In this document: one piece after another, positions 1-64,000 of the stretch
How the letters are laid out: the number at the start of each line of letters is the position of its first letter
How positions within the stretch are numbered: the stretch's first letter is position 1
Origin: Thermodesulfobacteriota bacterium
GTDB taxonomy: Bacteria > Desulfobacterota > Binatia > UBA9968 > JAJDTQ01
Assembly (NCBI GenBank): GCA_965116635.1
Contig: OZ220710.1
Span: 2,335,467 to 2,399,466 of the forward strand
Length of the DNA stretch: 64,000 nucleotides
Direction of reading: 5' to 3'
Made by a program: the position numbers and the translations under genes
The notes under the pieces: model-generated
Databases searched by the model: none
Seen by the model: the letters and a program-made list of their open reading frames with translations, nothing else
Told to the model about the DNA's origin: nothing

Positions 1-1
1 G

Positions 2-1249
2 GTCCGGGAGGAGATCCTGGACAACGGCCTCAAGGTGCTCTTGCTGGAGAACCACCGGAGCCCCGCCGTCACCTTCCAGGTGTGGTACCGGGTGGGCTCG
101 CGCAACGAGGTGGACGGCAAGAGCGGCATCGCGCACTTCCTCGAGCACATGATGTTCAAGGGCACCGACAAGGTGGCGCCCGAGGAATACGCCCGCACCA
201 TCCGGAAGCACGGCGGCCGCTCCAACGCGTTCACCTCCTACGACACCACCGTGTACCACGCCACCATGAGCCGGGAATCCATCGGCGTGGCCATCGAGCT
301 CGAGGCCGACCGCATGGTCAACACGCGCCTTCAGGAAGTCCACTTCACGCCCGAGAAGAAGGTCGTGCAGGAGGAGCGGCGGCAGCGCACCGACGACCGC
401 CCGCGGGCGGCGCTGGGCGAGGTCACCGCCGCGGTGACCTACGCGGTGCACCCGTACCGCCGCCCCATCATCGGCTGGCCCCAGGACGTCGAGCGCATGA
501 CCCTGCAGGACCTCGAGGACTTCTACCGGACCTACTACGCGCCCAACAACGCTTTTATCGTGGTGGCCGGGGACTTCGACAGCGAGGAGATCCTGGCGCA
601 GGTCCGCGAGCATTTCGGCGCCATCCCCCGCGGGCCGGACCCCCCCGAGGTGGGACAGGCCGAGCCGCCCCAGCGGGGCGAGCGCCGCGTGCAGCTCAAG
701 AAGGAAGCCGAACTGCCCGTGGTGATCATGAACTACCACGTGCCCGAGGTGGGGCACCCGGACAGCTACGCGCTGGACGTGCTGGAGATGATCCTGTCGC
801 GCGGCCGCACGTCGCGGCTTCACCGGGATCTGGTGTACGAGAAGCGCATCGCGCGCTACGCCTACGCGGGCTATCACCGGGTTTCCATCGACCCCACCAC
901 CTTCACCCTCGGCGCCCAGGCCATGCCGGGCAAGGACATCGCCGAGGTGGAGGCGGCCATCGACGAGGTCATCGGCCAAGTGCGAGACGAGGGCGTCACC
1001 CAGGCGGAACTCGACAAGGCCAAGAACCAGGTGGCGGCGAGCTTCATCTTCGCCCAGGAGTCCAACCGGGGCCAGGCCATGCGCGTCGGCTTCTATGAGG
1101 TGACCGGCGGATGGCGCCGGATGAACGAATACCTCGGAGGCATCCAGGGGGTCACGGCCGAGGACGTCCAGCGCGTGGCGCGGGAGTACCTCGACCGCGA
1201 CCGCCGCACCGTGGGGGTCCTGGTGCCCCAAGAGAGGCAACGCTCATGA
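2..1249 (+). CDS. M16 family zinc metallopeptidase (pitrilysin/insulinase-like), 5'-partial at window edge
   Basis: Frame 2 is open from base 2. The HxxEH inverted zincin motif HFLEHMMFKGT is present. The stop overlaps the next gene start (ATGA). Confidence 0.85.
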   Translation, partial: VREEILDNGLKVLLLENHRSPAVTFQVWYRVGSRNEVDGKSGIAHFLEHMMFKGTDKVAPEEYARTIRKHGGRSNAFTSYDTTVYHATMSRESIGVAIELEADRMVNTRLQEVHFTPEKKVVQEERRQRTDDRPRAALGEVTAAVTYAVHPYRRPIIGWPQDVERMTLQDLEDFYRTYYAPNNAFIVVAGDFDSEEILAQVREHFGAIPRGPDPPEVGQAEPPQRGERRVQLKKEAELPVVIMNYHVPEVGHPDSYALDVLEMILSRGRTSRLHRDLVYEKRIARYAYAGYHRVSIDPTTFTLGAQAMPGKDIAEVEAAIDEVIGQVRDEGVTQAELDKAKNQVAASFIFAQESNRGQAMRVGFYEVTGGWRRMNEYLGGIQGVTAEDVQRVAREYLDRDRRTVGVLVPQERQRS

Positions 1250-2565
1250 AACGCTGGCTGCCGCTTCTGCTGTGCCTGGTCCTGGCGCCGCAGGCCGTCG
1301 CCTCCGCCGCCATGAACGCACAACGCGAGATTCTCCCCAACGGGATGGTCCTGGTGACCTCGGAGCAGGCCGCGCTGCCCATCGTCTCCGTGGAGCTGCT
1401 GATCCGCGCCGGCTCGCGCTACGATCCCGCGGACCGCCACGGCCTGGCCAACCTCACCTCCCGGCTCCTGACCCGGGGCACGGCCACGCACGACTCCATG
1501 GCCATCAGCGGCCTGGTCGAGGGCATGGGCGCCCACCTGGGCACCGACGCCGGCCGCGAGCTGGCCACGGTGAGCCTGAGCATCCTCAAGAAGGACCTGG
1601 ACACCGGCCTGGCGCTCATGAGCGAGGTGCTGACGCAGCCGTCCTTCCCGGAGAAGGAGCTGGACCGAACGAAACAGTCGCTCCTGGCCTCCATCCGGGC
1701 CAAGCGCGACCGCCCGGGGTCCATCGCCCGGGAAGCGTTCCGCGCCGCCCTCTACCCCGGCAGCTTCTACGGCCGCCCGGTGGAAGGCTCGCGGGACTCG
1801 GTCGAGGGCCTGGACCGGAACGCGGTGACGGACTTCCACCGGCGCTACTACCGCCCGGACCGCGCCGTTCTCGTGGCCGTGGGCGACATCACCCACGAGG
1901 AGATGAAGCGCAAGCTCGCGGAGGTCCTGGCGGACTGGGAGAAGAGCGCAGGCGCGCCCGACGAACCCGTAAACCTGCGGCCGCCGGAACGGACCGCGGT
2001 CAAGATCAACCGCAACCTCACCCAGTCCAACATCATCATGGGACACGAGGGGCCGCTCCGTTCGAACCCCGACCACTACGCCATCCGGGTGATGAACCAG
2101 ATCCTGGGCGGCGGCAGCCTGTCCTCGCGGCTCGGGGACAGCATCCGCAACGAACGCGGCCTGGCGTACGTCGTCTACAGCTACTTCCTCGCCGGCCGGG
2201 AGACCGGACGCTTCCAGATGGCCATGCAGACCCGCAACGAAAGTGCCCGGGAAGCCATCGACGTGGCCAGGGCCGAGGTCGAGCGCATCCGGCGCGACGG
2301 TGTCAACGAGGAGGAACTGGCGGACGCCAAGAGCTTCCTCATCGGCAACTTCGCCCTGGGCCTCGAGACCAACGACGACATCGCCGACTTCCTGGGCCAG
2401 GTGGAGTATCTCGGGCTTGGGCTGGACTACGTCGATCGATACCCCGACCTCATCCGGAAGGTCACCGCCGAAGACGTCCTCCGGGTCGCCCGGAAATACC
2501 TCCAGCCGGAGAAGCTCATCCTGGTGGTGGTCGGGAACCTCGAGAAGGCCAGCCTCGGGAACTGA
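1246..2565 (+). CDS. M16 family peptidase, non-catalytic partner subunit, with N-terminal signal peptide
   Basis: An internal ATG at 1246 gives MKRWLPLLLCLVLAPQAVASA, which looks like a signal peptide. Insulinase-like domain architecture without an HxxEH motif. Overlaps the upstream stop by 4 bp. Confidence 0.8.
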   Translation: MKRWLPLLLCLVLAPQAVASAAMNAQREILPNGMVLVTSEQAALPIVSVELLIRAGSRYDPADRHGLANLTSRLLTRGTATHDSMAISGLVEGMGAHLGTDAGRELATVSLSILKKDLDTGLALMSEVLTQPSFPEKELDRTKQSLLASIRAKRDRPGSIAREAFRAALYPGSFYGRPVEGSRDSVEGLDRNAVTDFHRRYYRPDRAVLVAVGDITHEEMKRKLAEVLADWEKSAGAPDEPVNLRPPERTAVKINRNLTQSNIIMGHEGPLRSNPDHYAIRVMNQILGGGSLSSRLGDSIRNERGLAYVVYSYFLAGRETGRFQMAMQTRNESAREAIDVARAEVERIRRDGVNEEELADAKSFLIGNFALGLETNDDIADFLGQVEYLGLGLDYVDRYPDLIRKVTAEDVLRVARKYLQPEKLILVVVGNLEKASLGN

Positions 2566-2605
2566 GCCCGCCGGGGCCGTCATCGCCGCGAACAGGATCG
2601 GTCCG

Positions 2606-3952
2606 GTGTCACAAGAGGACAAGGCCCTCCATATCACCCGGCGTCTCCGGCACGCCGGCCACGACGCCTACCTCGCCGGCGGTTGCGTGCGCGACCGGCT
2701 CCTGGGGAGGTCCCCCAAGGACTACGACATCGCCACCGGCGCCACGCCCCAGGCGGTCCAGGCGGTCTTCCCCGACACCGTCCCCATCGGATCGAAGTTC
2801 GGCTCGGTCATCGTGTTGGTGGACGGCGATCCCTTCGAGGTCACCACGTTCCGGCTCGACGGCCCCTACACCGACGGCCGCCATCCCGTCCACATCCGTT
2901 ACGGCACCCTGGAAGACGACGTCCGGCGACGGGACTTCACCATCAACGCCATGATGTACGACCCGGTGGAGGACCGGGTCATCGACCTGGTGAACGGCCG
3001 GGAAGACCTGGGCCGGCGCCTGGTCCGGGCCATCGGCGACCCCCACGAGCGGTTCGCCGAGGACCGGTTGCGGATGGTGCGCGCCGTGCGTCTGGCCTGC
3101 GGCCTCGACTTCACCATTGACGGCCCGACGCTCCAGGCGATCCGGAGCCACGCCGGCGCCGTGACCGAGGTGGCCTGGGAACGCATCGGCGCGGAGGTTA
3201 CCCGGACCCTCATGGAGGGCGGCGGCCGGCGGGGGGTGGAGCTGCTGGACGAGACCGGGCTCCTGGAGGTGATCCTGCCGGAGATCGCCGCTATGAAGGG
3301 GTGCGATCAAACCCCGGACTACCACCCCGAGGGCGACGTGTTCGTGCACACGCTGACGCTGCTCCAACAACTTGACGGCCCCACCGAAACCCTGGCCTAC
3401 GGCTGCCTGCTGCACGACGTGGCCAAGCCCCCGTGCCGGCAACCGGCGGGAGAGCGGGTGACCTTCTACGGACACCCGGAGCTCGGCGCGGACATGGCCA
3501 CCGAGATCCTCCGGCGGCTCAAGCGCAGCCGGGCCGTGGCCGAGCGGGTCGCCTGGCTGGTGCGATGTCATCTTCACTACACCCAGGCGCCCAAGATGAA
3601 GCTCAGCACCCTGAAACGGTTTCTCGGGCAGGACGGCATCCACGAACTGCTGGAGCTCTGCCGCATCGACGCGCTTTCATCCAACGGTGATCTGGGCTAC
3701 TACGAATTCTGTCAGCAGAAGCTGGCCGAGTTGGGCGAGAAGGAAGTAAGCCCGGAACCGCTACTGCGCGGACGCGACCTCATTCAGCTCGGATACGTTC
3801 CGGGACCCTCGTTCTCGGCGATCCTCGGAGCGGTCGAGGAAGCCCAGCTCGAGGGCGTCCTGCGGACCCGGGAACAGGCCGTGGCCTGGGTCCGGGAGGG
3901 TTATCCACCGGACGCGACGCCGGGCGACAACGGAGGCAACGACAAATCATGA
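2606..3952 (+). CDS. cca: CCA tRNA nucleotidyltransferase / polyA polymerase-family protein with C-terminal HD domain
   Basis: GGCVRD and DxD-type Pol-beta nucleotidyltransferase head (DYDIAT), with an HD-domain motif LLHDVAKP downstream. The start is uncertain; GTG at 2606 is the first plausible in-frame start after the upstream stop. The stop overlaps the next gene (ATGA). Confidence 0.7.
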   Translation: MSQEDKALHITRRLRHAGHDAYLAGGCVRDRLLGRSPKDYDIATGATPQAVQAVFPDTVPIGSKFGSVIVLVDGDPFEVTTFRLDGPYTDGRHPVHIRYGTLEDDVRRRDFTINAMMYDPVEDRVIDLVNGREDLGRRLVRAIGDPHERFAEDRLRMVRAVRLACGLDFTIDGPTLQAIRSHAGAVTEVAWERIGAEVTRTLMEGGGRRGVELLDETGLLEVILPEIAAMKGCDQTPDYHPEGDVFVHTLTLLQQLDGPTETLAYGCLLHDVAKPPCRQPAGERVTFYGHPELGADMATEILRRLKRSRAVAERVAWLVRCHLHYTQAPKMKLSTLKRFLGQDGIHELLELCRIDALSSNGDLGYYEFCQQKLAELGEKEVSPEPLLRGRDLIQLGYVPGPSFSAILGAVEEAQLEGVLRTREQAVAWVREGYPPDATPGDNGGNDKS

Positions 3953-6246
3953 GCAAAGCGGCGAAACACCAGGTTATCGGCAAGTCCCAGCGGCGGGTGG
4001 ACGGCATCGTCAAGGCAACCGGCCAGGCCGTCTACGCCATGGACCTGGAGCTGCCGGGCATGCTCCACGCCAAGGTCCTGCGGAGCCCCTTCCCCCACGC
4101 GCGGCTGGTGCGCATCGACGCCACCAGGGCGGCGGCGCTGCCGGGAGTGGTGACGGCGCTCACCCGCGAGACCCTGGACGGCATGAACCCCTACTTCGGC
4201 TCGGCCTACAAGGACCAGACCGTGGTCGCCCTGGACAAGGTCCGCTACGACGGCGACCCGGTGGCCGCGGTGGCGGCGATTGACGAAGAGACCGCGGCCG
4301 AGGCGCTGACGCTCATCGAGACGGAATACCAGGAGCTTCCCGCGGTCACGGACATCGCCGACGCCATCGCGCCGGACGCCCCGCTGGTGCACGAGGTGGT
4401 AGCCGAGGCCGACGAGCTGCACGGCCACGCCTACCGGGTGCCCGAGGAGTTCCGCGGCACCAACATCTGTTACGCCTACGACTACGCCCGGGGCGACGTC
4501 GAAAAGGGCTTTGCGCAGGCCGACGAGATCTTCGAGGACACCTTCACCTTCCCCCAGATCCAGCACTACCCGCTGGAGCCCCACATCACCATCGCCCGGG
4601 TGGAAGACGGCCACGTGACCCTGTGGGCCTCGACCCAGGACCCGTTCACGCTGCAACGCCACATCGCCGAGTTCTTCTCCATCCCCATCAACCGGGTGCG
4701 GGTCATCGTGCCCCACGTGGGCGGCGCCTACGGCGGCAAGCTGTCGGTGAAGAACGAGCCGCTGGCGGCGGCGCTGGCCTGGAAGGCCGGCCGGCCGGTG
4801 AAGCTCACCCACACCTCCGAGGAGACCTTCCGCACCATCACCCGGCACCCCGCACGCTTCCGCATCAAGACCGGCGTCACCCGGGCCGGGAAGCTGGTGG
4901 CGCGGGAGTGCGAGGTGCACATGGGGACGGGGGCCTACGCTGACTACGGCCCGCGGGTGTCCCAGAAGGCCGGCTACCGGGCGCCGGGTCCGTACCGCAT
5001 CCCCAACGTCAAGGTCGACGCCTACACCGTCTACACCAACGCCGTGCCCGCGGGCGCGTTCCGGGGCTTCGGCACGCTGCAGGTCACCTGGGCCTACGAG
5101 TCCCAGATGGACATGATCGCCCGCAAGCTCGGCATCGATCCGGTGGAGTTCCGGGTCCGCAACCTGCTGAAGAAGGGCGACTCCTACACCAAGGGCGACA
5201 CCCCGGTGGACTGCGACCTCGAGGCGGGCCTGCGGCGCACCGCCAAGGCCCTGGGCTGGGGCAAGCCGAAGCAGGCGCTGAACCGCGGCATGGGCCTGAG
5301 TTGCTGCATGAAGGACGGCGGCGGCACCTACAAGGTGGCGTCGGCGGCCATCAAGCTCAACTCCGACGGCAGCGCGGTGCTGTTCACCGGCACGGTGGAG
5401 ATCGGCCAGGGTTGCCGCACCGCCCTGGCCCAGGTGGCCGCCGAGGAGCTGTGCCTGCCCTACGAGGCGGTCACCGTGGCCCAGCTCGACACCGACTCCA
5501 CCCCCTACGACGCGGCCACCAACGCCAGCAGCTCCATGGTCATCATGGGCCTGTGCGTGGAGCGGGCGGCGGCCGAGTTGAAAAAGCAGTTGCGCCGGGC
5601 CGCGGCCAGGCTGTTCAAGTGCAAGGCCGACAAGATCACCTTCAAGAACGGCCACGTCAGCGCGGGCAAGGGCAAGCGCCTGAGCTACGAGGAGGTGCTC
5701 AACCGCAAGTTCGGCTCCAAGGGCGGCGATCTGCTGGCCAAGGGAACCTACCAGGACATCCACAGCAAGAAGGCCGTCCTGGGATCGCCTACCACCTTCT
5801 GGGAGACGAGCTGGGGCGGCGCCGAGGTGGAAGTGGACCCGGAGACCGGCGTGGTCAAGCTGCTGAAGTACATCTCCACCGCGGACGTGGGCAAGGCCAT
5901 CCACCCGCTCCAGTGCGAGGGCCAGGACGAGGGCGCCGTGATGTTCGCCATCGGCCACTCGCTCCTGGAGGAGATGCAGTACGACAACGGCCACCTGCTC
6001 AACCCCAACGTCATCGACTACCGGCTGCCGTCGTTCCACGACATCCCGGAAACCTTCGAGACCATCATGGTGGAGGACGGCAACGGCCCCGGCCCCTACG
6101 GCGCCAAGGGACTCGGCGAAGGCGGCCTCATGCCCGTGGCCCCCGCCATCGGCAACGCCATCGAAGACGCCGTCGGCGTACGCGTGCGCGAGCTGCCGGT
6201 GACGCCGGAGCGGATGTGGCGGGCGCTGCGGGAGAAGTATGCGTAG
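3949..6246 (+). CDS. xanthine dehydrogenase / aldehyde oxidase / CO dehydrogenase family molybdopterin-binding large subunit
   Basis: 765 aa. The N-terminus (VIGKSQRRVDGIVKATGQAVYAMD), the GAFRGFG motif and the overall layout are typical of XDH-family Mo-pterin subunits. No small or medium subunit is adjacent. Confidence 0.85.
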   Translation: MSKAAKHQVIGKSQRRVDGIVKATGQAVYAMDLELPGMLHAKVLRSPFPHARLVRIDATRAAALPGVVTALTRETLDGMNPYFGSAYKDQTVVALDKVRYDGDPVAAVAAIDEETAAEALTLIETEYQELPAVTDIADAIAPDAPLVHEVVAEADELHGHAYRVPEEFRGTNICYAYDYARGDVEKGFAQADEIFEDTFTFPQIQHYPLEPHITIARVEDGHVTLWASTQDPFTLQRHIAEFFSIPINRVRVIVPHVGGAYGGKLSVKNEPLAAALAWKAGRPVKLTHTSEETFRTITRHPARFRIKTGVTRAGKLVARECEVHMGTGAYADYGPRVSQKAGYRAPGPYRIPNVKVDAYTVYTNAVPAGAFRGFGTLQVTWAYESQMDMIARKLGIDPVEFRVRNLLKKGDSYTKGDTPVDCDLEAGLRRTAKALGWGKPKQALNRGMGLSCCMKDGGGTYKVASAAIKLNSDGSAVLFTGTVEIGQGCRTALAQVAAEELCLPYEAVTVAQLDTDSTPYDAATNASSSMVIMGLCVERAAAELKKQLRRAAARLFKCKADKITFKNGHVSAGKGKRLSYEEVLNRKFGSKGGDLLAKGTYQDIHSKKAVLGSPTTFWETSWGGAEVEVDPETGVVKLLKYISTADVGKAIHPLQCEGQDEGAVMFAIGHSLLEEMQYDNGHLLNPNVIDYRLPSFHDIPETFETIMVEDGNGPGPYGAKGLGEGGLMPVAPAIGNAIEDAVGVRVRELPVTPERMWRALREKYA

Positions 6247-6339
6247 GAACGAGTACCCGGGGGGCTCGAGGATTGATCGCTTCCAACGCACCTGGAATCC
6301 TGTATTCTACCGGACCGGACTCGGAGTATGTCGGACTCC

Positions 6340-7206
6340 CTATTCCAACGACCATCGAGCCCGCTCCGCCACGAAGCCAGCGAAGGGTTCGATGTCCATC
6401 CTGACGCTGGCCGCTTCGAGCGCCGCGAGATAACCGTCCCTGTCCTCCACGCGGATCACGGTCCACGGGTAGCCGCCCGATGCCAGCATGACGTTCATGA
6501 GAAAGCGCGCCACGCGCCCGTTGCCGTCCGGATAGGGGTGAATGTAACCGAACAGCCAGTGACCGAGAACGGCGCGCGCTGACGGCTCGGTTTCGTTTTC
6601 CAGCAACTCGAACAAGGCAGGCATGGCATCACGCACCGTCTCCCAGCGTGGCGGTACGTGACTGGACCCGCGTAGAAACACGGCGCTGCCGCGGTAGCCG
6701 GCCAGAGCCGACGCCGCGATGACACCGGCCGCCACGAAGGGCTGGAACATCTCAAGGTACCAGTTCCGATGCGCCGCGCGGACAAGGCTGCCCGAGTCGC
6801 CGCCGGCGACAACTTTGCCGACCGTCTCCCTGACAAGCTGGAACGCCTGCCAGTAACCCCGCGCAGCCAGGGCGTCGCGGCTCTGCCGATCGGCCTCGTG
6901 GCCTTCCGGGCTCCAGTTGCCGAGGCGAACCCGTTCGACCAGTTCAGCGGTTACACGATAGCCTTCGATCGACAACGAGTGGTATGCATCGCTCCGGTAG
7001 ATTTCATCGACTGCTCGCAGATAGGCGTTCCGGTCTCGCGGCAAGCCGGGGGGTTCCGGGAATGCCGCGATCACCGGCCGCCGGGAGGCTTCCCACATGG
7101 CTTGCAGGCACCCTACGATGGGCGCCGCGGCACGGCTTATTACTCCGAACACCTGTTGCGGCACGAACGGATCGTTCTCACGCACATCGTAGCCGGCGGC
7201 CTTCAT
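6340..7206 (-). CDS. Fic family protein (AMPylase-like), class II with intrinsic inhibitory motif
   Basis: Fic core motif HPYPDGNGRVAR matches HxFx(D/E)GNGRxxR. An N-terminal SLSIEG matches the (S/T)xxxE(G/N) autoinhibitory helix motif. Confidence 0.8.
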   Translation of the reverse strand: MKAAGYDVRENDPFVPQQVFGVISRAAAPIVGCLQAMWEASRRPVIAAFPEPPGLPRDRNAYLRAVDEIYRSDAYHSLSIEGYRVTAELVERVRLGNWSPEGHEADRQSRDALAARGYWQAFQLVRETVGKVVAGGDSGSLVRAAHRNWYLEMFQPFVAAGVIAASALAGYRGSAVFLRGSSHVPPRWETVRDAMPALFELLENETEPSARAVLGHWLFGYIHPYPDGNGRVARFLMNVMLASGGYPWTVIRVEDRDGYLAALEAASVRMDIEPFAGFVAERARWSLE

Positions 7207-7335
7207 GGCCCGGAGAATGGTGTCGGCCGGTTCGGCCCTTCCGATTCGGCGGAAGGCGCCGGCAAGCCGTCCGGCGATGGCTGAATGGCCGCCTTCAAGA
7301 AGACGGCGAAGCAGGCCGGATGCGTCACGGCCGGG

Positions 7336-8100
7336 TCAGCCGGCGATCTTGAGGACCAGGGCTTTCGGCCCGGCGCCGTGCCGGGCATAGGAACCGAGGG
7401 GCACGTTGTGGACCTGGAAGCCTGCCTCCTCCAGGTGGGCGGCGGTTTCCGGGCAACCTTCCGGCAGGACCGCGTTCCGGCCCGTGACCAGCGCGTTGCA
7501 TCCCAGGCGCGTCGCATCATCCGCATCGACGGGATGGATCCGAGGCACGTGGTCGTGGATCGCCTTGCGCGCGCTCGGATCGAAGGCGTCCGGATGGAAC
7601 AGCGCGCTGTCATCGCCCAGCGGGCACAGGCAAGTGTCGAGAGGCCGGTCCCAGGCGTCGGACAGGCGAAGGGAGTGGATCGCACCACCGAGGACCTTGC
7701 CGACGGCTTCGTGGGCGGCCAGGTCGTCATCGGACCGATACCCCGCGAACATCGCCCCGCCCACGACCACCAGGTCCCGCCCGCCTTCGAAGCAACAGCC
7801 TTCCTGGAGTTTCGGCGTGGCGTAGCCCCGCACCAGGAAGAAGTTCTCCCACGCTTCGGCTTCGGGCCGCCTCGAGTCTTCCCTAAACCGGCTTGCGATG
7901 AAGGAGTCCTGCCAGACGAATCCGCCGCCGGCGGCCAGCACCAGCCTGGGCATATCGGGCCTGGGCTCCAGCAGATCCACCTGCACATCCAGCTCCTCGC
8001 GCAGAAGCCGGTAGAGGCCGCGCCACTCGGCCATGACGGCGGACGGATCCTCGCCGGGCGCGGGCTCATAGTTGAGCGGCGGGCACATCAGGACCTTCAT
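7336..8100 (-). CDS. amidinotransferase / DDAH-like (pentein fold) superfamily protein
   Basis: FEGGRDLVVVGGAMFAGYRSDDDLAAHEAVGKVLGG resembles the EGGDvl...G.S.RTN block of the amidinotransferase/DDAH family. A C-terminal catalytic Cys is not evident. Confidence 0.45.
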   Translation of the reverse strand: MKVLMCPPLNYEPAPGEDPSAVMAEWRGLYRLLREELDVQVDLLEPRPDMPRLVLAAGGGFVWQDSFIASRFREDSRRPEAEAWENFFLVRGYATPKLQEGCCFEGGRDLVVVGGAMFAGYRSDDDLAAHEAVGKVLGGAIHSLRLSDAWDRPLDTCLCPLGDDSALFHPDAFDPSARKAIHDHVPRIHPVDADDATRLGCNALVTGRNAVLPEGCPETAAHLEEAGFQVHNVPLGSYARHGAGPKALVLKIAG

Positions 8101-8121
8101 CGGCGACTCTCCGCCCTCTCC

Positions 8122-9102
8122 TTAACGGCCGCTGTCCGGAAACAGCCTGGCGACATTCTCCCCCAACAGCTTGCGCCTGGCGGCGGCGCTTGCCCTTACG
8201 GCCTTCACGAGGGCCACCGCGTCGCCGAGCCGGTCGATGGTGGGGAAGTCGCTGCCCATGAGCACCTGGTCCTCGCCCACCATGTCCATGGCGAAGCGGA
8301 TCTCGCCCGGCCGCCAGAACGGCGGCGCGGTGTCGATGAAAATACGTTGGCGGAACTTGTCGAAATAGCCCTGCTCGCGTTTGTCCCAGAACGACGGGTT
8401 AAGGCGGTTCCGAAGCGCGAACCAGGCGCCGCCGAGATGGGTGAAGACGAAGCGCAGTTTCGGAAACTTCTCCAGCGTGCCGCTCAACATGAGGCGCACG
8501 ATGTTGATGGTGTTGTCCATGGCGCGGCCGAGGTTCCGGGTGAGGTTGAACTGCTCCATGCCGTGGGGGTGCGCCAGTGGCAGCTCCGAGGACGGGTGCA
8601 CGAAGATCGGGATGTCGAGGTCGGACACCAGCCGGTAGAATGGATGGTAGCGCTTGTCGTCCAGTAGCGCGCCGCTGATGTGCGTGTTGATGCCCACGCC
8701 CCGGAAGCCGAGCTTGAGCACCGCGCGCTTGAGCTCCCGGCGGCCGCCGGCCTCCAGCGCGGGCACGTGGGCCAGCGGGATGATGCGGCCGGGGAAACGC
8801 TCGGTGACCTTGGCCATCTCGTCGTTGATGAAGCGCGCCGCCGGGACGTCGATCCAGTCCAGCCAGCAGCCCACATGGAGCACGGCCTGGTGGACCCCCA
8901 CCCGGTCCATCTCGTCGATCTGTGCGCCCATGTCGGCGGTCATGGCCGGGGGTCCGAAGAGCTGCACGCCCTCCCTGCGGATGGCGAGCCGGTCGGGTTG
9001 CCGCACCACGGTCTCGCCGGTTCGGATGAGGGGATCCGGGTTGTCGTAGTGTTCCTCGGGCATCCAGTGGTGGTGCGCATCGATGATCAACGTCTTCGGC
9101 AT
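8122..9102 (-). CDS. amidohydrolase-2 family metal-dependent hydrolase/decarboxylase (ACMSD/LigW-like)
   Basis: The N-terminus MPKTLIIDAHHHWMP carries an HxH metal-ligand motif. The track ORF extends 5' into the repeat element, so the internal ATG at 9102 was chosen. Confidence 0.8.
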   Translation of the reverse strand: MPKTLIIDAHHHWMPEEHYDNPDPLIRTGETVVRQPDRLAIRREGVQLFGPPAMTADMGAQIDEMDRVGVHQAVLHVGCWLDWIDVPAARFINDEMAKVTERFPGRIIPLAHVPALEAGGRRELKRAVLKLGFRGVGINTHISGALLDDKRYHPFYRLVSDLDIPIFVHPSSELPLAHPHGMEQFNLTRNLGRAMDNTINIVRLMLSGTLEKFPKLRFVFTHLGGAWFALRNRLNPSFWDKREQGYFDKFRQRIFIDTAPPFWRPGEIRFAMDMVGEDQVLMGSDFPTIDRLGDAVALVKAVRASAAARRKLLGENVARLFPDSGR

Positions 9103-9144
9103 GGTATCTCCGTAAACACTAGGGAAACTCCGTTGAATTGCCGC

Positions 9145-9277
9145 CGTTCGAGATGGCGCCCTTCGACTTCGCTTCGCTACGCTCAGGGCGAACGGCAATT
9201 GAGTCAAGGAACCCTGATCATACTCCGTTCGCCCTGAGCGTAGCGAAGCGAAGTCGAAGGGCGCCATCTCGAACGGT
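9145..9277. repeat. Repeat family A: near-perfect palindrome, two inverted ~52-bp arms (ccgttcg...cttcgacttcgcttcgctacgctcagggcgaacgg) around a ~31-bp spacer
   Basis: Read directly. The left arm at 9145-9194 is the reverse complement of the right arm at 9226-9277. The same core recurs at 11907, 12097, 15632, 40868 and 50701. Confidence 0.85.
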
Positions 9278-9302
9278 ACCATCAAGATTAATCGGAGTCT
9301 CC

Positions 9303-10586
9303 CTAGTCATCCGCCCCCCTGCTCGGGGCCACGATCCAGATGCACGCCAACGATAGCGCACACAGGACAATGCCGATCCAGCCCGAGCTGGCATAGCTGC
9401 CGGAAAGGTCGTGGAGGTAGCCCGCCAGCCAAGGGCCGACGCCCGCGCCCATTCCTATGCTGAAAGCCAGGAAGCCGATGATGGAGCCGAAATGCTTGCC
9501 ATGAAAGATATCGGCGGCGATGGTCGGATAGAGCCCCTGGCGCGACCCGAAACCCACGGCGAACAGCGGCGGGTAGAGGGACACCACGAGTATCTCCGAC
9601 ATTCCGTCGAGGTTGAGGAGGACCACGATGCCCCCCACCAAGGCCAGGCTGCCGATGGTGTAGGCCCGCTCGCTGCCGATCCGGTCCGAGAGCGTCCCCA
9701 TGCCGATCATGCTGAAGGTGGTGAAGAACCCGGTGAGGCCCAAGACCCAGGCGCCGAACTCCCGCGAGAGTCCGGCGTCCACCATGGCGGCCACCTGGTG
9801 CACCAGCACCATGTGCACGGGGATGGCGCCAAACACGAACCCCCCGGCCAGCGCCCAGAACCGGTAGTTGCGGAGCGCCTGGGCGAGAGTCATGCCGCCT
9901 TCGAGCGCCCGGCGCGGCCCTCCGCTTTCCGCCGCGGTGGTAACGCCGAAATCCGGCAGCAGTCCCATGTCCTGCGGCCGGCGCCGCTGGAGCAGCAGGT
10001 TGAGCGGCACCACCGCCGCCAGCATCACGCCGGCCAGCACCAGATATGCGTTGCGCCAGCCCAACGCGACGATCAGCCACTCCGTGGCCGGCACCACCAG
10101 AAAGATCCCGACGCCGATGCCCGAAGCCGCGAGGCCCATGGCCATGCCGCGCTTGCGTACGAACCAGTTGGTGATGACCGTGGCCTGCGACGTCATGGGC
10201 AGCGCGGCGAAACCGAGTCCGACCAGAAGCCCCATGCCCAGGTAGTAGTGCCAAACGGTCTGCGTCATGGCGCTGACGGCGAATCCCGCCGCCATGAGAG
10301 CCGCGCCCGCCGGGAACACGACCCTGGGGCCGAGCCGGTCCAGCATGTGCCCCCACGCCGGCGCGGAAACGGTCCACGCCACCGAGCCCAGGGCCAGCGC
10401 GCCGGCGGCCAACCCGCGGCTCCACTGAAACTCCTCGATAACCGCCACGAAAAAGAGCGCGAACGCCGCGCGGCACCCGAAGGCGGCGGCCACGGTCATG
10501 AACGAGATGCCCAGCACCACCCACGGGTAGGTGCGGTTGAGCCGTGCGGTGCGAGCGGAAACGGAGTCGGCGGCCAGGGTTTCCAA
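9303..10586 (-). CDS. MFS transporter
   Basis: 427 aa with about 12 predicted hydrophobic helices in a typical MFS arrangement. Confidence 0.85.
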   Translation of the reverse strand: METLAADSVSARTARLNRTYPWVVLGISFMTVAAAFGCRAAFALFFVAVIEEFQWSRGLAAGALALGSVAWTVSAPAWGHMLDRLGPRVVFPAGAALMAAGFAVSAMTQTVWHYYLGMGLLVGLGFAALPMTSQATVITNWFVRKRGMAMGLAASGIGVGIFLVVPATEWLIVALGWRNAYLVLAGVMLAAVVPLNLLLQRRRPQDMGLLPDFGVTTAAESGGPRRALEGGMTLAQALRNYRFWALAGGFVFGAIPVHMVLVHQVAAMVDAGLSREFGAWVLGLTGFFTTFSMIGMGTLSDRIGSERAYTIGSLALVGGIVVLLNLDGMSEILVVSLYPPLFAVGFGSRQGLYPTIAADIFHGKHFGSIIGFLAFSIGMGAGVGPWLAGYLHDLSGSYASSGWIGIVLCALSLACIWIVAPSRGADD

Positions 10587-10619
10587 GTGGATGGTATCCG
10601 GCGGTCTCGGGCAAGCCGC

Positions 10620-11699
10620 CTACGACAACCTGGGAACGATCTCGTCGCTCAGGAACCGGATCACCGAGGCGTAGTCCCGGCCCAGCTTGGCGAAGGAGAT
10701 CTGTTGGAACCCGAGGCGCTCGGCTTCGGCCGCGAGCTCCAGGATCGGTTCCACGCAGTCCGAGGGCCGGCCGGCCACGAAGCAGGCCCGCGGCATGGCG
10801 TCGGTCACCAGCTCCCGCGAGGCCTGCTCGATGGTCATTCCCGAGTGAAGCGCCTCCCGGATGCGATTGACCTGTTCATAGTCGATGCCGATGCGCGCGA
10901 ACTCCTCGGGGCTGTATCCCAGGGCCTGGAGGCTCACCATGTGGTGGGCCGAGTACTTCTTGGCCTCGGCCAGCGCCTCCTCCGGCTCTTCCGATACCGC
11001 CAGATTGATCTCGCAGACCTTCCGCAGCTTCTTGTCCGGGTCCACCGCCCGGGCGGCGGCGTCCGCGCCCGCCATGGCCTGCTCCAGCCGGCCGAGCTTG
11101 TGCATGGAGATGAAATAGCCGCCCATGAGCACCCCCTCCATGGTCTCGCCCGCGATGGCCAGGAACCGGGGCCCCACGCCGCCGCCGTAGAAACGCACCG
11201 GCGCCGCGGGAGGGCACACCAGCTCGATGTGCCCGCGGGGGTTCATGTGGAAGTAGTCGCACAGAGCAGGGTACTCGTCGAATTGTACCCTTTCGCCGCG
11301 GAACAGCGTGCCCAGGAAGCCCACCGTCTCCCGGACCACGCGGAAGGGCTTGACCATATCCAGGTACTGCGGCACCTGCCCCTTGCTGCCCTTGGCGATG
11401 CCGAGGCTGATCTCACGGCCCTCGGTGAGCTCCGAGATGGCCAGCACCGAGTCGGCCACGTCGATGGGATTGCGGAAATAAGGCACGAGGATGGCGGTGC
11501 CGACCTTGAGGGGGGCGCGGGCGGCGATGGCCGTCGCCACGCTCAGCACATTGCGGTAACGGAGCGAATCGCTGAGCCAGACCTGCTTGAAGCCCCTCTC
11601 CGCGCCGAGCTCCGCCAGCTCCACCAGCTCCCGCGTGGTGTAATAGGAAGCCGCCTGCAGCACGAACTGGAGCCCGAACTCCCCCGAGAATATCGCCAT
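10620..11699 (-). CDS. LLM class (luciferase-like) flavin/F420-dependent oxidoreductase
   Basis: 359 aa with a TIM-barrel luciferase-like monooxygenase signature (FGLQFV, SDSL, GRFLAIAGE). Confidence 0.85.
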   Translation of the reverse strand: MAIFSGEFGLQFVLQAASYYTTRELVELAELGAERGFKQVWLSDSLRYRNVLSVATAIAARAPLKVGTAILVPYFRNPIDVADSVLAISELTEGREISLGIAKGSKGQVPQYLDMVKPFRVVRETVGFLGTLFRGERVQFDEYPALCDYFHMNPRGHIELVCPPAAPVRFYGGGVGPRFLAIAGETMEGVLMGGYFISMHKLGRLEQAMAGADAAARAVDPDKKLRKVCEINLAVSEEPEEALAEAKKYSAHHMVSLQALGYSPEEFARIGIDYEQVNRIREALHSGMTIEQASRELVTDAMPRACFVAGRPSDCVEPILELAAEAERLGFQQISFAKLGRDYASVIRFLSDEIVPRLS

Positions 11700-11906
11700 C
11701 CCCTCCCCCTTTCGGCCTGACGTTCAATTGGGGGATGTATCCCGATTCCGCCACGGCCCGCAAGGCCACGGCAATCGTCAGGAACCGGGATGACGGTTCG
11801 AATCACGCGCTCGGGATTGACCAGTGTCGTGTCCCGAAAATTCCTGCGATTGGTTGCGCACGATTTTGCTGTCGGCAAGGCGCGATGACTTGCAGGGGGG
11901 CGACCA

Positions 11907-11946
11907 CCGTTCGTCCTGAGCGTAGCGAAGCGAAGTCGAAGGGCGC
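11907..11946. repeat. Repeat family A, single arm
   Basis: ccgttcgtcctgagcgtagcgaagcgaagtcgaagggcgc. Confidence 0.8.
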
Positions 11947-11964
11947 AAAATTCCGACAGGGTGC

Positions 11965-12181
11965 TAGTGTGGTGTCTGGTTAATTCGCGTCATAATATGC
12001 GGAGCATTTTTTGTCGTCGGCAAGGCGCGATGACTTGTAGGGGCGACCTGCGGTCGCCCTTCGGTGGCGGGCACCACGCGAGGAAGAGCAACGCAGCCGC
12101 CCTTCGACTTCGCTTCGCTCAGGATGCGCGGAGCGAAAAAGACCCACGGATTATGATGCGAATTAACCAGACACCACACTA
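11965..12181. mobile_element. MITE-like nonautonomous element (family C) with ~32-bp terminal inverted repeats and TA target-site duplication; carries nested copies of repeat families A and B
   Basis: Left TIR tagtgtggtgtctggttaattcgcgtcataat (11965-). Right TIR attatgatgcgaattaaccagacaccacacta (-12181). It is flanked by TA and has no coding capacity. The interior shares ttgtcggcaaggcgcgatgac with the element at 39315-39476. Confidence 0.75.
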
Positions 12182-13075
12182 GGTGCCGGCGGCGTGGCGT
12201 TCTTCCCGGAGCGCGGCGATCCGGTCCTCGAGGGGGGGATGGCTGGCGAAGAGCATCCGCAGACCGCCCTTGCGGACGCCGGCGATCCCCATTGCCTCCA
12301 ACTGTTCCGGCATGTGCTCGGGCTCCACGCTGCGTTGGAGCGCCTCGAGGGCGCCGATCATGCTGGCCTTGCCGGCCAGATACGCGCCGCCAGCGTCGGC
12401 CCGGTACTCGCGCCGGCGCGAGTACCAGGAGACCACCAAGCTGGCCAGGATACCGAGCAGGATCTGCGTGACGATCACGGTGACGAAGTAGCCCATGCCG
12501 TAGCCCCCTTCGCCGTCCCGGTGGAGCGCGCGGTCCACGACGTATCCGATTACGCGGGAAAGGAAGATCACGAAGGTGTTGAGAACGCCCTGGAGCAGGG
12601 TCAGCGTCACCATGTCGCCGTTGGCCACGTGGCTCACCTCGTGACCCAGCACGGCCGAGGCCTGATCCGGCTTCATGGTCCGCAGCAGTCCCGTGCTCAC
12701 CGCCACTAGTGAGTTGTTGCGGCTCGGGCCCGTGGCAAAGGCGTTGGGCTCCGGGGAATCGTAGACCGCCACCTCGGGCATGGCGATGTTCGCGGCCCGG
12801 GCGTAGTTTTGCACGGTGTTGACAAGCCAGATCTCGGTGTTGTTTTGGGGCTCATCGATGACCGTCAATCCCATCCATCTCTTGGCCGTCCACTTGGAGA
12901 TGCGCAACGAGATGAACGCGCCGCCCATGCCGAAGATGAAGGAGAAGGCCAGCAGCGGCCAGAAGTCGATGCCGTATTGAAAAAGCAACCACTCAAGGCC
13001 GAGTACACGGAGCGCAACGGCCAGCACGAAAACGATTGCAAGGTTGGTGATCAGAAAAAGAAATACGCGTTTCAT
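12179..13075 (-). CDS. htpX: protease HtpX homolog (M48 family zinc metalloprotease)
   Basis: N-terminal TM helices. HEXXH in GHEVSHVANGDM, typical of HtpX. The stop codon TAG (12179-12181) lies inside the MITE terminal repeat. Confidence 0.85.
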   Translation of the reverse strand: MKRVFLFLITNLAIVFVLAVALRVLGLEWLLFQYGIDFWPLLAFSFIFGMGGAFISLRISKWTAKRWMGLTVIDEPQNNTEIWLVNTVQNYARAANIAMPEVAVYDSPEPNAFATGPSRNNSLVAVSTGLLRTMKPDQASAVLGHEVSHVANGDMVTLTLLQGVLNTFVIFLSRVIGYVVDRALHRDGEGGYGMGYFVTVIVTQILLGILASLVVSWYSRRREYRADAGGAYLAGKASMIGALEALQRSVEPEHMPEQLEAMGIAGVRKGGLRMLFASHPPLEDRIAALREERHAAGT

Positions 13076-13220
13076 GGACCTGTTCCCTTCCTCTCGCGAA
13101 TATCAGCCCTCAACAACAAATCTACAATGCAGATCATGCCGAATCAATTTCGTCGCGCACCGGGGCCTTCGGAAAATTTAACCATCGGCACCGGCTTGTA
13201 AAGGGATCGCTCCGTTCCAG

Positions 13221-14441
13221 CTACTCGATTTCCCGGACCGCGGGCAGCCGCACCAGCCCGTAGAAGGCCATCATCGCCACCAGGAAACCGCCCAGGGCCA
13301 CGGCGGCGGGCGCGCCCGCGTACTCGGCCACCGCCCCCGCCACCGCGCCGCCCAGGGGCATGAGGTCCCAGGTGAGCCCGAACAGCCCCAGCACCCGGCC
13401 CCGGAGCTCGTTGGGAAGGTTCAGTTGCAGGATCGTGTTGATGGAGGTCAGATAGATCTGGTTGAACAGCCCGAGGAAGAAGATCAGTCCCAGGGACAAG
13501 GGAAACGAGGACGAGTACGCAAACAGCATGAGCAGCGTCCCGAAGGTCGCCGCCCCCACCAGCACCTGCCACCCCCTGCGCCCGGCCTGGGCCAGATAGG
13601 CCACCGTCAACGTGCCCAGCAGCGCGCCCACGCCGGAGGAGGACTGGAGCAGCCCGAACCCGCGAGAGTCCACCAGCAGGATATCCCGGGCGAACACCGG
13701 CATCAGGATGACGAAGGACATGCCGAAGATGCTGTTGAAGCAGGTGAGCCCCAGAAGGCTGTAGAAGAGCTGGTTCCGGCGGACGAAGTCGAGCCCGGCG
13801 AGAATGTTGCGCCACACGCCGCCCTGGGGCTGCCCGACGATGGGGCGGCTTCGGATGAACGCCCACAGAGCCACCGCCGCCGCCGAGCTCACGAAACAGG
13901 CGATAAAGGTATGGCCGACGCCGAACCAGTGAATCAGCAGGCCGGCGAGCCCGGGGCCCACGAGACGGCACGCCTGCCACACCGAGCTTCCCAGGGCCAC
14001 CGCGTTGGCGATCTCCTCCCGCGGCACCATTTCGGGCAGCAGCGCGTACCGGCTGGGCCGGTCGAAGGAGCGGAGAAAACCCGAGTTGAAGGCGAATACG
14101 AGCACGTGCCAGAAGGCGATGCGCTCGGTAATGATCAGCAGCCCCAGCACGAGGTAGGCCACGGCCAGCAACGACTGGGTGAGCACCATGATGCGCCGCT
14201 TGTCGGCCCGGTCCGCGATGGCCCCGCCCACGAGCACCAGGGAAACCCGCGGCACCGCGTAGGCGATCCCGGCCACCCCCAGCATCAGCGGCGAATCCGT
14301 CAGCAGGAACACCAGCCACGCCTGGGCCGCCATCTCCATGTTGAGCGCCAGCACGGAGGAGAGCTGCCCCAACCAGTAGAAGCGGTAGTTCCTGTGGCGC
14401 AGGCCGGCGAACAGCCGGCGGAGCATGGTTTCGGATTTCAT
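13221..14441 (-). CDS. MFS transporter
   Basis: 406 aa, polytopic, with MFS-type repeat architecture (RNYRFYWLGQ near the N-terminus). Confidence 0.85.
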   Translation of the reverse strand: MKSETMLRRLFAGLRHRNYRFYWLGQLSSVLALNMEMAAQAWLVFLLTDSPLMLGVAGIAYAVPRVSLVLVGGAIADRADKRRIMVLTQSLLAVAYLVLGLLIITERIAFWHVLVFAFNSGFLRSFDRPSRYALLPEMVPREEIANAVALGSSVWQACRLVGPGLAGLLIHWFGVGHTFIACFVSSAAAVALWAFIRSRPIVGQPQGGVWRNILAGLDFVRRNQLFYSLLGLTCFNSIFGMSFVILMPVFARDILLVDSRGFGLLQSSSGVGALLGTLTVAYLAQAGRRGWQVLVGAATFGTLLMLFAYSSSFPLSLGLIFFLGLFNQIYLTSINTILQLNLPNELRGRVLGLFGLTWDLMPLGGAVAGAVAEYAGAPAAVALGGFLVAMMAFYGLVRLPAVREIE

Positions 14442-14527
14442 GGGCGGCTTTGTTTCCAGGGGCCGTTTGGGTATAGAACTCGGTGGGCGCGCCGTCCACC
14501 GAAGCCCACTCCGTGGAGAATGGATCG

Positions 14528-15613
14528 ATGAAGGTCAGCCTCTTTACCGAAGTGCAGTGCCCCTCGGGAAGCGTTCCCGCCGAACTGCTGGTGCAGTTTC
14601 TCGAACAGGCCGAGCTGGCCGACAACCTGGGCTACGACGGCTACTGGATAGCCGAGATCCACTTCACCCCCAGCTTCTCGCTCCTGTCCGCCCCTTACGT
14701 GGTGCTGGGAGCCGCCTCCCAGCGCACCCGGAACCTGCGCCTGGGGGTTGCGGTCAACACCCTTCCCGTCCACCACCCCATGCAACTCGCCGAGCAGGCC
14801 GCCACCCTGGACGTCCTGAGCAACGGCAGGATGTGCTTCGCCGCCGGCGGCGGGCATCCCCACACCCGCGCCTACGAGTGCTTCGGCGTGGAACACGAGC
14901 ACGTCCGGGACATCATGGAGGAAAGCATCGAGGTCATCCGGCTGGCGTGGACCGAGGAGGCCGTGGACTACCAGGGCCGTTTCTTCCGGATCCCCAGCAT
15001 CGTCGCCAACCCCAAGCCGGTGCAGCAGCCCCATCCGCCCCTCTACACCGCCGCGAGTTCCCTCGACGGAGTGAACTTCGCCGCCCGCATGGGACTGAAT
15101 CTCTTCATCCCGGTGCACGTGCGGACCGCGGAAGAGCTGCGCGAATTCGCCGCCACCTACTGGAAGGTGCTGGCGGACCACGGCCACGACCCGGAAGACC
15201 ACGAGCTCGGCCTGCTCCTGCCCATGCACGTGGGCGGCACCCCGGACGAGGCCCGGGCGCGATCCGAGGCCGGAGTCATGAGCTACTACGACGTGATCCG
15301 GGAGACCCGCGGAAGCTACGCCCAATGGCTCACGGCCCAGGGACGGCCGCTGCCCGAACGGCTACGCAAGAACGCGGCCGCGGACAGCCTGACCTTCGAT
15401 CGCGTGTGCAGCGAGTTCGCCGCCATCGGCACGGCGGATCAAGTGGTGGACCGGGTCGCCGGTCTGGCCCGCGACACCGGCGCCGGGCACGTGCTGGCGT
15501 GGATGAATATCGGCAGCGTCTCCCACCCCCACATCAAGGAGTCCATGCAGCGTTTCGCCGAGGACGCCCTGGCCGCGGTGCGGGAGATACAGCCGTTCCG
15601 TTCAGGCCGTTAA
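14528..15613 (+). CDS. LLM class (luciferase-like) flavin/F420-dependent oxidoreductase
   Basis: Luciferase-like monooxygenase signature. Preferred start is ATG 14528 (MKVSLF), preceded by GGAGA; the track ORF starts at 14483. Confidence 0.85.
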   Translation: MKVSLFTEVQCPSGSVPAELLVQFLEQAELADNLGYDGYWIAEIHFTPSFSLLSAPYVVLGAASQRTRNLRLGVAVNTLPVHHPMQLAEQAATLDVLSNGRMCFAAGGGHPHTRAYECFGVEHEHVRDIMEESIEVIRLAWTEEAVDYQGRFFRIPSIVANPKPVQQPHPPLYTAASSLDGVNFAARMGLNLFIPVHVRTAEELREFAATYWKVLADHGHDPEDHELGLLLPMHVGGTPDEARARSEAGVMSYYDVIRETRGSYAQWLTAQGRPLPERLRKNAAADSLTFDRVCSEFAAIGTADQVVDRVAGLARDTGAGHVLAWMNIGSVSHPHIKESMQRFAEDALAAVREIQPFRSGR

Positions 15614-15631
15614 GAGGCTGTCGGATTCTTG

Positions 15632-15750
15632 CGTCCTTCGACTTCGCTTCGCTACGCTCAGGACGAACGGAGAGAGACTTTCACAACCGTTCGTCCTGAG
15701 CCCTTCGACAGGCTCAGGACAGGCTTCGCGAAACGAAGTCGAAGGACGCT
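15632..15750. repeat. Repeat family A palindromic element (with an internal insertion in the right arm)
   Basis: gcgtccttcgacttcgcttcgctacgctcaggacgaacgg ... ccgttcgtcctgag ... cgaagtcgaaggacgc. Confidence 0.85.
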
Positions 15751-15752
15751 CC

Positions 15753-15980
15753 CTAGTGTCCGTCGTCCTGCTTGAGAGGCCGGAGGCCGCGGCTCATACG
15801 GCCCAAAACCACCACCAGGAAGCCCGCGCTCACGGAAACGGTGGCGATCAACAACGCGATTCCCGCCTGGGTGGCGTGAAAAATGCTTTGCGTGGTCAGG
15901 GCCGCCGACGCCGCGTAGGCGCCGTATCCGGCGGCCACGGCGCCCCAGCCGAACAGTATCGCTGCCGCGAAAACGACCAT
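15753..15980 (-). CDS. hypothetical small membrane protein
   Basis: About 75 aa with two hydrophobic segments. The internal start MVVFAAAILFGW was chosen. Coding status is weakly supported. Confidence 0.3.
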   Translation of the reverse strand: MVVFAAAILFGWGAVAAGYGAYAASAALTTQSIFHATQAGIALLIATVSVSAGFLVVVLGRMSRGLRPLKQDDGH

Positions 15981-16087
15981 GAACGGGAACCTCACACAAG
16001 GCCGCGGGCAAGTCAACGAGCGATTCTGGACCCGGCCACGCAAAGTTGCTACGGTCCTGTAACGTGCACGAAAGGCCCAAGTCAGCC

Positions 16088-18331
16088 ATGAATCAGGACA
16101 GCCAGTCACCCGAAACCACCCACGACATCGATCCGATCCGCTACGAAATGTTCCTCCACCGGCTCTGGGCCATCGGCGAGGAAGGCCGGATGACGCTGCA
16201 GCGCGTTACCGCCTCTCCCATCGTCGCCCAGGGGGGCGAGTGCATGAGCTCGTTCTACGACGCCGGCGGCACCATGGTGCTGGCCTGCTCCGGACATCTC
16301 CGTTTCGCCCACGCCACTTCCGACGCCATCAAGCATCTCATCGACACCTTTGGAGAGTCGCCAGGGTTCTTCGACGGCGACCAGCTCTTCTTCAACGACC
16401 CCTACGTGGCCGGCGCTCACACCTACGACATGATGGTCATCAAGCCGATCTTCCACGACGGCGGTCTCATCGGCTGGGTGGCCACCAGCACCCACACGGC
16501 GGACACCGGCGGCAACCTGCGGGGCGCGGCCACCGAGATCTTCCACGAGGGCATCCGGATCATGGGCCTCAAGGTGGTGGAGCGCGGCATCTTCCGCGAG
16601 GACGTGTTCAAATCCCTCACCGAGCAGTGCCGGGACCCGCAATACGTGGGGCTGGACCTCAAGGCCATGATCGCCGGAAACAACGTTTGCGGACGGCGCT
16701 ACCTCGGCCTGGTGGACAAGTTCGGCCTGGAATTCGTCCAGGCCGCGGGCGCCCGGATCATTGCCGACACCGAGGCGGCGGCGCGGGCCAAGCTCAGGTC
16801 CCTGCCGGACGGCACCTGGACCGGACGCACCTACCTGACGTTTCTGGACACCAAGACCCGCAAGGCCGCTCCGCTCCGGATTATGAGCACGCTCACGAAG
16901 AAGGGGGATCAGTTGACGCTGGACACCACCGGCACCAGCCCCCAGACCAGCAGCGACGTCAACTCGACCTTTCCCAGCACCCGGGCGCTCATCGGCGTCG
17001 CCATCACCAACACGCTCTTCTGGGACGTCCCCTGGAGCGACGGCAAGTGGGCTCCCATCGATCTCGTGGTGCCGGAGGGATCGGTGCTGAACTGCCGGTT
17101 CCCGGCGGCCTGCGCCGCCGCCCCGGTGGTGGGCGGCATCCTGGTGGCGGCAACGTGCGAGGCCGCCGGCAAGATGCTTTACGCGGCCGGCCGGCACCAG
17201 GACGTCCCGGCCTCGTGGTACGCCACCTGGTACGAGGGCGGCCCGGGCTACATCCCCGCCGGTCACAACCGCGAGGGTGTCCGCACCGCCATGGGCATCT
17301 ACGACATCCACGGCAGCGGCCTCGGCGCCACGCCGCTGCACGACGGCGTCAACACCGGCGGCCACATGAACATCCCGTCGGGAGGGATCAGCGACGTCGA
17401 ACGCACGGAGATGCAGTATCCGCTGCTCTATTTCTCCCGCAACCACAACACCGACGGCTCCGGCTTCGGCAAGTACCGCGGCGGGGTCGGCACCTACCGG
17501 ATCTTCATGGTGTACGGCTCCCAGGATTTCTCCACCGACTTCAAGCCCTACGGCTGGATACCGCAGGGGGCCTATGGACTGTTCGGCGGACATCCCACCG
17601 GCCCCGGCGGGATCCGCGCCATCTTCCTCACCGAAAGCGACATCGTGGAGCGTCTGGCGGCGGGCAACTACCCGGCCCGGCTTGACCAGATCGAGGCCGA
17701 CGACTGGGGCAAGGCGCTGATTCCGGAGGGCGCCCCCGGCCGTGTGTCGCTGCCCGAGTTCACGCTCCTGAGCGACTACGTCCAGAGCGGCGGCGGCTAT
17801 GGCGATCCGCTGGACCGTAACCCGGCGGCGGTGGCCCGGGACGTCCGGGTCGGCGTGTCCACCGAAGCATCGGCGCGGCGGTTCTACGGCGTCGTGCTGC
17901 GCCGGGAGGACGGCGAGGTGGACGAACCGGCGACCGAGGAACAGCGGAACGCCATACGGACGGCACGGCTCGAGCAGGCGGCGCCGGTAACGCCGGGCGC
18001 GGCTCCGGACGGGAAGACCGTGGAAGGGCAGCCGCTGACGCGGATTCACGAGACGCTGGAAGTCGTGCGGAACGGCGCCGGGAAGCGGATCCGCTGCATG
18101 CGCTGCGGTTTTGACTTCGGCGGCACCGACGGGAACTACAAGAAACGCTGCCTCAAGCGCGTCGTCGAGCTGGACGAGATCGGCGGCCAGCATCCGGTAT
18201 CGGGCGACGGCTATCTGGGAAGGTACCACGAATACATCTGTCCCGGCTGCGCCACGCTGCTCCAGGTGGACGTCTACTGTCCGCAACTGGGCGGCGAGGA
18301 AGACCTCTGGGACATCCACATCGAGGCTTGA
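16088..18331 (+). CDS. hydantoinase B / 5-oxoprolinase / acetone-carboxylase-alpha family protein (HyuB-like) with C-terminal Cys4 zinc-ribbon-like extension
   Basis: The HyuB N-terminal signature is present (DPIRYEMFLHRLWAIGEEGRMTLQRVTASPIV...MSSFYDAGGTM). The last ~80 aa carry CMRCG...CPGC. Confidence 0.8.
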   Translation: MNQDSQSPETTHDIDPIRYEMFLHRLWAIGEEGRMTLQRVTASPIVAQGGECMSSFYDAGGTMVLACSGHLRFAHATSDAIKHLIDTFGESPGFFDGDQLFFNDPYVAGAHTYDMMVIKPIFHDGGLIGWVATSTHTADTGGNLRGAATEIFHEGIRIMGLKVVERGIFREDVFKSLTEQCRDPQYVGLDLKAMIAGNNVCGRRYLGLVDKFGLEFVQAAGARIIADTEAAARAKLRSLPDGTWTGRTYLTFLDTKTRKAAPLRIMSTLTKKGDQLTLDTTGTSPQTSSDVNSTFPSTRALIGVAITNTLFWDVPWSDGKWAPIDLVVPEGSVLNCRFPAACAAAPVVGGILVAATCEAAGKMLYAAGRHQDVPASWYATWYEGGPGYIPAGHNREGVRTAMGIYDIHGSGLGATPLHDGVNTGGHMNIPSGGISDVERTEMQYPLLYFSRNHNTDGSGFGKYRGGVGTYRIFMVYGSQDFSTDFKPYGWIPQGAYGLFGGHPTGPGGIRAIFLTESDIVERLAAGNYPARLDQIEADDWGKALIPEGAPGRVSLPEFTLLSDYVQSGGGYGDPLDRNPAAVARDVRVGVSTEASARRFYGVVLRREDGEVDEPATEEQRNAIRTARLEQAAPVTPGAAPDGKTVEGQPLTRIHETLEVVRNGAGKRIRCMRCGFDFGGTDGNYKKRCLKRVVELDEIGGQHPVSGDGYLGRYHEYICPGCATLLQVDVYCPQLGGEEDLWDIHIEA

Positions 18332-18335
18332 CACC

Positions 18336-19511
18336 ATGGCGGGAACACTCGAAGGCATCAAGATTCTGGAGCTGTCCAGCTTCGTGACGGGGCCGTTCGC
18401 CTCCATGCTCATGGCGGACCTGGGCGCGGAGGTCATCAAGGTCGAAGACCGGGAAAAGGGCGATCCGTTCCGCGGTTGGGGCGAGCGGCTCTACTCGGCC
18501 ACCTTTTGCAGCCTGAACCGGAACAAGAAGAGCATCACGCTGGACATCCGCAGCGAGGAGGGCCGGGACATCTGCCGCCGGCTGGCGGCCGAGTCCGACG
18601 TGCTCATCGAGAACCACCGCCCGGGCGTCATGGCCCGCCGAGGCCTGGATTACGACACGATCCGCGCGCTGAACCCCCGGATCGTCTACTGCTCTATTTC
18701 CGGCTTCGGCCAGGACGGACCCTATCGTGACCGGCCCGGGTTCGATACCGTCGGCCAGGGGATGAGCGGGCTGCTGAGCCTGCTCACGGATCCCGACCAG
18801 CCCAAGGGCATGGGCATCTCCCTGTCCGACCACCTCACCGGCGTCTACGCCTGCTACGGCGTGCTGGCGGCGCTGGTGAACCGGATGATGACCGGCGAGG
18901 GACAGATCATCGAAACGTCCCTGTTGCGCGCGTCGGTATCCTTTACCGCGGAAAACTGCGCCCGCTACTTCGAAACCGGCGTGGTGCCCAGCCGGGCCGA
19001 CCGCACCCACACCGCCGGGGTCTTTGCATTCGTGGACCGGGACGGCAAACCCTTCGTCGTCCACTTGTCCTCACCCGACAAGTTCTGGCTCGGCCTCGTG
19101 GAAGTGGTGGGCAAACCCGAGTGGGCCGAAGACCCGCGATTCGTGGACAAGAAAGGCCGCACCGACCACCACGACTTGCTGGAAGAGGAGCTCCAGGCCA
19201 TCTTCGGCCAGGACTGCCGCGACGTGTGGCTGCGCAAACTCGAGGAGCACGACGTCCCCTCCACCCCGTTGAACAACCTCGAGGACATGTTCAACGATCC
19301 GCAGGTGCGGCAGTACGGCTTCCCCATCGAGGTGGAGCACCCCGAGATGGGCAAGGTGAAGCTGGTGGGCAGCGGCGTCAACATGAGCCGGACGCCGCCG
19401 GAGACTCCGACCCCCCCGCCCATGCTCGGCGAGAACACCGATGAAATCCTGCAGGGCCTGGGTTACGGCGTAGACGCCATCGAGGGGCTGCGCGCGCGAC
19501 AGGTCATCTAG
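18336..19511 (+). CDS. CoA-transferase family III (CaiB/BaiF-like)
   Basis: N-terminus MAGTLEGIKILELSSFVTGPFASMLMADLGAEVIKVE, typical of family III CoA transferases. Starts 5 bp after the HyuB stop. Confidence 0.85.
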   Translation: MAGTLEGIKILELSSFVTGPFASMLMADLGAEVIKVEDREKGDPFRGWGERLYSATFCSLNRNKKSITLDIRSEEGRDICRRLAAESDVLIENHRPGVMARRGLDYDTIRALNPRIVYCSISGFGQDGPYRDRPGFDTVGQGMSGLLSLLTDPDQPKGMGISLSDHLTGVYACYGVLAALVNRMMTGEGQIIETSLLRASVSFTAENCARYFETGVVPSRADRTHTAGVFAFVDRDGKPFVVHLSSPDKFWLGLVEVVGKPEWAEDPRFVDKKGRTDHHDLLEEELQAIFGQDCRDVWLRKLEEHDVPSTPLNNLEDMFNDPQVRQYGFPIEVEHPEMGKVKLVGSGVNMSRTPPETPTPPPMLGENTDEILQGLGYGVDAIEGLRARQVI

Positions 19512-19720
19512 TGTCAATCGTCCCGTGACGCCCATCCAGGGGCCGTCGGAGGCTCTTTCGGCGTGTGGAGATGGGTCAAAATTTCATGGCGTTTTTTCGT
19601 TGCTTGGAGCCGCCCAAGTCTGATAGGTACTTAACTCTTTTATAACTTTGGCGTGATCGCGGCATGTGCCACGACGGACCACGGTCCACGCGGCTACGGC
19701 GGGTAACGCCCGGAACACGG

Positions 19721-22255
19721 ATGACCGGTATGATGTACCACACCAAAACCCTTTGCCTTCTGGTGGCACTGTTCATGTCCCTCGCCTCATGCGTCTCCAT
19801 CGAGGAACACGAGGAACTGAACCGCGAGAAACAACGCGTAGAGGCGGACAATACCACTCTGACGCAGGACCTTCAGCGCCGAGGACGCGAGGTTACCACC
19901 CTCGAAGCGAGAGTCGCGGAACTGACGCAGGACGTGACCCGGTCCGAGGGCAGGCTCGAACAGAGGGGACAGGAACTCGCGGACGCGCAACGACAGATCA
20001 ACGAGCTGACGGCATCCCTGGCCCAGGTCCGGCAGGAGTTGAACACCGCCGTCACCGAACGAAGCAACACCGTGAACCGCTACCAGCGGAGAGTGGCGGA
20101 TTTGACGGCCGAACGGGACAACACCCTCAAGACCGTCGACGACTATGCCGCGCAACTCGACGAAAAAGCGGCGGCAGTACAGGATCTGGACGCCAGAGTT
20201 CGGGAATTGGCCCGTCTCAGGGACTCCCTGGTGCAGCAGAACGCCCTTCTGGCGACCGCCAAGGCCGATCTCGAAGAAAACTTCGCCGCGCTTGTACGCA
20301 ACCGGGATGAATTGACCGCGCAAGTGGAAGGGCTTGGGACCCAGGTGGCCCAGCAGGATCGGGTCATCAGCGGCATGAGCGCCCAAACCGATCGGCTGAA
20401 CGCGGTGAAGCAGTCGCTGGAAGCGGAAGTCACCAACCAGAAGGCCAGCATGGCACAGTTGCGGCAGCAAGTGTCGGAAGTGACACGCTCACTGGAACAG
20501 ACCCGCGCCGACAAGGACGACGCCCTGGCCAACCTCGCCGCAAAGGAAGAGGAAGCCGGCGAAAAACTCGCCTCCCTGACCGCCGCCCATGAGCAGGCCG
20601 TCGAACAACACCGGCGGCAACTGGCCCTGACCACCCGCTCGCTGAACCAGACCCGCGCCGACAAGGACGAGGCCCTGGCCAACCTCGCCGCAAAGGAAAA
20701 AGAAGCCGCCGAGAAACTGGCGTCCCTTACGTCCCTTGCCGCCGCCCATGAACAGGCCGTCCAAAAGCTCCGGCAACAACTGGCTCAAACCACTCGCTCA
20801 CTGGAGCAGACCCGCGCCGACAAGGACGACGCCCTGGCCAACCTCGCCGCAAAGGAAAAAGAAGCCGGTGAGAAACTCGCCGCCCTTGCCGCCGATCATG
20901 AACAGGCCGTCACAGAGCTCCGGCAGCAACTCGGTCAGACCACTCGCGCCCTGAACCAGACCCGCGCCGATGAGGAAAAGGCCTTGGCCGACCTCGCCGC
21001 CAGGGAACGGGCGACCACCGCAAGCCTGATTTCTCTCACCACCTCCCACGAACAGGCCGTCAGCCAGTTGCGGCAACAATTGGCACAGGCCACGGCTTCC
21101 CTCGAACAAGTGCAGACGAAAAAGGACCAGGAAATCGCCGCCCTGACCGCCGATTCACAACGCCTTGCGAAACAGTTGGCGACGTTGAGGGCCGGCCATG
21201 AAGAAGCCACCGGACGACTGCGGCAGCAACTGGCCGAAGCGACACGGTCTCTCGAACGGACGCAGGCCGGGAAGGACCAGGCGCTCGCGGCCTTGACGGT
21301 GGTCCAAGGAGACCTCACGACACAATTGGGGCAACTGAAGTCCGCCGTCGAACAGGCTGTCGGAGAGTCGCAGAGACAACAGGCTCAAGCCGCCGTGGCG
21401 CAACTTGAACAACGCCTGGCGGAGGTGAATCGTTCGCTGGGACAGACCCGCGCCGAGAAGGAACAAGCCTTGGCCGACCTGGCTGCCAGGGAAAAGGAAG
21501 CGACCGAGAAGCTCACCTCGCTCACCACCGCCCACGAACAGGCCGCCGCGCAACTTCAGGGGCAACTGGATGAGACCAACCGCTCCCTCGAGCAGACCCG
21601 GGGCGAGAAAGCCAAAGCGGTAGCCGATGTCGCCGCCAGGGAAAAGGAAGCGGCCGAAAAACTCGCCGCCCTCACCGCCGCCCACGAACAGGCCGCCGCG
21701 CAGCTTCAGCGGCAACTGGACGAAACCAATCGCTCGCTCGAACAGACCCGCAGCGAAAAAGAACAGGCGATGGCCGATCTCACCGCCAAGGAAAAGGAAG
21801 CGGCAGACAAGATCGCCGCCCTCACCGCCGCCCACCAGCAGGCGGCCGCGCAGCTTCAACAGCAACTGGAAGATACCAACCGCTCGCTCGAACAGACCCG
21901 CACAGAGAAGCAGCAGGCCGTGACCGATCTGGCCGTCAAGGAAAAGGAGGCGGCAGACAAGATCGCTGCCCTCACCGCCACCCACAATCAGGCCGCCGCG
22001 CAGCTACGGCAGCAACTGGCGGAAACCAACCGCTCGCTCGAACAGACCCGCACAGAGAAGCAGGAAGCCGTTACCGCCCTGGGCGTCGACAAGCAGAAAC
22101 TCGCGCTGCAGATGACCAAGGCGGAGGCCGAGCGCGACGCCCTCAAGCAACAGATCGAGGGAAAACTCGTGCTGGAAACCTACTGGCAGTGGATCTTCGG
22201 CGCGGTCGTGGGCCTCGGAGCCATTGGTTGGGGTTCCAGGTGGTTCCGGTCGTAG
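19721..22255 (+). CDS. lipoprotein with ~10 tandem 50-aa coiled-coil repeats and C-terminal transmembrane anchor
   Basis: Signal peptide plus lipobox (LFMSLASC). The unit RSLEQTRADKDDALANLAAKEKEAGEKLASLTAAHEQAVEQHRRQLAQTT is repeated about 10 times. The C-terminus WQWIFGAVVGLGAIGWG is hydrophobic. Confidence 0.7.
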   Translation: MTGMMYHTKTLCLLVALFMSLASCVSIEEHEELNREKQRVEADNTTLTQDLQRRGREVTTLEARVAELTQDVTRSEGRLEQRGQELADAQRQINELTASLAQVRQELNTAVTERSNTVNRYQRRVADLTAERDNTLKTVDDYAAQLDEKAAAVQDLDARVRELARLRDSLVQQNALLATAKADLEENFAALVRNRDELTAQVEGLGTQVAQQDRVISGMSAQTDRLNAVKQSLEAEVTNQKASMAQLRQQVSEVTRSLEQTRADKDDALANLAAKEEEAGEKLASLTAAHEQAVEQHRRQLALTTRSLNQTRADKDEALANLAAKEKEAAEKLASLTSLAAAHEQAVQKLRQQLAQTTRSLEQTRADKDDALANLAAKEKEAGEKLAALAADHEQAVTELRQQLGQTTRALNQTRADEEKALADLAARERATTASLISLTTSHEQAVSQLRQQLAQATASLEQVQTKKDQEIAALTADSQRLAKQLATLRAGHEEATGRLRQQLAEATRSLERTQAGKDQALAALTVVQGDLTTQLGQLKSAVEQAVGESQRQQAQAAVAQLEQRLAEVNRSLGQTRAEKEQALADLAAREKEATEKLTSLTTAHEQAAAQLQGQLDETNRSLEQTRGEKAKAVADVAAREKEAAEKLAALTAAHEQAAAQLQRQLDETNRSLEQTRSEKEQAMADLTAKEKEAADKIAALTAAHQQAAAQLQQQLEDTNRSLEQTRTEKQQAVTDLAVKEKEAADKIAALTATHNQAAAQLRQQLAETNRSLEQTRTEKQEAVTALGVDKQKLALQMTKAEAERDALKQQIEGKLVLETYWQWIFGAVVGLGAIGWGSRWFRS
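20480..22080 (+). repeat. ~150-bp in-frame tandem DNA repeats (about 10-11 copies) inside the coiled-coil lipoprotein gene
   Basis: Repeated cgctc(g/a)ctggaacagacccgcgccgacaaggacgacgccctggccaacctcgccgcaaaggaa... units. Confidence 0.8.
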
Positions 22256-22266
22256 CGGGTGGACTC

Positions 22267-22992
22267 TCAGCCCGTCATGTCGGGCCAGTCCCGCAGCAGC
22301 TTCCCGTAACCGGCAATGCTGCATGAAAACCCGACCCTGGAGAGCATGAACCAGAGCATGGCGGGATTGCTGGCCACCACCGGCCGCGAGAGGTTCTGCT
22401 CGATCCGGTCCAACACCTTCAGCGGGTCCAGCACCGCCCCCTGGAAATAGACCGCGTCCACGTCCGGGTTCGCCGCAAGCGCTTTTTCGGTGAGCGCGTA
22501 CACGTCCTCGGGCTCCACCGTCATGGCGTCGCGGTAGTCGTCGAAGGTATCCGCGGGTGAGATCGCTTCGATGCCGCAGTCGGTGAGATAGTCGCGGATC
22601 AGCTTGTTCATGGACTCGACGAACGGGGTCAGCAGCAGCACCCTGGGAGTCGAAAGAGACTTCAGCGCCTCCACGCAGGATTCCAGCGCCGTCGTCACCG
22701 GCACGTCCACCGCATCCTTCAACCGCCCCAGCAGTCCCGGATTGAGCACCTCCACCGGCGCCCCGCTGACGATGACACCCTTCCAGCCACGCTCCCGCGC
22801 CAGCCGGGCCGAGGTCTCCACCACCATGTCGTCGGTGCCCCTGAGGCTCTCCAGGGACCCGCGGACGATTCCCAGCCCCTCGAAGTCCATCTCGACTTCC
22901 TCGGGGATGAAGGCCCGGAACGGCTCGAAGTGGGCGCTTGAGCTCGAGATGGGTGTGACGAAACCAATTTTGAGTTTTGCCGGCTCTGCCAT
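22267..22992 (-). CDS. Asp/Glu/hydantoin racemase superfamily protein (maleate isomerase / arylmalonate decarboxylase-like)
   Basis: 241 aa with a two-lobed racemase-like pattern (GFVTP...SSSAHFEP; LLLTPFVESMN). Confidence 0.55.
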   Translation of the reverse strand: MAEPAKLKIGFVTPISSSSAHFEPFRAFIPEEVEMDFEGLGIVRGSLESLRGTDDMVVETSARLARERGWKGVIVSGAPVEVLNPGLLGRLKDAVDVPVTTALESCVEALKSLSTPRVLLLTPFVESMNKLIRDYLTDCGIEAISPADTFDDYRDAMTVEPEDVYALTEKALAANPDVDAVYFQGAVLDPLKVLDRIEQNLSRPVVASNPAMLWFMLSRVGFSCSIAGYGKLLRDWPDMTG

Positions 22993-23020
22993 GGGTTCCT
23001 CCTTGTCCGGAAACCGATCT

Positions 23021-24220
23021 TCAGAACGAACGCGCGGCGATCCAACTGCCGCCGATGAAAGTGCCCAGGGTGCTCCCCAGGTTCGAGAACACGACGACGA
23101 GCAGGATACGCGAGACGGGGTTGCGCCAAAGCCCCTTGGGGAACGCGGTCACCACCTCGCCCATGGCCTCCAGGTCGGCCACGGTGGGCTTCTTGACCCA
23201 GGCCTGGACCAGTCCCGAGACCCAGCCGGCGGCGATGGCGGGGTTGAGGCTCGTGATGGGGGCGGCCAGAAACGCGGCCAGCACCGTCACCGGGTGGCCC
23301 AGGGCCAGCGCCGCGCCCGCCGCCGCCAGAACGCCGTTCACCAGCACCCAGATGGAGACGGACTCCAGGGAGTGGGCGGCGCCGGCGCGGTAGAAGCCGT
23401 AGGCGATGATCGCCACGATCAGGGAAGGCACCAGCCACTTGATGCTCCTGGACCACAGCGAACGCTCGGGGACGGTCTCGAGAGGAGCCAGCGAATGGTC
23501 CGTGTGAATCGCCCGGGCGATGCCCGGCACATGCCCCGAGCCCACCACCGCCACCACCCTCTCGCCCTCGGCTTCCCGGATCTTCTGCGCCAGGTAGACG
23601 TCCCTCTCGTCGATGATCGAGTGCTTGATGGCGGGAAAGGCGTTGGCGAACTCCACCAGGACGTCCCCCAACCGTTCCTGCCGCTTGAGATCGTCCACCG
23701 CCTGCTTGTCGATCTCCGGCTCCACCACCACGCTGCTGAGAAGCACGAAGAGCAGCTTCAGCTTGTTCCAGTAGTTGAGGCCGCGCCAGGTCCTTTTCAA
23801 TGTCACCTGGACGTCGCGGTCCACCAGCACAAGCTCCACGCCGCGCTCATGCGCCAGCTTGACGCCCTCCAGCATATCGGCGCCGGGCCGGACGCCGAGC
23901 CGGTCGCCGATGCGCTTGTAGAACGCCGACATGATCAGTTGGCTCAACAGGAGGGCGGCCTTGCCCTCCTTGATGACCTTGAAGACGTCCATCTTGCGCC
24001 AGGCGTCAGGCCGGGTGAAGGCCTCGTACCGGGCCTGGCACAACTCCACGCAGATGGCGTCGGGCGCCACCGTCTCCACGGTCCTGCGCACGTCCTCGAC
24101 GCTCTCCGAAGACACGTGCGCGGTGCCGACGAGATAGATCTCCCGGCCCCGGTCATGAAGGCGCCGGGTGTTGGCCGGGAGTCCGGTAGGCGCCGGGCCT
24201 TGTGCTTCGTCCGTGTCCAC
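23021..24220 (-). CDS. TraB/GumN family protein with C-terminal membrane domain
   Basis: EIYLVGTAHVSSESVEDV and AICVELCQARY are TraB-family motifs. C-terminal hydrophobic helices. The start is uncertain: the track ORF reaches 24442, but the first ~75 aa look non-coding (R/G-rich), so GTG near 24220 is proposed. Confidence 0.65.
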   Translation of the reverse strand: MDTDEAQGPAPTGLPANTRRLHDRGREIYLVGTAHVSSESVEDVRRTVETVAPDAICVELCQARYEAFTRPDAWRKMDVFKVIKEGKAALLLSQLIMSAFYKRIGDRLGVRPGADMLEGVKLAHERGVELVLVDRDVQVTLKRTWRGLNYWNKLKLLFVLLSSVVVEPEIDKQAVDDLKRQERLGDVLVEFANAFPAIKHSIIDERDVYLAQKIREAEGERVVAVVGSGHVPGIARAIHTDHSLAPLETVPERSLWSRSIKWLVPSLIVAIIAYGFYRAGAAHSLESVSIWVLVNGVLAAAGAALALGHPVTVLAAFLAAPITSLNPAIAAGWVSGLVQAWVKKPTVADLEAMGEVVTAFPKGLWRNPVSRILLVVVFSNLGSTLGTFIGGSWIAARSF

Positions 24221-24225
24221 GCGGG

Positions 24226-25041
24226 TCAAACCTGCGCCACCGGCCCGTCGTAGTTCCGCAGCCAGCCGATGAACTGGACGATCTGGTCGACCATGTAGTC
24301 GTGGTATGCCTTGCCCTTCTCGGGCGACGCCTTGATGGAAGGGCTGAAGGAGCCCGTGGGGACGATGCGGCGTTGCTCCGTGCTGGTCCAGGGAATGTCG
24401 ATGACCTCGTGCGGCGCGGAGAAGAGGTCGCCGTGGGACCACGGCGAGAAATTCTCGTCAAAGTCCACCTGCGAGGTGGTGAGCTTCTCCTGCTTGATCA
24501 GGTGGGGGTACTTGTACCAGCACTCCGAGATCTCCAGCTCGCCGCTGTGATGCTCCTTGGCTTCCTTGATCTCGTTGGCGATCTTCTTGGCGATCTTCAC
24601 CGGATCGATGACCGCGAAGAAGACCTCGGGCATCTCGTACTCGCGCAGGTTCTTGGTGGCCGCCAGCAGGCCGGGGAGGTTGGCGCCCTTGTGTCCGTTG
24701 ATGATGAGGATCTTCCGGAAGCCGTGCTTTTGCAGGCTGCGGCTCATGTCCTGGATCACCGCCATCAAGGTCTCGGTGCGGAGCGAGATGGTTCCCGGGA
24801 AACCCAGGTGATGCGGCGAGTCGCCGAACCACAACGGCGGCGTGCACAGCGTTCCGGTAGCCCGGGCCACGTCTTCCGCCAGGGCGATGGCGATGAGGCA
24901 GTCCAGCCCCAGAGGGCCGGCGGGGCCATGCTCTTCGGTGCTGCCCACCGGACAGATGATGATGTCGGAGTCCTCGAGGTATGCCCCGACATCCTCCCAA
25001 GTCAGTTCCTGAAGCCATACCGAGCCAAGCTGCGCCGCCAT
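24226..25041 (-). CDS. creatininase (creatinine amidohydrolase) family protein
   Basis: CPVGSTEEHGPAGPLGLD is the creatininase metal-binding block. ATG at 25041 is preceded by AGGAGG. Confidence 0.8.
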   Translation of the reverse strand: MAAQLGSVWLQELTWEDVGAYLEDSDIIICPVGSTEEHGPAGPLGLDCLIAIALAEDVARATGTLCTPPLWFGDSPHHLGFPGTISLRTETLMAVIQDMSRSLQKHGFRKILIINGHKGANLPGLLAATKNLREYEMPEVFFAVIDPVKIAKKIANEIKEAKEHHSGELEISECWYKYPHLIKQEKLTTSQVDFDENFSPWSHGDLFSAPHEVIDIPWTSTEQRRIVPTGSFSPSIKASPEKGKAYHDYMVDQIVQFIGWLRNYDGPVAQV

Positions 25042-25102
25042 TTCATCTCCTCCTGTCCGGTGGCCCGCGGCGTCGTCCCCGCGCCGCCGCCGGTTCTTCG
25101 AT

Positions 25103-26080
25103 CTATTTGATGGCCAAGGGATTCGTGGGGGAGCCCACCGCACCGGTGACCGGCAGCGCGGGGGCCACGAACATGAACTCGTAACGCCCGTCCTCGGCAC
25201 AGTCCTCGGCGAGTTCTTCCAGATGGAAGATCTCGCCCACGGTGAGACCCATGTTCGGGATGCTGACCCAGTGCCAAGGCTGGTTGGCCTCGCGGGTCTG
25301 GTTGGGGCGGACCTCCACTCCCCAGGTGTCGGTGGCCACCGCGGCCACCTCCTTGGCGTGGAGCCAGTCCAGGGTCTCGAAACCGAGCCCCGGGGCGTCG
25401 CCGCCCGGATAGCCGTCCCAGGAGCCGGCGTCCAGCTTGGCCTTCATCTGGCCCGTGCGCACCAGCACGAAGTCGCCCCGCCGGACCTCCACGTCCTGGG
25501 CCTTCAGGGCGCGGTCGAGGTCGCGGTTGGTGATGGCATAACCGTCCTTCAGCCAATCGGCGCCCTTCGCCCGGGCCACGTCCAGCAGCACGCCGCGGCC
25601 GACCATCTTGTCCCGGGTCTTCTCGATGCCGTTTTTGGCGGCCCCGCCGGTGGTGACCAGCCGGCAGTCGTAGCCGTTGTACATCCGGTCTTCGTAGAAG
25701 ATGTGCGCCAGCCCGTCCCACTGGGTGCCGGCCTGGAGCGGCATGATGATGATGTCGTCGGCGCCCCGGATGCCCCGGTGGTCGAGCACGCCCGAGTAGG
25801 CGTCCGTGCCGGTGCGGAGCATGAGGTGTATGGGATTGAAACGGCCCATGGCGGGATAGTTGCTCTTGCCGCCTTGCGGGCCCGAGGCGTCGAAGTCGAG
25901 GGCCAGGGAGAACACCCGGCCCCTGCGCACGAGCTGCGCGGCGGCGACGACGTCTTCCGGCGTGGTGAAGTTGAGCGTACCGACCTCGTCGTCCTTGCCC
26001 CACCGGCCCCAGTTGCGCAGCCGCTCGGCCGCTTCCCGGATGCGCTCCATGCTGAGTTTCGGACGTCTGCGAGTCGCCAA
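25103..26080 (-). CDS. cyclase family protein (kynurenine formamidase-like), divergent metal motif
   Basis: PF04199-like layout. The canonical HxGTHxDxPxH block reads QAGTQWDGLAH here. Confidence 0.75.
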   Translation of the reverse strand: MATRRRPKLSMERIREAAERLRNWGRWGKDDEVGTLNFTTPEDVVAAAQLVRRGRVFSLALDFDASGPQGGKSNYPAMGRFNPIHLMLRTGTDAYSGVLDHRGIRGADDIIIMPLQAGTQWDGLAHIFYEDRMYNGYDCRLVTTGGAAKNGIEKTRDKMVGRGVLLDVARAKGADWLKDGYAITNRDLDRALKAQDVEVRRGDFVLVRTGQMKAKLDAGSWDGYPGGDAPGLGFETLDWLHAKEVAAVATDTWGVEVRPNQTREANQPWHWVSIPNMGLTVGEIFHLEELAEDCAEDGRYEFMFVAPALPVTGAVGSPTNPLAIK

Positions 26081-26143
26081 GCGTGCCTCCTGTGCCTGTG
26101 GCCGGGTTGAAACTCTTCGAGGGATCGCCTAAGAAAATCCGGT

Positions 26144-26407
26144 ATGTCGTCCGTTGCTGACAACGGCAGGGGCCAGAAGGTGATGCTCGGCTTCGTAGTG
26201 CGACGTTGCGCCAGGGATCTCGGCCACGCCCCCACCCCTCAGGAATTCGCCGTCTGGGCCAACAACCAGAGCCTCGACGGAGAGCGCTACAACATCTTCG
26301 GGCAAGCCATCTCGGCCGAAGCGGCCAAGCTGATGTTGAGTCGACTCGACCGTCTCGTGACCGTCCGCTCGCCGGACGTCATTCTCCGGCAGCCCGACGC
26401 CCCCTGA
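26144..26407 (+). CDS. hypothetical small protein (87 aa)
   Basis: Fills the 347-bp gap between two minus-strand genes. Codon third positions are GC-rich, as in real genes. No recognisable domain. Confidence 0.3.
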   Translation: MSSVADNGRGQKVMLGFVVRRCARDLGHAPTPQEFAVWANNQSLDGERYNIFGQAISAEAAKLMLSRLDRLVTVRSPDVILRQPDAP

Positions 26408-26427
26408 GATGCCGCGCCTCTCACCCG

Positions 26428-27579
26428 CTAGGAAGCCTTCCTCGCCGCGTCGCTGATGTCCAGGTTGTAGAGCCTGGCGCCGTTGTCCTGCAGAATCTTG
26501 GTCTTCACGTCCTCGCTGAGGTCATCCCGCTGTTTCAGGTAGTCGCTGGACAGGACTTCACGATCGCCGTGGGGCATGTCCGAACCGTAGACCACCTGCC
26601 CCTCGCCCACGAGCTCCACCACCTCCGGCAGCAGCCGGTCTTCGACCTCCGTGCTGAGATAGAGATTCCCCTTCTCGACATATTCCATCGGCGCCAGCTT
26701 GGCCTTGGGGGTCGTGTCCGGGAGGATGTCGGCGAGAAAATTCCCCGAGTGGCCGAAACGGTGGTCCAGACGGTCGATCATGAAATGGACCCACTGGCAG
26801 CCGGCCTCCAGAAATCCCACGCGCAGGGTGGGGAAACGGTCCAGCAGGCCGCTGTTGATCATGGCCGAGAAACCCAGCAGCACCGGCATCAGGAACGCGT
26901 TCACCGAGGACGGATAGATGTGGGTGAAGAGACCGCTCAGGGCCGGGCACGCCCAACCCACGTGGATCGCCAGGGTCATGTCCTTCTCCACCAGCGCCTC
27001 GTAGAACGGCAGGAACGCGGGGTCGTCGAGCATCCGGTCGCCGATGGTGCCCAGCACCATGACCGCCACGGCGCCGAGGCTGTGAGCCTCCTGGACCTGC
27101 TTCACCGCCCCCTCGACGTCGTCGAGGTTCACCACCGCGGCCCACTTGAGCCGCTCGTGGGCGCCGATCTGATCGCCCAGGAAGCGATTGTACGCCGAGC
27201 CCATGGCGGTCAGGAGAGCCGGGTTCGCGGTCAGCGGATAGGCGAGGAACAGCGTGGGATAGAGGACCTGCAGCGAGATCCCTTCCTTGTCCATGGCCTC
27301 GATCCGCTCCGTGACCCCGTGGATCTCCATGCTGCCGAGGGTGTCGGATTTCTTCTGGGCATGGAGCGTTTTCTTGCCCTTGTAGCTGGCCGGGGTGCCG
27401 AGGTTGTGGGCACCGCGGCCGACACGGCGCGGGTACATCTGCTCCTCGATCATCCAGTAGACCATCTCGTCGATGGCCACCACCCGCGGCCGCTGGGCCC
27501 GAAACGCCGGGTCAAAGTACTTGTCGCTGAATGTGGTTTCGCTCTCTTCGACATGTCCGTCCGCATCGACCAGGTACAT
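26428..27579 (-). CDS. amidohydrolase-2 family metal-dependent hydrolase/decarboxylase
   Basis: N-terminus MYLVDADGHVEES. Same family as 8122 and 33637. Confidence 0.8.
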   Translation of the reverse strand: MYLVDADGHVEESETTFSDKYFDPAFRAQRPRVVAIDEMVYWMIEEQMYPRRVGRGAHNLGTPASYKGKKTLHAQKKSDTLGSMEIHGVTERIEAMDKEGISLQVLYPTLFLAYPLTANPALLTAMGSAYNRFLGDQIGAHERLKWAAVVNLDDVEGAVKQVQEAHSLGAVAVMVLGTIGDRMLDDPAFLPFYEALVEKDMTLAIHVGWACPALSGLFTHIYPSSVNAFLMPVLLGFSAMINSGLLDRFPTLRVGFLEAGCQWVHFMIDRLDHRFGHSGNFLADILPDTTPKAKLAPMEYVEKGNLYLSTEVEDRLLPEVVELVGEGQVVYGSDMPHGDREVLSSDYLKQRDDLSEDVKTKILQDNGARLYNLDISDAARKAS

Positions 27580-27792
27580 GGTTCACCTCCGTGTTTTGGG
27601 CCGAGCCCGTTTCGGTCCTCCTTGGGCGCGACCCCTCTGGATTTAGCCTAACCCTTTGGGCAGTTCAAGGTCTACGTGCGATCAGTACGGCGCGCGTTGA
27701 CACCGCCGAAAAAAGCCTCTAGGGTTCACAGCTTTACCGGGTGAGACTCCGCATCATCGGACGAACTCCGGACAACCGACGAGGAGGGAATC

Positions 27793-28758
27793 ATGGTCCG
27801 ACTCATTGCAAGCTTTCTGACAGCCGCCATGACGCTGGCGGGCGCTGCCACGGTGCTGGCCCAGAACATGCCCACGGTGCAGATATCGTCGTTCGACAAG
27901 CCGTCGTTCGGCCATACAACGGCTTCGCTCATCGAAGCCAACGAATTCGACAAGAAGCACGGTGTCGACTTCCAGTGGGTCTTCAAGCAGGGACGCGCAG
28001 CCAACACCGACTTCGCCACCGGCAGGGACCAGATCACCATCGCTTCCGCGCTCCTGTCGGAGGCCAACCGCCGGCTCAAGGGGGTGAAATCGGTCTATCT
28101 GTTCAACGTGCTCAACGGGCACGGCGCGCTGCTGACCATGGACCCCACCATCAACAGTATCGAGGACCTCGAGGGCAAGAGCCTCGGGGCGTTCACCGTG
28201 ACCACCAACTACGCCATGTTCCGCTACTTCGCTCACAAGGCGGGGGTCGACCTGAACAAGGTGTCGATCCAGTCCACCAACACCGGGGGATTGGCGACCC
28301 TGCTGATGGCCAAGCGCGCCGACGCGGTTCACTTCTGGGAGCCCAACTACTCCAAGATGCTGGTGGACAATCCCGGCAAGCTCAAGATGATCGAGTACTT
28401 CCACCAGTGGCAGTCCATCCATGGGGCGCCGCAGAGAGGCTTCCTCGGGATCGCCGCGCATGAGGAATGGATCAACGCGAACAAGGCGCTGATCCCGAAG
28501 ATCTACGCGGCCTTCGAGGAGTTGGCCAAGTGGCTGCCGACGCACCATGACGAAGCCGCCACGATCATCGAGAAGGCGGCCGGCGTTCCCAAGGAGGCGT
28601 TCCTGATGGCACTGGCCACCGCTCGGTATCCGCTGGACGTGGTACCCGCGGCCGAGATCGAAGGGAACATCAAGGCGCTCTTCCAGGCCGGTATCGAAAG
28701 CGGCTACATGAAGCAGATGCCGGACGATGGCATCATCTACCGGGGCAAGGTCCGTTAG
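27793..28758 (+). CDS. ABC transporter substrate-binding protein (NitT/TauT, NMT1-like)
   Basis: Signal peptide. Periplasmic-binding fold typical of sulfonate/nitrate/taurine systems. GAGGAGGG lies upstream of the ATG. Confidence 0.8.
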   Translation: MVRLIASFLTAAMTLAGAATVLAQNMPTVQISSFDKPSFGHTTASLIEANEFDKKHGVDFQWVFKQGRAANTDFATGRDQITIASALLSEANRRLKGVKSVYLFNVLNGHGALLTMDPTINSIEDLEGKSLGAFTVTTNYAMFRYFAHKAGVDLNKVSIQSTNTGGLATLLMAKRADAVHFWEPNYSKMLVDNPGKLKMIEYFHQWQSIHGAPQRGFLGIAAHEEWINANKALIPKIYAAFEELAKWLPTHHDEAATIIEKAAGVPKEAFLMALATARYPLDVVPAAEIEGNIKALFQAGIESGYMKQMPDDGIIYRGKVR

Positions 28759-28791
28759 CGAAGCGCCCCCGCGCGCAAGTCAACGGCTAGC

Positions 28792-29631
28792 ATGGAATCC
28801 GAGGCGACCCGCACCGAGTTGTCGACGGCTCAGGCCCAGGAAGCGTGGCATGCACGCATCCTGGGCCTCATGGCCGCCCGCAAGGAACCCATCATCTCCT
28901 TTGCCGTGATCCTGGTGACTTGGCAGGTCGCGTCCTTCTTCGTGCCTCCCTACCTGGTCCCGGGCGTCGGCGTCATCTTCGCGGCGTTCATCGAGATCGT
29001 CGCGAGCCTCACCTTGTTGGGAGACGTGTTCACCACCATGGGGAGGATCTTCCTGGGGCTGATCCTGGCCTTCATCAGCGGCACCATCCTGGGCGTGTTC
29101 ATGGGCTTCACCGAAGCAGTGGAGAAGTACACCCTGCCGGTGCTCCACTTCATCATGGGCATCCCGGCGCTCTCCTGGGTGGTCTTCGCGATCATCTGGT
29201 TCAGCCACGTGGAGACGCGCATCGCGTTCATTCTCCTGGCCGGCTCCCTGCCCAACTTTGCGCTGATCATCCACGACGGCATCAAGAGCATCTCCAAGGA
29301 GTACCTGGACATGCTGCGGGCGCTGCGCCCCACGCGGAAACAGCTCTTCTCCAAGTTGATCCTGCCGGGGATGATCCCCGCGGTGCTGACCGCGTGGAAG
29401 GTGAACCTCGGACTCGCCGCCCGCGTGGTCATCGTCGCCGAATTGGTGGGCGCCACCCGGGGCGTGGGCAACAAGCTGCTGCTGGCGCAGGAACTCTTCG
29501 AGATGCCCAAGGCCATCGCCTGGACCCTCGTGCTGGTGACCTTCCTGCTCATCACCCAGCTCACCATTCTCGCGCTGGAGAACAAGCTGCTGCGCTGGCG
29601 TCCGGCGAAAACAGGAGGCATGGCCACGTGA
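28792..29631 (+). CDS. ABC transporter permease (NitT/TauT family)
   Basis: 6-TM permease with a BPD_transp_1-like EAA region. Confidence 0.85.
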   Translation: MESEATRTELSTAQAQEAWHARILGLMAARKEPIISFAVILVTWQVASFFVPPYLVPGVGVIFAAFIEIVASLTLLGDVFTTMGRIFLGLILAFISGTILGVFMGFTEAVEKYTLPVLHFIMGIPALSWVVFAIIWFSHVETRIAFILLAGSLPNFALIIHDGIKSISKEYLDMLRALRPTRKQLFSKLILPGMIPAVLTAWKVNLGLAARVVIVAELVGATRGVGNKLLLAQELFEMPKAIAWTLVLVTFLLITQLTILALENKLLRWRPAKTGGMAT

Positions 29632-30395
29632 GCACCGATGCCATCATCCGCATGCAGGACGTTCGCATGGTCTTCACCTCAGTGGACGGCGACCGTTTCA
29701 CCGCGGTGGAGGAACTGAACCTGGAGGTCGGCAGCGGGGACATCGTCGCCATCGTGGGCAAGACCGGGTGCGGCAAATCCACCACCTTCAACCTGCTGCT
29801 GGGCCTCGACCAACCCACTTCCGGATCGATCACGCTGCTGGACCACGATCCCTACGAGGAGTTCGACTATTTCCGCTCCAAGCTCGGCGTGATCTTTCAG
29901 ACCGACCGCCTGCTGCCGTGGCGCACCGCCCTGGAGAACGCCCGGGTGGGCCTGGAGATCCTCGGATACGGCGAGAAGGAACAGAACGACATCGCCCTCG
30001 AGTGGCTGCACAAGCTGGAGCTGCAGGGGTTCGAGGACGCCTACCCCCACGAGTTGTCGGGGGGCATGCGCCAGCGGGTGGGCATGGCCCGGGCCTTCTG
30101 CCTCACGCCGGAGATCTTCTTCGCCGACGAGGCCTTCGGCCACCTGGACCAGTCCACCGCCAGACGGCTGCGGGAAGTGTTCCTGGAACTCGTCAACGAA
30201 AGCAAAAAAACCTGCCTCCTCATCACCCACAACATCCACGAAGCCCTGGAGATCGGCTCACGCCTGGTGGTCCTGGGCAAGCCCGGCAAGGTCCTCGCCG
30301 ACATGGAGACACCCACCAACGCCACCCGTGCCGAGATGGCCGAGTTCGAGGACCGGGTCCTCGACATCATCGAGAGCAACGAAGTCGTCGGGTGA
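29628..30395 (+). CDS. ABC transporter ATP-binding protein
   Basis: Walker A GKTGCGKST, LSGGMRQR signature and Walker B FFADEAF. The GTG start overlaps the permease stop. Confidence 0.85.
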   Translation: MSTDAIIRMQDVRMVFTSVDGDRFTAVEELNLEVGSGDIVAIVGKTGCGKSTTFNLLLGLDQPTSGSITLLDHDPYEEFDYFRSKLGVIFQTDRLLPWRTALENARVGLEILGYGEKEQNDIALEWLHKLELQGFEDAYPHELSGGMRQRVGMARAFCLTPEIFFADEAFGHLDQSTARRLREVFLELVNESKKTCLLITHNIHEALEIGSRLVVLGKPGKVLADMETPTNATRAEMAEFEDRVLDIIESNEVVG

Positions 30396-30398
30396 GTG

Positions 30399-30535
30399 TC
30401 AGGGCTAGGGGCGACCGCGGGTCGCCCCTACGGGGATTCATCGCAGCGCAATAGGTCAGGGGCGACCGCGGGTCACCCCTGCGGGGCACGGGTAGGGGCG
30501 ACCCGCGGTCGCCCCCTGACCGGATTCCCGCCGCA
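30399..30535. repeat. Repeat family B: three tandem GC-rich palindromic units (taggggcgaccgcgggtcgcccct) between convergent genes
   Basis: Copies at about 30406, 30463 and 30501 with irregular spacing. The same palindrome recurs at 36856-36930 and inside the MITE at 12035. Confidence 0.8.
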
Positions 30536-30545
30536 GCGCAGGTTC

Positions 30546-31859
30546 CTACCCCAGCATCTGGCTCGGCAGCCACAGGGAGATCTGCGGGAAGCTCACCAGG
30601 ATGATGAGGGTCACCACGTCCATCAGGAAGAACGGCAGGATGCCCTTGAAGATCTCCTCCAGGCGCACCATGCCGTGCGCCGCGGCATTCACGGTGTAGA
30701 CATTCATTCCCACCGGCGGCGTGATGAGGCCGATCTCCGAGGTCTTGATCACCAGCACGCCGAACCAGATGCCGCTGAAACCCATCTCGATGATGATGGG
30801 GAAGACGATGGGCAAGGTGATGGCCATCATCGCAGCGGGATCCATGAACATTCCCAGGAAGACGTAGAGCAGCAGGAATCCGGCCAGGACCACGTAACGC
30901 GACAGGCCGGAGCTCACCAGGTAGTCCGCCAACTGCGGGCCGACGTTGGTGACGGCCAGGAACCGGCTGAAGATGTAGGCGCCGATGATGATGGTGAACA
31001 GCATCGTGGTGGAGGTGGCGGTGTCGAGAACCGTGTTCCGCAACCTCTCGCGCGTGAAACTGCCCTTGAAGATCATGATCATGAAAGCGCCGAAGGCGCC
31101 GAAGGCCCCCGCCTCGGTGGGCGTGGCGATGCCCAGGTAGATGGCGCCCATGACGATGGCGGAGAGCGTGACGATGCCCCACACCCGATACAGGGAAAGG
31201 AGCTTCTCCCTCAACGGCGGCCGTTCCTCGATAAGAGGCGCTATTTCGGGCTGGAGCTTGACCCAAAAGGAGATCATGCTCATGTAGATCAGGGCCGACA
31301 GAATCCCCGGAATGAGACCCGCGATCAGCAGTTGGCCGATGGACTGCTCGGTGATGATGCCGTAGATGATCATGAGGCCGCTGGGAGGGATCAGCGCACC
31401 CAGGGTCCCCGAGGCCGCGATGGCGCCGGTGGCGATGCGCTTGTCGTAGCCGTACTTGAGCATCTCCGGCAAGGCCACCTGGGTGAACGTGGCGGCGGTG
31501 GCTACGCTGGAGCCGCAGGCGGCCGCAAAGGCGGCGCAACTCGCCGTGGTGGCCATGGCGAGACCGCCCCGGACCCGCCCCATCCACTTTTGAACGACCG
31601 AGTAAATGTCCGCGCTCAGACCGCCGTAGTTGGCGAACTGCCCCATCAGGATGAAGACGGGGATCGCGAAGAACGTGAAGTTGGCCACGACCTTGTACGG
31701 GGTCGTCCGCAACAGGCCGATCCCGGCGGACCAACTGTCGGTGATCATGACGAAGCCCAGGACCCCCACCAGCCCCAGGGACACGGCCACGTGAAGCCCG
31801 CACAGAAGCAGGATGATCAGAACAAAAATGCTGATGATCGCGAGAAAGGTTGGATCCAT
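30546..31859 (-). CDS. dctM: TRAP transporter large permease subunit
   Basis: 437 aa, about 12 TM helices, typical DctM composition. Confidence 0.9.
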   Translation of the reverse strand: MDPTFLAIISIFVLIILLLCGLHVAVSLGLVGVLGFVMITDSWSAGIGLLRTTPYKVVANFTFFAIPVFILMGQFANYGGLSADIYSVVQKWMGRVRGGLAMATTASCAAFAAACGSSVATAATFTQVALPEMLKYGYDKRIATGAIAASGTLGALIPPSGLMIIYGIITEQSIGQLLIAGLIPGILSALIYMSMISFWVKLQPEIAPLIEERPPLREKLLSLYRVWGIVTLSAIVMGAIYLGIATPTEAGAFGAFGAFMIMIFKGSFTRERLRNTVLDTATSTTMLFTIIIGAYIFSRFLAVTNVGPQLADYLVSSGLSRYVVLAGFLLLYVFLGMFMDPAAMMAITLPIVFPIIIEMGFSGIWFGVLVIKTSEIGLITPPVGMNVYTVNAAAHGMVRLEEIFKGILPFFLMDVVTLIILVSFPQISLWLPSQMLG

Positions 31860-31866
31860 GTAAAGC

Positions 31867-32415
31867 CTACCCCGGGGTTATGAAACTCTGAAACCGTTTC
31901 CAGGCGTCTCTCAACAGTTGCAAGGCGATCAAGGCGGCGCCGAACGGGATTGCGAGCTTCGGCGGGTAGACCGGAATCTGCACCAATCCGTCGGATGCCT
32001 CGCGGTATTCGAAGGATGAAACCCCGGCAAACCACGACTGCCAGCCCATCAGCAAGAAAAACACCGCCGCGATCACGAGGACCACGACCGCAAGTCCGTC
32101 CCCAACCCTTCCGGGCAGCCGCTGCGTCACCAGCTCCACGCAGATGTGCCGCTTGGTGAGCTGAACGTACGCCAGGCTGAAGAAGACCACGAACACGATG
32201 AGGAACTCGGTGAACTCCAGCGTCCCTGGGATGGGGCTCGAGAACACGTAGCGTCCGGTGACATCCACCGTGATCAGCAGCATCATGAAGAACAGGATGT
32301 AGCCGCTTATTGCATTCAGGAAGGTAAGGAACCGTGTGACCGCGGTGTGATCGTCCTTCGGCGGGCCAAACCCCGGGTCTACGGTGGCTTCGACAAGATC
32401 TTTCGGTTGTTCCAC
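31867..32415 (-). CDS. dctQ: TRAP transporter small permease subunit
   Basis: 182 aa with 4 TM helices, lying between dctP and dctM. Confidence 0.75.
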   Translation of the reverse strand: MEQPKDLVEATVDPGFGPPKDDHTAVTRFLTFLNAISGYILFFMMLLITVDVTGRYVFSSPIPGTLEFTEFLIVFVVFFSLAYVQLTKRHICVELVTQRLPGRVGDGLAVVVLVIAAVFFLLMGWQSWFAGVSSFEYREASDGLVQIPVYPPKLAIPFGAALIALQLLRDAWKRFQSFITPG

Positions 32416-32524
32416 GATTGGCTAACCCCGTGGCTGGTAATGGGCCAGGCGGGGACGGCCTGCCGGCCGCCCCCGCAACTCGCGTGCTAATTGGAAGGGT
32501 CTATCCCCCGCCGCTCAACCAGAC

Positions 32525-33556
32525 CTATTCGCCGCGAAAAACGGCGAGGGTCTTCTTGCCGGGCAGGCCCAGCTTATTCATGCTGGCCACCCAGTCCCCG
32601 GCGATCTTCTGGACGCCCGGGCTGTTCTTCCACTTCTCCCTGTCCGAGGCCGAGAAATCGACGATCTTGACGCCCTTGCCCGCCAGGTACTTCTGGAACT
32701 TGACGTCGTCGTCCTTCATCGCCTGGGCTTCCCACTTGCCGACCCGCTCACCCTCTTCCAGGAGGATCTTCTGGTGTTCCTTCGACAGGGAATCCCACTT
32801 CCTCTTGTTGATGGTGAAGGTGTTGACGCCCGCGATGCAGCCCATCTCGATCTTGCTCATGTACTTGGCCACCTCGTAGGTCTTGAACCGCTGGGCCGCC
32901 TCGAAGGAGAGGATGCGCGCGTCGATGGTCTTGCGCTGCAGCGCCTCGTACATCTCGCCGCCGGTGGTGCTCACCGGAATCCCGCCCCCCGCCTTGATGG
33001 CCTTGGGCGCGATGCGGCCGAAGGTGCCCACCTTCTTGCCCTTGAGCTCCGCCAGGTTCGTGATGGGGTAGTGGGCCACGAGCTGGTAGCTCGCCGTGGC
33101 GGTCATGCCCACCACCACGTGGCCGAACTTGGTCAGCTCGGCGGTGGCCTCCGGGATCTGCGCGAGCACGCGCATGCCGCCGTCGCGCGACTGCACCGGA
33201 TCGCTCACGGCGAAGGGCAGCCCCGCCACCTGTAGCAGTCGGATCTTGTCGGAGAAATAGCCGATGGCCAGGTCGGCCATGTCGGAGGTGCCCAACTGCA
33301 CCGCTTCCAGGGCCTCCTTGGCGTGCACCAGCGAGTTGGCCCAAAAGATCTGAACCTCGATCTCGCCATTGGTCCTCTTGGCCACGCCCTCCTTGAAATG
33401 CACCAGATAGTCGGCGCGCGGCGTTCCCGGGCGCGCGGACTGTGTCGCTACCTTGAGGATGATCTTGGATTGGGCGTCTTCCGGCGTCGTCCACCCGGCA
33501 ACGCACAGCACACCTGCCATCAGGAAGACTGCCAATGATTTCGATACTGCGGTCAT
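32525..33556 (-). CDS. dctP: TRAP transporter substrate-binding protein
   Basis: Signal peptide plus DctP-family SBP. About 85% identical to the paralog at 34767. Confidence 0.85.
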   Translation of the reverse strand: MTAVSKSLAVFLMAGVLCVAGWTTPEDAQSKIILKVATQSARPGTPRADYLVHFKEGVAKRTNGEIEVQIFWANSLVHAKEALEAVQLGTSDMADLAIGYFSDKIRLLQVAGLPFAVSDPVQSRDGGMRVLAQIPEATAELTKFGHVVVGMTATASYQLVAHYPITNLAELKGKKVGTFGRIAPKAIKAGGGIPVSTTGGEMYEALQRKTIDARILSFEAAQRFKTYEVAKYMSKIEMGCIAGVNTFTINKRKWDSLSKEHQKILLEEGERVGKWEAQAMKDDDVKFQKYLAGKGVKIVDFSASDREKWKNSPGVQKIAGDWVASMNKLGLPGKKTLAVFRGE

Positions 33557-33636
33557 GCTTTCCCCTTTCTGATGTTAACTACCTTACCGTGACGCGGACG
33601 CGTCATGGCCCAGCGCCTTCCGTCCACTACCAGGAT

Positions 33637-34704
33637 TCACAGATTGAAAAACCGCTTCGCATTGTCGCCCAGCACCGCCTGCTTGTCCTCCCGGGACATG
33701 TCGTCGCGTTCCACGACCTCTTCGATCTCGTGTTTCGCCGCCGGCAGATCCACCTCGTGCGGATAGTCCGATGCGTAGGCGAAGGCCTCGATGCCGACCC
33801 TGCTGGCCACGTACGCCAGGGTCTCCTCGCTGCCCTCGCATCCCAGCAGGATGCGGCCGCCCTTGAGATATTCCACTGGCCGCATCTTGGGCTGGTCGGC
33901 GGCGTCGAAGTAGTTCTCGTCACGCACCATGCGGTCGACGAGGAAATCGAGCCAGCCACAGCCCCCCTCCATGAACGCGGCCCGGAGCTTGGGGTGTGCG
34001 TCGAACACGCCGTGGTAGATGAACGACACCAGCGCGATCATCAACGGGATCGAATGATGCAGGACGTGGGAACCCGTGAAGTTCGTGAACGTATCCATTC
34101 CGACGCCCAGGTTGGAGCCGCCATGAATGGCTATCGGCACGCCCAAGCGCTCGGCTTCCGCGTAGACCGGCCAGTAGCTCTGGTGGCCCAGGTGCAGCGG
34201 CAGTCCGGTGGACGGAAGCATGCCGCCGACGAAGCCCAGCTTGTCCACCGCCCGCCGGAGCTCCTTCACCGCCTCGGGCACGTCCTGCATGGGCAGGAGC
34301 GCCACCGGCCGCAGCCGGTCGCTCACCTTGGCGAACTTCTCGTAGATGTAGTCGTTGTAGGCTTGGCAGACCTCGACCGCATACCGCGGTATCTGGATGA
34401 GGCCCACCGAGAGCCCTTCGGTGGTGAACAGGACGGTCTTGTCGATGCCGGCCTGCTCGAGGAAGGCGACCCAGTCCTCGCCGCTGCCCGGCATGTACTC
34501 GCTGGCAGTGACCCGCTCGTTGCCGGTGGTCCCGGCGTGGAGGGCGAAATGCATCCCGTCGATGGAAGGAAACACCCCCTGGCGATCCCGGGCCGGGTTG
34601 GTAGCCTGCATCTTGATGCGGTCACTCATGAAGTCGGCCATGTCGGGGACCCACTCCACCACATGGCCGTCACAATCCACTATGGAATAATCTTCATACG
34701 ACAC
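33637..34704 (-). CDS. amidohydrolase-2 family metal-dependent hydrolase/decarboxylase
   Basis: N-terminus MSYEDYSIVDCDGHVVEW. Sandwiched between two dctP paralogs. Confidence 0.8.
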   Translation of the reverse strand: MSYEDYSIVDCDGHVVEWVPDMADFMSDRIKMQATNPARDRQGVFPSIDGMHFALHAGTTGNERVTASEYMPGSGEDWVAFLEQAGIDKTVLFTTEGLSVGLIQIPRYAVEVCQAYNDYIYEKFAKVSDRLRPVALLPMQDVPEAVKELRRAVDKLGFVGGMLPSTGLPLHLGHQSYWPVYAEAERLGVPIAIHGGSNLGVGMDTFTNFTGSHVLHHSIPLMIALVSFIYHGVFDAHPKLRAAFMEGGCGWLDFLVDRMVRDENYFDAADQPKMRPVEYLKGGRILLGCEGSEETLAYVASRVGIEAFAYASDYPHEVDLPAAKHEIEEVVERDDMSREDKQAVLGDNAKRFFNL

Positions 34705-34766
34705 GGCATCCTCCCGAACCGGCGTGACCGTCCCTCACGCGCCACGCGAAGCTGCTGCTCCTTCCC

Positions 34767-35801
34767 TTACTCCTTGCCCAGGAAAGCCGCAAGGGTCTTT
34801 TTGCCGGGCAGGCCCAACTTGTCCATACTCGCCACCCAGTCCCCGGCGATCTGCTGGACGCCCGGGCTGTTCTTCCACTTCTCCCGGTCCTCGGCGGAAA
34901 AATCGACGATGATCACGCCCTTGTCCTTCAGGTACTTCTGGAACTTGAGGTCGTCGTCCTTCATCGCCTGGGCTTCCCACCTGCCGGCCTTGTCGGCCTC
35001 GTCGAGGATGATCTTCTGGTGTTCCTTCGAAAGGCCGTCCCATTTCCTCTGGTTGATGGTGAACATGGTAACGCCGGCGATGCAGCCCATCTCGATCCGG
35101 CTCATGTACTTGGCAACCTCGTAGGTCTTGAACCGCTGGGCCGCCTCGAAGGAGAGGATGCGGGCATCGATGGTCTTGCGCTGGAGAGCTTCGTACATCT
35201 CGCCGCCGGTGGTGCTCACCGGAATCCCACCCCCCGCCTTGATGGCCTTTGGCGCGATGCGGCCGAAGGTGCCGACCTTCTTGCCCTTGAGCTCCGCAAG
35301 GTTTCTGATGGGATCGTGAGCCACGAGCTGGTAGCTCGCCGTGGCGGCCATGCCCACGATGACGTGACCGAACTTGGTCAACTCGGCGCGCGCCTCCGGA
35401 ACCTGTTGGAGGACGCGTTCTATGCCCTGCCACGACTCCACCGGATCAGCGACGGAAAAAGGCAGCCCCGCGACCTGCAGCAAGCGGATCTTGTCGGAAA
35501 AGTAGCCGACGGCCAGATCGGCCATGTCCGCCGTCCCCAACTGCACGGCTTCCAGGGCCTCCTTGGCATGCACGAGGGAGTTGGCCCAGAAGATCTGGAC
35601 GTCGATCTCGCCGTTGGTCCTCTTCTCCACCCCTTTCTCGAAACGCACGAGATAGTCGGCGCGCGGAGTCCCGGGGCGGGCGGACTGGGTCGGAATCTTG
35701 AGAATGATCTTCGCCTGGGCGTCGACCGGAAGCGCAACCCCGGCCGCGCACACGAATCCTGCCAATACAAAGAGCGCCAACGATCTGGATAGTGCTTTCA
35801 T
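34767..35801 (-). CDS. dctP: TRAP transporter substrate-binding protein (second paralog)
   Basis: Near-duplicate of 32525-33556. Read directly. Confidence 0.85.
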   Translation of the reverse strand: MKALSRSLALFVLAGFVCAAGVALPVDAQAKIILKIPTQSARPGTPRADYLVRFEKGVEKRTNGEIDVQIFWANSLVHAKEALEAVQLGTADMADLAVGYFSDKIRLLQVAGLPFSVADPVESWQGIERVLQQVPEARAELTKFGHVIVGMAATASYQLVAHDPIRNLAELKGKKVGTFGRIAPKAIKAGGGIPVSTTGGEMYEALQRKTIDARILSFEAAQRFKTYEVAKYMSRIEMGCIAGVTMFTINQRKWDGLSKEHQKIILDEADKAGRWEAQAMKDDDLKFQKYLKDKGVIIVDFSAEDREKWKNSPGVQQIAGDWVASMDKLGLPGKKTLAAFLGKE

Positions 35802-36002
35802 GGTTTCCCCCTTCTGCTGCTGGTGGCCTGTGCCCTGAAAACGGAACGGTTTCCGCCTTCGACGCAGCCGACACTAGTAGAAGCCGCGAACGGATGTCAA
35901 GGGCAAGTGGAAGGTTTATGCAACGAAGCCGGGCACTTTCGCATGCAAGTGCCCGGCTTCGTCAATCCTTGAGGCCGCTCCGCATCGATCCGGGTGAGCC
36001 GG

Positions 36003-36773
36003 TCAGCTCGCCGGCAGCCGCTCCTTGGGGAAGTTCGATGCCGCGCTGACGCCGCCGTCGCAGATGAGGTTCTCGCCCCACACGAAGCCCGAGTCGTCGC
36101 TGGCCAGGAACAGCATGGCCTTGGCCTGATCCTCGGCCGTGCCCAGGCGTCCCGCCAGGTTCTTGAATTCCCGGCCCACGGCGCCCTCGTCCTGGCCCAC
36201 CGGAGAACCCGAGCGGTTGGGGGTCAGGCAGTTGACCCGGATGTTGTACTGGGAAAGCTGCACCGCCATGCCGCGCGACAGGTTGACCACCCCGCCCTTG
36301 GCCGCCATGTAGGCGATGGCGTCGGTGCGTCCGGAAAGGCCCGACGTCGACGCCACGTTGACGATCACGCCGCCCCGGCCCTGCTTGACCATCTGCTCCG
36401 CCACGTAGCGGCCGACGAGGAACGGTCCCTTGAGGGTCACGTCGATGACCAGGTCCCACTCCTCTTCCGAAATGCTGAAGATGGTCTCGTGGTCGGTGAC
36501 GGCGGCGTTGTTGACCAGGATGTCGATGCCGCCGAAGGCGTCCACCGTGGCCTGGACCATGGCCTTCACGTCGTCGGTGTTGGCCACGTTGCACTTGGCG
36601 TAGATGGCTTCATGGCCGCCGGCCTTGAGGTCGCTGACGACCTTCTCGCCGCGCCCCGGGTCCATGTCCACGATGCAGATCTTTGCGCCCTCCGAGGCGA
36701 ACAGCTTGGCGGCCGCCTCGCCGATGTTGCGGCCCGATCCGGTAATAATCGCTACGCGGTCCTTGAGCTTCAT
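36003..36773 (-). CDS. SDR family oxidoreductase
   Basis: TGSGRNIG Rossmann motif and a YxxxK-type active site region. Confidence 0.85.
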   Translation of the reverse strand: MKLKDRVAIITGSGRNIGEAAAKLFASEGAKICIVDMDPGRGEKVVSDLKAGGHEAIYAKCNVANTDDVKAMVQATVDAFGGIDILVNNAAVTDHETIFSISEEEWDLVIDVTLKGPFLVGRYVAEQMVKQGRGGVIVNVASTSGLSGRTDAIAYMAAKGGVVNLSRGMAVQLSQYNIRVNCLTPNRSGSPVGQDEGAVGREFKNLAGRLGTAEDQAKAMLFLASDDSGFVWGENLICDGGVSAASNFPKERLPAS

Positions 36774-36855
36774 GCTTTCCTCCTTGCCCCACCACGACGG
36801 GTTGTTTTGGGGTCGTCTTGGTTACTTCGCACAATAGTGGTCTTCCTGGTGTCCC

Positions 36856-36930
36856 GCGGACCCTGTAGGGGCGACCCGCGGTCGCCCTGCCGGGGCCGCC
36901 GCCACAAGGGCGACCGCGGGTCGCCCCTAC
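36856..36930. repeat. Repeat family B: two inverted GC-rich palindromic units
   Basis: gtaggggcgacccgcggtcgccc ... agggcgaccgcgggtcgcccctac. Confidence 0.8.
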
Positions 36931-36964
36931 ACGCATACCCCCTTGCCTCGCGGTAGATTCCCGA

Positions 36965-39289
36965 CTACTCGGACGGGCGCTTGGTGTCGAGCATCCCCAG
37001 AAATATCTTCTCCGCCGTCACCGGCAGGTCCTTGATGCGCACGCCCACGGCGTCATCCACCGCGTTGGCGATGGAGGGCGCCACCGGGATCAGCGAGGTC
37101 TCGCCGATGCCCTTGGCGCCGAACGGGCCGTTCTTGTGCGGCACCTCCACGGCGATGGGCGTGATCACGTCGGGCATGTCGCCCAGGGCGGGCAAGACGT
37201 AGTCCACGAGATTGGGATTCACCAGGATCCCGTTGTCCCACACCATCTGCTCGAACAGCGCCTGGCCCAGGCCGGTGATGGCGCCGCCCACGAGCTGCTG
37301 CTGGCAGCCCAGCGGCGTGATCACCCGGCCCACGTCCACTGCCGTCGCATGCTTCAGCACCCGAACTCTGCCCGTGTCCTTGTCAATCTCCACCTCGCTG
37401 CCCCCGGCGCCCACGAACCAGAAGGACGAGGTGGTCTTGTCGCCCGTGTCGGGGTCCACGGTGCTGGTCTTCACCTCGCCGCGCCCAACCAGCGTGCCTC
37501 CCTGCATGCCGAAGTGGTTGAACAGCACCTCGCGGATATCCAGGGCGTTCTCCCGGAAAAGGACCTTGCCGCCCTCCATGCGCGTCTCCTCCAACGGCAC
37601 CCCGTGCTCTTCGGAGACGAACTTGCGGAGCTGCTCGCACAGGTCCAGGGACGCCAGCTCCAGCGCCTTGCCCATGTGGAAGGTGGAACGGCTCGACGAA
37701 GTGGTGAGATCGTAGGGCACCACGTCCGTGTCCACCCCCAGCACCGACACCTGATCCAGGGAGATGCCCAAGGTGTCCGCCACGATGGCGGCCATGGCCG
37801 TATCCGAGCCCTGGCCCATCTCCACCGTGCTGGTGAACACGTTGACGCTGCCGTCCTCGTTGAGCTTGATGGCGGCGCACGAGATGGACGGCGTAATGGT
37901 GGCCTTGATGAGCGCCGCCAGCCCCCGGCCGCGCACCTTGGAAGGATCGTCCGGCGCCGGCATCGGCTCGCCCCACTTCATCTCCTGGGCGACCTTCTCC
38001 AGGCAGCCCTTGACCCCGATGCTCCAGAGCTTCTCGCCGGTGACGAACTCGTCGCCCTCGTCGTAGATGTTCTGCATCCGCAGCTCGTAGGGGTCCCGGC
38101 CGAGGGCCTTGGCGATGATGTCGGTCTGCGACTCGCTGGCCCAGGCCGACTGGGACACGCCGAAGCCCCGGAACGCCCCCGCCGGCGGCTTGTTGGTATA
38201 CACCGACTTGGCGTCGATCTTCACGTGGCTGAACTTGTAGGGACCGGCCGCGGTGTAGGCCGACTTCTTGGCCACCCGGGGGCCGATCTCCGCGAACGCG
38301 CCGGTGTCGAGGAAGACCTCCGCTTCCCGCGCGTGAAAGGTGCCGTCGGCCTTGACCCCGGTCTTCATGCGGATGAACGCGGCGTGCTTGGTGACGGTGT
38401 AGAACACCTCTTCCCGGCTCAGCAGGATTCGCACCGGGCGCTTGGCCTTCTGGGCCAGGGCCATGGTCAGCGGTTCGATCTTGGGATAGACCTTGCTGCC
38501 GTAGCCGCCGCCGAGATACGGCACCATGATGCGGATCTTCGAGACCGGCATTTTGAAGATGTTGGCGAGCTGGGTGCGCACCACGAACGGGTTCTGGGTC
38601 GTGGACCACACGTTCACGCGCCCGTCGGGCTGGAACGCCGCGATGCAGCCGTGGGGCTCCAGCGCCACGTGCTGGGTGGTGGGCAGGATGAAGGTGTCCT
38701 CGAAAACGTGGGCGCATTCGGCGAACCCCTGCTCGATATCTCCCTTGCGCAGCTTGAAGTGGGTGCAGACGTTGGTGTTCTCGATGGGCTTCAGCTCCGC
38801 CAGGTCGGCGAAGCCATGCTCCGGTATGCGCACGGTCTCGTGCACCAGCGTGGCGTCCTCCTTGACCGAGTCCTGCACCTCCATCACCGGCGGCAGGTCC
38901 TCGTACTCCACCACGATGAGGTTCGCCGCCTCCTCGGCGGCTTCCCTGGTCTCCGCCGCCACCGCCGCCACCGGATCGCCCACGTGCCGGACCTTGTCCA
39001 CCGCCACGATGGTCTGGTCCTTGAACACCGGGCCGTAGTAGGGCTCGATGCCGGTGCCCTGGACCACGTCGTCCTTGGTGTAGACCGCCACCACTCCGGG
39101 CACCTTGAGGGCCTCGGACGCGTCCACGTAGCGGATCCACGCGTGCGCCACCGGGCTGCGAAGAACGACCCCCTCCAGGACCCCGGGCATCTTCATGTCC
39201 GCCAGGTACGCGGCCCGGCCCGTGAGCTTGGCCTGGTAGTCCAGACGCTGTCCGTCCTGTGCGCTCCGCGGCCTCTCGCTTATCGCCAT
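36965..39289 (-). CDS. xanthine dehydrogenase / CO dehydrogenase family molybdopterin-binding large subunit (CoxL-like)
   Basis: 774 aa with GAFRGFG and the XDH-family layout. Lies downstream of the small and medium subunit genes on the same strand. Confidence 0.85.
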   Translation of the reverse strand: MAISERPRSAQDGQRLDYQAKLTGRAAYLADMKMPGVLEGVVLRSPVAHAWIRYVDASEALKVPGVVAVYTKDDVVQGTGIEPYYGPVFKDQTIVAVDKVRHVGDPVAAVAAETREAAEEAANLIVVEYEDLPPVMEVQDSVKEDATLVHETVRIPEHGFADLAELKPIENTNVCTHFKLRKGDIEQGFAECAHVFEDTFILPTTQHVALEPHGCIAAFQPDGRVNVWSTTQNPFVVRTQLANIFKMPVSKIRIMVPYLGGGYGSKVYPKIEPLTMALAQKAKRPVRILLSREEVFYTVTKHAAFIRMKTGVKADGTFHAREAEVFLDTGAFAEIGPRVAKKSAYTAAGPYKFSHVKIDAKSVYTNKPPAGAFRGFGVSQSAWASESQTDIIAKALGRDPYELRMQNIYDEGDEFVTGEKLWSIGVKGCLEKVAQEMKWGEPMPAPDDPSKVRGRGLAALIKATITPSISCAAIKLNEDGSVNVFTSTVEMGQGSDTAMAAIVADTLGISLDQVSVLGVDTDVVPYDLTTSSSRSTFHMGKALELASLDLCEQLRKFVSEEHGVPLEETRMEGGKVLFRENALDIREVLFNHFGMQGGTLVGRGEVKTSTVDPDTGDKTTSSFWFVGAGGSEVEIDKDTGRVRVLKHATAVDVGRVITPLGCQQQLVGGAITGLGQALFEQMVWDNGILVNPNLVDYVLPALGDMPDVITPIAVEVPHKNGPFGAKGIGETSLIPVAPSIANAVDDAVGVRIKDLPVTAEKIFLGMLDTKRPSE

Positions 39290-39314
39290 GACACGCTCCT
39301 CTGGAACATCACGT

Positions 39315-39476
39315 TAGTGTCCTGTCCGGCCAATTCGCATGGTAATCTGCTGGTCCCTTTCGCCGTCAGCTGCGTTGCTCTTCCTCGCGTGGTGCCCGCT
39401 ACTGCTCGTCATCGCGCCTTGCCGACAACAAAAATCCTGCGCATCTTACCATGCGAATTGGCCGGACAGGACACTA
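39315..39476. mobile_element. MITE-like element (family C), same family as 11965-12181, TA target duplication
   Basis: TIRs tagtgtcctgtccggccaattcgcatggtaa / ttaccatgcgaattggccggacaggacacta. Sits in the coxS-coxL intercistronic space. The right TA is part of the coxS TAG stop. Confidence 0.75.
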
Positions 39477-39935
39477 TCCCCGGGCCACGCTTCGGAGGGC
39501 CTGCATGATTTCCTGGTAGCAGCCGCAACGGCAGAAGCTGCCGCCCATGTAGCTCTTGATCTGTTCGTCGTCGGGATGGGGGTTCTCGTCCAGCATGGCC
39601 TTGGCCGTGAGCAGGAAGCCCGAGGTGCAGTAGCCGCACTGCAACGCCCCGAACTTCATGAACGACTCCTGCAACGGGTGCAGCCGGTCGCCTTCGGCCA
39701 ACCCCTCCACGGTGGTGACCTTGCGGCCGCCGGCGTCCACCGCCAGCACCGAGCAGGCGCTCACCGGCTTGCCGTCCACCAGCAGCGTGCAGGCGCCGCA
39801 AACCTGTATGTCGCACCCCAGCTTGGCGCCGGTGAGGCCCAGCTCTTCCCGGACCACGTCGAGCAGCGTGCGCCAAGGCTCCACCTCCACCTGGCAGGAC
39901 GTGCCGTTGACCTCCATGGTGATGGCTTTCTTCAT
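39474..39935 (-). CDS. (2Fe-2S)-binding small subunit of XDH/CODH family enzyme (CoxS-like)
   Basis: Two 2Fe-2S cysteine clusters: CGACTLLVDG and CGYCTSG...CRCGCY. Confidence 0.85.
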   Translation of the reverse strand: MKKAITMEVNGTSCQVEVEPWRTLLDVVREELGLTGAKLGCDIQVCGACTLLVDGKPVSACSVLAVDAGGRKVTTVEGLAEGDRLHPLQESFMKFGALQCGYCTSGFLLTAKAMLDENPHPDDEQIKSYMGGSFCRCGCYQEIMQALRSVARG

Positions 39936-40810
39936 GCCGCCGATCCCCTAGCCTGTTGGTGAACCTTGCGGGCAAGACGCCGCACCAGCGCCGCCACCAT
40001 CTCGCGTTTGTAACGCTCCGAGCCGCGCAGGTCGTCCATCGGGTTGCATTCCTCGGCCGCGCTACGGGCCGCCTGTTCGAGATTCTCGTCCGTCAGCCGT
40101 TGGCCTTCCAGCGCCGCCTCCGCTCCGCGCGCCCGCATGGGCGTGGGGGCGACGCAGCCGAGCCCGATGCGGACACCACCGCAGGTGCCGTCGCCCGGGT
40201 CCACCGACATCCGCACGGCCACGCCGATGCAGGGCTTGTCCACCACCGAGCTGCTGGAGAACCGGACGTAGTCCACCGCGCTGTGAGCCGGCAGCGGCGG
40301 AATCACTACGTGGGTCAGCACCTCGTCGTCCTGCAACTGGGTCTCGTAGTAGTCCACGAAGACATCTTCCAGCGGCAGGGTGCGTCCGCCCGAGGTATTG
40401 GCGATGCGCACGGTGGCATCCAGGGTGATGAACACGCACGGCAGGTCGGTCAGCGGCTCCCCCGAGGCGATGTTGCCGCCCACCGTGGCCATGTTGCGCA
40501 CCCGGATGTTGGCCACGTCGTGCTCCAGCTCGCACAACACCGGCAGGCGCTCCGCCAGCAGGCTCGAAGTCTCGATGTCGTGATGGGTGACGAGCGCGCC
40601 GATGACCAGGTCGTCGCCGGACTCCTCGATGCGCCGCAGCTCGTCGATCTTCTTGATGTTGATCAGCGCCTCCGGTTGGAGGAAACCCTGCTTGAGCAGG
40701 ATCGTCAGCGAGCTGCCGCCGGCGAACACGCGCGCTTCGCCGCCATATTGCTTCAACAGGCCGCAGGCTTCGGCCACGGTGCCGGGTTCCAGGTATTCGA
40801 AGTGTTTCAT
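39932..40810 (-). CDS. FAD-binding medium subunit of XDH/CODH family enzyme (CoxM-like)
   Basis: N-terminus MKHFEYLEPGTVAEA, FAD_binding_5 plus CO_deh_flav_C layout. Overlaps coxS by 4 bp. Confidence 0.8.
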   Translation of the reverse strand: MKHFEYLEPGTVAEACGLLKQYGGEARVFAGGSSLTILLKQGFLQPEALINIKKIDELRRIEESGDDLVIGALVTHHDIETSSLLAERLPVLCELEHDVANIRVRNMATVGGNIASGEPLTDLPCVFITLDATVRIANTSGGRTLPLEDVFVDYYETQLQDDEVLTHVVIPPLPAHSAVDYVRFSSSSVVDKPCIGVAVRMSVDPGDGTCGGVRIGLGCVAPTPMRARGAEAALEGQRLTDENLEQAARSAAEECNPMDDLRGSERYKREMVAALVRRLARKVHQQARGSAA

Positions 40811-40867
40811 GATCGCCGGGAAACGTGGTTAACGGTTTCGGGTTTCACGGGCAGCCGGCCCGTGGCG

Positions 40868-40985
40868 GTCCTTCGACTTCGCTTCGCTACGCCTGTCCTG
40901 AGCCTTGTCGAAGGGCTCAGGACGAACGGAACCTAGCATTGTGCCACCGTTCCTGAGCGTAGCGAAGCGAAGTCGAAGGACGCCA
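40868..40985. repeat. Repeat family A palindromic element
   Basis: ccttcgacttcgcttcgctacgc ... ccgttcctgagcgtagcgaagcgaagtcgaaggacgc. Confidence 0.85.
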
Positions 40986-41000
40986 TGCATCACCGACGCC

Positions 41001-42449
41001 TCAGATATAGTCCACTTTGTCGACTCCGGGCACCAGGATCTTCCGATAATACTCGTTGTCGTTGAGCGGCATGGTGGCATCGATGCCCCACACTGCGGTG
41101 GTGCGCGGCGCCGGCGCGGAAGGATCCAGCGTCGACATGGCCAGGTTGGGGACGATGATGATGTCCTTGTCCGGCTGGACCCGGGTGTTGATGGCCCATT
41201 CCACGTCCACCGGATCGTGCACGTTGATGTCCTCGTCCACCACCACCACCCGCTTGAAGCCCGCGCCGGTGGCCAGCAGCGCCAGGATGACGTTACGGGC
41301 TTCGGCGTCGTGGCGCTTGCGCATGGAAACCACCGCATGGTGCCGGAAGGTGCCGCCGGCGCTGACGCTGAAGTCCTTCACCTCCGGGGTGATGGTGGAC
41401 ACCGTGCGGTAGACCAGCGCCGCGTTGGCGCACTCGATCAGCGTATGGTTCTCGGTCACCGGCATGCCCGTGAGGCAGGTCTGGTAGATCGGGTCCTTGC
41501 GCATGGTGATGGCAGTGACCTGGATCACGGGCGCCTGCTTGCTCTCGCTGTAGGTCCCGGGATACTCGCCGTAAGGGCCGTCCGACACCCGCTCGCCGGG
41601 TATGGTCACCCCCTCGATCACCACCTCCGCGTGGGCCGGCACGTCCACGTCGATGGTGTCGCACTTGGTCAACTGTACCGGCGCGCCGCGCAAACCGCCG
41701 GATACCGCGAACTCGTCCACCCCGTACGGCACCCGCGCCTGGGAACCGATGATGATGGCCGGGTCGACGCCGATGGCCGTGGCCACCTCCAGCCCCTCGC
41801 CCCGGTCCTCGGCCTTGAGGATCATGCGGCCCAGGTGGTGGTCCGGCGGCGCCCACAGGGACAGCTTGTCCTTGCCCAGCCGCAGCATGCGGTGAATGGA
41901 TACGTTGGCAATGCGGGTGTCCGGATCCTTGCCGATCTGCACGCCGATGGTGACGTAGGCGCCGCAGTCCTTCTCGGAATGCACCGCGATGGGAATCTTG
42001 TCGAGGTCGATGTCGTCACCGGTCCAGCGGACCTCCTTGACCGGACCCGTCGGCACCATCTCCGAGGGGATGCGCTGGTCCTCGAGGGTCAGGTAGCGCT
42101 CCAGCAGCTTGTCCTCGGTGACTCCCAGCCCCAGGGCCACCAGCCGGCGGGTGGCGTAGAGCGCCCCGAGCACACGCCAGTCGGGATGGCCCTTGACGTT
42201 GTTGTACAACAGCGCGGGGCCGCCGATGTCGGAACTCTTGCGGATGCCGGCGGCGATCTCGAAGCGCGTGTCCACCTCTCGATTCACCTCCAGCAACTGG
42301 TCCTCGCGCTCCAGCACGTCAAGGAATTCTCTCAGGTCTTGATGCAAAGCAGGTCTCCCGTATCCATGGGTGTAGGCAAAGTGTCTAATTACCAAAAGGC
42401 CTATGGGGAGTCTACCGTTGACACAGCCGCCCCTTGAAGGTAGGCACAA
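41001..42449 (-). CDS. UbiD family (prFMN-dependent) decarboxylase
   Basis: LREFLDVLEREDQLLEVNREVD at the N-terminus and overall UbiD layout. The start is uncertain; TTG after GGGAGA is possible. Confidence 0.8.
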   Translation of the reverse strand: MCLPSRGGCVNGRLPIGLLVIRHFAYTHGYGRPALHQDLREFLDVLEREDQLLEVNREVDTRFEIAAGIRKSSDIGGPALLYNNVKGHPDWRVLGALYATRRLVALGLGVTEDKLLERYLTLEDQRIPSEMVPTGPVKEVRWTGDDIDLDKIPIAVHSEKDCGAYVTIGVQIGKDPDTRIANVSIHRMLRLGKDKLSLWAPPDHHLGRMILKAEDRGEGLEVATAIGVDPAIIIGSQARVPYGVDEFAVSGGLRGAPVQLTKCDTIDVDVPAHAEVVIEGVTIPGERVSDGPYGEYPGTYSESKQAPVIQVTAITMRKDPIYQTCLTGMPVTENHTLIECANAALVYRTVSTITPEVKDFSVSAGGTFRHHAVVSMRKRHDAEARNVILALLATGAGFKRVVVVDEDINVHDPVDVEWAINTRVQPDKDIIIVPNLAMSTLDPSAPAPRTTAVWGIDATMPLNDNEYYRKILVPGVDKVDYI

Positions 42450-42454
42450 GGCGC

Positions 42455-43564
<1,110 letters not shown>

Positions 43565-43636
43565 ACCGCGGGCTTGCAAACACCGCACGAAGGATACTAC
43601 TAAGTGTCGAAATCTTAGCGCCAAAGGAGAAAATCG

Positions 43637-44743
43637 ATGTCAAACCTCAAACACAGCTCCCGGTGGGCCGTCGTCCTCGGTGCGGCTCTTTGCTCCCTGT
43701 TCCTGGTCGCAGGAGCCTACGCGGCCGACGCCCCCAAGACCCTGGAAGAACTGGTGGCGGGCGCGAAGAAGGAAACCACCCTCAAAGCCATGTGGTCTTC
43801 CCGCAGCCTCAGCGGCAGCAAGGGCTTTGCCCAAATCGTCGGCGCCATGAACAAGAAGTACGGCACCAACATCAAGCCGCAGTTCACCCCGGGCCCCAGC
43901 ATGACCAAGATGATCGGCAGGCTCACCCGGGAGAAGAAAGCCGGGCAGCCGGCCAGCACGGACGTTCTCTGGAACAACTCGGGCGGCATGCTGAATTCGA
44001 CCAAGACGGGGCTGACCCGGTCGATGAACTGGATGGCCTATCTGGACCGGCCGATGATCAAGGATGAAGGCTTCGACCCCTTGGCCCCCAATGGCATCGG
44101 GCTGGCCTCGGCGTCCACCCTGGTCGGGATCATGTACAACAGCGACGTGGTCAAGGGCGACGACATTCCCAAGAGCATGAACGACGTGCTCCATCCCAAG
44201 TGGAAGGGCAAGATCGCGTCCACGCCCTATGCCGCGGGACTTCGTGAGTTCGCCACGCAAAGCCTGCTGGGCAGAGAAGTCATGATCGACTACGCCAAGA
44301 AGCTGTCCAAGCACGTCGGCGGCCTCATCCGCTGCGGCACGGTCGACCGCCTCACCAGCGGCGAGTTCGCCATGCTGGTGTTCAGCTGCGGCGACCAGTA
44401 CGTGAATCAGGCCAAGCGTGACGGACTGCCCCTGGGCTACTCGGTGGTCAACGAAGCCGTGGTGTCGCACACCCGTTACGGCGCCGTGCCGGTGCACTCC
44501 TCCGCGCCCAATGCCGCGGCCCTGTTCATCGCCTACCTGCACTCCAAGGAAGGCCAGAAATGGATGTGGGAGGTCAACGGCTTCGACTTCCATCTCTATC
44601 CCGAGTCCAATGAACGGAAGATCCTGGCGGACGCCCGCGCCCGCGGGGCCAAGGTGGCGGTCAACTCGCCGCAGTGGCTTGACAGTCAGAAGGACTACCG
44701 CAAGACCCGGAAAGAGATTGAGAAGATCCTGCAGCAAAAGTAG
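43637..44743 (+). CDS. ABC transporter substrate-binding protein (family-1, iron(III)/polyamine-like)
   Basis: Signal peptide. Size and fold composition resemble FbpA/PotD-type SBPs. Confidence 0.7.
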   Translation: MSNLKHSSRWAVVLGAALCSLFLVAGAYAADAPKTLEELVAGAKKETTLKAMWSSRSLSGSKGFAQIVGAMNKKYGTNIKPQFTPGPSMTKMIGRLTREKKAGQPASTDVLWNNSGGMLNSTKTGLTRSMNWMAYLDRPMIKDEGFDPLAPNGIGLASASTLVGIMYNSDVVKGDDIPKSMNDVLHPKWKGKIASTPYAAGLREFATQSLLGREVMIDYAKKLSKHVGGLIRCGTVDRLTSGEFAMLVFSCGDQYVNQAKRDGLPLGYSVVNEAVVSHTRYGAVPVHSSAPNAAALFIAYLHSKEGQKWMWEVNGFDFHLYPESNERKILADARARGAKVAVNSPQWLDSQKDYRKTRKEIEKILQQK

Positions 44744-44900
44744 CGGACAGTAGCGGACCTTCTCCCAGTCAGCGATGGCGGGCCGCCGCGCAGGGCGGCC
44801 CGCCCGTTCCTCCACGGACAGGCCCCCTGGACTGCCGGGCCCGGCAACCGCAAGAGCCGGCCCCGCCACGGGCCTGTGAACCTCGATACGCGGCGCCCTT

Positions 44901-46640
44901 ATGGAAGCTGTCCTGAGACGACCGTTGTTCCGTGCGCTCCGCCCCAAGGCATCACCCGTGATGTTGGGGCTGGCCATCGTGCCCATGTTCGTGATCCTGG
45001 TGCTGTCGTCCGTGCTGGTGTGGATCAGCTTCCAGACCGGCATGCTGGGAACGGCTCAGGCCACCTACACGTACCAGAACTACCTGGAAATCCTGGGCGA
45101 CCCGTTCGTCGCCGAGGTCACCTACAACACCCTGATCTTCACCGTGGCCACGACCCTGGTGGCGCTAACCATCGGCCTGCCCATCGCCTGGCTCACCGAA
45201 CGCACCACCCTGCCGGGCAAGGGGCTGGTCTATACCATCATGACCCTCGGCCTGCTGATCCCGGGCATCTACACGGCCATGGGGTGGACCTTCCTGGCGC
45301 ACCAGCGCATCGGCTTCCTCAACCGCTGGCTGGTGAGCCTGTTCGGGCTGGAAACAGGCCCCATCAACATCGCCACCCCGGTGGGCATGGGCTTCGTCCA
45401 GGGCCTCAGCCTGGCGGCGCTGGCGTTCATCCTGACCGCCCAGATGTTCCGGGCCATGAACCCGTCCCTGGAGGAAGCCGCCAAGATCCACGGCATGAGC
45501 TTTTTCGCCACCATGCGCCGGGTGACCCTGCCACTGGCGTTTCCGGCGATTCTCGCCGCCGTCATCTACATGGCCACCATCGCCATCGCCACCTTCGACA
45601 TCCCGGCCATCATCGGACTCGGCAACCGCGTGTACATGCTCAGCACCTTCGTCTACCTCAAGACCAATCCCGGCGACGACGAGTTCCCCGAGCACGGCAT
45701 CACCGCGGCCCTGGGCGTGCTGATGATCGGCGTCGCGTTGCTGCTCACCTGGTGGTACAGCTCGGTGCTGCGCCAGGGCCACCGCTACGAGGTGGTGACC
45801 GGCAAGGGCTACCGCCCGACCCTCCTCGATTTGGGCAACTGGGGGCTGGTGGGCTGGGCCTTCATCGGACTCTATATCCTCGCCTCGAAGCTGGTTCCGC
45901 TGTTGCTGATCGCCTACGTCGCGGTGACCCCCTACCTGGCGCCCCCGTCCTGGACCATGCTCAACCGGGCGTCGCTGGCGGCGTTCTACAACGTCGACTG
46001 GAGCCTGGTGTGGCGCGGCCTCGAGAACACCGTGCTGCTGGTGGCCGTGGTGCCCACCGTGACGCTGGTGGTGGCCTTCGCCATCTCCTGGCTGATCGTG
46101 CGCTCGGGCTCGCGCTACCGCTACGCCCTCGAGTTCGGGGCTTTCCTCCCCCATGCGCTGCCCGAGGTCATCCTCGCCATCGCCGCGCTGCTGGTGTCGC
46201 TGTTCGTGGTCAAGGGCTTCCTGCCGCTTTACGGCTCGGTGTGGCTCATCGCCATCGTCTACATGGTTTCCCGGCTGGCCTTCGCCACCCGGGCGCTCAA
46301 CAGCTCCCTGCTGCAGATTCACAAGGAGCTCGAGGAGGCCGCCTATACCGCGGGGCTGTCCGCGGTGCGAACCTCCTGGAGGATCCTGGTGCCGCTGCTC
46401 CGGCCGACGATCCTGTCGGTGTGGATCTGGTCGGCCATCCTGGTGTACCGGGAGCTCACGGTGGCGGTGTTCCTCATCAGCCACGACAACATCACCCTCC
46501 CGGCGGTGATCTGGAGCTACTGGTTCTCCGGCGCCACCAACCTGGCGGCGGCCGTCACCCTGGTGATGACGGCGGTGCTGACGCCATTGATCCTGGTCTT
46601 CTGGTGGTTCGGCCGGCGCTCCCTCATGCCTGAATCGTAG
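44901..46640 (+). CDS. ABC transporter permease, fused two-domain (FbpB-like)
   Basis: 579 aa with about 12 TM helices and two BPD_transp_1-type repeats. Confidence 0.8.
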   Translation: MEAVLRRPLFRALRPKASPVMLGLAIVPMFVILVLSSVLVWISFQTGMLGTAQATYTYQNYLEILGDPFVAEVTYNTLIFTVATTLVALTIGLPIAWLTERTTLPGKGLVYTIMTLGLLIPGIYTAMGWTFLAHQRIGFLNRWLVSLFGLETGPINIATPVGMGFVQGLSLAALAFILTAQMFRAMNPSLEEAAKIHGMSFFATMRRVTLPLAFPAILAAVIYMATIAIATFDIPAIIGLGNRVYMLSTFVYLKTNPGDDEFPEHGITAALGVLMIGVALLLTWWYSSVLRQGHRYEVVTGKGYRPTLLDLGNWGLVGWAFIGLYILASKLVPLLLIAYVAVTPYLAPPSWTMLNRASLAAFYNVDWSLVWRGLENTVLLVAVVPTVTLVVAFAISWLIVRSGSRYRYALEFGAFLPHALPEVILAIAALLVSLFVVKGFLPLYGSVWLIAIVYMVSRLAFATRALNSSLLQIHKELEEAAYTAGLSAVRTSWRILVPLLRPTILSVWIWSAILVYRELTVAVFLISHDNITLPAVIWSYWFSGATNLAAAVTLVMTAVLTPLILVFWWFGRRSLMPES

Positions 46641-46706
46641 CCGGATGCCGGGGGCGTCGAAGGGCATGGGGCCGTCCGGGCATCTCCCCGCGAAGAACAC
46701 TCCGTC

Positions 46707-48959
46707 ATGACGAAACCGAAAATCGTTGGCACTTCCGTTCCGCGGGCCGAGGGGCCGGACAAGGTCACCGGGCGCAGCCGGTATGCCGCCGACATCCCGC
46801 GCGCAGGGCTTCTCTGGGGCAAGATCCTCCGAAGCCCGCATCCTCACGCCCGCATCCGCGGCATCGACGCAAGCCGGGCCAGAAAGGCGCCCGGGGTCCG
46901 GGCCGTGGTCACCGGCCGGGACGTGCCGAACCACTTCATGGGCAAGCAGATCCGGGACCTGCCGGTGCTGTGCTGGGACCGGGTGCGGTATGTCGGCGAC
47001 CGGGTGGCGGCGGTGGCGGCGGAAACCGCCGAGGCGGCGGAGGCCGCACTGGGCCTCATCGACATCGACTATGAGATCCTACCGGCGGTGTTCGATCCGG
47101 TAGCCGCCACCGAGCCCGAAGCGCCGCTGCTGCACGACGACGTCGCCGCCTACGATGGCGCGCCGCGCGAACGCCTGGCCACGGACGTGCGCAACGGACT
47201 CACCCGGCTGAGCTGGAGCAAGGGGGACGTGGAGCGGGGATTCCGCGAGGCGGATGTGGTGCTGGAGCACACCTTTCGAATACCCGCGCGCCATCAGGGC
47301 TACCTGGAGCCCCATGCCGGGCTCCTGTCCATCGATCCGGACGGCCGCATCCAGGTCTGGGCATCAACCAAGGACCCCTTCCGCACCCGCCGGATGCTGG
47401 CCGACACCATCGGCGTCGAGCATGCCCGCGTTCGCGTCCATTCCGTGAACGTGGGCGGGGAGTTCGGCGGCAAGGGCGACGCCCGGGACCTGCCGGCGGC
47501 GTTTTTCCTGGCCCGCGAGTCGGGACGGCCGGTGAAGATCGTCATGACCTACGCCGAAGAACTGACCGCCAGCAACCCGGACGAGGCCACGGTGATAACC
47601 GTCCGCACCGGCGTGAAGCGCGACGGCCGCATCGTCGCGCGCCGTCTCAAGGCATGGCACGCGGGCGGCGCCTACGGCGGCCTCAAGGCCAGCGCCTCCT
47701 TCGCCACCTGGCACTACGCCGGCGGCCTCTACCGGGTTGAAAACGCCTCGTTCGAGTTCCTGCAGATCTACACCAACACCACTCCCGGGGGTTATTACCG
47801 GAGCCCCGGCTCCATCCCCACCTTCTTCGCGCTGGAGTCGCACACCGACATCATCGCCCGGGAACTGGGCATGGATCCCGGCGAATTCCGGCTGCGGAAC
47901 GTGCTGCGCGACAACGAGGAGGACGCCATCGGCAAGCGCCTCCCCGGACTGCAGGTCCACTCGGTGCTGGCGCGGGCACTGGAGGCAGCGGACTGGCACG
48001 CGCCCCGGCCCGGCCGCGGGGTGGCCATCTACGGGCGGCACATCTCCGGCGGCGAGACCGGCATCGCCGTAACCGCCGAGGCCGACGGGAGCCTCACCGT
48101 ACTCAGCCCCACGGTGGACCAGGGAACCGGTACCCACACGATCCTGCGCCAACTCGTGGCCGAGCAGATGCAGTTGGCGCTGGAACAGGTGCGAGCGGTG
48201 ACGGGCGACACCGACACGGTCCCGTACGACACCGGCGCCCGTGCCAGCCGGGTGACCTACGTCGCCGGTCTTGCCGTGGAGCGCGCCTGCAATGAACTGC
48301 GCGACAAGCTCGCGGCCCACGCCGCGCGCATGCTGGAGTGCGACCCCGTGGACGTGGCCTACGCCGACGGCGCCTTTTCGCTGCGCACGGATCCACGACA
48401 GCGCCTCTCCCTGGCGCAGGTGGCGGCACGGCATCCGGACGACCGTACCGTGACCGTGGAAGAAGACTTCCGCTACCCGGACGAGACCACCTACGTGTGC
48501 GCCCAGGTGGCGGAAGTGGAGGTGGACCCCGAGACCGGCGCCACCCGCGTCGAGCGCATCATCACCGCCCACGACGTAGGCACGGTCATCAACCCCGTCA
48601 CCCACCAGGGCCAGATCGACGGCGGCGTCATCATGGGCCTGGGCCAGGCCGTGATGGAAGAGATCACGCTGGACAACGGCAAGGTGGCCAACGCCAACCT
48701 GGGCGACTACAAGCTCCCGGGCATCCGCGACATCCCGCGCCTGGAAACCGTGCTGGTGGACTCGGAGGGCGGGCTCGCGCCCCACGGCGCCAAGGCCATC
48801 GGCGAGTTCGCCAACAACAACCCCCCGGCGGCCATCGCCAACGCCGTGGCCGACGCGGTCGGCGTGCGCCTTTTCGAGATTCCGGTGACCGCGGAGAAAG
48901 TGTACAGTGGCCTGCGAGAACGGGACGGGGACCGTGGCGGGCACGAGTCGGACGGCTGA
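46707..48959 (+). CDS. xanthine dehydrogenase family molybdopterin-binding large subunit (third paralog, orphan)
   Basis: 750 aa. The N-terminus IVGTSVPRAEGPDKVTGRSRYAAD is XDH-family typical. Confidence 0.85.
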   Translation: MTKPKIVGTSVPRAEGPDKVTGRSRYAADIPRAGLLWGKILRSPHPHARIRGIDASRARKAPGVRAVVTGRDVPNHFMGKQIRDLPVLCWDRVRYVGDRVAAVAAETAEAAEAALGLIDIDYEILPAVFDPVAATEPEAPLLHDDVAAYDGAPRERLATDVRNGLTRLSWSKGDVERGFREADVVLEHTFRIPARHQGYLEPHAGLLSIDPDGRIQVWASTKDPFRTRRMLADTIGVEHARVRVHSVNVGGEFGGKGDARDLPAAFFLARESGRPVKIVMTYAEELTASNPDEATVITVRTGVKRDGRIVARRLKAWHAGGAYGGLKASASFATWHYAGGLYRVENASFEFLQIYTNTTPGGYYRSPGSIPTFFALESHTDIIARELGMDPGEFRLRNVLRDNEEDAIGKRLPGLQVHSVLARALEAADWHAPRPGRGVAIYGRHISGGETGIAVTAEADGSLTVLSPTVDQGTGTHTILRQLVAEQMQLALEQVRAVTGDTDTVPYDTGARASRVTYVAGLAVERACNELRDKLAAHAARMLECDPVDVAYADGAFSLRTDPRQRLSLAQVAARHPDDRTVTVEEDFRYPDETTYVCAQVAEVEVDPETGATRVERIITAHDVGTVINPVTHQGQIDGGVIMGLGQAVMEEITLDNGKVANANLGDYKLPGIRDIPRLETVLVDSEGGLAPHGAKAIGEFANNNPPAAIANAVADAVGVRLFEIPVTAEKVYSGLRERDGDRGGHESDG

Positions 48960-48998
48960 ACCGGTCGCGGCCCGTCCCGCAGCCAAGGGAGGATCGAC

Positions 48999-49745
48999 AT
49001 GCTGAAAGGAAAAGTGGTCGTGGTGACGGGCGGCGGCAAGGGCATCGGACGCCACGCCGCGCTGACATTCGCACGGGAGAAGGCCAAGGTCGTCATCATC
49101 GACGTGAGCCAGGAATGGCTGGACAAGACCGGCCCCGAGCTGGGAGAGCTGACCGACGCCCTCGGCATCAACGCGGACGTGCGCGACGAGAAGGCCGTCC
49201 GGCGGGCGTTCGAAGAGGTGGTGCACCGATTCGGGCAGATCGACGTGCTGGTGAACGATGCCGCCATCGTGCCGCACTTCGCCTGGGGCATCCCCCGCTG
49301 GCCGCTGATCCAGGACATGGACGTGGACTTCTGGGACCGGGTGATCCAGACCAACCTGGGCGGTACCTTCCTGTGCTCGAAACACGCCCTGGCGCACATG
49401 GCGCCGCGGCGCTCCGGCCACATCATCAATCTCTACGGCGGCGGCGGGATTTCGCCGGGCGGCGCCTGCGCCTACGTGGTCACCAAGGACGCCATCTGGA
49501 CCTTCAGCCGGTACCTGGCCGAAGAGGTGCGGGAGTCCAACATCTGCGTGGTGACCTTCTCCCCTCGGGTTCCCATCGTCACCGAGGGAGCGCCCGAGGA
49601 CGCCTTCACGCGGCTGCCGACCCCGGAGGTGCTGGGCCAGGGGTTCGTGCTCTCGGCGCAGGTGCCCATGGACGATTCGGGCAAATGTTTCTACTACGAG
49701 GACGGCAAGCTCGTCCCCTCCAGGGACGGGCGATACGACGTGTAG
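48999..49745 (+). CDS. SDR family oxidoreductase
   Basis: TGGGKGIG Rossmann motif. Confidence 0.8.
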   Translation: MLKGKVVVVTGGGKGIGRHAALTFAREKAKVVIIDVSQEWLDKTGPELGELTDALGINADVRDEKAVRRAFEEVVHRFGQIDVLVNDAAIVPHFAWGIPRWPLIQDMDVDFWDRVIQTNLGGTFLCSKHALAHMAPRRSGHIINLYGGGGISPGGACAYVVTKDAIWTFSRYLAEEVRESNICVVTFSPRVPIVTEGAPEDAFTRLPTPEVLGQGFVLSAQVPMDDSGKCFYYEDGKLVPSRDGRYDV

Positions 49746-49815
49746 AGGTGTTCGAGCTCGGGAGAGGTAAGTTCCAGCGGCACCGTGTTGCCGGGAATCC
49801 GGCCGGCGAGAGACT

Positions 49816-50667
49816 ATGAGAAAGTCCGAACAGAAGAAACGTGCCGAAACCTTCGCGGCGATGCACGAAGGCAATGAACTTCTCGTCCTGCCCAATGCGT
49901 GGGATGCCATCAGTGCGTGTGTCCTGGTGGAAGCAGGTTTCGCCGCCGTGGCGACCACCAGCGGCGGCTGCGCGTTCGCACTCGGATATCGCGACGGCGA
50001 AAACATCTCCTTGCGGGAGATGGCTGGCGCAGTGCGCCGTATCGCCAATGCCGTGCCCGTTCCGGTCTCGGCGGATATGGAAGCGGGCTACGGTCCCGCG
50101 CCGGAGAACGTAGCGGAAACGACCCGCCGGACCCTTGGAGCTGGCGCGGTCGGGATGAACATCGAGGACGGTGACAAGCGGAACCCGGGACATCTGATCG
50201 AGTTCGCGGTCGCCGTGGAACGCATCCGCGCGGCCCGCGCGGTCGCCGACTCGGCGGGCATTCCGATGGTCATCAATGCCCGCACCGACGGATTTCACCA
50301 TGGTGACGGCGAGGACGTGTTTTCCGAGACGGTCCGCCGCGCCAACGCCTACCTGCAGGCCGGCGCCCGTTGTGCGTTCGTGCCGTTCATCAGCGACGGC
50401 GCGTTGATCGGCCGGCTGGCCGCCGCCATCGACGGGCCGATGAACGTGCTGGCCGGCGCGAACACTCCGCCGGTTCCGAGGCTTCGCGATCTCGGCGTCA
50501 GGCGGGTGACCGTCGGCAGCAACCTTGCCAAGGCGACGATGTCGGTGGTGCGGCAGGCCGCCGATGAGTTGCGTGGACCGGGCACCTTCGAATTCGCCCG
50601 CGAGGTTTACACGCAAGCCGACCTGCACCGAATCCTGACCAGCCCGGGCGGCCACGGAAAGCACTGA
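49816..50667 (+). CDS. isocitrate lyase / PEP mutase superfamily protein (no KKCGH ICL signature)
   Basis: LVLPNAWDAISACVLVEAGFAAVATTSGG resembles the PEPM/ICL-family N-terminus. Confidence 0.7.
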   Translation: MRKSEQKKRAETFAAMHEGNELLVLPNAWDAISACVLVEAGFAAVATTSGGCAFALGYRDGENISLREMAGAVRRIANAVPVPVSADMEAGYGPAPENVAETTRRTLGAGAVGMNIEDGDKRNPGHLIEFAVAVERIRAARAVADSAGIPMVINARTDGFHHGDGEDVFSETVRRANAYLQAGARCAFVPFISDGALIGRLAAAIDGPMNVLAGANTPPVPRLRDLGVRRVTVGSNLAKATMSVVRQAADELRGPGTFEFAREVYTQADLHRILTSPGGHGKH

Positions 50668-50700
50668 AGGCAGGGGGCATCAGGAAGTTAGGGCGAACCG

Positions 50701-50770
50701 GAAGAGAGTCCCAAAACCGTTCGCCCTGAGCGTAGCGAGCCGCACGAGAGCGAAGTCGAAGGGCGCCATC
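50701..50770. repeat. Repeat family A, hairpin plus single arm
   Basis: gggcgaaccgg...ccgttcgccctgagcgtagcga..gcgaagtcgaagggcgcc. Confidence 0.8.
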
Positions 50771-50799
50771 TTGCTCGACGGCAATGGATCAGAGCTTCC

Positions 50800-51744
50800 C
50801 TAACCAATGGCCAGCGAGCCATCGGCGGGGCCGAGGGCGGCCACCATCTCGGAGTAGGAAGCGAGTCCGAAACGGCTCTCCATCGCCTCGCGCCAGATGC
50901 CGTCCAGAGCTGCCCGCACGTCCATCGGCAGCCTGTCCACGTGGTCGCCCACCCGGCCGCTCCTCAACTTGGACGATGCGCCTCCGGGCGGCAGGCCGTT
51001 GGCGGCATTGCGCGCGGCGCGCAACACGTGATCGTCGAACCGGGTTCCGTGCGCCTTCATGAATCCAATGGAGGATTGGCGGACCACGATCTCCAACAGC
51101 TCATCGTCAAGTGGACAGCCAATGAACCCGGCGATGCGCCGCACCGTTCCGGGCACGTCCGCCAGGGCCGACTCGTAGCTCAGCATCAACACGTCCTCGC
51201 GGCCGCGTTGCGGCCACCACGAGGCCACGTGTTTCCAGTAGCCACGGTCCCGCTCCGGCGCCAGAAAGAAATTCCGGGAATAGTCCGCCAGGGTGATGGC
51301 CCCGGCCTCGAAACGCCACCCCTCGTGGAAGTGGTACAGGGACACCAGCACGTCCCCGGGGTCCCGGACCATGGTGATGTAACGGCCTCCCTTGGGAACA
51401 TCGTACCAGCTCAGGTGGCTCTTGAAGGCCCGCGGCTCCGCAACCTGAGGAGCACCGGGGTCGATGCCGAGGTCCAGCGCCAGCTCGAGCCACGGCACCA
51501 CCAGGGTGATCTCCTCGAAGTCCATGGAGCCCCGGGTCCTGAGCCCGTGGACGATCTGTTGCAACCAGGTGGTGCCGCACTTGGGGAAGGTGGCGATGAG
51601 AACGTCGGTGGGTTCCGGGCGGAACGCCAGCGCCGCGGTCCGGCTGGCCGTGCTGCCGATGCCGCCCCGGAAGGAGGCCATCTCGGCCACCGACCGGGCA
51701 CGCTTGAGAACGGGCGGCACCCGGTTCGGGTCGTGGTTCACCAT
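50800..51744 (-). CDS. sulfotransferase family protein (PAPS-dependent, Sulfotransfer_1-like)
   Basis: 5'-PSB motif TFPKCGTTW and 3'-PB motif RDPGDVLVSLYHF. Confidence 0.85.
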   Translation of the reverse strand: MVNHDPNRVPPVLKRARSVAEMASFRGGIGSTASRTAALAFRPEPTDVLIATFPKCGTTWLQQIVHGLRTRGSMDFEEITLVVPWLELALDLGIDPGAPQVAEPRAFKSHLSWYDVPKGGRYITMVRDPGDVLVSLYHFHEGWRFEAGAITLADYSRNFFLAPERDRGYWKHVASWWPQRGREDVLMLSYESALADVPGTVRRIAGFIGCPLDDELLEIVVRQSSIGFMKAHGTRFDDHVLRAARNAANGLPPGGASSKLRSGRVGDHVDRLPMDVRAALDGIWREAMESRFGLASYSEMVAALGPADGSLAIG

Positions 51745-51775
51745 GCGCTGAACGGCGTCGCCGCCATCGGCCGCG

Positions 51776-53203
51776 TCACCACTCCTTGTTGATGAACGCC
51801 AGCATCCGCTCGGCGCCTTCTCGCTCCTGGAACTGCGCGTAGGCGCGCCGCCGCTGGTTGTCCGGGTCGCCGCTCTGAAGCCGCTCGTAGAGTTGCCCGC
51901 GCTTGCCGAAGGGCGTCATGACCAGATCCGCCGCCACCGCCAGCAGCCTCAGGTGCTCCCGGGTGCTGGGGGCGCAGCCGCGAAAGTAGCGGTCCACCAG
52001 CGGCCCCAGCTCCCCGCTGGCCAAGTCCGAACCACCGCCGGTGAGCACCAGCGAGCTGGTCAGCAGGCTCTCCATGTTGCCCTCGGCCCGGTCCGACGCC
52101 TCGATGCTGTGCACCCGGTAGGCCGGGGTGAGGCGCGGCGCCCAGAAGCCCCCGTTTGTCCGGTACGCCCGGGCCTCTCCCATCTCCACGCAGTCCCGCA
52201 GGATCTCCAGGTCCTGCACGAACGCGGCCAGCCGGAGTTGCGAGTTGGGGTTCTTCTGCCGGCCGGACCATTCCGTCAGGAGCTGGGCCACCGCAAGGAA
52301 CGTCTCGATCTTGATGATGAGGCGGACCAGGGTGGCATAGGCGGCCCAAGTCTGGATGCTCCGGTGAAAGCCGGCCACGAGTTCGGGCTTACGGTAGGCG
52401 AAGACCCGGTTCCACGGCACCAGAACATCGTCGAAGATGAGCGTGGCGTCCACCTCGTCGAAGCGCGCGGTGAGCGGAAAGCGCTCCGGGTCGGCGTGCT
52501 CGGCGTACAGGTCCCGGCAGATGATCTTCAGTCCGGGGGCGTTCATGGGGATGGCGAAGGCCAGGGCGTAGTCCGGCTCGTCCGGGTCCCGCGGCCGGTT
52601 GGGATACACCAGGGCCTCGTCGGACAGGGGCGCCAGGGTCGCGAGGTTCCGGAGGCCGCGGACCACCGGCCCCTCCGAGGTCTCCCGGACCACGTGGAGG
52701 ACCAGGTCCGGATCGGGCTGCTCGCTCACCCGCTTCGAGTGGTCGTAGAACTGATCCTGCAAGGCATGGGTCAGGCACAGGTCGCCGGCGATGCAGTGAC
52801 GGTAGTACTCCCGGGCGTTCTCGCCCCAGCGCGGGTCGTGGGACGCCAACGTGTCGGCGATGTCCAGCAGGCCCACCACCAACTCCGCGCAGAACTCCGG
52901 GTACCGTCCCATCTGGCCGAAGGTCTCCCGGGACCACAGCTCGATGTTGCCGCGCTTGGCCAGGAGCTCTTCCGCGTTCACCGGCGGCAGGTAGCTGTAG
53001 GAGATGCGGCCGCCGTCCCGCGCGACGCTCATGGTGTCGCCGTCCTCCGCCGAGGCCTGCCGGTCGTACAGGTCCGCCAGGGTCTTGATGCTGCCGGTGA
53101 AGCCCGGGTGCGTGGTCACGTCCTCGATGCGCTTCCCCGCGTGCCACACCTCGCGGCCGTCGCGCAGCGACTCGATGTAGTTCTTGCCGGATCGAATGGC
53201 CAT
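51776..53203 (-). CDS. 4-hydroxyphenylacetate 3-monooxygenase oxygenase-component family (HpaB-like flavin-dependent monooxygenase / 4-hydroxybutyryl-CoA dehydratase family)
   Basis: 475 aa. N-terminus IRSGKNYIESLRDGREVW and overall HpaB-like layout. Confidence 0.75.
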   Translation of the reverse strand: MAIRSGKNYIESLRDGREVWHAGKRIEDVTTHPGFTGSIKTLADLYDRQASAEDGDTMSVARDGGRISYSYLPPVNAEELLAKRGNIELWSRETFGQMGRYPEFCAELVVGLLDIADTLASHDPRWGENAREYYRHCIAGDLCLTHALQDQFYDHSKRVSEQPDPDLVLHVVRETSEGPVVRGLRNLATLAPLSDEALVYPNRPRDPDEPDYALAFAIPMNAPGLKIICRDLYAEHADPERFPLTARFDEVDATLIFDDVLVPWNRVFAYRKPELVAGFHRSIQTWAAYATLVRLIIKIETFLAVAQLLTEWSGRQKNPNSQLRLAAFVQDLEILRDCVEMGEARAYRTNGGFWAPRLTPAYRVHSIEASDRAEGNMESLLTSSLVLTGGGSDLASGELGPLVDRYFRGCAPSTREHLRLLAVAADLVMTPFGKRGQLYERLQSGDPDNQRRRAYAQFQEREGAERMLAFINKEW

Positions 53204-53334
53204 TCCCCTGACCTCCTGCCGGGGCCCCGCCCGGAACGCCTCGGGCCCGCGAATCCTTCCAATCGTTTTCGTGCCGAACGAGAAGCCGCTAAGAAGAATG
53301 GGACGAGTTCACTCCCGTCCCCAGTGCCCGAACC

Positions 53335-54810
53335 ATGACACCCTGGCTCAGAGACTTCATCGACAACCGCATCTTCGGCCCCAACCACCGCTGGTGGGCT
53401 CTGTGGGTGGTCGTGATCTCCGTTTTCATCGCCACCACGGATGTCGGCATGCTTACCATAAGCCTGCCGGTCATCATAACCGAGTTCCGCACCGATATCA
53501 CTTTCGCCGGCTGGATCGTCTTCGTCTACGCGCTGGTCACGGGAGCCCTCTACCTGCCCTGCGGCAGGCTGTCCGATCTGCTCGGGCGCAAGCTCACCTT
53601 CTCCGCGGGCTTCCTGGTCTACGGCGTGGCCTCGCTGGTGGCCGGACTGTCCCAGGGGCCCGCGCAACTGATGGCCTGCCGCGTGGGACAGGCGGTGGGC
53701 GCCGCCCTGATGATGACCAACACCTTCGCCCTGACCGGCTCCCTGTTCACCGGCCCCGACCGCGGCCGCGCCATGGGCCTGTCCGGCGGCCTGGTTTCCG
53801 CCATCGGCTTCACCCTGGGCCCCGTGGTCGGCGGGTTCATCACCTTCACCCTGGGGTGGCGCTACATCTTCTTCATTTCCGGCACCCTGTCGTTCATCGG
53901 CCTCGCCGCCGCCCGCTTTCTGCTGCTGGACGACCGGGGGTCCGGTGCGCAAGCGAAGCGGGAACCCTTCGACTTCGCCGGCGCCGGACTATTCGCGGTG
54001 GCGTTGACGTTCCTGCTGCTGGGCATCACGCGGGGAGGCCTGGGCTACTGGGGTTTCGTGTTGAGCGCGCTCTTCGCGGCCCTGTTCATCTGGCGGGAAG
54101 CAACCTTCCCCTACCCCATCCTCGATCTCGGCTTGCTCCGGATCGTGCCCTTCGCCGTCGGCAACCTCGCGCGCCTTTCCACCTTCGTGGCCCTGAGCAC
54201 CAACGAGTTGATGATGCCGTTCCTGCTCCAGCTCGTGCTGCGCATGGACCCGCTGGAGGCGGGCAGCCTGATGACCGCCACGGCGCTGGTACTCATGGTG
54301 GTGTCGCCTTCGGCCGGCTGGCTCACCGACCGCGTCGGCTCCACCCCGCCCGCGGCCGCGGGCGCCGCCGTCATAGCCGTGGCCATGTACGCCATGAGCC
54401 ACCTGGGTCCGGATTCCGGCCCGGCCGAGATCGTGCCGCGGCTGGCCCTCCTCGGCGTCGGCCTCGGCCTCTTCCAGACCCCCAACAACCACGGCCTCAT
54501 CGGCTCCGTCCCGCACGAACGGCTGGGAATCGCCTCGTCCGTCATTTCCATCATCCGCAGCGTCGGCCGCTCCCTCGGCACCGCCATCGCCACCGCCTTC
54601 GTCGGCATGCGGCTGGCGGCTGTTACCAACGACTCCGGGCCCCAGGACTTCGCCGCGTTGAACGTGGCGGACAACCCCCTGCTGCTGGGAGCGTTCATGG
54701 AGGGCTACGGCTACGCCTACGTCACGGCGGCGTGCCTCGGGCTGAGCGCGCTGGCGTTCACGCTGATCGCGGCGGCGGGGAGGAGCCGTGGGGGCGGCGG
54801 CGGGAGATGA
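53335..54810 (+). CDS. MFS transporter (DHA2-like, ~14 TM)
   Basis: 491 aa with GRLSDLLGRK-type motif A between TM2 and TM3. Confidence 0.85.
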   Translation: MTPWLRDFIDNRIFGPNHRWWALWVVVISVFIATTDVGMLTISLPVIITEFRTDITFAGWIVFVYALVTGALYLPCGRLSDLLGRKLTFSAGFLVYGVASLVAGLSQGPAQLMACRVGQAVGAALMMTNTFALTGSLFTGPDRGRAMGLSGGLVSAIGFTLGPVVGGFITFTLGWRYIFFISGTLSFIGLAAARFLLLDDRGSGAQAKREPFDFAGAGLFAVALTFLLLGITRGGLGYWGFVLSALFAALFIWREATFPYPILDLGLLRIVPFAVGNLARLSTFVALSTNELMMPFLLQLVLRMDPLEAGSLMTATALVLMVVSPSAGWLTDRVGSTPPAAAGAAVIAVAMYAMSHLGPDSGPAEIVPRLALLGVGLGLFQTPNNHGLIGSVPHERLGIASSVISIIRSVGRSLGTAIATAFVGMRLAAVTNDSGPQDFAALNVADNPLLLGAFMEGYGYAYVTAACLGLSALAFTLIAAAGRSRGGGGGR

Positions 54811-54822
54811 TCGGATATCGCG

Positions 54823-55227
54823 ATGCGCATCGACACGCTCGAAATAGACAACGCACTGCTGCGAAAGCAGTACCTCGAACAACACAAGACCCTCACCAGC
54901 GGGCAGATAAGAGAAGCATCCGGACTGAAAACCCGAAACCCCTCCGAACCCGCATCGCGCTGGAAGAGGCAAGGCAAGATCTTCGGCGTCCCTGTCGGAA
55001 GGGCCGATCACTATCCGGCGTTCCAGTTCAGGGACGGACGACCACGGCCCGAGATCGCCAGAGTTCTCGCCGCGCTCCCCGGATCCATGTCACCCTGGCA
55101 GATCGCCTTCTGGTTCACCTCCAAGAACGGGTGGATCGAAAACGACGCGGCGCCCCAGGACGCTTTGCATGATATCGGCGGCGTGCTCGCGGCCGCGGCC
55201 GATCTTGCATCCGACGACCTTGGTTGA
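54823..55227 (+). CDS. Xre/MbcA/ParS-type antitoxin (DUF2384-like) of a RES toxin-antitoxin pair
   Basis: 134 aa, immediately upstream (3-bp gap) of a RES-domain gene. The C-terminal SPWQIAFWFTSKNGWIENDAAPQDAL resembles the DUF2384 toxin-binding region. Confidence 0.6.
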   Translation: MRIDTLEIDNALLRKQYLEQHKTLTSGQIREASGLKTRNPSEPASRWKRQGKIFGVPVGRADHYPAFQFRDGRPRPEIARVLAALPGSMSPWQIAFWFTSKNGWIENDAAPQDALHDIGGVLAAAADLASDDLG

Positions 55228-55230
55228 TTC

Positions 55231-55833
55231 GTGGAGTTCTCCATTCCGGATCCTCCACGTCGGCTCTCGCCCATCCCTCCGCTCGAGGGGCTGCCAGCAG
55301 GCTCATGGTTGCACCGTATACATTGGGTTGCCTGGCGCAGCGCTCAGTTCAACACCGGTGACCGCGTGTCCCGCTTTGCACCCATCGTTGACTCGGAGGG
55401 CCGCCGTGTACCCGTGCTGTATGCCGGCCACACATTTGACGTCGCAGCCTACGAATCGCTGTTTCACGCCATCGGCCCGGGCCAGGAAATGTTGACCTGG
55501 CCGGCAAGCGGGCTCACCGGGCTCGCCCATTCAATCCTGGAAACCCGACGCGACCTTGACGTAGTTCCTCTGTTCCGACGGAACCTCATCGGATGGAATG
55601 TATCCGACCTTGAAATCATCAAGGCGCCAGCCAGATACTATCACCAGACCGCGCGATGGGCAGAGGCCGTCCACCGCTCCATCGCCGAAGCTGCCGGCAT
55701 GGTCTGGATCTCGAATCGCGAGGGTAGCGACCTCTCCGGCCCGGTGGTCGAGGCCGTACGGCAGGATGAGTTCTCACCCCTTGCCGACGTGCCGTCGAAT
55801 CAAATAGTGTTGGCGGCGCGACTGTGGATGTAG
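55231..55833 (+). CDS. RES domain toxin
   Basis: GTG start. Candidate R-E-S residues in SRFAP, VLYAGHTFDVAAYESLFH and VWISNRE, arranged as in RES toxins. Lies downstream of the antitoxin. Confidence 0.65.
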   Translation: MEFSIPDPPRRLSPIPPLEGLPAGSWLHRIHWVAWRSAQFNTGDRVSRFAPIVDSEGRRVPVLYAGHTFDVAAYESLFHAIGPGQEMLTWPASGLTGLAHSILETRRDLDVVPLFRRNLIGWNVSDLEIIKAPARYYHQTARWAEAVHRSIAEAAGMVWISNREGSDLSGPVVEAVRQDEFSPLADVPSNQIVLAARLWM

Positions 55834-56732
55834 TCACCAAAGCGCTGGAATGTCTCATCGACCGTATGGATTCCCTGGTCGAAAAGGCCATACCCGAAGA
55901 AGCTTGCGGTAGCGACGCGCACTTCGGCATTAGGACACTCCGGTAGAGTGTCGAGTACGTCGCGTAGTATCAAGCTGTCTGGATCGTGATTTGCCAACAC
56001 AAGCAATACGACTGGCGGTGCGTCGCTGAAACTGTCCAAGTCTTTGCCGCAGTCGATTAGGCCCAACTCCCGCTTCTGGTTAAAGACTTCCACCATATCT
56101 TCCTTGAGGTCCTTCACATTCCCGGGACGGCCAAGGAAGTTCTTCACGTCAGCGATGTGTGCGTGCAACCCGGCCTTGTCCTTCAACGCCGTGTCGCCGT
56201 ACTTCATTTCCATGATGACGAGCCGCCGATTGGCTGCTTGCTTGCGTACTTGCGTTCTCGATGGCCAGTGCACAGCGATGGCGTCGAACCTCGGCGTCGA
56301 AGACGCCCGCTGATACTCGATATCGCAAATGTAGTAGTCTGTTTTCCGGGCGGCCCGCCCGAAGTTGTTTTCCCGCAGAAGTACTTGTTGAACCTCGCGT
56401 TCATCGTTCCGTTTCTTGCCGAAGAACCGGTCAATCGCCTGTTTCAACGTGGCGGAAAACTCGATCCACTCGTCGACATCCATTCTTCGAAGAACCTGGG
56501 GCTCAGGGAATTGGGCCGAGTCTTTTTTCATAAAGTAGTTTTTGTCGAAGCGGATATCGTATCCATGAGAGAGTTGCCGGACCACCATCAGGTTACCGCC
56601 TCGGTAGTAGACATTGATGTAGCTCCCTCTCAACTCGAGACAAAGGCTCGGGTCCGCAATCACCTCACGCCTCAACCGCGCCAGAACTCCATCCTTCAAA
56701 TCGTTTCGAAACCTGTCGTTAATGGCACGCAT
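55800..56732 (-). CDS. uncharacterised protein with putative PD-(D/E)xK nuclease-like core (FDAIAV ... IMEMKYG)
   Basis: 310 aa, low GC, no family recognised. The D...E-x-K spacing is consistent with a restriction-endonuclease-like fold. Translationally coupled to the upstream MBL gene (18-nt gap, GGAGG). Confidence 0.45.
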   Translation of the reverse strand: MRAINDRFRNDLKDGVLARLRREVIADPSLCLELRGSYINVYYRGGNLMVVRQLSHGYDIRFDKNYFMKKDSAQFPEPQVLRRMDVDEWIEFSATLKQAIDRFFGKKRNDEREVQQVLLRENNFGRAARKTDYYICDIEYQRASSTPRFDAIAVHWPSRTQVRKQAANRRLVIMEMKYGDTALKDKAGLHAHIADVKNFLGRPGNVKDLKEDMVEVFNQKRELGLIDCGKDLDSFSDAPPVVLLVLANHDPDSLILRDVLDTLPECPNAEVRVATASFFGYGLFDQGIHTVDETFQRFGDYIHSRAANTI

Positions 56733-56750
56733 ATCCCTTGTTCCTCCGTT

Positions 56751-58004
56751 TCAAACTACCCACCATTCGCCGTCGTCTCTCTGGACGACATCATCAAACA
56801 ACTCCCCGAACCGACTCGTCTCGAAGGAATGGATCGGGACCAGTGTACCTGGCCCCAACGCGCCGGCAAACCGTGCCAAGTCGGCGACCGAGGCGTGACC
56901 GGACGTGTGAATCGTACGCCGGGGAACACCATGCTGTTCCAACCATTTCAGGACCCTCAACGAGCCCTTCTCTTTCAGATATCCCTCCCACATCGAGTAC
57001 GTGAACCCCGCTCCGTCGAGCACCGCATTGACACCGCGGTCGGTCATCGCCATTGGGCGGAACAACATAACTGCCCGGCTGGCCAAGTCGGGAAGAGCTT
57101 CCGGGAAGACCCGATTCGCCTTGTGCCGTCCGAGGTCATCGAACAGGCCGTTCTCCTTGATGAACACACGCTGCCGTTGCGGAATGTAGACCTTCACCTC
57201 GTCCCAGTTAGATTGCGGGATGCTGTCCCGGCCCGTCGCCTCCAGCACCACCGCGGTGTAGAGGTCAATGAGCAGCACCCGGGCGGTCCGTTTGGCGGCG
57301 CGGAAGATCGTGACCAGGCGGTCGATGTTCTGCGAGGAGGTCCAGACGAAGTGGAGGCCCTTGGTTTCCTTGAAGGCCTGCATGAACTCCGTCTCAAGGT
57401 CGTCCTCGGTAGCGAACCCTTCGTCTGCTCCCGTCCGACCGATGGTCGTTCCCTCCATCAAGAGGACGTCGATGTCCTTCGGCGGGCCGGCAACCATCGC
57501 TTCGAACAACTTCGACTTGCGGCCGTGGGCGCGGAAATCGCCGGAGTAGAACACCCGCTTGCCGTCCGCCTCGACCAGGAGATGGTAGGCATCGAACGCG
57601 CTGTGGTCTACCAGGTACGGCGTGACGCGAAACGGACCGATCTCGACGGGTGTCCGGTCGGCGATGAAGTTAGGGTCGGTGAAGGCAGTCCCGTTGGGAA
57701 CGTAAGCGCTTGCCGCCTTCATCACGTTGTGCGCACCCTGGCCGATGTAGACGGGAACCTCCGGGCGGACGTACCGGGCCAAGCCGTAGTGGTCCATGTG
57801 GGGATGCGAGATAAGCACACCGAGCAGGCTTTCCTCCGGCTCCCGGAAACCCGGAACCTGCGGCAGCAGGCTCTTGTGCCACTCCACGTCGTCCGGCGCG
57901 TCGAGCGGCAGGCCGACGTCCAGGGCGATACGCTTCCCTTGCGCCTCTATCTCGATACAGGTACCGCCGATTTCCTTCGTGCCTCGATGAATTCGAACTT
58001 TCAT
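56751..58004 (-). CDS. metallo-beta-lactamase fold, beta-CASP family nuclease
   Basis: HPHMDH is an HxHxDH motif. N-terminal KEIGGTCIEIEAQGKRIALDVG is a beta-CASP/RNase J-like strand. FYSGDFR (motif A Asp) and IHTSGHAS (motif B/C His). The start is uncertain (ATG 58004 vs upstream ATG 58082). Confidence 0.7.
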   Translation of the reverse strand: MKVRIHRGTKEIGGTCIEIEAQGKRIALDVGLPLDAPDDVEWHKSLLPQVPGFREPEESLLGVLISHPHMDHYGLARYVRPEVPVYIGQGAHNVMKAASAYVPNGTAFTDPNFIADRTPVEIGPFRVTPYLVDHSAFDAYHLLVEADGKRVFYSGDFRAHGRKSKLFEAMVAGPPKDIDVLLMEGTTIGRTGADEGFATEDDLETEFMQAFKETKGLHFVWTSSQNIDRLVTIFRAAKRTARVLLIDLYTAVVLEATGRDSIPQSNWDEVKVYIPQRQRVFIKENGLFDDLGRHKANRVFPEALPDLASRAVMLFRPMAMTDRGVNAVLDGAGFTYSMWEGYLKEKGSLRVLKWLEQHGVPRRTIHTSGHASVADLARFAGALGPGTLVPIHSFETSRFGELFDDVVQRDDGEWWVV

Positions 58005-58112
58005 ATCGTCAAATGCCTTCGCGACATGGCTCCCGTCCACCAAATTCAGTCCAATTCCTCCTCGGCCAGTGCCGCGCCCCATCGGTTTCCGGCAACGTGA
58101 ACCCCTTTCCAT

Positions 58113-58350
58113 ACACTATTCAGAGGGCGAGAAGTATATATCTTTGTGCCTAGCGAAAATTAATCGAGTATTTTAGTACGATTCTCTCATGGTGGAAGTC
58201 GGAGGAACCGCGACCCGCTGACCGGTCACGGTAGACGCGCAACCCTGTAGCCGCCCTTGCAGCAGCGCGATGTTGCTGGTGGGATTCGTCCAGAAGGGCT
58301 TGGCGAGAGGTTTCGGGGGTGGCCTGAAGCAGGCCGCTGGCGAGAACGCT
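58113..58350 (-). promoter_or_regulatory. AT-rich leader/promoter region upstream of the MBL-nuclease operon
   Basis: About 40% GC (tatatatctttgtgcctagcgaaaattaatcgagtattttagtacg) in a ~67% GC genome. No precise -35/-10 assigned. Confidence 0.3.
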
Positions 58351-58680
58351 TCAGTCCAAGGCGAGTGCAAAGCGCACTGCGGTGGCCACACTCTCCATTT
58401 TTTCAGCCGGGAGACTCGTGAGCAGCGAGCCGACTCTGCCGCGTGGAACCGTCTGCAAATGATCGCAGTTCACCGCGCATTCACGAGCCATTCCATCGTC
58501 GGCCGACAGTACGACCTCGCTCGGGATACCGCGAACGGTCGTGGTGACGGGAACGACCGTCACTTCGCTCAGGCTCGGAATGATCGAGTCACGTGTGAGA
58601 ACGAGCACAGGTCTGCGCCTGTCCGGGCGACCGAATCGGTACCAGCGGATCTCACCGCGACGCATCACTCCTCTTTCCAC
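58351..58680 (-). CDS. PemK/MazF family endoribonuclease toxin
   Basis: RRGEIRWYRFGRPDRRRPVLVLTRDSI...VTVVPVTTT...SEVVL matches the MazF/PemK pattern. Confidence 0.8.
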   Translation of the reverse strand: MERGVMRRGEIRWYRFGRPDRRRPVLVLTRDSIIPSLSEVTVVPVTTTVRGIPSEVVLSADDGMARECAVNCDHLQTVPRGRVGSLLTSLPAEKMESVATAVRFALALD

Positions 58681-58913
58681 GCATCGTCACCCCATGCGTG
58701 ATCCCTTTCCGGGATGTCGAACTCCTGTTTGGCGGGCGGGTTCTTTCGGTATCCGGCTCTGTGGCGCTCTTCCAATTCCGCTTCGTCGTAGCGCTCCAGG
58801 GCGGCTCTCAACACTTTGCGTGTAAACCCTGAGCGCGTGGTACCGAGACGCTTCGCCCGTCGGTCGACCCTTTCCACGAGATCGGCATCCATCGTTAGCT
58901 GTATGACTTTCAT
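58665..58913 (-). CDS. ribbon-helix-helix (CopG/MazE-like) antitoxin
   Basis: TMDADLVERVDRRAKRLGTTRSGFTRKVLRAAL is an RHH motif. Overlaps the PemK gene by 16 bp. Confidence 0.7.
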   Translation of the reverse strand: MKVIQLTMDADLVERVDRRAKRLGTTRSGFTRKVLRAALERYDEAELEERHRAGYRKNPPAKQEFDIPERDHAWGDDAWKEE

Positions 58914-58974
58914 AGCTATACACTAACCTATTCTGTGCTCTATACAAGTCTCTAGGACGTGGTCGTGTCGACCG

Positions 58975-59508
58975 TCAGAAGTAGCGCACGCGGGCCAAGA
59001 GTTCGGCGTCCGGCCGTCCGGCGGCCGTCGCCGGCCATCCGGTCAGATCCGGGCGCGGCCCAAAGAGCGCGAAAACCTTGCCGTCTCTGGCTGGCCCGGA
59101 CTGTAGCCCGCCGTCGACCCGCCAGCCATGCGCGCCGCCTGAACGCAGGGCAGCCGACGGCGCCGTGAGCCCGGACGCGCCTCCGTTTCGAAAGCGGTCG
59201 GCTTCCCGTTGGCAATCGAGCCAGCTCTCCCGACCGCCGGTCAGCGTCGCTGGCGCCAACTCCGGCTCCTCCCCCGGCTCGTCACCGATGTCCACCGCCC
59301 ATAGTGCCCGGCGAACCGTCAGCAGGTCCTCCGGATCGACGATTTCCTCGTGACGCAGGAACTCGGCCCACGCCCCGTCCGGCGTATCCGTGAAATAGTG
59401 TGTCAACTGGCCCGGGGCGTTCCATCGACCCGCGGGTTGAGACGAGTCTCCCCGGAGGAAAGGGAAACGGGGATCGGCGTGACAAAAGGCGATCATGTCA
59501 CCGGCCAC
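58975..59508 (-). CDS. RES domain toxin (second copy)
   Basis: GRWNAPG, YFTDTPDGAWAEFLRHE and LTAPSAA provide the R-E-S positions. Overlaps the upstream antitoxin by 16 bp. Confidence 0.7.
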   Translation of the reverse strand: MAGDMIAFCHADPRFPFLRGDSSQPAGRWNAPGQLTHYFTDTPDGAWAEFLRHEEIVDPEDLLTVRRALWAVDIGDEPGEEPELAPATLTGGRESWLDCQREADRFRNGGASGLTAPSAALRSGGAHGWRVDGGLQSGPARDGKVFALFGPRPDLTGWPATAAGRPDAELLARVRYF

Positions 59509-60113
59509 GGTCCAAGGGCTGCCGCCAACTCCCGCACTTGCCGCGGCCCGTCGTCATCCGGTCCCCAATCCCCGTGCAGCAACTGAGCGGGTGCATACCC
59601 GTTGAGCAACTGACGTGGACGGTGGAACCAACGGCGGACGCCGACGTCGTTGTACGCACCCGCGAGATCACCCACGACGAAAGCCAGGAAGTGGAGACGG
59701 GCGGCGACCGCATCGGGCGTCGTCCGGGCGCCGGCGAAATAGCGACGGGCGCTTGACACCGAGATCCTCATGAGTTCGGCCATGGACTCCAGTCCCAGGA
59801 TACGTTCGACAGCCCGCCACTCCCGCTCGGGAACAGGCGATTCGGTGAGCGCCTCGCTGATCTTCTTGAGCAGAGCGGACAACCTCTCCGGCCCGGTGGT
59901 CGAGGCCGTACGAAGCTCCGCCGTGAGCCCCCGGCCGATCCCGGCATCCGTCAAACCTCTCTCCAATCCCTCCATGGCGGTGTCGTCCAGGCGCACGATT
60001 TCGGCGGGCAGCAAGCCCATGGCATCCGCCCGGCTGAGCGCCTCCATAGCTGCCGGCATCACCTTCGGGTCGTCGAACGGACTGCGGATGGATCCTGATT
60101 GGATATTTAACAC
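59493..60113 (-). CDS. Xre/MbcA/ParS-type antitoxin (DUF2384-like), second copy
   Basis: C-terminal AARLHFLAFVVGDLAGAYNDVGVRRWFHRPRQLLNGYAPAQLL is typical of the DUF2384 toxin-binding domain. Confidence 0.65.
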   Translation of the reverse strand: MLNIQSGSIRSPFDDPKVMPAAMEALSRADAMGLLPAEIVRLDDTAMEGLERGLTDAGIGRGLTAELRTASTTGPERLSALLKKISEALTESPVPEREWRAVERILGLESMAELMRISVSSARRYFAGARTTPDAVAARLHFLAFVVGDLAGAYNDVGVRRWFHRPRQLLNGYAPAQLLHGDWGPDDDGPRQVRELAAALGPWPVT

Positions 60114-60220
60114 AATCCGAAACCTATCCGGTCAATGGAGGCCTGTCAACTCCTCCGGAACTTGGGGCAAATTCCGTGCCGGAGCGTCGTGTCGCACGAT
60201 TGATTCAACGATACACGGGG

Positions 60221-61324
60221 TCAAACCGCGACTCTTCGCTCGCCCTCCACGGCCAGCCCGTAGAACTCCTCCGCGTTCCGGTGCAGCACGCCGTGCTTGT
60301 CGTCGTCGGTGAGGCGGTCGTTCTCGACGATCTCGCGGATCTCGGCCTTGCAGTAGTCGTTGTTGACCTCGTGGGGAAAGTCGCTGGAAAACATGAAGGG
60401 TTTGTTGCCCAAGGCTTCGATGGCGTTGTGCAGAGTGGGCTCGGTGCCTTCGCAGCCGACGAAGATGCGCCCCTTTTCGGCGTGGCGTCGGATGTAGTCA
60501 CTGACTTGCTCGCCCGGCTTGAGCTGGATGAACTCGCCGCGGGGGTCGTACTGGACGTGGGTTTCCCAGCCCCGGTCGAAGCGTTCGAGGCAGGTGTGAA
60601 TCCAGGCTACGCCGCCTTCCATGAAGCCCACGCGCATGTGGGGATAGCGGTCGAACAGACCGTTGAACACGAAGCCGGCGAAGCACACCATCTGGCCAAA
60701 GGGGTGGCCCAGGCCGTTGATGGGGGCGTAGGGCGTCAGGTAATCCATGCCCAGCCCCTCGTGGGCGCCGCCGTGGACGCCGATGCTGCAGCCCAGCCGG
60801 TCGGCCTCGGCGTACACCGGCCAGTATTCCTTGGAACCCAGGTGCCCCTTGAGGCCCATGGAGGGCAGCATGGCGCCGCAGAAGCCCAGCTCCTCGACGA
60901 TGCGGCGCAGTTCCTTCACCGCCTCCGCTGGCTCCTGCATGGGGATCAGGCCGAGCCCCTGAAACTTCGCGCTCGCCTTCAGGTAGGTGTCGTGGAACCA
61001 GTTGTTGTAGGCTTGGCAGATCTCGATGGCGAAGTCGCCGTTGATCACCTTGCCCACCGCCAGCCCACCGGTGGGGTAGAGGACCGCGCGCTCGATGCCC
61101 ACGTCCTCCATGAACTCCAGCCAGCCCGTCGGGCCCACCTGCCGGAACGCGCCGGGGACGAGGTCGTAGAGAGTGGCGCTGTGGAGGTGATCCAGGGGCG
61201 GGAAGAGCCGTCCCTTGCCCCGGAAACGGTCGTGGTAGGCGGCCGGCATGTACTCCAGCAACGCCTCCCAGTCCTCCATGACGTGACCGTCGCCGTCGAT
61301 GACGTCCATCCGATCCCAGGCCAT
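60221..61324 (-). CDS. amidohydrolase-2 family metal-dependent hydrolase/decarboxylase
   Basis: N-terminus MAWDRMDVIDGDGHVMED. Confidence 0.85.
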   Translation of the reverse strand: MAWDRMDVIDGDGHVMEDWEALLEYMPAAYHDRFRGKGRLFPPLDHLHSATLYDLVPGAFRQVGPTGWLEFMEDVGIERAVLYPTGGLAVGKVINGDFAIEICQAYNNWFHDTYLKASAKFQGLGLIPMQEPAEAVKELRRIVEELGFCGAMLPSMGLKGHLGSKEYWPVYAEADRLGCSIGVHGGAHEGLGMDYLTPYAPINGLGHPFGQMVCFAGFVFNGLFDRYPHMRVGFMEGGVAWIHTCLERFDRGWETHVQYDPRGEFIQLKPGEQVSDYIRRHAEKGRIFVGCEGTEPTLHNAIEALGNKPFMFSSDFPHEVNNDYCKAEIREIVENDRLTDDDKHGVLHRNAEEFYGLAVEGERRVAV

Positions 61325-61341
61325 GTTCGTCCCTCCCCTTT

Positions 61342-62448
61342 CTACAGTCCGTAGAGCCGGCGCGCGTTGTCGCTCAGGATCTTGAGTTTGACGTCCTCGG
61401 AGATGTCGGTGCGCTCCCGGAATACCTTGATGGCGTCCACGTCACTGGAAACGTCGGTGTGCCCGTAGTCAGTGCCGATGACCAGGCCGTCCTCGCCGCT
61501 CTCCTGGACAATATACGCCAGATCGTCACTGTTCTCGCACGTGACGAACATGCCGAACTCCGCCATGGGGTTGTCCGGCCACTCCCGCCCCAGCACACGG
61601 CAGCGGGCGCGAACCTCGCGCAGCATCCAGGGCACCCACTGGGAACTGGCCTCGATGAAACCCCAGCGCAAGTCCGGAAACACCTGCGGTATCTCGCTCA
61701 GCAGAATGTCGCTGAATGCGCCCACGGTAGGCACTCGGAACCGGTGGAAGTTGGCTGCATTGGACACCGGATGGTTGCAGAGGTCGTTGAACCACGGGCT
61801 ACCGTTGGCGATGTGGATGGCGATGGACATGTCCAGGCGCGTGGCTTCCTCATAGATGGGATAGAAATACGGGTCCACCAGGAGCCGGTTGCCCTCATAC
61901 GGCCGCATCAGCACCGCGCAGGCGCCGTGCTCCTTGCCGAAGCGGATCTGGTCCAGGGCATCGGCAATGCTGAGGGTGGGCGCCAGGCACGACCACCTGA
62001 GCCTGCCCTCGGACTGGGACCAGATGTCCCCAAGCCACCGGTTCCAGCTTCCGCACAGCGCCACCTCCACCGGCGCACGGTCCGTCACCTGCTCGATGAA
62101 CATGGTGTTGTGCAGCACCTGGACGTCGACGTCGGTGTCGTCCATGTGCTCCAGCCGAAGCCCCACGTTGCCGAGTTCCATGGACTCGTCCGCGTCGGCG
62201 AACTTGCGGCCCACCCGCCGCTCACGCTGCCGCAGCGCTTCTTCCGAAAACGCCGGAAAGCGGAAGCCCCGCACCTTTCCGTCCACCACCCAGAACTGCT
62301 GCTTGACGCCCGCCTCCTCCGGTGACGCCAGCGGCACCGGACGGTACTGGCGATCGGAGGGATCGAGGTAGTCCCAGGTGCGTTCGCATTCCACCACGTG
62401 GGCGTCCGAGTCCACGATCAAGGGCTTGCCGTTGGCGTCTCCACTCAT
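61342..62448 (-). CDS. amidohydrolase-2 family protein, tandem paralog B
   Basis: MSGDANGKPLIVDSDAHVVECE. AAGGAG lies 8 nt upstream of the ATG at 62448. Confidence 0.85.
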   Translation of the reverse strand: MSGDANGKPLIVDSDAHVVECERTWDYLDPSDRQYRPVPLASPEEAGVKQQFWVVDGKVRGFRFPAFSEEALRQRERRVGRKFADADESMELGNVGLRLEHMDDTDVDVQVLHNTMFIEQVTDRAPVEVALCGSWNRWLGDIWSQSEGRLRWSCLAPTLSIADALDQIRFGKEHGACAVLMRPYEGNRLLVDPYFYPIYEEATRLDMSIAIHIANGSPWFNDLCNHPVSNAANFHRFRVPTVGAFSDILLSEIPQVFPDLRWGFIEASSQWVPWMLREVRARCRVLGREWPDNPMAEFGMFVTCENSDDLAYIVQESGEDGLVIGTDYGHTDVSSDVDAIKVFRERTDISEDVKLKILSDNARRLYGL

Positions 62449-62519
62449 GTCCTTGCTCCTTTGCCCAACTTCCCGAGCCGAACAGGGGCTCAAGGCACGG
62501 GCGGGTTTGACCCCCGGCG

Positions 62520-63626
62520 CTACAGCGCGTAGAGCCGGCGCGCGTTGTCACTCAGAATCTTTCGCTTCACGTCCTCGGCCAGATCGGTCCGATCCCGGAA
62601 GATCCGGATGGCATCGAGGTCGCTGGACGTATCCGTGTGGCCGTAGTCGGTGCCGATGACCAGGCCGTCCTCGCCGGTTTCCTCCACGATGTACGGCAGG
62701 TCGTCGGTGTTCTCGCAGGTCACGAACATCCGGAACGCATCCATGGGGTTGTCCGGCCATTCCCGGCCCCTGGTCCTGAACCGGTTCCGGGTCTCGTGAA
62801 GGATCCACGGCAGCCACTGGGCGCTGGCCTCGATGAATCCCCAGCGCAGATTCGGGAACAGCTCCGGCACCTCGCTGAAGAGCACGTGGGCGAAGCCGCC
62901 CACGGTGGGGATGCGGAAGCGGTGGAAAAAGGCTCCCAGCCGCACCGGATGGCGGTAGAGGTCGTTGAGCCAGGCGCTGCCGTTGGCGATGTGCACGGCA
63001 ATGGCCAGGTCCAGGCGGCTGGCCTCCTCGTAGATGGGATAGAAATACGGGTCCACCAGCGGGCGGTTGCCCTCGACGGGCCGCATCAGCACCGCACAGG
63101 CGCCGTGCTCCCGGGAGAAGCGGATCTGGTCCAGCGCGTCCGGCATGCTCAGGGTAGGCGCAAGACACGACCAGCGCAGCCGTCCGTCCGACTGGGACCA
63201 GATATCCGCGAGCCACCGGTTCCAGCTCCCGCACAGCGCCACCTCCACCGGAGCGCGCTCCGTCACCTCCTCGATGAACATGGTGTTGTGCAGCACCTGA
63301 ACGTCCACCCCGGTGGCGTCCATGTGCTCCAGCCGGAGCCCCACGTTGCCCAACTCCCGGGCCTCCCTGGCCTCGGCGAACCTGCGGCCCACCTGCTCCT
63401 GCCGGCGCCGCAACTCCTCCTCCGAGAACGCCGGGAAGCGATTGCCCCGCACCTTGCCGTCCACGAGCCAGAACTGCAGCGTGACGCCTCCGTCTTCGGG
63501 CGCCGCCAGCGGCACCGGGCGGTACTGCCGTTCCGAAGGGTCGAGGTAGTCCCAGGTACGCTCGCATTCCACTACGTGGGCGTCCGCGTCGACGATCAAG
63601 AGCTTTCCGTTGGCGTCTCCGCTCAT
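62520..63626 (-). CDS. amidohydrolase-2 family protein, tandem paralog C (~80% aa identity to B)
   Basis: MSGDANGKLLIVDADAHVVECE. The track ORF runs on to 63938 through non-coding spacer; ATG at 63626 follows AAGGAG. Confidence 0.85.
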   Translation of the reverse strand: MSGDANGKLLIVDADAHVVECERTWDYLDPSERQYRPVPLAAPEDGGVTLQFWLVDGKVRGNRFPAFSEEELRRRQEQVGRRFAEAREARELGNVGLRLEHMDATGVDVQVLHNTMFIEEVTERAPVEVALCGSWNRWLADIWSQSDGRLRWSCLAPTLSMPDALDQIRFSREHGACAVLMRPVEGNRPLVDPYFYPIYEEASRLDLAIAVHIANGSAWLNDLYRHPVRLGAFFHRFRIPTVGGFAHVLFSEVPELFPNLRWGFIEASAQWLPWILHETRNRFRTRGREWPDNPMDAFRMFVTCENTDDLPYIVEETGEDGLVIGTDYGHTDTSSDLDAIRIFRDRTDLAEDVKRKILSDNARRLYAL

Positions 63627-63697
63627 GGCCTTGCTCCTTTTCTCGCCTTCCCGAGCCGGGCAGCCGTCCTGGCACGGGCGGGTTTGAAACCCGCCCC

Positions 63698-64000
63698 CTA
63701 CAGCCCGTAGAGCCGGCGCGCGTTGTCGCTCAGGATCTTGCGCTTGACGTCCTCGGACAGGTCGGCGCGTTCCCGGAAGACCTTGATGGCGTCCACGTCG
63801 CTGGAGGTGTCGGTGTGTCCGTAGTCGGTGCCGATGACCAAGCCGTCCTCGCCGGTCTCCTGCACGATGTACGGCAGGTCGTCGGTATTCTCGCAGGTCA
63901 CGAACATCCGGAAGTGGTCCATGGGGTTGTCCGGCCACTCACGGCCCAGGGTCCGGAAACGGTTGCCGACTTCGTGAAGGATCCAGGGCAGCCACTGGGA
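63698..64000 (-). CDS. amidohydrolase-2 family protein, tandem paralog D, 5'-truncated by window end
   Basis: The C-terminal 100 aa are near-identical to paralogs B and C. The frame stays open to the window end. Confidence 0.8.
   Translation of the reverse strand, partial: SQWLPWILHEVGNRFRTLGREWPDNPMDHFRMFVTCENTDDLPYIVQETGEDGLVIGTDYGHTDTSSDVDAIKVFRERADLSEDVKRKILSDNARRLYGL

Follow-up and report, generated by a model that had tools for sequence, protein, structure and literature searches.

A repeat of roughly 200 bp ends exactly in the stop codon of the htpX gene in the DNA stretch of 64,000 nucleotides analysed here (hereafter the window), raising the questions of what this sequence is, how it moves and whether stop codons are its preferred target. 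An earlier note on the same DNA had read it as a MITE inserted with duplication of TA, and copies elsewhere, consistent TA flanks and empty orthologous sites, all presented below, bear out this reading.

An inverted-repeat element in the htpX stop codon

The htpX gene (Peptidase_M48, 298 aa; Pfam E 2.7e-37) lies on the minus strand at 12179-13075, with its TAG stop at 12181-12179. The adjoining element, which we call E1, extends from 11967 to 12179 (core orientation on the plus strand; nhmmer E 1.6e-33) and measures 213 bp; the ~217 bp originally proposed correspond to 11965-12181, with the TA on each side counted. Its left (11967-11996, plus strand) and right (12150-12179, minus strand) TIRs, previously put at ~32 bp, are perfect over 22 nt and pair at 29 of 30 nt, with 85% complementarity when the arms are extended over 47 nt. 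The 22-mer GTGTGGTGTCTGGTTAATTCGC has only two exact matches in the window, at 11967-11988 (+) and 12158-12179 (-), and none is expected in a shuffled window. The right copy of the TA target duplication (12180-12181) provides the first 2 bases of the htpX stop on the minus strand, and the G pairs with the last base of E1, the C at 12179. The insertion at the TAG stop is thus confirmed, although the TA, which had been described as the last 2 bases of the stop, comes first on the coding strand, with G third.

The left copy of the duplicated TA (11965-11966) doubles as the right flank of a second copy, E0 (11824-11964, plus strand; nhmmer E 2.4e-11), which is degenerate: a match to model positions 1-86 at 11824-11906 is followed by an arm of another repeat, family A, at 11907-11946 and by a decayed right end, and the left flank is CA rather than TA. 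E0 is an older copy and had been overlooked in the earlier note. Together, E0 and E1 contribute 358 bp of DNA able to form hairpins to the 479-bp spacer that separates htpX from the downstream gene for a luciferase-like monooxygenase (10620-11699, minus strand).

The sister copy that the earlier note had located at 39315 is a 158-bp element, E2 (39317-39474, minus strand; nhmmer E 1.6e-43), with a perfect 29-nt TIR, TA on both sides (39315-39316 and 39475-39476) and an orientation opposite to that of E1. It also sits in a stop codon, that of a CoxS-like (2Fe-2S) gene (39474-39935, minus strand), the TAG of which consists of the TA at 39476-39475 and the terminal base of E2. The insertion lies 24 bp upstream of the start codon of a CoxL-like gene and sets coxS 160 bp apart from coxL, leaving the coxL ribosome-binding site intact. 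Two close CoxS homologues, P0121 (193 aa) and P0143 (205 aa), extend 40-52 aa beyond the usual 153 aa; the extra length may stem from an inserted element that is read through, or from an error of gene calling.

A repeat family of Candidatus Binatia

The 18-nt core word TCGGCAAGGCGCGATGAC occurs exactly in E0, E1 and E2. Public sequences match it in at least 115 stretches, with ~18 genomes represented; among the matches listed, nearly all hosts are MAGs, either assigned to Candidatus Binatia or labelled as Deltaproteobacteria, Thermodesulfobacteriota or Syntrophobacterales. A match in Deinococcus (L037) was rejected as a family member, being a chance 18-mer within a gene. From the core-word loci and the window (loci are given L numbers throughout) we extracted 99 full copies, comprising 62 of ~159 bp (the canonical form), 29 of ~183 bp and a few of 200-218 bp like E1. 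A profile of the canonical copies, run with nhmmer over 940 kb of sequence from ~18 Binatia genomes, recognised at least 147 copies (147 hits), and copies are spread along six complete chromosomes. The earlier note had held that a lack of copies elsewhere would speak against a mobile element, an objection which these numbers remove.

All elements have G as their first and C as their last base. The copies are 159-218 bp long, have perfect TIRs of 22-29 nt, are non-coding, dispersed and multi-copy, and can be compared with empty sites, all of which are features of MITEs. An ORF of 43 codons, with its start at position 31 and its end at the TAG or TAA of the flank, was considered and rejected as coding: its start varies (A/T/C/G), and the core, invariant at all codon positions, carries neither a synonymous-site pattern nor any other conserved coding signal. 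No Rfam hit at gathering thresholds was obtained in the window, the only matches on the element being at chance level (E 0.075 and 0.29), and no description of the family was found in the MITE literature that we searched. The E1 family is a large MITE family specific to Candidatus Binatia; it is new as a family, and the kind of element is known.

Several related loci hold internally deleted derivatives, including a 19-bp form with fused termini, TA-GTGTCGCGGGACGCGACAC-TA (L016:9-31), a 48-bp mini-element downstream of the element of L084 and a 74-bp remnant at L053:3968-4043, where another species has a full copy. On the minus strand of L088, downstream of its truncated copy, the similarity breaks off after ...GAGGAAGAGC and gives way to low-GC sequence unlike that of the family, possibly because a further mobile element has landed in this copy. 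The repeats break short-read assemblies, and several short-read MAG contigs stop inside copies; they are also substrates for recombination and markers of recent strain divergence.

Target site and empty orthologous sites

A consistent TA at the flanks, on which the earlier note had made its interpretation depend, is present on both sides of 83 of the 99 full copies. Flank position -3 is C in 92/99 copies and position +3 is G in 86/99 and A in 12/99, the remaining flank positions carrying little information. This composition defines the target as CTAG, less often CTAA, with TA duplicated. A 4-bp duplication of CTAG, as in IS5-like elements, was considered and discarded, since it clashes with E2 (ATAG vs CTAA) and with 12 copies that have TAA on the right; in non-CTAG cases, such as E2 (aTA...TAa), the duplication is limited to TA.

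For both window copies and three further loci, relatives provide empty sites that either show a single TA or match in length. The htpX locus is empty in L117 and L118 (HtpX 98% and 97% identical), where nothing follows ...GGCACC TAG and the spacer to the next gene measures 126-133 bp, compared with 479 bp in the window. At the E2 locus, the closest relative, L125 (CoxS 95% identical), reads GGGATAGCGTGATG, compared with GGGATA-E2-TAACGTGATG in the window. Further filled and empty pairs are L104 vs L055 and L107 vs L087, the latter in both directions, and at one orthologous site a full copy in one species corresponds to a 74-bp internally deleted copy in another. E1 and E2 inserted recently, as they are missing from relatives whose flanking proteins are 95-98% identical. 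Formally, a true duplication looks the same as a TA that travels with the element at one of its ends, and this counts against the explanation proposed below.

A third relative, L119 (HtpX 96% identical), carries one element of a different TIR/arm class at the same htpX TA. The htpX stop codon has been struck independently at least three times, by E0, E1 and the element of L119. Directly after the stop at the empty htpX site of L117 (3886-3915) there is a 12-nt tandem duplication (GCCGGCACCTAG GCCGGCACCTGG), and the empty site of L118 (3895-3915) contains TAGCGTCCCG, which is similar to an element terminus; both may be excision footprints.

Why copies abut stop codons

The earlier note had proposed that insertion sites be mapped relative to stop codons. 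Depending on the strictness of gene calling, the flanking TA forms the stop of a coding-like ORF in 34-40 of the 99 copies, including four that lie on stop codons on both sides, between convergent genes, and no copy (0/99) lies inside a gene. Unoccupied CTAG sites at the same loci comprise 49 at stop codons, 138 intergenic and 71 coding, so that stops account for ~26% of the tolerated sites (49 vs 138), an underestimate, as the strict gene caller inflates the intergenic class. A special targeting of stop codons was considered and rejected on this comparison (34-40% observed vs ~26% expected), any enrichment being small, and the preference for CTAG explains most of the pattern. The association is mostly a by-product of CTAG specificity, selection against gene disruption and the terminal G of the element.

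The same termini have two consequences. With G as first and C as last base, an element that enters the TA of a stop codon, be it TAG or TAA, restores TAG and leaves the protein unchanged; the HtpX C-terminus is ...AAGT in filled and empty relatives alike. The termini also remake CTAG at both junctions, which leads to head-to-tail pairs with one TA and to repeat hits at one site. Such pairs with a common TA are E0-E1 and those at L080, L083, L052 and L099, whereas repeat hits at one site are seen in L079 vs L108. A CTAG target combined with G...C termini thus offers a simple general account of how TA-targeting elements in GC-rich genomes accumulate on stop codons and on one another. At the present locus, the result is mostly an ordinary mobile-element scar, with HtpX and CoxS intact and long hairpins added at the 3' side.

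Variable arms around an invariant centre

Conservation is distributed unevenly along the element. The mean pairwise identity between canonical copies is 83% at the terminal positions 1-10, falls to 47% (minimum 6%) in the arm at positions 11-28, returns to 83% in the inner region (30-55) and reaches 96% in the 50-nt centre (56-105). With a threshold of at most 4 mismatches, the arms fall into 23 classes. Within copies, however, arm positions 11-28 are ~98% complementary, as opposed to 47% identical between copies; the arms are perfect over 29 nt in 31/99 copies and have at most 2 mismatches in 90/99. In an alignment of 57 sequences, 98.5% of the cells are paired, with changes on both sides in 27 of the 32 outer pairs, and this pairing was unmatched by any of 500 shuffles or any slid register. 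The inner stem (44-55 with 106-117) contains conserved U.G/T.G pairs (48:113, 49:112 and 46:115), which pair on one strand only. The same strand folds better in 56/56 copies (-97.5 vs -85.5 kcal/mol), a count which reflects shared ancestry and hence few independent events, and mismatches in the outer stem are more often G.T than A.C (33 vs 8), again among copies that are not independent.

The variable arm was also considered as a guide for target choice. The longest word shared by arm and flank averages 5.6 for a copy's own flanks and 5.8 for the flanks of others; the arm sequence is unrelated to the flanks, and a guide function is therefore unsupported. Arm complementarity is presumably upheld either by selection for the hairpin, as DNA or RNA, or by conversion from arm to arm, and a transposase that reads sequence does not predict compensated arm variation. 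The 23 arm classes constitute a natural dataset for asking whether TIRs are recognised by sequence or by shape.

In the case of conversion, the arms would have stayed complementary without selection, through intramolecular template switching (quasi-palindrome correction), which copies one arm onto the other and lets a neutral spacer drift in concert on both sides. We give this a modest probability; it is a sub-hypothesis compatible with the preferred explanation of the family as trans-mobilised MITEs given below. It agrees with arms that differ freely between copies and match within them, with the lack of any relation between arm and flank, and with the occurrence of recombination between copies (see L062 below). 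Such correction should, however, have erased the T.G mismatches at 48:113, 49:112 and 46:115 of the inner stem, and the excess of G.T over A.C hints, as far as non-independent copies permit, at a tolerance specific to one strand.

Interior blocks and companion repeats

By alignment, E1 corresponds to E2 with two additional blocks. The first, which the earlier note had called family B, occupies 12037-12059 (plus strand) and consists of GTAG followed by the perfect palindrome GGGCGACC-TGC-GGTCGCCC; it conforms to the definition of a REP as GTAG plus palindrome (PMC8266576) and lies in the apical part of the element, at the very site where the 183-bp variant has its defining block. The second, a family-A arm block of ~35 nt (CCCTTCGACTTCGCTTCGCTCAGG...; approximately 12098-12133, plus strand), replaces or destroys part of the inner stem. 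The same family-A block is present at the same position in L065, L097 and L100, elements of 215-218 bp from another genome and with other arm classes, and L097 has a different REP in the first interior site. Because they are identically placed in copies from another genome, the blocks of E1 were inherited, or exchanged between copies by way of the near-identical core, rather than inserted at htpX. Of the proposal that both were nested later insertions, it holds that they are absent from E2 and are insertions relative to the canonical 159 bp; their insertion into E1 at htpX does not hold.

Exchange between copies is illustrated by L062:2836-3024, which in comparison with the orthologous L004 (flanks 97-99% identical) has the same left arm and a right half of another arm class; this chimera is evidence that copies recombine through the conserved core.

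Both kinds of block have counterparts outside the element. Family A is a second palindromic repeat family, with copies at 9144-9276, 15618-15750, 40866-40986 and 50717-50802; the first of these has 52-nt arms of 100% complementarity around a 29-nt loop, and single arms occur within E0 and E1. REP-like units, GTAG followed by GGGCGACC(N3)GGTCGCCC, form clusters at 30405-30524 and 36865-36934, and related Binatia loci (e.g., L009, L031, L057 and L099) are rich in a second REP type (GGGGCGGGTTTCAAACCCGCCCC) and in a CGTCATTCCCGCGGAAGCGGGAATCCAGGGG repeat. An abundant repeat family and its companion REP-like repeats are thereby defined for an uncultured class.

Mobilization

We consider E1 to be a non-autonomous DNA transposon (MITE) mobilised in trans, most likely by a DDE transposase of the IS630/Tc1-mariner type, and assign this reading a probability of roughly 0.7. 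A trans-acting transposase would move the copies, by cut-and-paste or by copying, and its type is suggested by the 2-bp TA duplication together with the CTAG target; IS630 likewise generates a 2-bp duplication at the target CTAG (PMC2577343 Table 1). The IS630/Tc1-mariner link drawn in the earlier note gains support from this agreement, from which we infer the mobilization itself. Integration takes place at the TA of CTAG, with TA duplicated, and the G...C ends rebuild TAG at stop codons and recreate CTAG at both junctions. These properties account for the location of about one third of the copies at stops, for the head-to-tail pile-ups with one TA and for the repeated hits at htpX. Element orientation is unrelated to GC skew (32 vs 37, with skew over 8 kb serving as a weak proxy) and shows no replichore pattern on the six complete chromosomes, which fits a mechanism acting on double-stranded DNA.

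The earlier note had seen no autonomous transposase in the window, and this agrees with our searches: the 25 most frequent of the 50 Pfam families in the main ORFs of the window and all matches of 8 further ORFs comprise only metabolic, transport and RES-toxin domains. Its suggestion that an autonomous IS630-family partner might be found elsewhere did not lead to one in the window, the 940 kb of Binatia loci or a metagenome scan. The 940 kb contained no long inverted-repeat pair, no TAGTGT...ACACTA pair (0.6-3 kb apart) and no multi-copy ORF that could serve as partner; phmmer searches of 5730 ORFs from these ~940 kb with the Shigella IS630 and Mos1 transposases returned nothing, and no RayT homologue was detected by phmmer in the 940 kb. 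A metagenome scan for the E1 TIR followed by non-core bases yielded only one mutated MITE. The lack of a transposase with matching ends in these searches counts against the preferred reading, as do two features of the hairpin: a transposase that reads sequence leaves the covarying arms, with their 23 classes, unexplained, and a purely double-strand mechanism does not require the one-strand T.G pairs of the inner stem.

Some other parts of the window are recorded here as observations in their own right. An ORF at 19664-22255 (plus strand; 863 aa) consists of 150-nt (50-aa) tandem repeats and has only weak coiled-coil-type matches in Pfam. Three tandem paralogous genes with a period of 1178 bp and 74-84% DNA identity occupy 60221-63938 (minus strand). 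The region ~55200-60100, missed by a GC3 gene filter, contains RES-domain ORFs at 55231-55833 (plus strand) and 58975-59508 (minus strand), an ORF with a metallo-beta-lactamase fold at 56751-58112 (minus strand) and further ORFs without a Pfam match. Possibly the region is a toxin-antitoxin island that was acquired.

Two alternatives to a sequence-reading DDE enzyme start from the hairpin. According to the first, the family would be a TA/CTAG-targeting element recognised by its structure, namely the hairpin, the invariant centre of ~100 nt and the conserved 10-nt foot, possibly by a single-copy, vertically inherited Binatia enzyme, or else the centre would be an RNA module on which the host depends. 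We hold this reading to be unlikely.

The second alternative, mobilization of a single-stranded hairpin by an HUH transposase (IS200/IS605 or RAYT-like), as proposed for REPINs, is distinctly unlikely in our assessment. Here, the enzyme would read the shape of the hairpin, the invariant core and the conserved foot (CTA/GTGT), and what looks like a TA duplication would be a cleavage motif carried at one end. The covariation of the arms, the better folding of one strand through conserved T.G pairs, the compensatory changes likewise seen in REPIN hairpins (PMC3116915) and the richness of these genomes in GTAG-type REPs (PMC8266576) would all suit this mechanism. CTAG is, however, palindromic and constrained symmetrically at -3 and +3, as is usual for dimeric DDE enzymes; moreover, single-strand transposons are strand-biased, whereas the orientation of the Binatia element follows neither GC skew nor chromosome position, its ends are true inverted repeats, unlike those of IS200/IS605, and the 940 kb lack a RayT homologue. 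It is because no IS partner emerged from the searches above that this reading, like the host-function reading discussed below, keeps a low probability.

Possible effects on transcripts

In an mRNA, the element is a long hairpin right after the stop codon; for E1, the RNA in htpX sense folds with -118.9 kcal/mol (z = -11). By analogy with Correia and ERIC elements, the hairpin may alter the processing or stability of the mRNA. Where the flanking genes are co-directional, the upstream gene reads into the plus orientation of the element in 24 cases and into the minus orientation in 12 (p = 0.065), which hints at orientation-dependent tolerance. A bidirectional intrinsic terminator was considered and rejected as a feature of the family, as terminator-like hairpins with a T-run are confined to the AATTCGC arm classes, to which E1 and E2 belong, and are lacking in 72/99 copies. 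No outward or internal sigma-70 promoter-like site was found in the element.

A reading of the family as primarily a structured RNA or regulatory module under host selection (e.g., a terminator, an RNase III site or a 3'-UTR stabiliser), which spreads by recombination and the 100-nt core of which is kept by the host, is very improbable: a core 96% identical over ~18 genomes between variable arms, the ~2-fold excess of upstream genes reading into the plus orientation, the very stable RNA hairpin and the action of Correia and ERIC elements on transcripts (PMC10969869) would agree with it, but presence or absence among close relatives with precise TA duplication, the signatures of a selfish element (independent hits on one TA, tandem pile-ups, decayed and chimeric copies), the commonness of both orientations, the lack of an Rfam match in the window and of a promoter-like site in the element, and the rarity of terminator-like hairpins all speak against it.

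Comparison with known systems

Among the known systems, the ERIC/IRU elements of enterobacteria are likewise imperfect palindromes (~127 bp) in transcribed intergenic regions, with internal insertions at fixed sites in some variants, and affect mRNA decay (PMC10969869). They differ from the Binatia family in that the sequences are unrelated, the rules of insertion and the duplications are not the same, and the mobility of ERIC is essentially unobserved.

Correia elements (CREE/NEMIS) of Neisseria resemble the Binatia family in being non-coding, ~100-200 bp long and present in high copy number, in having TIRs and no known parent IS, and in forming hairpins in mRNA. They also duplicate TA. RNase III cleaves the Correia hairpins, which influence the genes next to them (PMC10969869). 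Unlike the Binatia arms, which covary, Correia TIRs are conserved; sequence and host phylum are unrelated, no promoter was found in the Binatia element, and an IHF site and an RNase III effect are known from the Correia side alone.

REPINs, which are mobilised by RAYT, share with the Binatia family a long hairpin with compensatory changes in the stem (PMC3116915), persistence in one lineage and an unlinked transposase. They are, however, doublets of GTAG-type REPs in which the REPs are the conserved part, and they cause no TA duplication, whereas the Binatia element uses a palindromic target, CTAG, ends in true TIRs and is not biased toward a replication strand. The combination of strand bias and lack of duplication expected of a REPIN is absent here, with orientations at 32 vs 37 and TA duplicated in the empty-site comparisons, and the form GTAG plus palindrome is confined to the 23-nt block of E1 rather than describing the whole 159-bp element.

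The closest parallels are with the IS630 family and its derivatives. IS870, a member of the IS630 family, uses a CTAG target to complete a stop codon, and the TA-GTGTGG of the Binatia family presumably resembles the end of Tc3 (TA-CAGTGTGG). IS630 and IS630-derived MITEs have in common with the Binatia family the 2-bp TA duplication, the location of the TA within 5'-CTAG-3' and the TIRs (PMC2577343 Table 1). Unlike IS630-derived MITEs, the Binatia family came without a transposase-bearing parent in the window, the 940 kb of loci and the metagenome scan. It also reverses the usual MITE pattern, in that its arms are hypervariable between copies and its interior is the most conserved part.

Follow-up and report, generated by a model that had tools for sequence, protein, structure and literature searches.

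How a HyuB-type catalytic subunit might work when its HyuA-type, ATP-dependent kinase partner is not encoded beside it is the question raised by an operon in this 64-kb stretch of DNA from an uncultured Binatia bacterium (here, the window), in which a hydantoinase B-like gene with a cysteine-rich tail is followed by a CoA-transferase gene (Table 1). The original prediction read the locus as an ATP-dependent ring-opening or carboxylation step on a CoA-activated or lactam substrate. We tentatively favor the view that the fusion protein is the beta::gamma module of a ketone-carboxylase-type enzyme whose HyuA acts in trans and whose acid product is activated by the CoA-transferase, a reading that falls somewhat short of being probable.

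A HyuB-type subunit fused to a gamma-type zinc ribbon

The predicted HyuB-type protein of about 747 amino acids was borne out by the open reading frame and by a full-length Hydantoinase_B match (339.7 bits against a cutoff of 26.8; profile positions 1 to 519 of 519). Pfam and PDB matches identified a HyuB-type catalytic subunit (like Acx alpha and Apc-beta) followed by a C-terminal gamma-type Zn-ribbon, so that both of the domains sought, Hydantoinase_B and an AcxC-like one, were present in one protein. The tail matched Acetone_carb_G (29.7 bits; gathering cutoff of 21; E = 8e-7), and the gamma-like domain extends beyond this match to the C terminus. A profile built from the tails only retrieved the gamma chains 5m45_C (E = 2.7e-8) and 5l9w_C (E = 3.6e-7) from the PDB with the Cys pairs aligned, and a Foldseek search with the AlphaFold model (pTM of 0.81) also matched gamma chains (5svc_C and 5l9w_C). 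The gamma homology of the tail is thus far beyond chance, as had been proposed for the fused Cys4 tail, and the extension is not a standard feature of all HyuB homologs devoid of metal-binding cysteines.

Table 1. Features of the fusion operon and its upstream flank (positions within the window)
Feature	Position	Strand	Residues	Basis or remark
Luciferase-like (LLM) oxidoreductase gene	14528..15613	+		PF00296, E = 1.3e-64
Hydrophobic ORF, about 75 aa (MVVFAAAILFGWG...)	15753..15980	-		ORF list; divergent from fusion gene
Upstream motif TcTGGACCCGGCC-N4-AAAGTTGCTA	16025-16051	+		Invariant blocks in 8 aligned orthologous upstream regions
RBS GAAAGG	16070-16075	+		Upstream of fusion gene
Fusion gene, 747 aa	16088..18331	+		ORF and translation; ATG at 16088, TGA ending 18331
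Hydantoinase_B domain	16130..17809	+	15-574	PF02538, Pfam E = 3.3e-101
Predicted catalytic metal site and gating motif	16238..16495	+		Alignment to 5m45_A and 5l9w_A
Codons of E51, H111, D114, H136	16238-16240, 16418-16420, 16427-16429, 16493-16495	+		Metal site
C-terminal arm/linker	17810..18049	+	575-654	Homologous to gamma-embracing extension of Apc-beta and Acx-alpha
Gamma-like Zn-ribbon	18050..18283	+	655-732 (Pfam)	Acetone_carb_G, PF08882
Codons of C670, C673, C718, C721	18095-18097, 18104-18106, 18239-18241, 18248-18250	+		CxxC...CxxC
Family III (CaiB/BaiF) CoA-transferase gene, 391 aa	18336..19511	+		PF02515, E = 6e-116; second gene of operon

The four predicted metal ligands, E51/H111/D114/H136, align to E89/H150/D153/H175 of Acx alpha in 5m45_A, which are its Mn ligands (PMC5543143); H111, D114, and H136 also align to H123, D126, and H148 of the Apc-beta site (D65/H123/D126/H148) (PMC5214803). 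Residues 42 to 51 form the Mn-proximal gating motif ASPIVxQGGE, which is conserved across the fusion family. Among 34 homologs of 58 to 87% identity, the metal ligands were invariant, as was the gating motif except at its single variable position, and so were all four cysteines of the CxxC...CxxC motif (C670/C673/C718/C721). These cysteines align to the Zn ligands of the separate gamma subunits, which are Cys22/25/75/78 in Apc (PMC5214803) and Cys74/76/124/127 in Acx (PMC5543143).

Comparisons with characterized enzymes placed the protein nearest to the ketone carboxylases. The top sequence matches of the HyuB part were Apc-beta (5l9w_A, 209 bits) and Acx-alpha (5m45_A, 180 bits), with alignments reaching query residues 633 to 636 and so including the C-terminal arm, whereas the best stretch of caprolactamase beta (6yra_B) ended at about residue 469. 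Acx of Xanthobacter autotrophicus (5M45, 5SVB, 5SVC) shares the HyuB-type fold (Foldseek to 5m45_A: E = 2.5e-37, TM of 0.74), the four Mn ligands, the ASPIV.Q.GE motif, and the Cys4 gamma homology, yet identity is only 26% (26 to 27% across Acx and Apc), and its gamma is a separate protein with an N-terminal part of about 50 residues that the shorter fused domain lacks. Apc of Aromatoleum aromaticum (5L9W) gave the strongest match in sequence to each of the two parts, its HyuB-type subunit being of similar length with an arm and its gamma aligning to the tail over residues 4 to 101 of 129. The hydantoinase, 5-oxoprolinase, and caprolactamase enzymes (CapAB, 6YRA; N-methylhydantoinase, 9H03) share PF02538 and the His/Asp/His motif region (Foldseek E = 1e-28 to 1e-31) but, unlike the fusion protein, have no gamma and a beta of about 580 residues without the arm, compared with about 670 to 684 for Apc-beta (PMC5214803); the HyuB part plus arm measures about 640 residues here. 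Scores were far below the equivalog cutoffs for both ApcD (NF042976; 235.5 bits versus 1,500) and CapB (NF050157; 172.9 bits versus 1,000).

Fusion of the two subunits is structurally natural because in Apc, beta embraces gamma with its C-terminal arm (PMC5214803), and it is a simple join since in acx the HyuB-type gene directly precedes the gamma gene. The rest of the segment after the arm is a variable linker, and constraint on the arm/linker was relaxed (dN/dS of 0.33 to 0.62), compared with 0.07 to 0.14 for the HyuB part, 0.15 to 0.25 for the gamma part, and 0.11 to 0.20 for the whole gene against its orthologs. The fusion gene is under purifying selection. That it might be a decaying or redundant paralog with no function of its own, as the several paralogs per genome and the loss of HyuA from the operon could suggest, is barely conceivable: the reading frame is uninterrupted in all orthologs, both domains show the low dN/dS given above, the metal and Zn ligands are invariant, and the pairing with the CoA-transferase in one operon persists from 74 to 99% identity and is seen again in Chloroflexota. 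These selection and conservation data effectively refute decay.

HyuA is absent in cis but present in related genomes

Of the predicted open reading frames of the window, roughly 30, all large ones included, were scanned with Pfam, and none matched Hydantoinase_A; tblastn of three HyuA proteins of the family against the whole 64 kb produced no hit stronger than E = 0.67. The search extended over 16 kb before the fusion gene and 45.7 kb after it. The adjacent HyuA-type gene of ketone carboxylases (acxA, or apcA and apcC) was therefore missing, nor does a HyuA gene lie just outside the window in the same operon. The partner gene encodes a family III CoA-transferase, and neither the alpha/alpha' kinase pair nor the epsilon of Apc is encoded nearby. 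In this the gene also differs from the HyuAB enzymes that have been solved or characterized, for every one of which HyuA is either encoded alongside or part of the same polypeptide.

The predicted lack of a HyuA partner thus held in cis but not overall, as the genomes of related Binatia encode HyuA at another place, adjoining a paralog of the fusion gene. A HyuA-fusion locus, far away and beside a paralog, was present on 7 of the 9 complete Binatia chromosomes that have an ortholog of the window gene; for the other 2, the 80 loci retained included no HyuA-linked one. Such a locus also occurred in the closest MAG (92% identity), and metagenomes holding contigs with 98 to 99% identical orthologs (in one case a sibling sample) held HyuA-fusion contigs as well.

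The fusion belongs to a large family with HyuA-less clades

The beta::gamma fusion is the universal form in a large, uncharacterized family found in Binatia, Chloroflexota, and MAGs labeled "Deltaproteobacteria." HyuA was encoded within 5 kb of 103 of the 179 fusion genes surveyed; for a further 33 of the 179 there was none within that distance, although the flanks measured 5 kb or more on each side. The supposedly unusual subunit arrangement is therefore standard, with HyuA adjacent in most members. Many operons of the family read HyuA-fusion-thiolase-DUF35, with intergenic gaps of 6 to 32 nt.

In Binatia, the family has expanded to 3 to 4 paralogs per genome, and HyuA stays adjacent to only one of these; Apc, in contrast, duplicates its kinase subunit rather than the HyuB-type one. 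Within Binatia, the window copy falls in a clade (clade W) that has a conserved fusion-CoA-transferase operon with no HyuA in cis, an arrangement stable through the whole clade (74 to 99% identity). Two further Binatia clades are also HyuA-less, with different partners: (i) clade N, with an NMO gene, and (ii) clade T, with genes for a cyclase, a Zn-ADH, and TctC/TctA (TTT transporter). A rough, unbootstrapped neighbor-joining distance tree placed HyuA-linked genes as the nearest non-Binatia relatives of clade W: three loci (L089, L094, and L103; 72% identity) with the order HyuA-HyuB-fusion and three (L090, L096, and L097; 68% identity) with one HyuA and two tandem fusions. Of 379 columns with at least 90% conservation among HyuA-adjacent members, clade W keeps 333 (88%).

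The co-transcribed CoA-transferase

The CoA-transferase gene had been predicted to start 5 bp downstream, and this was right: a gap of 4 nt follows the stop codon, the start lying at 18336 and not at 18337. The protein matched PF02515 over its full length (387.9 bits; profile positions 1 to 366 of 366), as do the family III dicarboxylate CoA-transferases (human SUGCT, 9BR7; benzylsuccinate CoA-transferase BbsEF, 9FN0; formyl-CoA transferase). It scored under every NCBIfam equivalog cutoff, including that of its top match, succinate--glutarate CoA-transferase (NF052585; 286.7 bits versus 750), and its top PDB match was SUGCT (9br7, 239 bits), with an Asp of which the Asp in its SLSDHLTG motif aligned; we take this Asp to be the catalytic residue.

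The pairing was kept in all clade W loci with DNA reaching past the fusion gene and was also found in a Chloroflexota locus (L004; 57% identity). CoA-transferases of the window type (57 to 70% identity) occur near the fusion genes of L004, L108, and L100, and in L108 the gene is followed directly by those for a thiolase and DUF35. Sister loci thus put the CoA-transferase beside a thiolase and DUF35, which fits CoA activation of the carboxylation product and not, as originally proposed, of the substrate.

Carboxylation or cyclic-amide hydrolysis

Between the two originally proposed reactions, carboxylation is the better option, given the gamma domain, the C-terminal arm, and best matches to ApcD and Acx-alpha; ring opening is disfavored. 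In the acetophenone route, a carboxylase is followed by CoA activation and a thiolase (PMC5214803). The HyuA-fusion-thiolase-DUF35 operons parallel this order, and sister fusion loci share the downstream logic of Apc, CoA activation followed by thiolysis.

An ATP-dependent subunit for hydrolysis of cyclic amides (lactam or hydantoin type), possibly with a substrate that the CoA-transferase has first activated as a CoA ester, appears quite unlikely. Its models would be hydantoinase, oxoprolinase, caprolactamase, and 2-oxoindoleacetyl-CoA gamma-lactamase, and lactamases of the family that act on a CoA thioester do exist (PMC5214803). N-Methylhydantoinase (7hk5/9h03) and caprolactamase (6yra_B) are clear relatives in sequence and structure, but Apc and Acx match best, and a gamma and a long beta arm, both present in the fusion, mark the ketone-carboxylase branches (PMC5214803). 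Genes for a creatininase, a cyclase, Amidohydro_2, and an Asp/Glu/hydantoin-racemase-like "Amdase" lie 4 to 10 kb downstream of the fusion gene; families of this kind, characteristic of cyclic-amide metabolism, would favor a lactamase. They are, however, on the opposite strand, past an unrelated 863-aa gene. Next to the L089-type relatives are genes for a plain HyuA/HyuB pair, an Amdase, and a creatininase, and peptidase M24 recurs near loci of the family, observations that also fit a lactamase; against it, the thiolase and DUF35-type genes directly after HyuA-linked fusions point to a beta-ketoacyl product. That the fusion family seems to be without any characterized member, and that identity to Acx and Apc does not exceed 26 to 27%, count against the carboxylase assignment.

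HyuA in trans or an ATP-independent enzyme

For the favored ketone-carboxylase-type module, we infer four elements: carboxylation instead of lactam hydrolysis, a HyuA supplied in trans, the order of the CoA-transferase step, and the substrate. The fusion protein would be the core catalytic subunit with a Mn/Fe site, equivalent to an acxB::acxC fusion, and a HyuA-type ATP-dependent kinase subunit encoded elsewhere would supply it with ATP-activated substrate. The clade W protein might be an alternative partner for the one HyuA or form part of a mixed beta/beta' core. The substrate may be a ketone produced when an alcohol or alkane is oxidized; the acid product (a beta-keto acid or dicarboxylate) would be turned into its CoA thioester by the co-transcribed CoA-transferase and then cleaved thiolytically.

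HyuA in trans is favored by the HyuA-linked nearest relatives, the column retention, the low dN/dS of the HyuB part, and the presence of HyuA elsewhere in related genomes. We know of no precedent in the Acx/Apc/Hyu enzyme family for one kinase subunit serving several catalytic subunits. The interface between HyuA-type and HyuB-type subunits is large in solved complexes (3,540 Å2 in Apc) (PMC5214803), which, together with the lack of a precedent for sharing and the 2 chromosomes with no HyuA-linked locus among those retained, counts against a trans-acting HyuA.

On the absence of HyuA over -16 to +45 kb and the stable HyuA-less W, N, and T clades, an ATP-independent function would be equally possible. 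The orphan beta::gamma protein would then be a metal enzyme independent of both HyuA and ATP, catalyzing decarboxylation of a beta-keto or malonate-type acid, or ketone carboxylation in its energetically downhill reverse direction, or a hydrolysis or isomerization, on a free acid that the co-transcribed CoA-transferase exchanges with a CoA ester. The different non-kinase partner of each clade, the 33 family genes without HyuA despite adequate flanks, and the intact metal site, which in Acx is the place of C-C chemistry, are consistent with this. We nevertheless consider it unlikely overall: of the positions that HyuA-linked members conserve, the orphans retain 88%, among them the gating helix, which in Acx reacts when nucleotide binds to the HyuA-type subunit (PMC5543143); their closest relatives are HyuA linked and most related genomes hold HyuA elsewhere; and the literature searched yielded no HyuB-type enzyme that stands alone.

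Implications for Binatia

Few carboxylases are driven by ATP without biotin, and those for acetone and acetophenone are among them; what their small Zn-binding gamma does is still unclear (PMC5543143, PMC5214803). The widespread natural fusion shows gamma to be an obligate appendage of the catalytic subunit in a 1:1 ratio, which fits a structural role. A more general but doubtful reading is that the Binatia fusions are interchangeable modules with their own pathway partners (CoA-transferase; NMO; or Zn-ADH, cyclase, and TTT transporter), sharing one HyuA, forming mixed beta/beta' cores, or working independently of ATP; mixed cores are suggested because tandem fusion-fusion operons have a single HyuA. 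Kinase-less paralogs in three conserved contexts within one phylum would pit a shared ATP-binding subunit against a metal site that works without phosphorylated intermediates. The main text of a genomic analysis of Binatia contained no mention that we found of acetone, ketones, or hydantoinases, and predicted alkane oxidation, including propane to isopropanol (PMC8262859). The fusion family may flag an unannotated, multicopy capacity for activating ketones or acids in this group.

Upstream region and conserved neighbors

The region from the invariant upstream motif through the RBS (16025..16075) is a candidate promoter/operator of the fusion-CoA-transferase operon, inferred only from its conservation; a sigma-70 consensus scan of the upstream region found none. 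The small hydrophobic ORF, which had no match in Pfam, stands between the LLM gene and the operon; 7 of 8 orthologous loci retain it, and in L001 to L003 it is called as a gene of 76 aa. NCBIfam gave no distinction between FMN and F420 types for the LLM oxidoreductase. Its gene was upstream in all clade W loci with DNA reaching so far, except L015, and is a conserved neighbor outside the transcription unit of the fusion gene.

A HyuB-type fusion gene followed by a CoA-transferase

A gene for a HyuB-type protein with a C-terminal Cys4 domain is directly followed in the window (GC content about 66%) by a family III CoA-transferase gene (see the table). The original prediction had described this pair, as well as the absence of HyuA, the ATP-using kinase-type partner subunit, and it was accurate, since the ORF, the Pfam domains, the position of the CoA-transferase and the lack of HyuA all agree with it. 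Hydantoinase_B spanned residues 15 to 574 of the fusion protein (E 3.3e-101) and Acetone_carb_G residues 655 to 732 (29.7 bits, gathering cut-off 21). No Hydantoinase_A domain was detected by Pfam among about 30 predicted ORFs of the window, including all large ones, and tblastn of three HyuA proteins of the fusion family against all 64 kb gave a best E of 0.67.

Between the fusion gene and an upstream gene for a luciferase-like oxidoreductase (LLM) lies a small divergent ORF that had no Pfam match and was kept in 7 of 8 orthologous loci. Transcription of the LLM and fusion genes as one unit was rejected because this conserved ORF separates them on the opposite strand. Rfam returned zero matches in 13000-23000 at E <= 0.1 and a sigma-70 promoter scan zero matches; terminator-like matches were all intragenic, at about background frequency.

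Features of the fusion locus and of other genes in the window
Feature	Position	Strand	Remarks
Molybdopterin large subunit, paralog 1	3949-6246	+	xanthine-dehydrogenase/aldehyde-oxidase type
LLM gene	14528-15613	+	upstream of fusion gene
Small ORF	15753-15980	-	~75 aa, hydrophobic, probably two-TM, MVVFAAAILFGWG…; divergent from fusion gene
Invariant motif TGTGGACCCGGCC-N4-AAAGTTGCTA	16025-16051		between small divergent ORF and fusion gene
Fusion gene	16088-18331	+	747 aa; ATG at 16088, TGA ending at 18331; GAAAGG ribosome-binding site before ATG
Family III CoA-transferase gene	start 18336	+	4 nt past fusion stop codon; full-length PF02515, E 6e-116
863-aa ORF	19664-22255	+	directly downstream of CoA-transferase gene
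Repeat arrays in 863-aa ORF	20730-21007, 21434-22071		~50-aa (150-bp) tandem repeats
Amdase/Asp-Glu-racemase-like gene	22267-22992	-
TraB-family gene	23021-~24220	-
Creatininase-family gene	24226-25041	-	best NCBIfam: 3-dehydro-scyllo-inosose hydrolase IolN, below its cut-off
Cyclase gene	25103-26080	-
Molybdopterin large subunit, paralog 2	36965-39289	-	xanthine-dehydrogenase/aldehyde-oxidase type
Molybdopterin large subunit, paralog 3	46707-48959	+	xanthine-dehydrogenase/aldehyde-oxidase type

Metal site and fused gamma subunit

Alignment to the acetone carboxylase (Acx) structure 5m45_A placed E51, H111, D114 and H136 of the fusion protein on the Mn ligands alpha-E89, H150, D153 and H175, and the last three also matched H123, D126 and H148 of the beta subunit of acetophenone carboxylase (Apc), whose metal site consists of D65, H123, D126 and H148. 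None of these four residues varies within the fusion family, nor does the surrounding ‘ASPIVxQGGE’ outside its single variable position; the Acx counterpart of this stretch is the Mn-proximal helix, which opens an internal channel when nucleotide is on the HyuA-type subunit. The predicted catalytic site of the window protein is intact.

The tail corresponds to the gamma subunit of these carboxylases. Its C670, C673, C718 and C721 were invariant across 34 homologs of 58 to 87% identity, and a profile built from tails only matched two gamma chains, 5m45_C of acetone carboxylase (E 2.7e-8) and 5l9w_C of acetophenone carboxylase (E 3.6e-7, with residues 4 to 101 of 129 aligned). In the tail-profile alignment, the cysteine pairs fell on the published Zn ligands of Apc-gamma (Cys22/25/75/78) and Acx-gamma (Cys74/76/124/127). 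An AlphaFold model of the fusion protein (pLDDT 76.9, pTM 0.81; tail pLDDT 80 to 91) best matched Acx-alpha 5m45_A (E 2.5e-37, TM 0.74) and Apc-beta 5l9w_A, followed by N-methylhydantoinase and caprolactamase beta, and separately matched the gamma chains 5svc_C and 5l9w_C. Since the HyuB-type gene is followed by the gamma gene in acx operons (PMC5214803), a fusion of the two (beta::gamma) is structurally and genetically simple.

A family of beta::gamma fusions

A protein search of about 5.8 billion sequences gave 852 matches. The best 120 of these were each at least 59% identical and about 714 to 778 aa long, both Pfam domains were pre-annotated in most of them, and their source names were only ‘hydantoinase B/oxoprolinase family protein’ or ‘N-methylhydantoinase B’. 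The beta::gamma fusion is a trait of the whole family. A search with the tail against 1.84 billion representatives returned mainly C-terminal pieces of fused proteins, plus a few proteins of about 100 aa, a mix that gives no useful ratio of fused to free gamma. The window comes from a Candidatus Binatia bacterium; orthologs of 85 to 92% identity are carried by complete Binatia chromosomes, and contigs 98 to 99% identical occur in JGI metagenomes.

Gene context was surveyed by tblastn with reference neighbors for 179 fusion genes at 171 loci. HyuA lay within 5 kb of 103 of the 179, 33 lacked it with flanks of at least 5 kb on both sides, and for 43 the contig was too short to tell. Typical linked operons were of several types: HyuA-fusion-thiolase-DUF35 (zf-ChsH2/OB), with gaps of 6 to 32 nt; HyuA-fusion with two distant CoA-transferases after it, which is the HyuA-linked type of Binatia; LLM gene, HyuA, one more gene and fusion; and a single HyuA with two fusions (L032, L042, L057, L090, L096, L097, L154). 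Two different fusions per single HyuA, in tandem or flanking it, were observed at these loci (L090, 6001-10464) and at L019. These operons thereby duplicate the catalytic subunit, whereas acetophenone carboxylase, conversely, duplicates the kinase (alpha/alpha').

Fusions without HyuA in cis

Clade W comprises the window copy and the Binatia orthologs that share the fusion-CoA-transferase operon. Its layout of LLM oxidoreductase, small divergent membrane ORF, fusion gene and CoA-transferase is common to L001-L003, L088 (74% identity) and L091-L093, the spacing from fusion to CoA-transferase is 4 to 5 nt in most W loci, and HyuA was found within 10 kb at 0 of 10 W genome loci. Two further Binatia clades are HyuA-less: clade N (64 to 67% identity), with a gene of the NMO family (nitronate monooxygenase / FMN) directly before the fusion (L022/L028, 8777-10004), and clade T (about 60% identity), with a divergent cyclase and Zn-ADH pair and with TctC and TctA downstream. 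The NMO gene overlaps the fusion start in L028 and is separated from it by about 50 to 150 nt at the other N loci.

HyuA is missing in cis only. Among the best 80 of 200 loci, a HyuA-fusion locus was also present on 7 of 9 complete Binatia chromosomes with a W ortholog, distant from W (on OY282432.1 it is at 3.95 Mb, with W at 2.21 Mb); on the remaining two it may lie outside those best 80. The closest MAG (CAZVUC01, 92% identity) also holds such a locus (L038). Contigs of N and T type co-occur in metagenomes with the 98 to 99% identical W contigs, and HyuA-fusion contigs were present too: L133 in LXNJ01, and L123 in Ga0209021, the sibling sample of Ga0209020, which has the W contig.

In a rough NJ tree, W clusters with clade N and HyuA-linked members, so that the ancestor of W was probably HyuA-linked. 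These linked neighbors are L018 and L104, with HyuA adjacent; L090/L096/L097 (68% identity), each the first of two tandem fusions on one HyuA; and L089/L094/L103 (72%), in the order Amdase-HyuA-plain HyuB-fusion. At the last three loci (L089, 967-9080) the fusion directly follows a complete pair of plain HyuA and HyuB (582 aa) genes, giving clusters of three HyuB/HyuA-type genes each. An Amdase-like gene flanks the cluster in 3 of 3, and a creatininase-family gene does so in L089, the sole one with enough DNA past the fusion. Orthology of the window's downstream Amdase and creatininase genes to these flanks was rejected because identity was only 24 to 29%.

Of 379 columns at least 90% conserved in HyuA-adjacent fusions, 333 were kept in W, 333 in N and 334 in T. 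Values of dN/dS against orthologs were 0.07 to 0.14 for the HyuB part, 0.15 to 0.25 for the gamma part and 0.33 to 0.62 for the linker. Judged by such conservation, the window gene is clearly functional, and nothing in its protein points to the loss of an interaction surface. The HyuA-less fusions may have an ATP-independent function, given the stable absence of HyuA from all three clades. The significance would be greater if the orphan fusions do share one kinase subunit or act without ATP.

A single clade of CoA-transferase-linked fusions was not supported by the NJ tree, which placed the second fusion of the Chloroflexota locus L004 elsewhere. The CoA-transferase after that fusion shares 57% identity with the window's, and a HyuA-fusion-thiolase-DUF35 operon lies 6 kb away; window-type CoA-transferases (61 to 70%) also lie near fusions in L100 and in L108, there directly before thiolase and DUF35. 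Despite the separate placement of the fusions, these CoA-transferases are still 57 to 70% identical.

Proposed reaction

From sequence, a carboxylase type is favored over a lactamase type because of the gamma domain, the Apc/Acx-type C-terminal arm and the top matches to ApcD and Acx-alpha; previously proposed criteria include both a gamma subunit and a longer beta subunit (PMC5214803). A cyclic-amide hydrolase is kept as a rival because of creatininase, cyclase, Amidohydro_2 and Asp/Glu-racemase-like genes in the region and the recurrence of M24 peptidase genes near fusion-family loci. For a carboxylase, the thiolase and DUF35 directly after HyuA-linked fusions would fit a beta-keto-acid product that undergoes CoA activation and then cleavage, as is known for benzoylacetate and acetoacetate. 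Dicarboxylate-type enzymes are the closest matches of the window CoA-transferase (SUGCT, 239 bits; BbsEF, 176 bits), and for that reason it is proposed to activate the acid product, probably with succinyl-CoA or another acyl-CoA as donor. Ketones are plausible substrates, given that Binatia are predicted to oxidize alkanes, including propane to isopropanol (PMC8262859). That the LLM protein might be an F420-dependent secondary-alcohol dehydrogenase supplying the ketone is speculation, as NCBIfam assigned it to neither an FMN nor an F420 subfamily.

In the literature searched, we found neither beta::gamma fusions nor orphan HyuB-type enzymes nor ketone carboxylases of Binatia described; the components are well known, unlike the fused architecture, the multi-paralog expansion and the kinase-less operons.

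Other genes in the region

The protein of the 863-aa ORF combines a signal of lipoprotein type (…SLASC) with a long coiled coil made of tandem repeats and a C-terminal TM segment, and AT skew over the ORF is very strong (0.42). Its orthologs in close relatives range from 718 to 1590 aa or are split, which suggests that the repeat number is changing rapidly. The minus-strand block 22267-26080 is conserved and syntenic across W-type loci; any connection with the fusion operon would be conjecture. With its three paralogous molybdopterin large subunits, several Amidohydro_2 genes and TRAP, TTT-like and NMT1-type transporters, the window looks like a stretch rich in catabolic genes.

Follow-up and report, generated by a model that had tools for sequence, protein, structure and literature searches.

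To our knowledge, the ways in which membranes are tied together and envelope geometry is set in diderm bacteria outside the model Proteobacteria are largely unknown, and the envelope of the phylum from which the present sequence originates has never been studied. We also know of no description of anchoring by an N-terminal lipid and a C-terminal transmembrane (TM) segment other than in phage lysis proteins, the unimolecular spanins (u-spanins). One of these, T1 gp11, carries a lipobox and a C-terminal TM domain on one chain and links the inner membrane (IM) with the outer membrane (OM) (PMC6139136). A coiled-coil protein encoded in the stretch of 64,000 nucleotides analysed here (the window) shares with u-spanins an N-terminal lipoprotein signal with a lipobox Cys, as judged by pattern. 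However, u-spanins function in lysis, their genes lie in lysis cassettes and their periplasmic domain is predicted to consist mostly of beta sheet, whereas the Binatia family that includes the window protein is all-helical, 321 to 1733 aa long, chromosomal and syntenic, and has no sequence similarity to them.

Other likenesses concern the coiled coil itself. Lpp is a protein of 58 aa attached to peptidoglycan via its C-terminal Lys. It forms a trimer cross-linked to peptidoglycan, and its lengthening by 14 to 21 residues made the periplasm 3 to 4 nm wider and broke Rcs signalling (PMC5736177). Both in Lpp and, as predicted, in the window protein, the acylated Cys is followed almost at once by an Ala-rich periplasmic coiled coil whose length bears, or may bear, on envelope geometry. 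The length of Lpp is functionally constrained, whereas that of the Binatia protein is hypervariable and its C-terminus is hydrophobic with a basic tail, SRWFRS; the Lpp family model was absent from the Pfam and NCBIfam matches of the window protein. SMC, Rad50 and MukB, which gave the best sub-threshold profile and fold matches, likewise have very long coiled coils folding back at a hinge, with halves matched in length. However, these are ATPases of the cytoplasm that possess head and hinge domains, and only their coiled-coil segments aligned with the window protein, scoring 51.8 bits (cut-off 567) and 47.3 bits (cut-off 729); the former match (TIGR02168) reflects coiled-coil composition only. 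Streptococcal M proteins and the size-variable lipoproteins of mycoplasmas are surface proteins of single-membrane or wall-less bacteria, with an LPXTG or lipid anchor only. Like the Binatia family, they begin with a signal peptide, carry a rod or repeat region in which the number of in-frame tandem repeats varies, and have near the C-terminus a motif that precedes a hydrophobic stretch and a charged tail. No homology to them was detected. Finally, Scy and FilP of Streptomyces reportedly contain a coiled-coil repeat of 51 residues, described by Walshaw and co-workers in 2010. This non-heptad super-repeat of about 50 residues, or 14 helical turns, is similar to ours, but both proteins are cytoplasmic, lack anchors and show no sequence similarity to the Binatia protein.

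Gene, orthologues and genomic setting

The reading frame of the coding sequence (Table 1) was uninterrupted on the + strand through to position 22255. An alternative in-frame ATG at 19721, sharing the same stop end, would yield a product of 844 aa, and the N-termini of orthologues read either MMY... or MT(G/M/V)MMY.... An intact orthologous ORF was found in syntenic position at 17 other loci. An independent JGI contig (L016) could be aligned to the window gap-free across 9,256 bp, with 98.7% identity, and encoded the same 841 aa protein, with a number of units equal to that of the window. The repeat array is therefore not a collapsed assembly, an artefact for which the original prediction had asked a check, and the window ORF is a real gene. 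It is under purifying selection, judging from dN/dS ratios, which were about 0.2 in comparisons with orthologues, likewise about 0.2 for the N-domain, and 0.15 to 0.42 between units. The source bacterium is an uncultured, probably sponge-associated Candidatus Binatia; periplasmic solute-binding proteins (DctP) encoded in the window imply that its cell has a periplasm. No tRNA or Rfam family was found within the window, a promoter scan retrieved nothing, and terminator-like sites occurred at background level only and on the wrong strand.

Table 1. Features of the coiled-coil lipoprotein gene, in positions of the window
Feature	Position	Strand	Basis or remark
Coding sequence, coiled-coil lipoprotein	19730..22255	+	841 aa plus stop; ORF and translation
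Lipoprotein signal peptide MMYHTKTLCLLVALFMSLAS, terminating in lipobox L-A-S-C	19730..19792	+	Read from sequence; Cys codon 19790-19792
N-domain of 232 residues, canonical coiled coil of heptads with V or L in the core	19793..20488	+	Periodicity 3.51
Repeat block A, units R1-R4 (50, 53, 50, 50 aa)	20489..21097	+	
Divergent central units R5 (50 aa) and R6 (62 aa)	21098..21433	+	
Repeat block B, units R7-R10 (4 x 50 aa)	21434..22033	+	
Truncated terminal unit, then conserved juxtamembrane linker ...ERDALKQQIEGKLVLET	22034..22180	+	K33, L34, E37 invariant (alignment A3)
Gly-/Trp-rich hydrophobic segment YWQWIFGAVVGLGAIGWG and basic tail SRWFRS, putative membrane anchor	22181..22252	+	Orthologue conservation

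Fourteen full-length syntenic orthologues were compared, all of them from Candidatus Binatia-type MAGs or metagenome contigs, with some 20 kb around each available for comparison of the neighbourhood. They measured 321 to 1733 aa and contained 0 to 27 units, in agreement with the variability of repeat number that had been predicted. Family members thus differed in length five-fold between close relatives. The span from the Cys to the hydrophobic segment ranged from 274 to 1685 residues among the compared genomes, which in helical form would be about 41 to 250 nm, and genomes differing in this span had flanking enzymes that were 77 to 99% identical. The neighbours, encoding hydantoinase B, a CoA-transferase III, an Amdase-family protein, TraB/GumN, a creatininase and a cyclase, kept their synteny at all loci, covering more than 12 genomes; these catabolic functions give no hint as to that of the lipoprotein.

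Searches of Pfam, NCBIfam and PHROG gave no family match, generic coiled-coil matches remaining far below cut-offs. A match to CSTF_C (26.1 bits against a cut-off of 24.3) involved only 23 residues of one repeat and was regarded as compositional. No sequence relative was present in the PDB and Foldseek returned no match at E<=0.001. Exact-sequence look-ups, performed for four alternative starts and for the neighbouring gene, retrieved no record. A word-indexed search of full-length proteins gave 8,000 word-sharing candidates, none of which scored; low-complexity words had probably saturated this search. A conserved gene can be almost invisible in protein databases, in this case because short-read assemblies shatter its repeats. 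These proteins make up a previously undescribed family, so far seen in Binatia only; we tentatively propose, at somewhat less than an even chance, that they are structural proteins of the envelope.

Repeat arms, hinge and coiled coil

The family has a fixed modular order: lipidated Cys, heptad N-domain of 233 residues, arm A, proline hinge, arm B and anchor. About ten tandem repeats of about 50 aa had been predicted for the window protein, and its array indeed consisted of 10 full units (aa 254-768 in the 841-aa numbering) and one truncated unit (aa 769-797); eight of the full units were exactly 50 aa long, one had 53 aa and one 62 aa. However, the claim that these repeats are near-identical and recently expanded does not hold for this window. 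Pairwise identity among the 11 units was 45-89% for DNA and 18-84% for protein, and Tandem Repeats Finder recovered two sub-arrays only, with 82-83% matches. Synonymous divergence (dS) between units amounted to 0.37-0.95, which together with the DNA identities indicates that the array is old, and the window units resembled those of other species as much as each other. Recent expansion was seen only in other lineages (L005, L010, L012 and L014); in L010 and L012, both arms have recently and independently grown, with about five near-identical units each.

The Cys lay 233 residues away from the first repeat in the window protein, and this spacing was exactly 233 aa in 11 of the 12 repeat-bearing orthologues. 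The sole exception, L012, displayed a 182-aa insertion composed of 14-aa repeats, in which the heptad register was kept. Hydrophobic positions recurred every 3.51 residues in the N-domain, where the power was 187 and its median 5, and every 3.57 residues, that is 50/14, in the repeats, with a power of 30 to 500 times the median at these periods; a hydrophobic period of about 3.5 residues was thus sustained over long helices, as expected from a canonical coiled coil. AlphaFold2 was run on single-sequence monomers, giving models of low pTM (0.26 and 0.33) that are biased to fold-back because the partner chain is absent. It predicted for the window protein a nearly unbroken helix over residues 25-794, with low confidence (pLDDT 61). 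For P0024, an orthologue of 321 aa made up of the N-domain, the terminal unit and the anchor and nothing else, a single helix of about 38 nm was predicted from residue 25 to residue 281, much of it at pLDDT >90; the N-domain of the window protein would measure about 35 nm as a helix. The alpha-helical coiled coil of the original prediction is thereby supported, both by the two periods and by the modelled helix. An amphipathic surface helix of the apolipoprotein type (11/3 periodicity) was considered and rejected, the observed period being 3.57 and not 3.67. The Ala-rich helices carry small residues on several of their faces, a composition that would permit bundling.

A hinge unit containing the proline motif Q(D/S/G/A)P(G/A/E)D, sometimes in variant form, was found in 10 repeat-bearing orthologues, i.e. 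in all but the window protein and its near-identical twin, and was located centrally, between two repeat arrays. Alignment to L012 showed that unit R6 of the window protein is a fusion following a deletion of about 84 aa, by which the proline hinge unit was removed; the AlphaFold2 helix of the window protein is broken at aa 543-545, in this central R5/R6 region. Lengths before and after the hinge were correlated (Spearman 0.93, n=12, phylogeny uncorrected). Arm length changed by whole 50-residue units and the arms stayed roughly equal, 10 of 12 pairs differing by at most about 1.4 units; those of the window protein, about 290 and 274 residues, were still balanced after loss of the hinge unit. 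The arms were clearly unbalanced in L005 (about 3 units) and L014 (about 8.5 units), which count against fold-back. Taken together, the hinge and the length-matched arms suggest that the repeat region is folded back on itself and does not form a single long rod. Several antiparallel registers of arm A against arm B, 7 residues apart, all satisfied the core pattern. A hairpin of the whole protein, placing both anchors on one membrane, was rejected: the N-terminal side of the hinge was always longer, by about the length of the N-domain or more.

Lipobox and C-terminal module

By pattern, the N-terminus, MMYHTKTLCLLVALFMSLAS-C, can be divided into an n-region with basic residues, an h-region free of charges and the lipobox L-A-S-C. 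Every orthologue examined had kept the Cys and a [LV][AG]SC box, which upholds the lipobox signal peptide predicted initially. The residue at +2 is Val, not Asp, and the coiled coil begins about 4 residues past the Cys, without a long disordered tether.

No other part of the protein is as well conserved as the C-terminal module. In addition to the linker residues listed in Table 1, Y39, W40, W42, I43, F44, L50, A52, G54, W55 and F60 were invariant across orthologues (alignment A3). An uncharged stretch of 18 residues followed by a basic tail was kept in the orthologues, every one of which had a basic residue after the hydrophobic segment. Of the TM helix predicted at this end, the conserved hydrophobic segment with its basic tail could be retained, but YWQWIFGAVVGLGAIGWG is only moderately hydrophobic (Kyte-Doolittle 19-residue mean 1.24, against 2.0 for the signal peptide) and AlphaFold2 did not build it as a helix in either run. 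A putative N-out, C-in topology can be assigned to this segment. Export as a coiled coil of the lipoprotein type, with a hydrophobic stretch at the C-terminus as its putative second anchor, is supported; the original prediction of anchoring at both ends is upheld to this extent, but not as regards the straight spanning rod that it had placed between the anchors.

Possible arrangements in the envelope

Our preferred reading, which we hold tentatively and with somewhat less than even confidence, is that of a periplasmic protein anchored at both ends, in which the constant strut could cross the periplasm and the variable arms would fold back. After Sec export, the C-terminal segment would be retained in the IM with its basic tail in the cytoplasm, and the acylated N-terminus, with Val at +2, would be directed to the OM via the Lol pathway. 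This follows the +2 sorting rule of E. coli; the rules of Binatia may differ, in which case the lipid anchor could stay in the IM. The resulting two-membrane topology would be that of a phage u-spanin. The constant N-domain would be the part crossing, or measuring, the periplasm; a strut of 35-38 nm somewhat exceeds the periplasm of model bacteria. Arms A and B may pair antiparallel at the hinge, like those of SMC or Rad50, either within a chain or between two antiparallel chains. Once folded, they would form a side arm of 20-75 nm lying roughly parallel to the membranes and, owing to this orientation, a change in repeat number would leave the anchor-to-anchor distance unaltered. The likely role of such a protein would be mechanical or architectural, in envelope tethering or scaffolding. 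The absence of the proline hinge from the window protein and the modest hydrophobicity of its C-terminal segment tell against this reading.

Another possible, though rather unlikely, arrangement has both anchors in the IM, a parallel or antiparallel dimer forming an in-plane strut or membrane skeleton on the periplasmic face, whose total length would be free. The apparently unconstrained length (41-250 nm), the bundling-compatible Ala-rich helices and a coiled coil starting so close to the Cys are consistent with it, and balanced arms suit an antiparallel dimer equally well. However, Asp, the IM retention signal of E. coli, is absent at +2, although that rule may not transfer to Binatia, and the invariant N-domain of 233 aa is left unexplained while all else varies. 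The opposite extreme, a fully extended rod that sets the width of the periplasm in the manner of a ruler or of an Lpp of great length, was the model of the original prediction; dual anchoring and the unbroken coiled coil speak for it. It is contradicted by lengths of about 118 nm in the window protein when extended and of 41-250 nm across close relatives (274-1685 residues), real rulers tolerating a few nm only (PMC5736177). The conserved hinge and the matched arms argue for folding as well, and we regard this model as very improbable.

The C-terminal module could also be a tripartite sorting signal of the PEP-CTERM/exosortase or LPXTG/sortase type, the protein being cleaved and displayed as a fibril of variable length, similar to M proteins. 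The motif K-L-x-x-E-x-Y-W-x-W-I-F, invariant just before the hydrophobic stretch, exceeds the need of a plain anchor; the stretch itself is short, Gly-rich and moderately hydrophobic, a basic tail is found in every orthologue, and fast evolution with variation of repeat number is reminiscent of surface proteins. However, no sorting-signal model of NCBIfam or Pfam (e.g. TIGR02595) matched the C-terminal peptides at E<=10, and the Pro of a PEP-type 'EP' is not conserved, the window protein having ET at this place, and L015 and L017 ER. Additionally, a profile of the module searched against 5.8 billion proteins retrieved only 8 fragments, all of the same family, with no other substrate or protein family, and the conserved neighbourhood contains no sortase-like gene, which makes this explanation improbable. 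A domesticated or prophage-borne u-spanin or membrane-fusion protein would have the same signal architecture, and hinged coiled coils recall the i-spanin Rz. This origin appears extremely improbable, given catabolic neighbours syntenic across more than 12 genomes with neither a holin nor an endolysin gene adjoining, no relative among 2.9 million viral contigs, and the predominantly beta-sheet periplasmic domain described for the prototype u-spanin. No spanin family matched in PHROGs, where only weak matches were obtained (E >= 0.006 for the window protein and E >= 0.00018 for P0024), which concerned tail tape-measure families or families without a known function.

Returning to the preferred reading of a crossing strut with folded arms, a more specific version can be formulated, which we consider doubtful: a cell-encoded envelope element of u-spanin topology, with the 233-residue strut held by a lipid in the OM and a glycine-zipper helix in the IM, and with an SMC-like fold-back arm whose length is tuned by coordinated gain and loss of 50-residue units on both of its strands. 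If true, this element would represent a novel type of tether between IM and OM, or of scaffold in the periplasm, and a family bridging the envelope would be a host-encoded counterpart of phage lysis proteins. The occurrence of 0 to 27 units around an invariant strut in close relatives would then constitute a natural experiment, by which the relation between protein length and envelope architecture would become directly testable.

Layout of the window protein and its family

The product of the window gene is a real and selected protein of the exported type. Its family combines conserved anchoring signals at either end with a coiled-coil body, a constant N-terminal domain (N-domain), a hinge and co-varying arms. 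It is encoded by a single unbroken ORF with two possible in-frame starts. The 841-aa form contains A 18%, L 12%, Q 12%, E 10.5% and zero proline. Hydrophobic periodicity was very strong in both the N-domain (3.51 residues; canonical heptads whose core positions hold V and L) and the repeats (3.57 residues, i.e. 50 residues per 14 turns). A V/L core of this kind is typical of parallel coiled-coil dimers. In the repeat core, Leu-Leu layers alternate with polar or Ala layers, and residues R6, E20 and H34 of the unit fall at 'a' positions. The His at unit position 34 (e.g. AAHEQA) was kept in 74% of 135 units across species and is, like unit residues R6 and E20 at a 14-residue spacing, a predicted core 'a' position. 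Such conserved, buried polar or ionisable residues might confer metal or pH sensitivity, or specify the register.

AlphaFold2 (single sequence, low confidence) predicted long helices at residues 25-209, 220-542 and 546-794. The single C-terminal TM helix of the original prediction is consistent with a conserved hydrophobic segment; however, this segment is only moderately hydrophobic (19-residue Kyte-Doolittle mean of 1.24, versus 2.0 for the signal peptide) and contained no helix in the AlphaFold2 models. The assignment as a TM helix is therefore plausible rather than firm.

Coordinates of features in the window, the window protein and related contigs
Feature	Location	Strand	Description
Window gene	19721-22255	+	ATG at 19721 (844 aa) or 19730 (841 aa); stop at 22255
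N-terminus	residues 1-21		MMYHTKTLCLLVALFMSLAS then C; basic n-region, uncharged h-region, lipobox L-A-S-C
N-domain	residues 22-253		without repeats
Repeat array	residues 254-768		ten units in tandem, exactly 50 aa long in eight cases, 53 aa and 62 aa in the other two
Eleventh unit	residues 769-797		shortened
C-terminus			...EGKLVLET-YWQWIFGAVVGLGAIGWG-SRWFRS
Unit His34	20489-22033		conserved His
GC3 segment	19664-22255		GC3 0.75
Upstream intergenic region	19512-19720		210 bp
TraB/PrgY/GumN-family gene	23021-24220	-	two genes downstream
Luciferase-like monooxygenase gene	14483-15613
Hydantoinase B gene	16046-18331
Fic/DOC-domain gene	6343-7206	-	amid catabolic genes
ORF beside Fic/DOC gene	7339-8100	-	no Pfam match
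N-domain expansion, locus L012	aa ~45-270		upstream of locus position 10001
Insertion, contig L018	L018 747-1727		extra ~1.18 kb, at window ~15660

Searches against Pfam, NCBIfam and PHROGs gave only generic coiled-coil matches far under cut-offs (e.g. SMC, 51.8 bits versus 567); the PDB held no sequence relative and fold comparison no significant match. Exhaustive phmmer searching of 1.84 billion representative proteins returned 22 matches only, the better of which were short metagenomic fragments, several beginning out of frame. A profile of the C-terminal module recovered eight fragments only from 5.8 billion proteins, all of this same family, and no relative was found among 2.9 million viral contigs. 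The window gene defines an undescribed, taxonomically narrow family, which repeats and frameshifts render nearly invisible to protein-level searches. In public protein collections it is present almost only as fragments of 47-150 aa (P0005, P0009, P0010, P0012, P0017, P0025-P0030), several starting in the wrong frame and some lying on long contigs (one of 106 aa is from a contig of 1.7 Mb).

With the N-domain, which lacks repeats, as query, a full-length 321-aa orthologue (P0024) and one fragment were identified; a pattern scan covering a single genome from each species yielded 11 loci, and a metagenome scan three more. Record titles of the 11 loci were Candidatus Binatia (nine), 'Deltaproteobacteria bacterium RHO3_bin_65' and 'uncultured Syntrophobacterales', and 9 of the 11 lay on chromosome-level or megabase-scale records. 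Binatia MAGs from PacBio HiFi sponge metagenomes are described in the Wellcome sponge genome notes; the pattern-scan loci probably derive from sponge HiFi projects and the window would likewise be sponge-associated. All orthologues were intact ORFs with a lipobox and the module EGKLV(L/V)E(P/T/R)YW(Q/K)WIF..GLGALGW..(R/K). Identity in the N-domain was only 55-82% between relatives at species level, against 97-98% for L016 and L018, which are contigs from the same species; dN/dS of the window gene versus orthologues was ~0.2. At every locus reaching far enough, a CoA-transferase III gene lay on one side of the gene and a convergent Amdase-TraB/GumN-creatininase-cyclase block on the other, with neighbouring enzymes 77-100% identical to those of the window.

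Age of the array and length variation

Largely right overall, the original prediction erred in considering the repeats near-identical and recently expanded. Pairwise identity among the 11 units was 45-89% for DNA (best pair R2/R3, the second and third full units) and 18-84% for protein, and Tandem Repeats Finder detected two sub-arrays only, with 82-83% matches. Values of dS between units were 0.37-0.95, with dN/dS of 0.15-0.42, and no adjacent pair reached 95% identity. Mean best unit identity was 0.67 inside the window protein versus 0.75 to units of other proteins; each window unit resembles units of other species as much as its neighbours. Low unit identity, dS, dN/dS and this cross-species likeness together indicate an old array under purifying selection. 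An assembly artefact was ruled out by L016, an independent JGI metagenome contig that encodes the same 841-aa protein and aligns collinearly and gap-free to window 15660-24914, with 98.7% identity.

The predicted variability of repeat number was borne out, since orthologues carried 0 to 27 near-full 50-aa units. Their lengths were 321, 321, 379, 561, 622, 767, 809, 841, 841, 884, 891, 941, 1072, 1372, 1407 and 1733 aa (the two 841-aa entries being the window and its twin L016). The span from Cys to the hydrophobic segment ranged from 274 to 1685 residues, corresponding as helix to ~41-250 nm (0.1485 nm per residue), and to ~118 nm in the window protein. At loci L005, L010, L012 and L014, 4 to 10 adjacent unit pairs per gene were at least 95% identical in DNA, and expansion is therefore ongoing in some lineages. 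Two pairs of contigs (L001/L013 versus L002/L003), all short-read assemblies with flanks 99.8-99.9% identical, differed in the gene by exactly one 174-bp (58-aa) unit (321 versus 379 aa). The difference points to copy-number polymorphism within a population, although collapse of short reads over an identical junction of 43 bp may instead account for it. In L012, a separate 14-residue unit, SALTQDLEQRGQQV, was amplified inside the N-domain; the 182 extra aa represent exactly 26 heptads and keep the heptad register. This is a second, independent tandem expansion, in an otherwise invariant region.

Shared modular plan and possible topology

Comparison of all units revealed one fixed arrangement, which runs from Cys through the N-domain to block A, continues with two 'ALTADQRDLT'-type units, a hinge unit of 46 aa with the motif Q-(D/S/G/A)-P-(G/A/E)-D, a post-hinge unit and block B, and closes with a truncated unit before the anchor. 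Between Cys and the first unit, 11 of the 12 repeat-bearing orthologues had exactly 233 residues, L012 being the exception. In the window protein and in L016, a deletion of ~84 residues has removed the hinge and left the central 62-aa unit as a fusion; AlphaFold2 still breaks the helix of the window protein at the deletion site. Lengths before and after the hinge co-varied (e.g. 175/170, 290/274, 321/340, 425/370, 475/470), with a Spearman coefficient of 0.93 and a permutation p of 0.0008 on the median absolute arm difference (n=12 for both statistics, which ignore phylogeny). Ten of the 12 arm pairs differed by at most ~1.4 units; in the unbalanced exceptions, L005 (+3 units) and L014 (+8.5 units), block A has been amplified very recently. 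Since the units of blocks A and B differ in type and unique units stand between them, the two blocks must expand by separate events; about five recently amplified units were found in each block of L010 and L012.

Antiparallel A:B pairing best accounts for the matched arms on either side of a proline hinge. The paired arms would form either a fold-back arm like that of SMC or a dimer of antiparallel chains, the length of which could change with anchor spacing unchanged. The modular plan of the family, whose function is inferred, suggests a constant strut and an expandable fold-back arm. The original view of the structure was partly retained: the dual anchoring signals stand (conserved lipobox and C-terminal module), but the single long periplasm-spanning ruler does not. 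In Lpp, 14-21 added residues are enough to make the periplasm 3-4 nm wider, and Rcs signalling is lost (PMC5736177); because extended length varies six-fold among close relatives of the window protein, a fully extended ruler is not credible against such a tolerance of a few nm. The natural candidates for a membrane-to-membrane element would be the constant 233-residue N-domain (~35 nm) and, in the minimal orthologue P0024, one predicted 257-residue helix (~38 nm).

The positive-inside rule would keep the C-terminal segment in the inner membrane and place its basic tail on the cytoplasmic side, and under the E. coli rule the Val at +2 of the acylated N-terminus would direct that end to the outer membrane. 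A single chain tied to both membranes is feasible, as phage unimolecular spanins demonstrate (PMC6139136), and their topology of N-terminal lipid and C-terminal membrane segment may be shared by the window-protein family. A phage spanin itself was ruled out by context, size, predicted secondary structure and lack of similarity. E. coli sorting rules may not hold in Binatia, and an in-plane scaffold on the periplasmic face, with both anchors in the inner membrane, is a minority possibility of perhaps one chance in a few. Clearly less probable is that the C-terminal module serves as a cleavable sorting signal of a new type. Such a signal is suggested by the invariant K-L-x-x-E-x-Y-W-x-W-I-F motif and by the Gly-rich, short hydrophobic stretch with its basic tail, but the isolated peptide matched no sorting-signal model even at E<=10, its Pro is not conserved (P/T/R), no other protein among those profiled (5.8 billion) has the module in common and no sortase-like gene lies nearby. 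Anchoring in two membranes remains the preferred reading.

Genomic neighbourhood

Across the wider window, genes for catabolic enzymes and for TRAP and MFS transporters are present; no phage or envelope-biogenesis genes were found in it. A Fic/DOC-domain gene and an adjacent ORF are also present (table). The TraB/PrgY/GumN-family protein has a multi-pass C-terminal membrane region and kept its synteny in all loci. In enterococci, proteins of this family act on peptides that originate in the signal sequences of lipoproteins; a functional link with the window lipoprotein would be pure speculation. GC3 of the window gene was below that of flanking genes (0.84-0.96), and the upstream intergenic region was clearly AT-richer, a simple scan of it revealing no sigma-70-type promoter. 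Contig L018, 98.7% identical to the window, carries an insertion between the luciferase-like monooxygenase and hydantoinase B genes, which is missing from the window; contig L016 starts at the same point. The insertion encodes, on the opposite strand, a 326-aa protein resembling by eye an IS110-type transposase.

Follow-up and report, generated by a model that had tools for sequence, protein, structure and literature searches.

The genes for the small and the large subunit of a Mo hydroxylase are separated, in the 64,000-nucleotide stretch of Thermodesulfobacteriota DNA analyzed here (the window), by a small TA-flanked insert that borders directly on a stop codon, which raises the questions of what this insert is, why it lies where it does and what it does to the expression of the downstream gene. 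The earlier note on this DNA took it for a MITE and assigned it to the same family as a second copy elsewhere in the window. It proposed that a structured insert of this kind could attenuate or decouple expression of the large subunit, and that the association of both copies with stop codons reflects either a preference for targets such as CTAG or purifying selection against other sites.

The Insertion and Its Empty Site

The 162-bp TA-flanked stretch between the small and large subunit genes has the sequence and the coordinates that had been given for it. Window positions 39315-39476 comprise a TA, a 158-bp element and a second TA, and the body of the MITE (39317-39474) is described here on the minus strand, which is the strand transcribed with the operon. 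The left terminal inverted repeat arm (39317-39345, plus strand, GTGTCCTGTCCGGCCAATTCGCATGGTAA) and the right arm (39446-39474, minus strand; TTACCATGCGAATTGGCCGGACAGGACAC when read on the plus strand) are exact reverse complements over 29 nt, for which dinucleotide shuffles of the window gave zero matches. The perfect terminal inverted repeats measure 29-31 bp, and together with the flanking TAs the palindrome extends to 36 nt with 94% complementarity. Between the arms lies the centre of the element (39351-39440), which reads GTCGGCAAGGCGCGATGAC in the sense of the operon mRNA and contains the 19-mer GTCATCGCGCCTTGCCGAC at 39408-39426. The 158-bp body harbors no transposase gene, and its sole ORFs are short frame-0 readthroughs.

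The closest orthologous operon, L121, carries an empty site and differs from the window there by exactly the element plus one TA. The empty site reads GGGA TAG CGTGATGTTCCGAAGGAGCGTGTC ATG, the filled site in the window GGGGA TA[158 bp]TA ACGTGATGTTCCAGAGGAGCGTGTC ATG, and since a single TA in L121 corresponds to TA-element-TA in the window, the TA flanks represent a true target duplication, as had been supposed. The left copy of the duplicated TA (39315-39316) lies at the downstream end of the element on the mRNA. The right copy (39475-39476) provides, on the minus strand, the T and the A with which the small-subunit stop codon begins, so that the TAG of the 2Fe-2S subunit gene (39476 to 39474) is composed, in agreement with the earlier reading, of the target-duplication TA and a G contributed by the element's terminal base pair.

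On the plus strand the target of this copy reads T-TA...TA-T, and C-TA-T in the empty ortholog, i.e., it is not CTAG. Because the small-subunit gene ends in TAG in all four of the orthologs (4/4), the ancestral stop codon of the 2Fe-2S gene was most likely TAG, with an ancestral TAA as the alternative, and the target was most likely 5'-ATAG-3' on the gene strand, the G of the downstream copy having later mutated to A. An identical insert is found in a metagenome contig with an identical CoxS; contig L001 has the same insertion and ends ~120 nt beyond the element, within the large-subunit gene.

The Host Operon

The insert lies in an operon on the minus strand, in which the FAD-binding medium subunit gene (coxM-like, 39932-40810), the 2Fe-2S small subunit gene (coxS-like, 153 aa, 39474-39935) and the molybdopterin (Mo) large subunit gene (coxL-like, 774 aa, 36965-39289) are each confirmed by Pfam, the medium subunit gene overlapping the start of the small subunit gene by 4 nt. 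The coxM-like gene is neighbored by a gene for a UbiD-family decarboxylase (41001-42449, minus strand), and the region 36965-42449 as a whole comprises this decarboxylase and an XDH-family Mo hydroxylase in the order M-S-L. The operon had been described as XDH/CODH-type, and the first half of this designation is retained while the second is not: the large subunit contains neither the AYXCSFR motif of form I nor the AYRGAGR motif of form II CO dehydrogenases, and the operon proteins score far below the cutoffs of all NCBIfam equivalogs, the best being 4-hydroxybenzoyl-CoA reductase alpha and XdhA. A bona fide aerobic CO dehydrogenase was rejected on these grounds. As judged from its sequence, the operon encodes a hydroxylase of the XDH family, for which the "cox" names are used loosely, and the pairing of UbiD with a Mo hydroxylase suggests an aromatic or heterocyclic substrate rather than CO.

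In close orthologs of the operon (CoxS identity 86-95%), a short spacer separates the small from the large subunit gene; it measures 20-43 nt and is free of the element in L117, L120 and L121. The insertion lengthened this spacer from 24 to 184 nt. The Shine-Dalgarno sequence of the large-subunit gene (AGAGGAG, 39296-39302, minus strand) is kept 13 nt downstream of the insertion, and L121, which lacks the insert, has the same Shine-Dalgarno and local spacer sequence.

Small repeats have colonized the gaps between the genes of this operon again and again. Repeats of the GTCATTCCCGCGAGAGCGGGAATCC type are present in the orthologs L117 (1340-1501), L118 (1115-1501 and 1962-2080) and L121 (1294-1501), where they separate the FAD gene from the 2Fe-2S gene, two genes that share the above-mentioned 4-nt overlap in the window; L118 has such repeats in the spacer ahead of its large subunit gene as well.

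A Repeat Family of Candidatus Binatia

The family was sought in 185,579 species-representative genomes with the shared 19-mer as probe, and at least 115 stretches with this 19-mer were found. Among the matches listed, all come from Candidatus Binatia or from MAGs labelled Deltaproteobacteria, Thermodesulfobacteriota or Syntrophobacterales; several matches from short-read MAGs lie within 100 nt of a sequence end, and the window is 87-92% identical to several of the family-bearing loci over kilobases, which points to a Binatia-type bacterium as its source. Ninety-two complete copies, corresponding to 82-92 independent insertion loci, could be delimited among the matches listed. They are 159 bp long in 56 cases and 183 bp long in 16, the latter with an extra GC hairpin, and a few variants are longer. 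TA is found at 85 and 86 of 94 ends (~92%), and for several further copies the orthologous locus of another species is empty. CTA stands at the left border of 72/92 copies and TAG at the right border of 78/92, which places ~80% of the insertions in CTAG; the proposed preference for CTAG is thereby confirmed for the family, but it does not hold for the copy between coxS and coxL.

The other full copy in the window (11967-12179, minus strand) has a 213-bp body with TA on both sides and a CTAG target, and it directly adjoins the TAG that ends an M48 peptidase ORF, just as the coxS-coxL copy adjoins that of the 2Fe-2S gene. It has the inverse chromosomal orientation, as had been noted, belongs to a different arm subfamily and contains two REP-like insertions. 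The arms of the two copies differ, each pair being internally complementary, while long exact stretches are shared in the centre; both the identification as a MITE and the membership of the two copies in one family hold. A partial copy, consisting of the right half (GC hairpin, core and right arm; ~11815-11963, minus strand), adjoins the full copy.

Across the family, positions 5-28 of the arms are hypervariable, and changes in one arm are mirrored in the other: both partners have changed in 27/32 arm pairs, and pairing is kept in 98.4% of cells (55 copies). This covariation arises because each subfamily uses the ends of its own insertion sequence (IS) lineage. The centre (about positions 36-112) is near-invariant across genomes and arm subfamilies, and it is kept in 10/10 copies that were found without reference to it.

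The ends of the MITE re-create CTAG and are themselves hit by new copies or whole ISs, resulting in tandem or nested arrays that share a TA (window 11815-12181; L115 2540-2755 and 3787-3975; L130 1-96; the ends of L069, L043 and L017). An alpha/beta-hydrolase gene in L115 lies between two inverted copies, in a composite-transposon-like arrangement. A related genome carries a 218-bp family copy in the region L099 4287-4598, while none is present at the matching window positions 48910-48983, where the window has no CTAG. Orthologous right-half elements (GC hairpin, core and right arm) lie immediately 5' of a gene start (..GACACCAGGAGGACCCATG) in L055 (~4060-4160) and L058 (~410-510), and a promoter-like TTGCCG...CATATT spacing was seen, by eye only, in some subfamilies.

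Other small repeats are intermingled with the family. REP-like GC hairpins (GGGGCGACCnnnGGTCGCCCC) are clustered in the window, with three at ~30.4 kb (30400-30520) and two right after the large-subunit stop (36862-36947). The same hairpin, or its variant GGGCGGGTTTGAAACCCGCCC, makes up the 24-nt insert that distinguishes the 183-bp class from the 159-bp MITEs, and it also marks the left edge of the truncated right-half MITEs. Another palindromic repeat (CGCCCTTCGACTTCGCTTCGCTACGCTCAGGGCGAACGG with its complement) occurs by itself at 9157-9263, is also present inside the 11967-12179 copy and recurs in the Binatia loci L065, L099 and L100.

The reading frame that starts at base 1 of the element (GTG) runs uninterrupted from end to end of most copies on either strand (e.g., window 11961-12182), namely in 41/54 and 35/54 of the 159-bp copies and in 14/16 and 13/16 of the 183-bp copies for the two strands, respectively. 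As this frame ends at the border TAG, gene callers can be expected to emit spurious proteins of 53-73 aa. The family repeats also break assemblies, and the annotation of Binatia MAGs should mask the family.

Parent Insertion Sequences of the IS630 Family

A metagenome scan with the arm pattern, leaving aside the MITE interior, returned 11 stretches, including complete ISs. Two of these, of 1144 bp (L122 181-1324) and 1154 bp (L130 96-1249, inserted beside a MITE end), are flanked by C-TA...TA-G, and a third IS630-type element (L125) is partial. L122 and L130 contain one ORF each of ~360 aa. The L122 transposase matches the NF033545 IS630 family transposase model with 264 bits (cutoff 100) as well as Pfam DDE_3 and HTH_32/HTH_29; the profile scan was run on the L122 ORF only, and the L130 ORF is 53% identical to it over 360 aa. 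Pairwise, the transposases of L122, L130 and L125 are ~50% identical (47-53%, tblastn). The parent ORFs cross the right inverted repeat and end in ...CAC TAG, in which the stop codon consists of the duplicated target TA and the next target base, G.

The ends of these ISs link them to the MITEs. The 21 terminal nt of the 11967-12179 copy and its subfamily are identical to the right end (IRR) of L130, and those of the most abundant MITE arm subfamily to the right end (IRR) of L125. The arm of the coxS-coxL copy (GTGTCCTGTCCGG...) has the common frame GTGTnnTGTC...AATTCG, and none of the recovered IS ends matches it better than 19/28; a partner IS with GTGTCCTGTCCGG ends was not recovered among the IS elements from the metagenome scan. 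The centre of the MITE shows no similarity to the IS interiors. In two metagenome sequences (L126 1092-1177 and L132 1515-1720), the same arm type encloses a different centre, GTCATTCCGGC...GCCGGAATCC, so the arms can carry other cargo.

Neither the window nor the 934 kb of related genome loci contains an IS630 transposase gene, and a tblastn search of the window for the recovered transposases gave no hits. Within the 934 kb, a search for autonomous elements by TIR pairs up to 4 kb apart, generic inverted repeats of 0.7-2.6 kb and all-against-all megablast recovered only MITE pairs, REP-like repeats and orthologous synteny.

Association With Stop Codons

The survey of genomic copies that the earlier note had called for shows that 35/92 delimited copies abut the TAG stop of a gene, 13 with the left end and 24 with the right end, including 2 with both; gene stops were assigned by a GC-frame test, by which the genes confirmed by Pfam in the window are recovered. 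Free CTAG sites in the same loci served for comparison, of which 51 lie at gene stops, 104 are intergenic and 65 lie inside genes. Stops account for 51/155 (33%) of the non-genic free sites as compared to 38% for the element, so that there is no excess (Fisher p=0.49), whereas they make up 51/220 (23%) of all free sites, relative to which the element is enriched (p=0.009). The lack of an excess over non-genic sites, combined with an excess over all sites, indicates a CTAG preference together with the loss of insertions inside genes; target preference and purifying selection, which had been offered as alternatives, thus act together. Stop codons make up one third of the harmless CTAG sites. CTAG itself is seven-fold depleted in the surveyed DNA (417 observed, ~3014 expected; 65% GC genome), and about half of all CTAGs are found at MITE borders.

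The element begins with G, and a gene whose stop codon supplied the target TA therefore regains a TAG and encodes an unchanged protein. From these site counts and border sequences, we conclude that the stop-codon bias is a by-product of CTAG preference and purifying selection, with no need for an additional attraction to stops, and that the association is helped by the terminal G that restores TAG. With filled and empty sites and with parent elements at hand, the family offers a worked example of how small TA-targeting transposons pile up on stop codons.

Transcript Structure and Expression of the Large Subunit

That the insert would be structured on the mRNA agrees with secondary-structure prediction. 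In the mRNA sense it is predicted to fold with -94.1 kcal/mol (z=-12), as opposed to -82.8 kcal/mol for the antisense strand, and within an mRNA context of 281 nt it is predicted to fold autonomously with the UAG at the base of the stem. The proposed attenuation or decoupling of the large subunit, by contrast, finds no support in the sequence, since neither a terminator nor a sigma-70 promoter was detected and the coxL Shine-Dalgarno sequence is kept. The main hairpin is not followed by the U tract of an intrinsic terminator; the sole terminator-like site is a marginal internal 5-bp stem with U5, and shuffles give 0.5 such sites. A sigma-70 promoter scan of the element found none, and no IHF consensus was found in the element by eye. 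Rfam 15 gave no match at the gathering score in the whole window and none at E<=10 in 39200-39600. A sigma-54-like TGGYRC...CTGCT in the centre was also considered and rejected by eye, as its spacing is wrong and it is disrupted in the 183-bp class.

The effect of the insert on large-subunit expression is most likely small, with little polarity, because in the modeled structure nearly all of the spacer is paired and the two ends of the insert come to lie side by side, and because the insertion left the ribosome-binding site intact. The transcripts of Correia elements fold into long hairpins that are cut by RNase III in Neisseria (PMC2229807), and by analogy the 31-bp perfect duplex at the base of the present hairpin could be a plausible RNase III substrate.

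Origin of the Insert and Alternative Readings

Taken together, it is highly probable that the insert is an IS630-type MITE, that its stop-codon bias is a by-product and that its effect on expression is small. The element would be a non-autonomous miniature derivative of the IS630/Tc1-mariner-family ISs that populate Candidatus Binatia genomes. A cognate IS630-family transposase, provided in trans, presumably binds both identical arms, excises the element and pastes it into a TA, preferably one within CTAG, which is duplicated in the process. The copy between coxS and coxL would have inserted at the TA of the stop codon, ancestrally TAG, that ends the 2Fe-2S gene, where the terminal G restores the codon by the same device with which the parent ISs end their own transposase ORFs, and on the mRNA the predicted hairpin (~-94 kcal/mol) would rejoin the two original junctions. 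What speaks against this explanation is that the parent of its own subfamily was not recovered (19/28), that the target of this copy is not CTAG and that no IS630 transposase gene is found locally. The family is previously undescribed and abundant in Candidatus Binatia but is conventionally IS630-derived, and on the evidence of its sequence the insert appears as an ordinary, well-tolerated selfish insertion and not as a new kind of system.

A plain neutral MITE does not, however, predict everything that is seen in this family. Copies between co-directional genes favor the orientation of the coxS-coxL copy by 31:11 (p=0.003; 35:12 before the removal of possible duplicates), a ratio that depends on heuristic gene calls. 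The centre is near-invariant although it is unrelated to the parent ISs, and its C/G ratio is 0.62 in the mRNA sense, which is thus G-rich, and 1.6 in the other sense. The favored strand folds ~11 kcal/mol better across the family, as it does in the coxS-coxL copy, and three positions of the inner helix alternate between U.G, C.G and U.A, so that pairing is kept in the favored strand only. These observations, together with the precedent of Correia elements and RNase III, argue for a reading in which the element has been co-opted, or the family shaped, as a transcript-level module on polycistronic mRNA with a favored orientation, serving either as an RNase III site that uncouples the stabilities of the cistrons or as an anti-polarity device against the loading of Rho on an untranslated spacer. 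Yet the orthologous operons L117, L120 and L121 work without the element and with their short spacers, and an excess of G.U over A.C mismatches in the arms (46 vs. 16), which might seem to point in the same direction, stems from four positions of one subfamily. The metagenome relatives L126 and L132, moreover, carry the same arms around other centres. The passive loss of harmful orientations could equally give the same bias with no need for a benefit; a simple reading is that the C-rich orientation would invite Rho-dependent polarity and be lost. We regard a transcript-level module as unlikely. A MITE lineage shaped for life in operons, in which centre and inner helix make the hairpin harmless or useful in one direction, opposite copies are purged and the centre has been recombined onto the ends of several IS630 lineages, is likewise a tentative proposal at best; if it were true, the hairpin could, for example, block the loading of Rho or provide a defined RNase III site. 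For the IS630-type MITE, the orientation bias and the conserved centre leave the small question of how operons tolerate such inserts.

It is far less likely still that the element acts through a translated mini-ORF, which would run from an ATG in the core over ~32 codons (MTSSGGYHARKSNAADGEKD...) exactly to the TAG of the distal border, so that translating ribosomes would unfold the 3' arm and pass to the next gene. Such a frame is open to the border TAG in 61/90 distinct copies, is preserved in the 183-bp class, in which the insert adds 24 nt, has an AAGG 5 nt upstream of its ATG and is sense to transcription in the favored orientation. However, the 3' arm is equally often open in frame 1, and the arm is the C-terminal coding end of the parent transposase (...RINQTPH and ...ICETPH, each followed by the stop), which explains the open frame, so that its openness was rejected as coding evidence; in addition, the variable positions of the centre are non-synonymous and fall in a hairpin loop, and eight copies contain internal stops. 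The least probable reading, a REP/REPIN element that a RAYT/IS200-type enzyme mobilizes as single-stranded DNA, or else a stand-alone gene for a structured small RNA, could appeal to the long hairpin, to the compensatory arm changes and to the true REP-like GC hairpins that occur in the same genomes and are even inserted into the element, but it is contradicted by the TA duplication, the CTAG targeting, the identity of the ends with those of IS630-family ISs (21 nt, in other arm subfamilies) and the lack of an Rfam match in the window and of a promoter in the element.

Comparison With Known Systems

As an IS630-type MITE, the element can be compared with several groups of small bacterial repeats. 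ERIC/IRU and other enterobacterial repeat units resemble it as small palindromes that lie inside operons and are transcribed into hairpins, while on the ERIC/IRU side the ends are different, there is no CTAG targeting and no IS630 partner has been identified. The Correia/NEMIS elements of Neisseria are closer in organization, as they are ~100-155 bp long, have long terminal repeats and TA ends, are often co-transcribed with their neighbors and give hairpin transcripts. In contrast to them, the Binatia element, which has no sequence relation to Correia, has no recognized IHF site or outward promoter, and its cleavage by RNase III is a candidate feature by analogy. To our knowledge, no parent transposase family is known for Correia elements, whereas one is identified for the Binatia element.

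The targeting behavior is that of the IS630 family. PMC2170065 attributes TA duplication, CTAG preference (citing Tenzen and Ohtsubo, 1991) and HTH-mediated repeat binding to IS630/Tc1-mariner elements, and for IS870 the CTAG target supplies the stop codon of the transposase (Fournier, 1993, cited in PMC13630536). IS630 of Shigella sonnei and IS870 of Agrobacterium vitis share with the Binatia family the duplication of TA and the preference for TA within CTAG, and the parents L122, L130 and L125 are like IS870 in that their transposase ORF is terminated by the TAG of the target. The element in the window differs from both ISs, as it has no transposase and consists of two copies of the same end around a foreign centre.

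The closest counterpart as a system is RUP of Streptococcus pneumoniae, which forms with its proposed partner IS630-Spn1 the classical bacterial pair of MITE and IS (PMC2229807). Both are short and non-coding, lie at TA, have repeats that match those of a resident IS630-family IS and are presumably mobilized in trans. Compared to RUP with its 107 bp, the Binatia elements are longer (158-183 bp), their arms of ~30 bp fall into many covarying subfamilies that correspond to several IS lineages only ~50% identical to each other, and the family combines a strong preference for CTAG with a centre that is unrelated to the IS.
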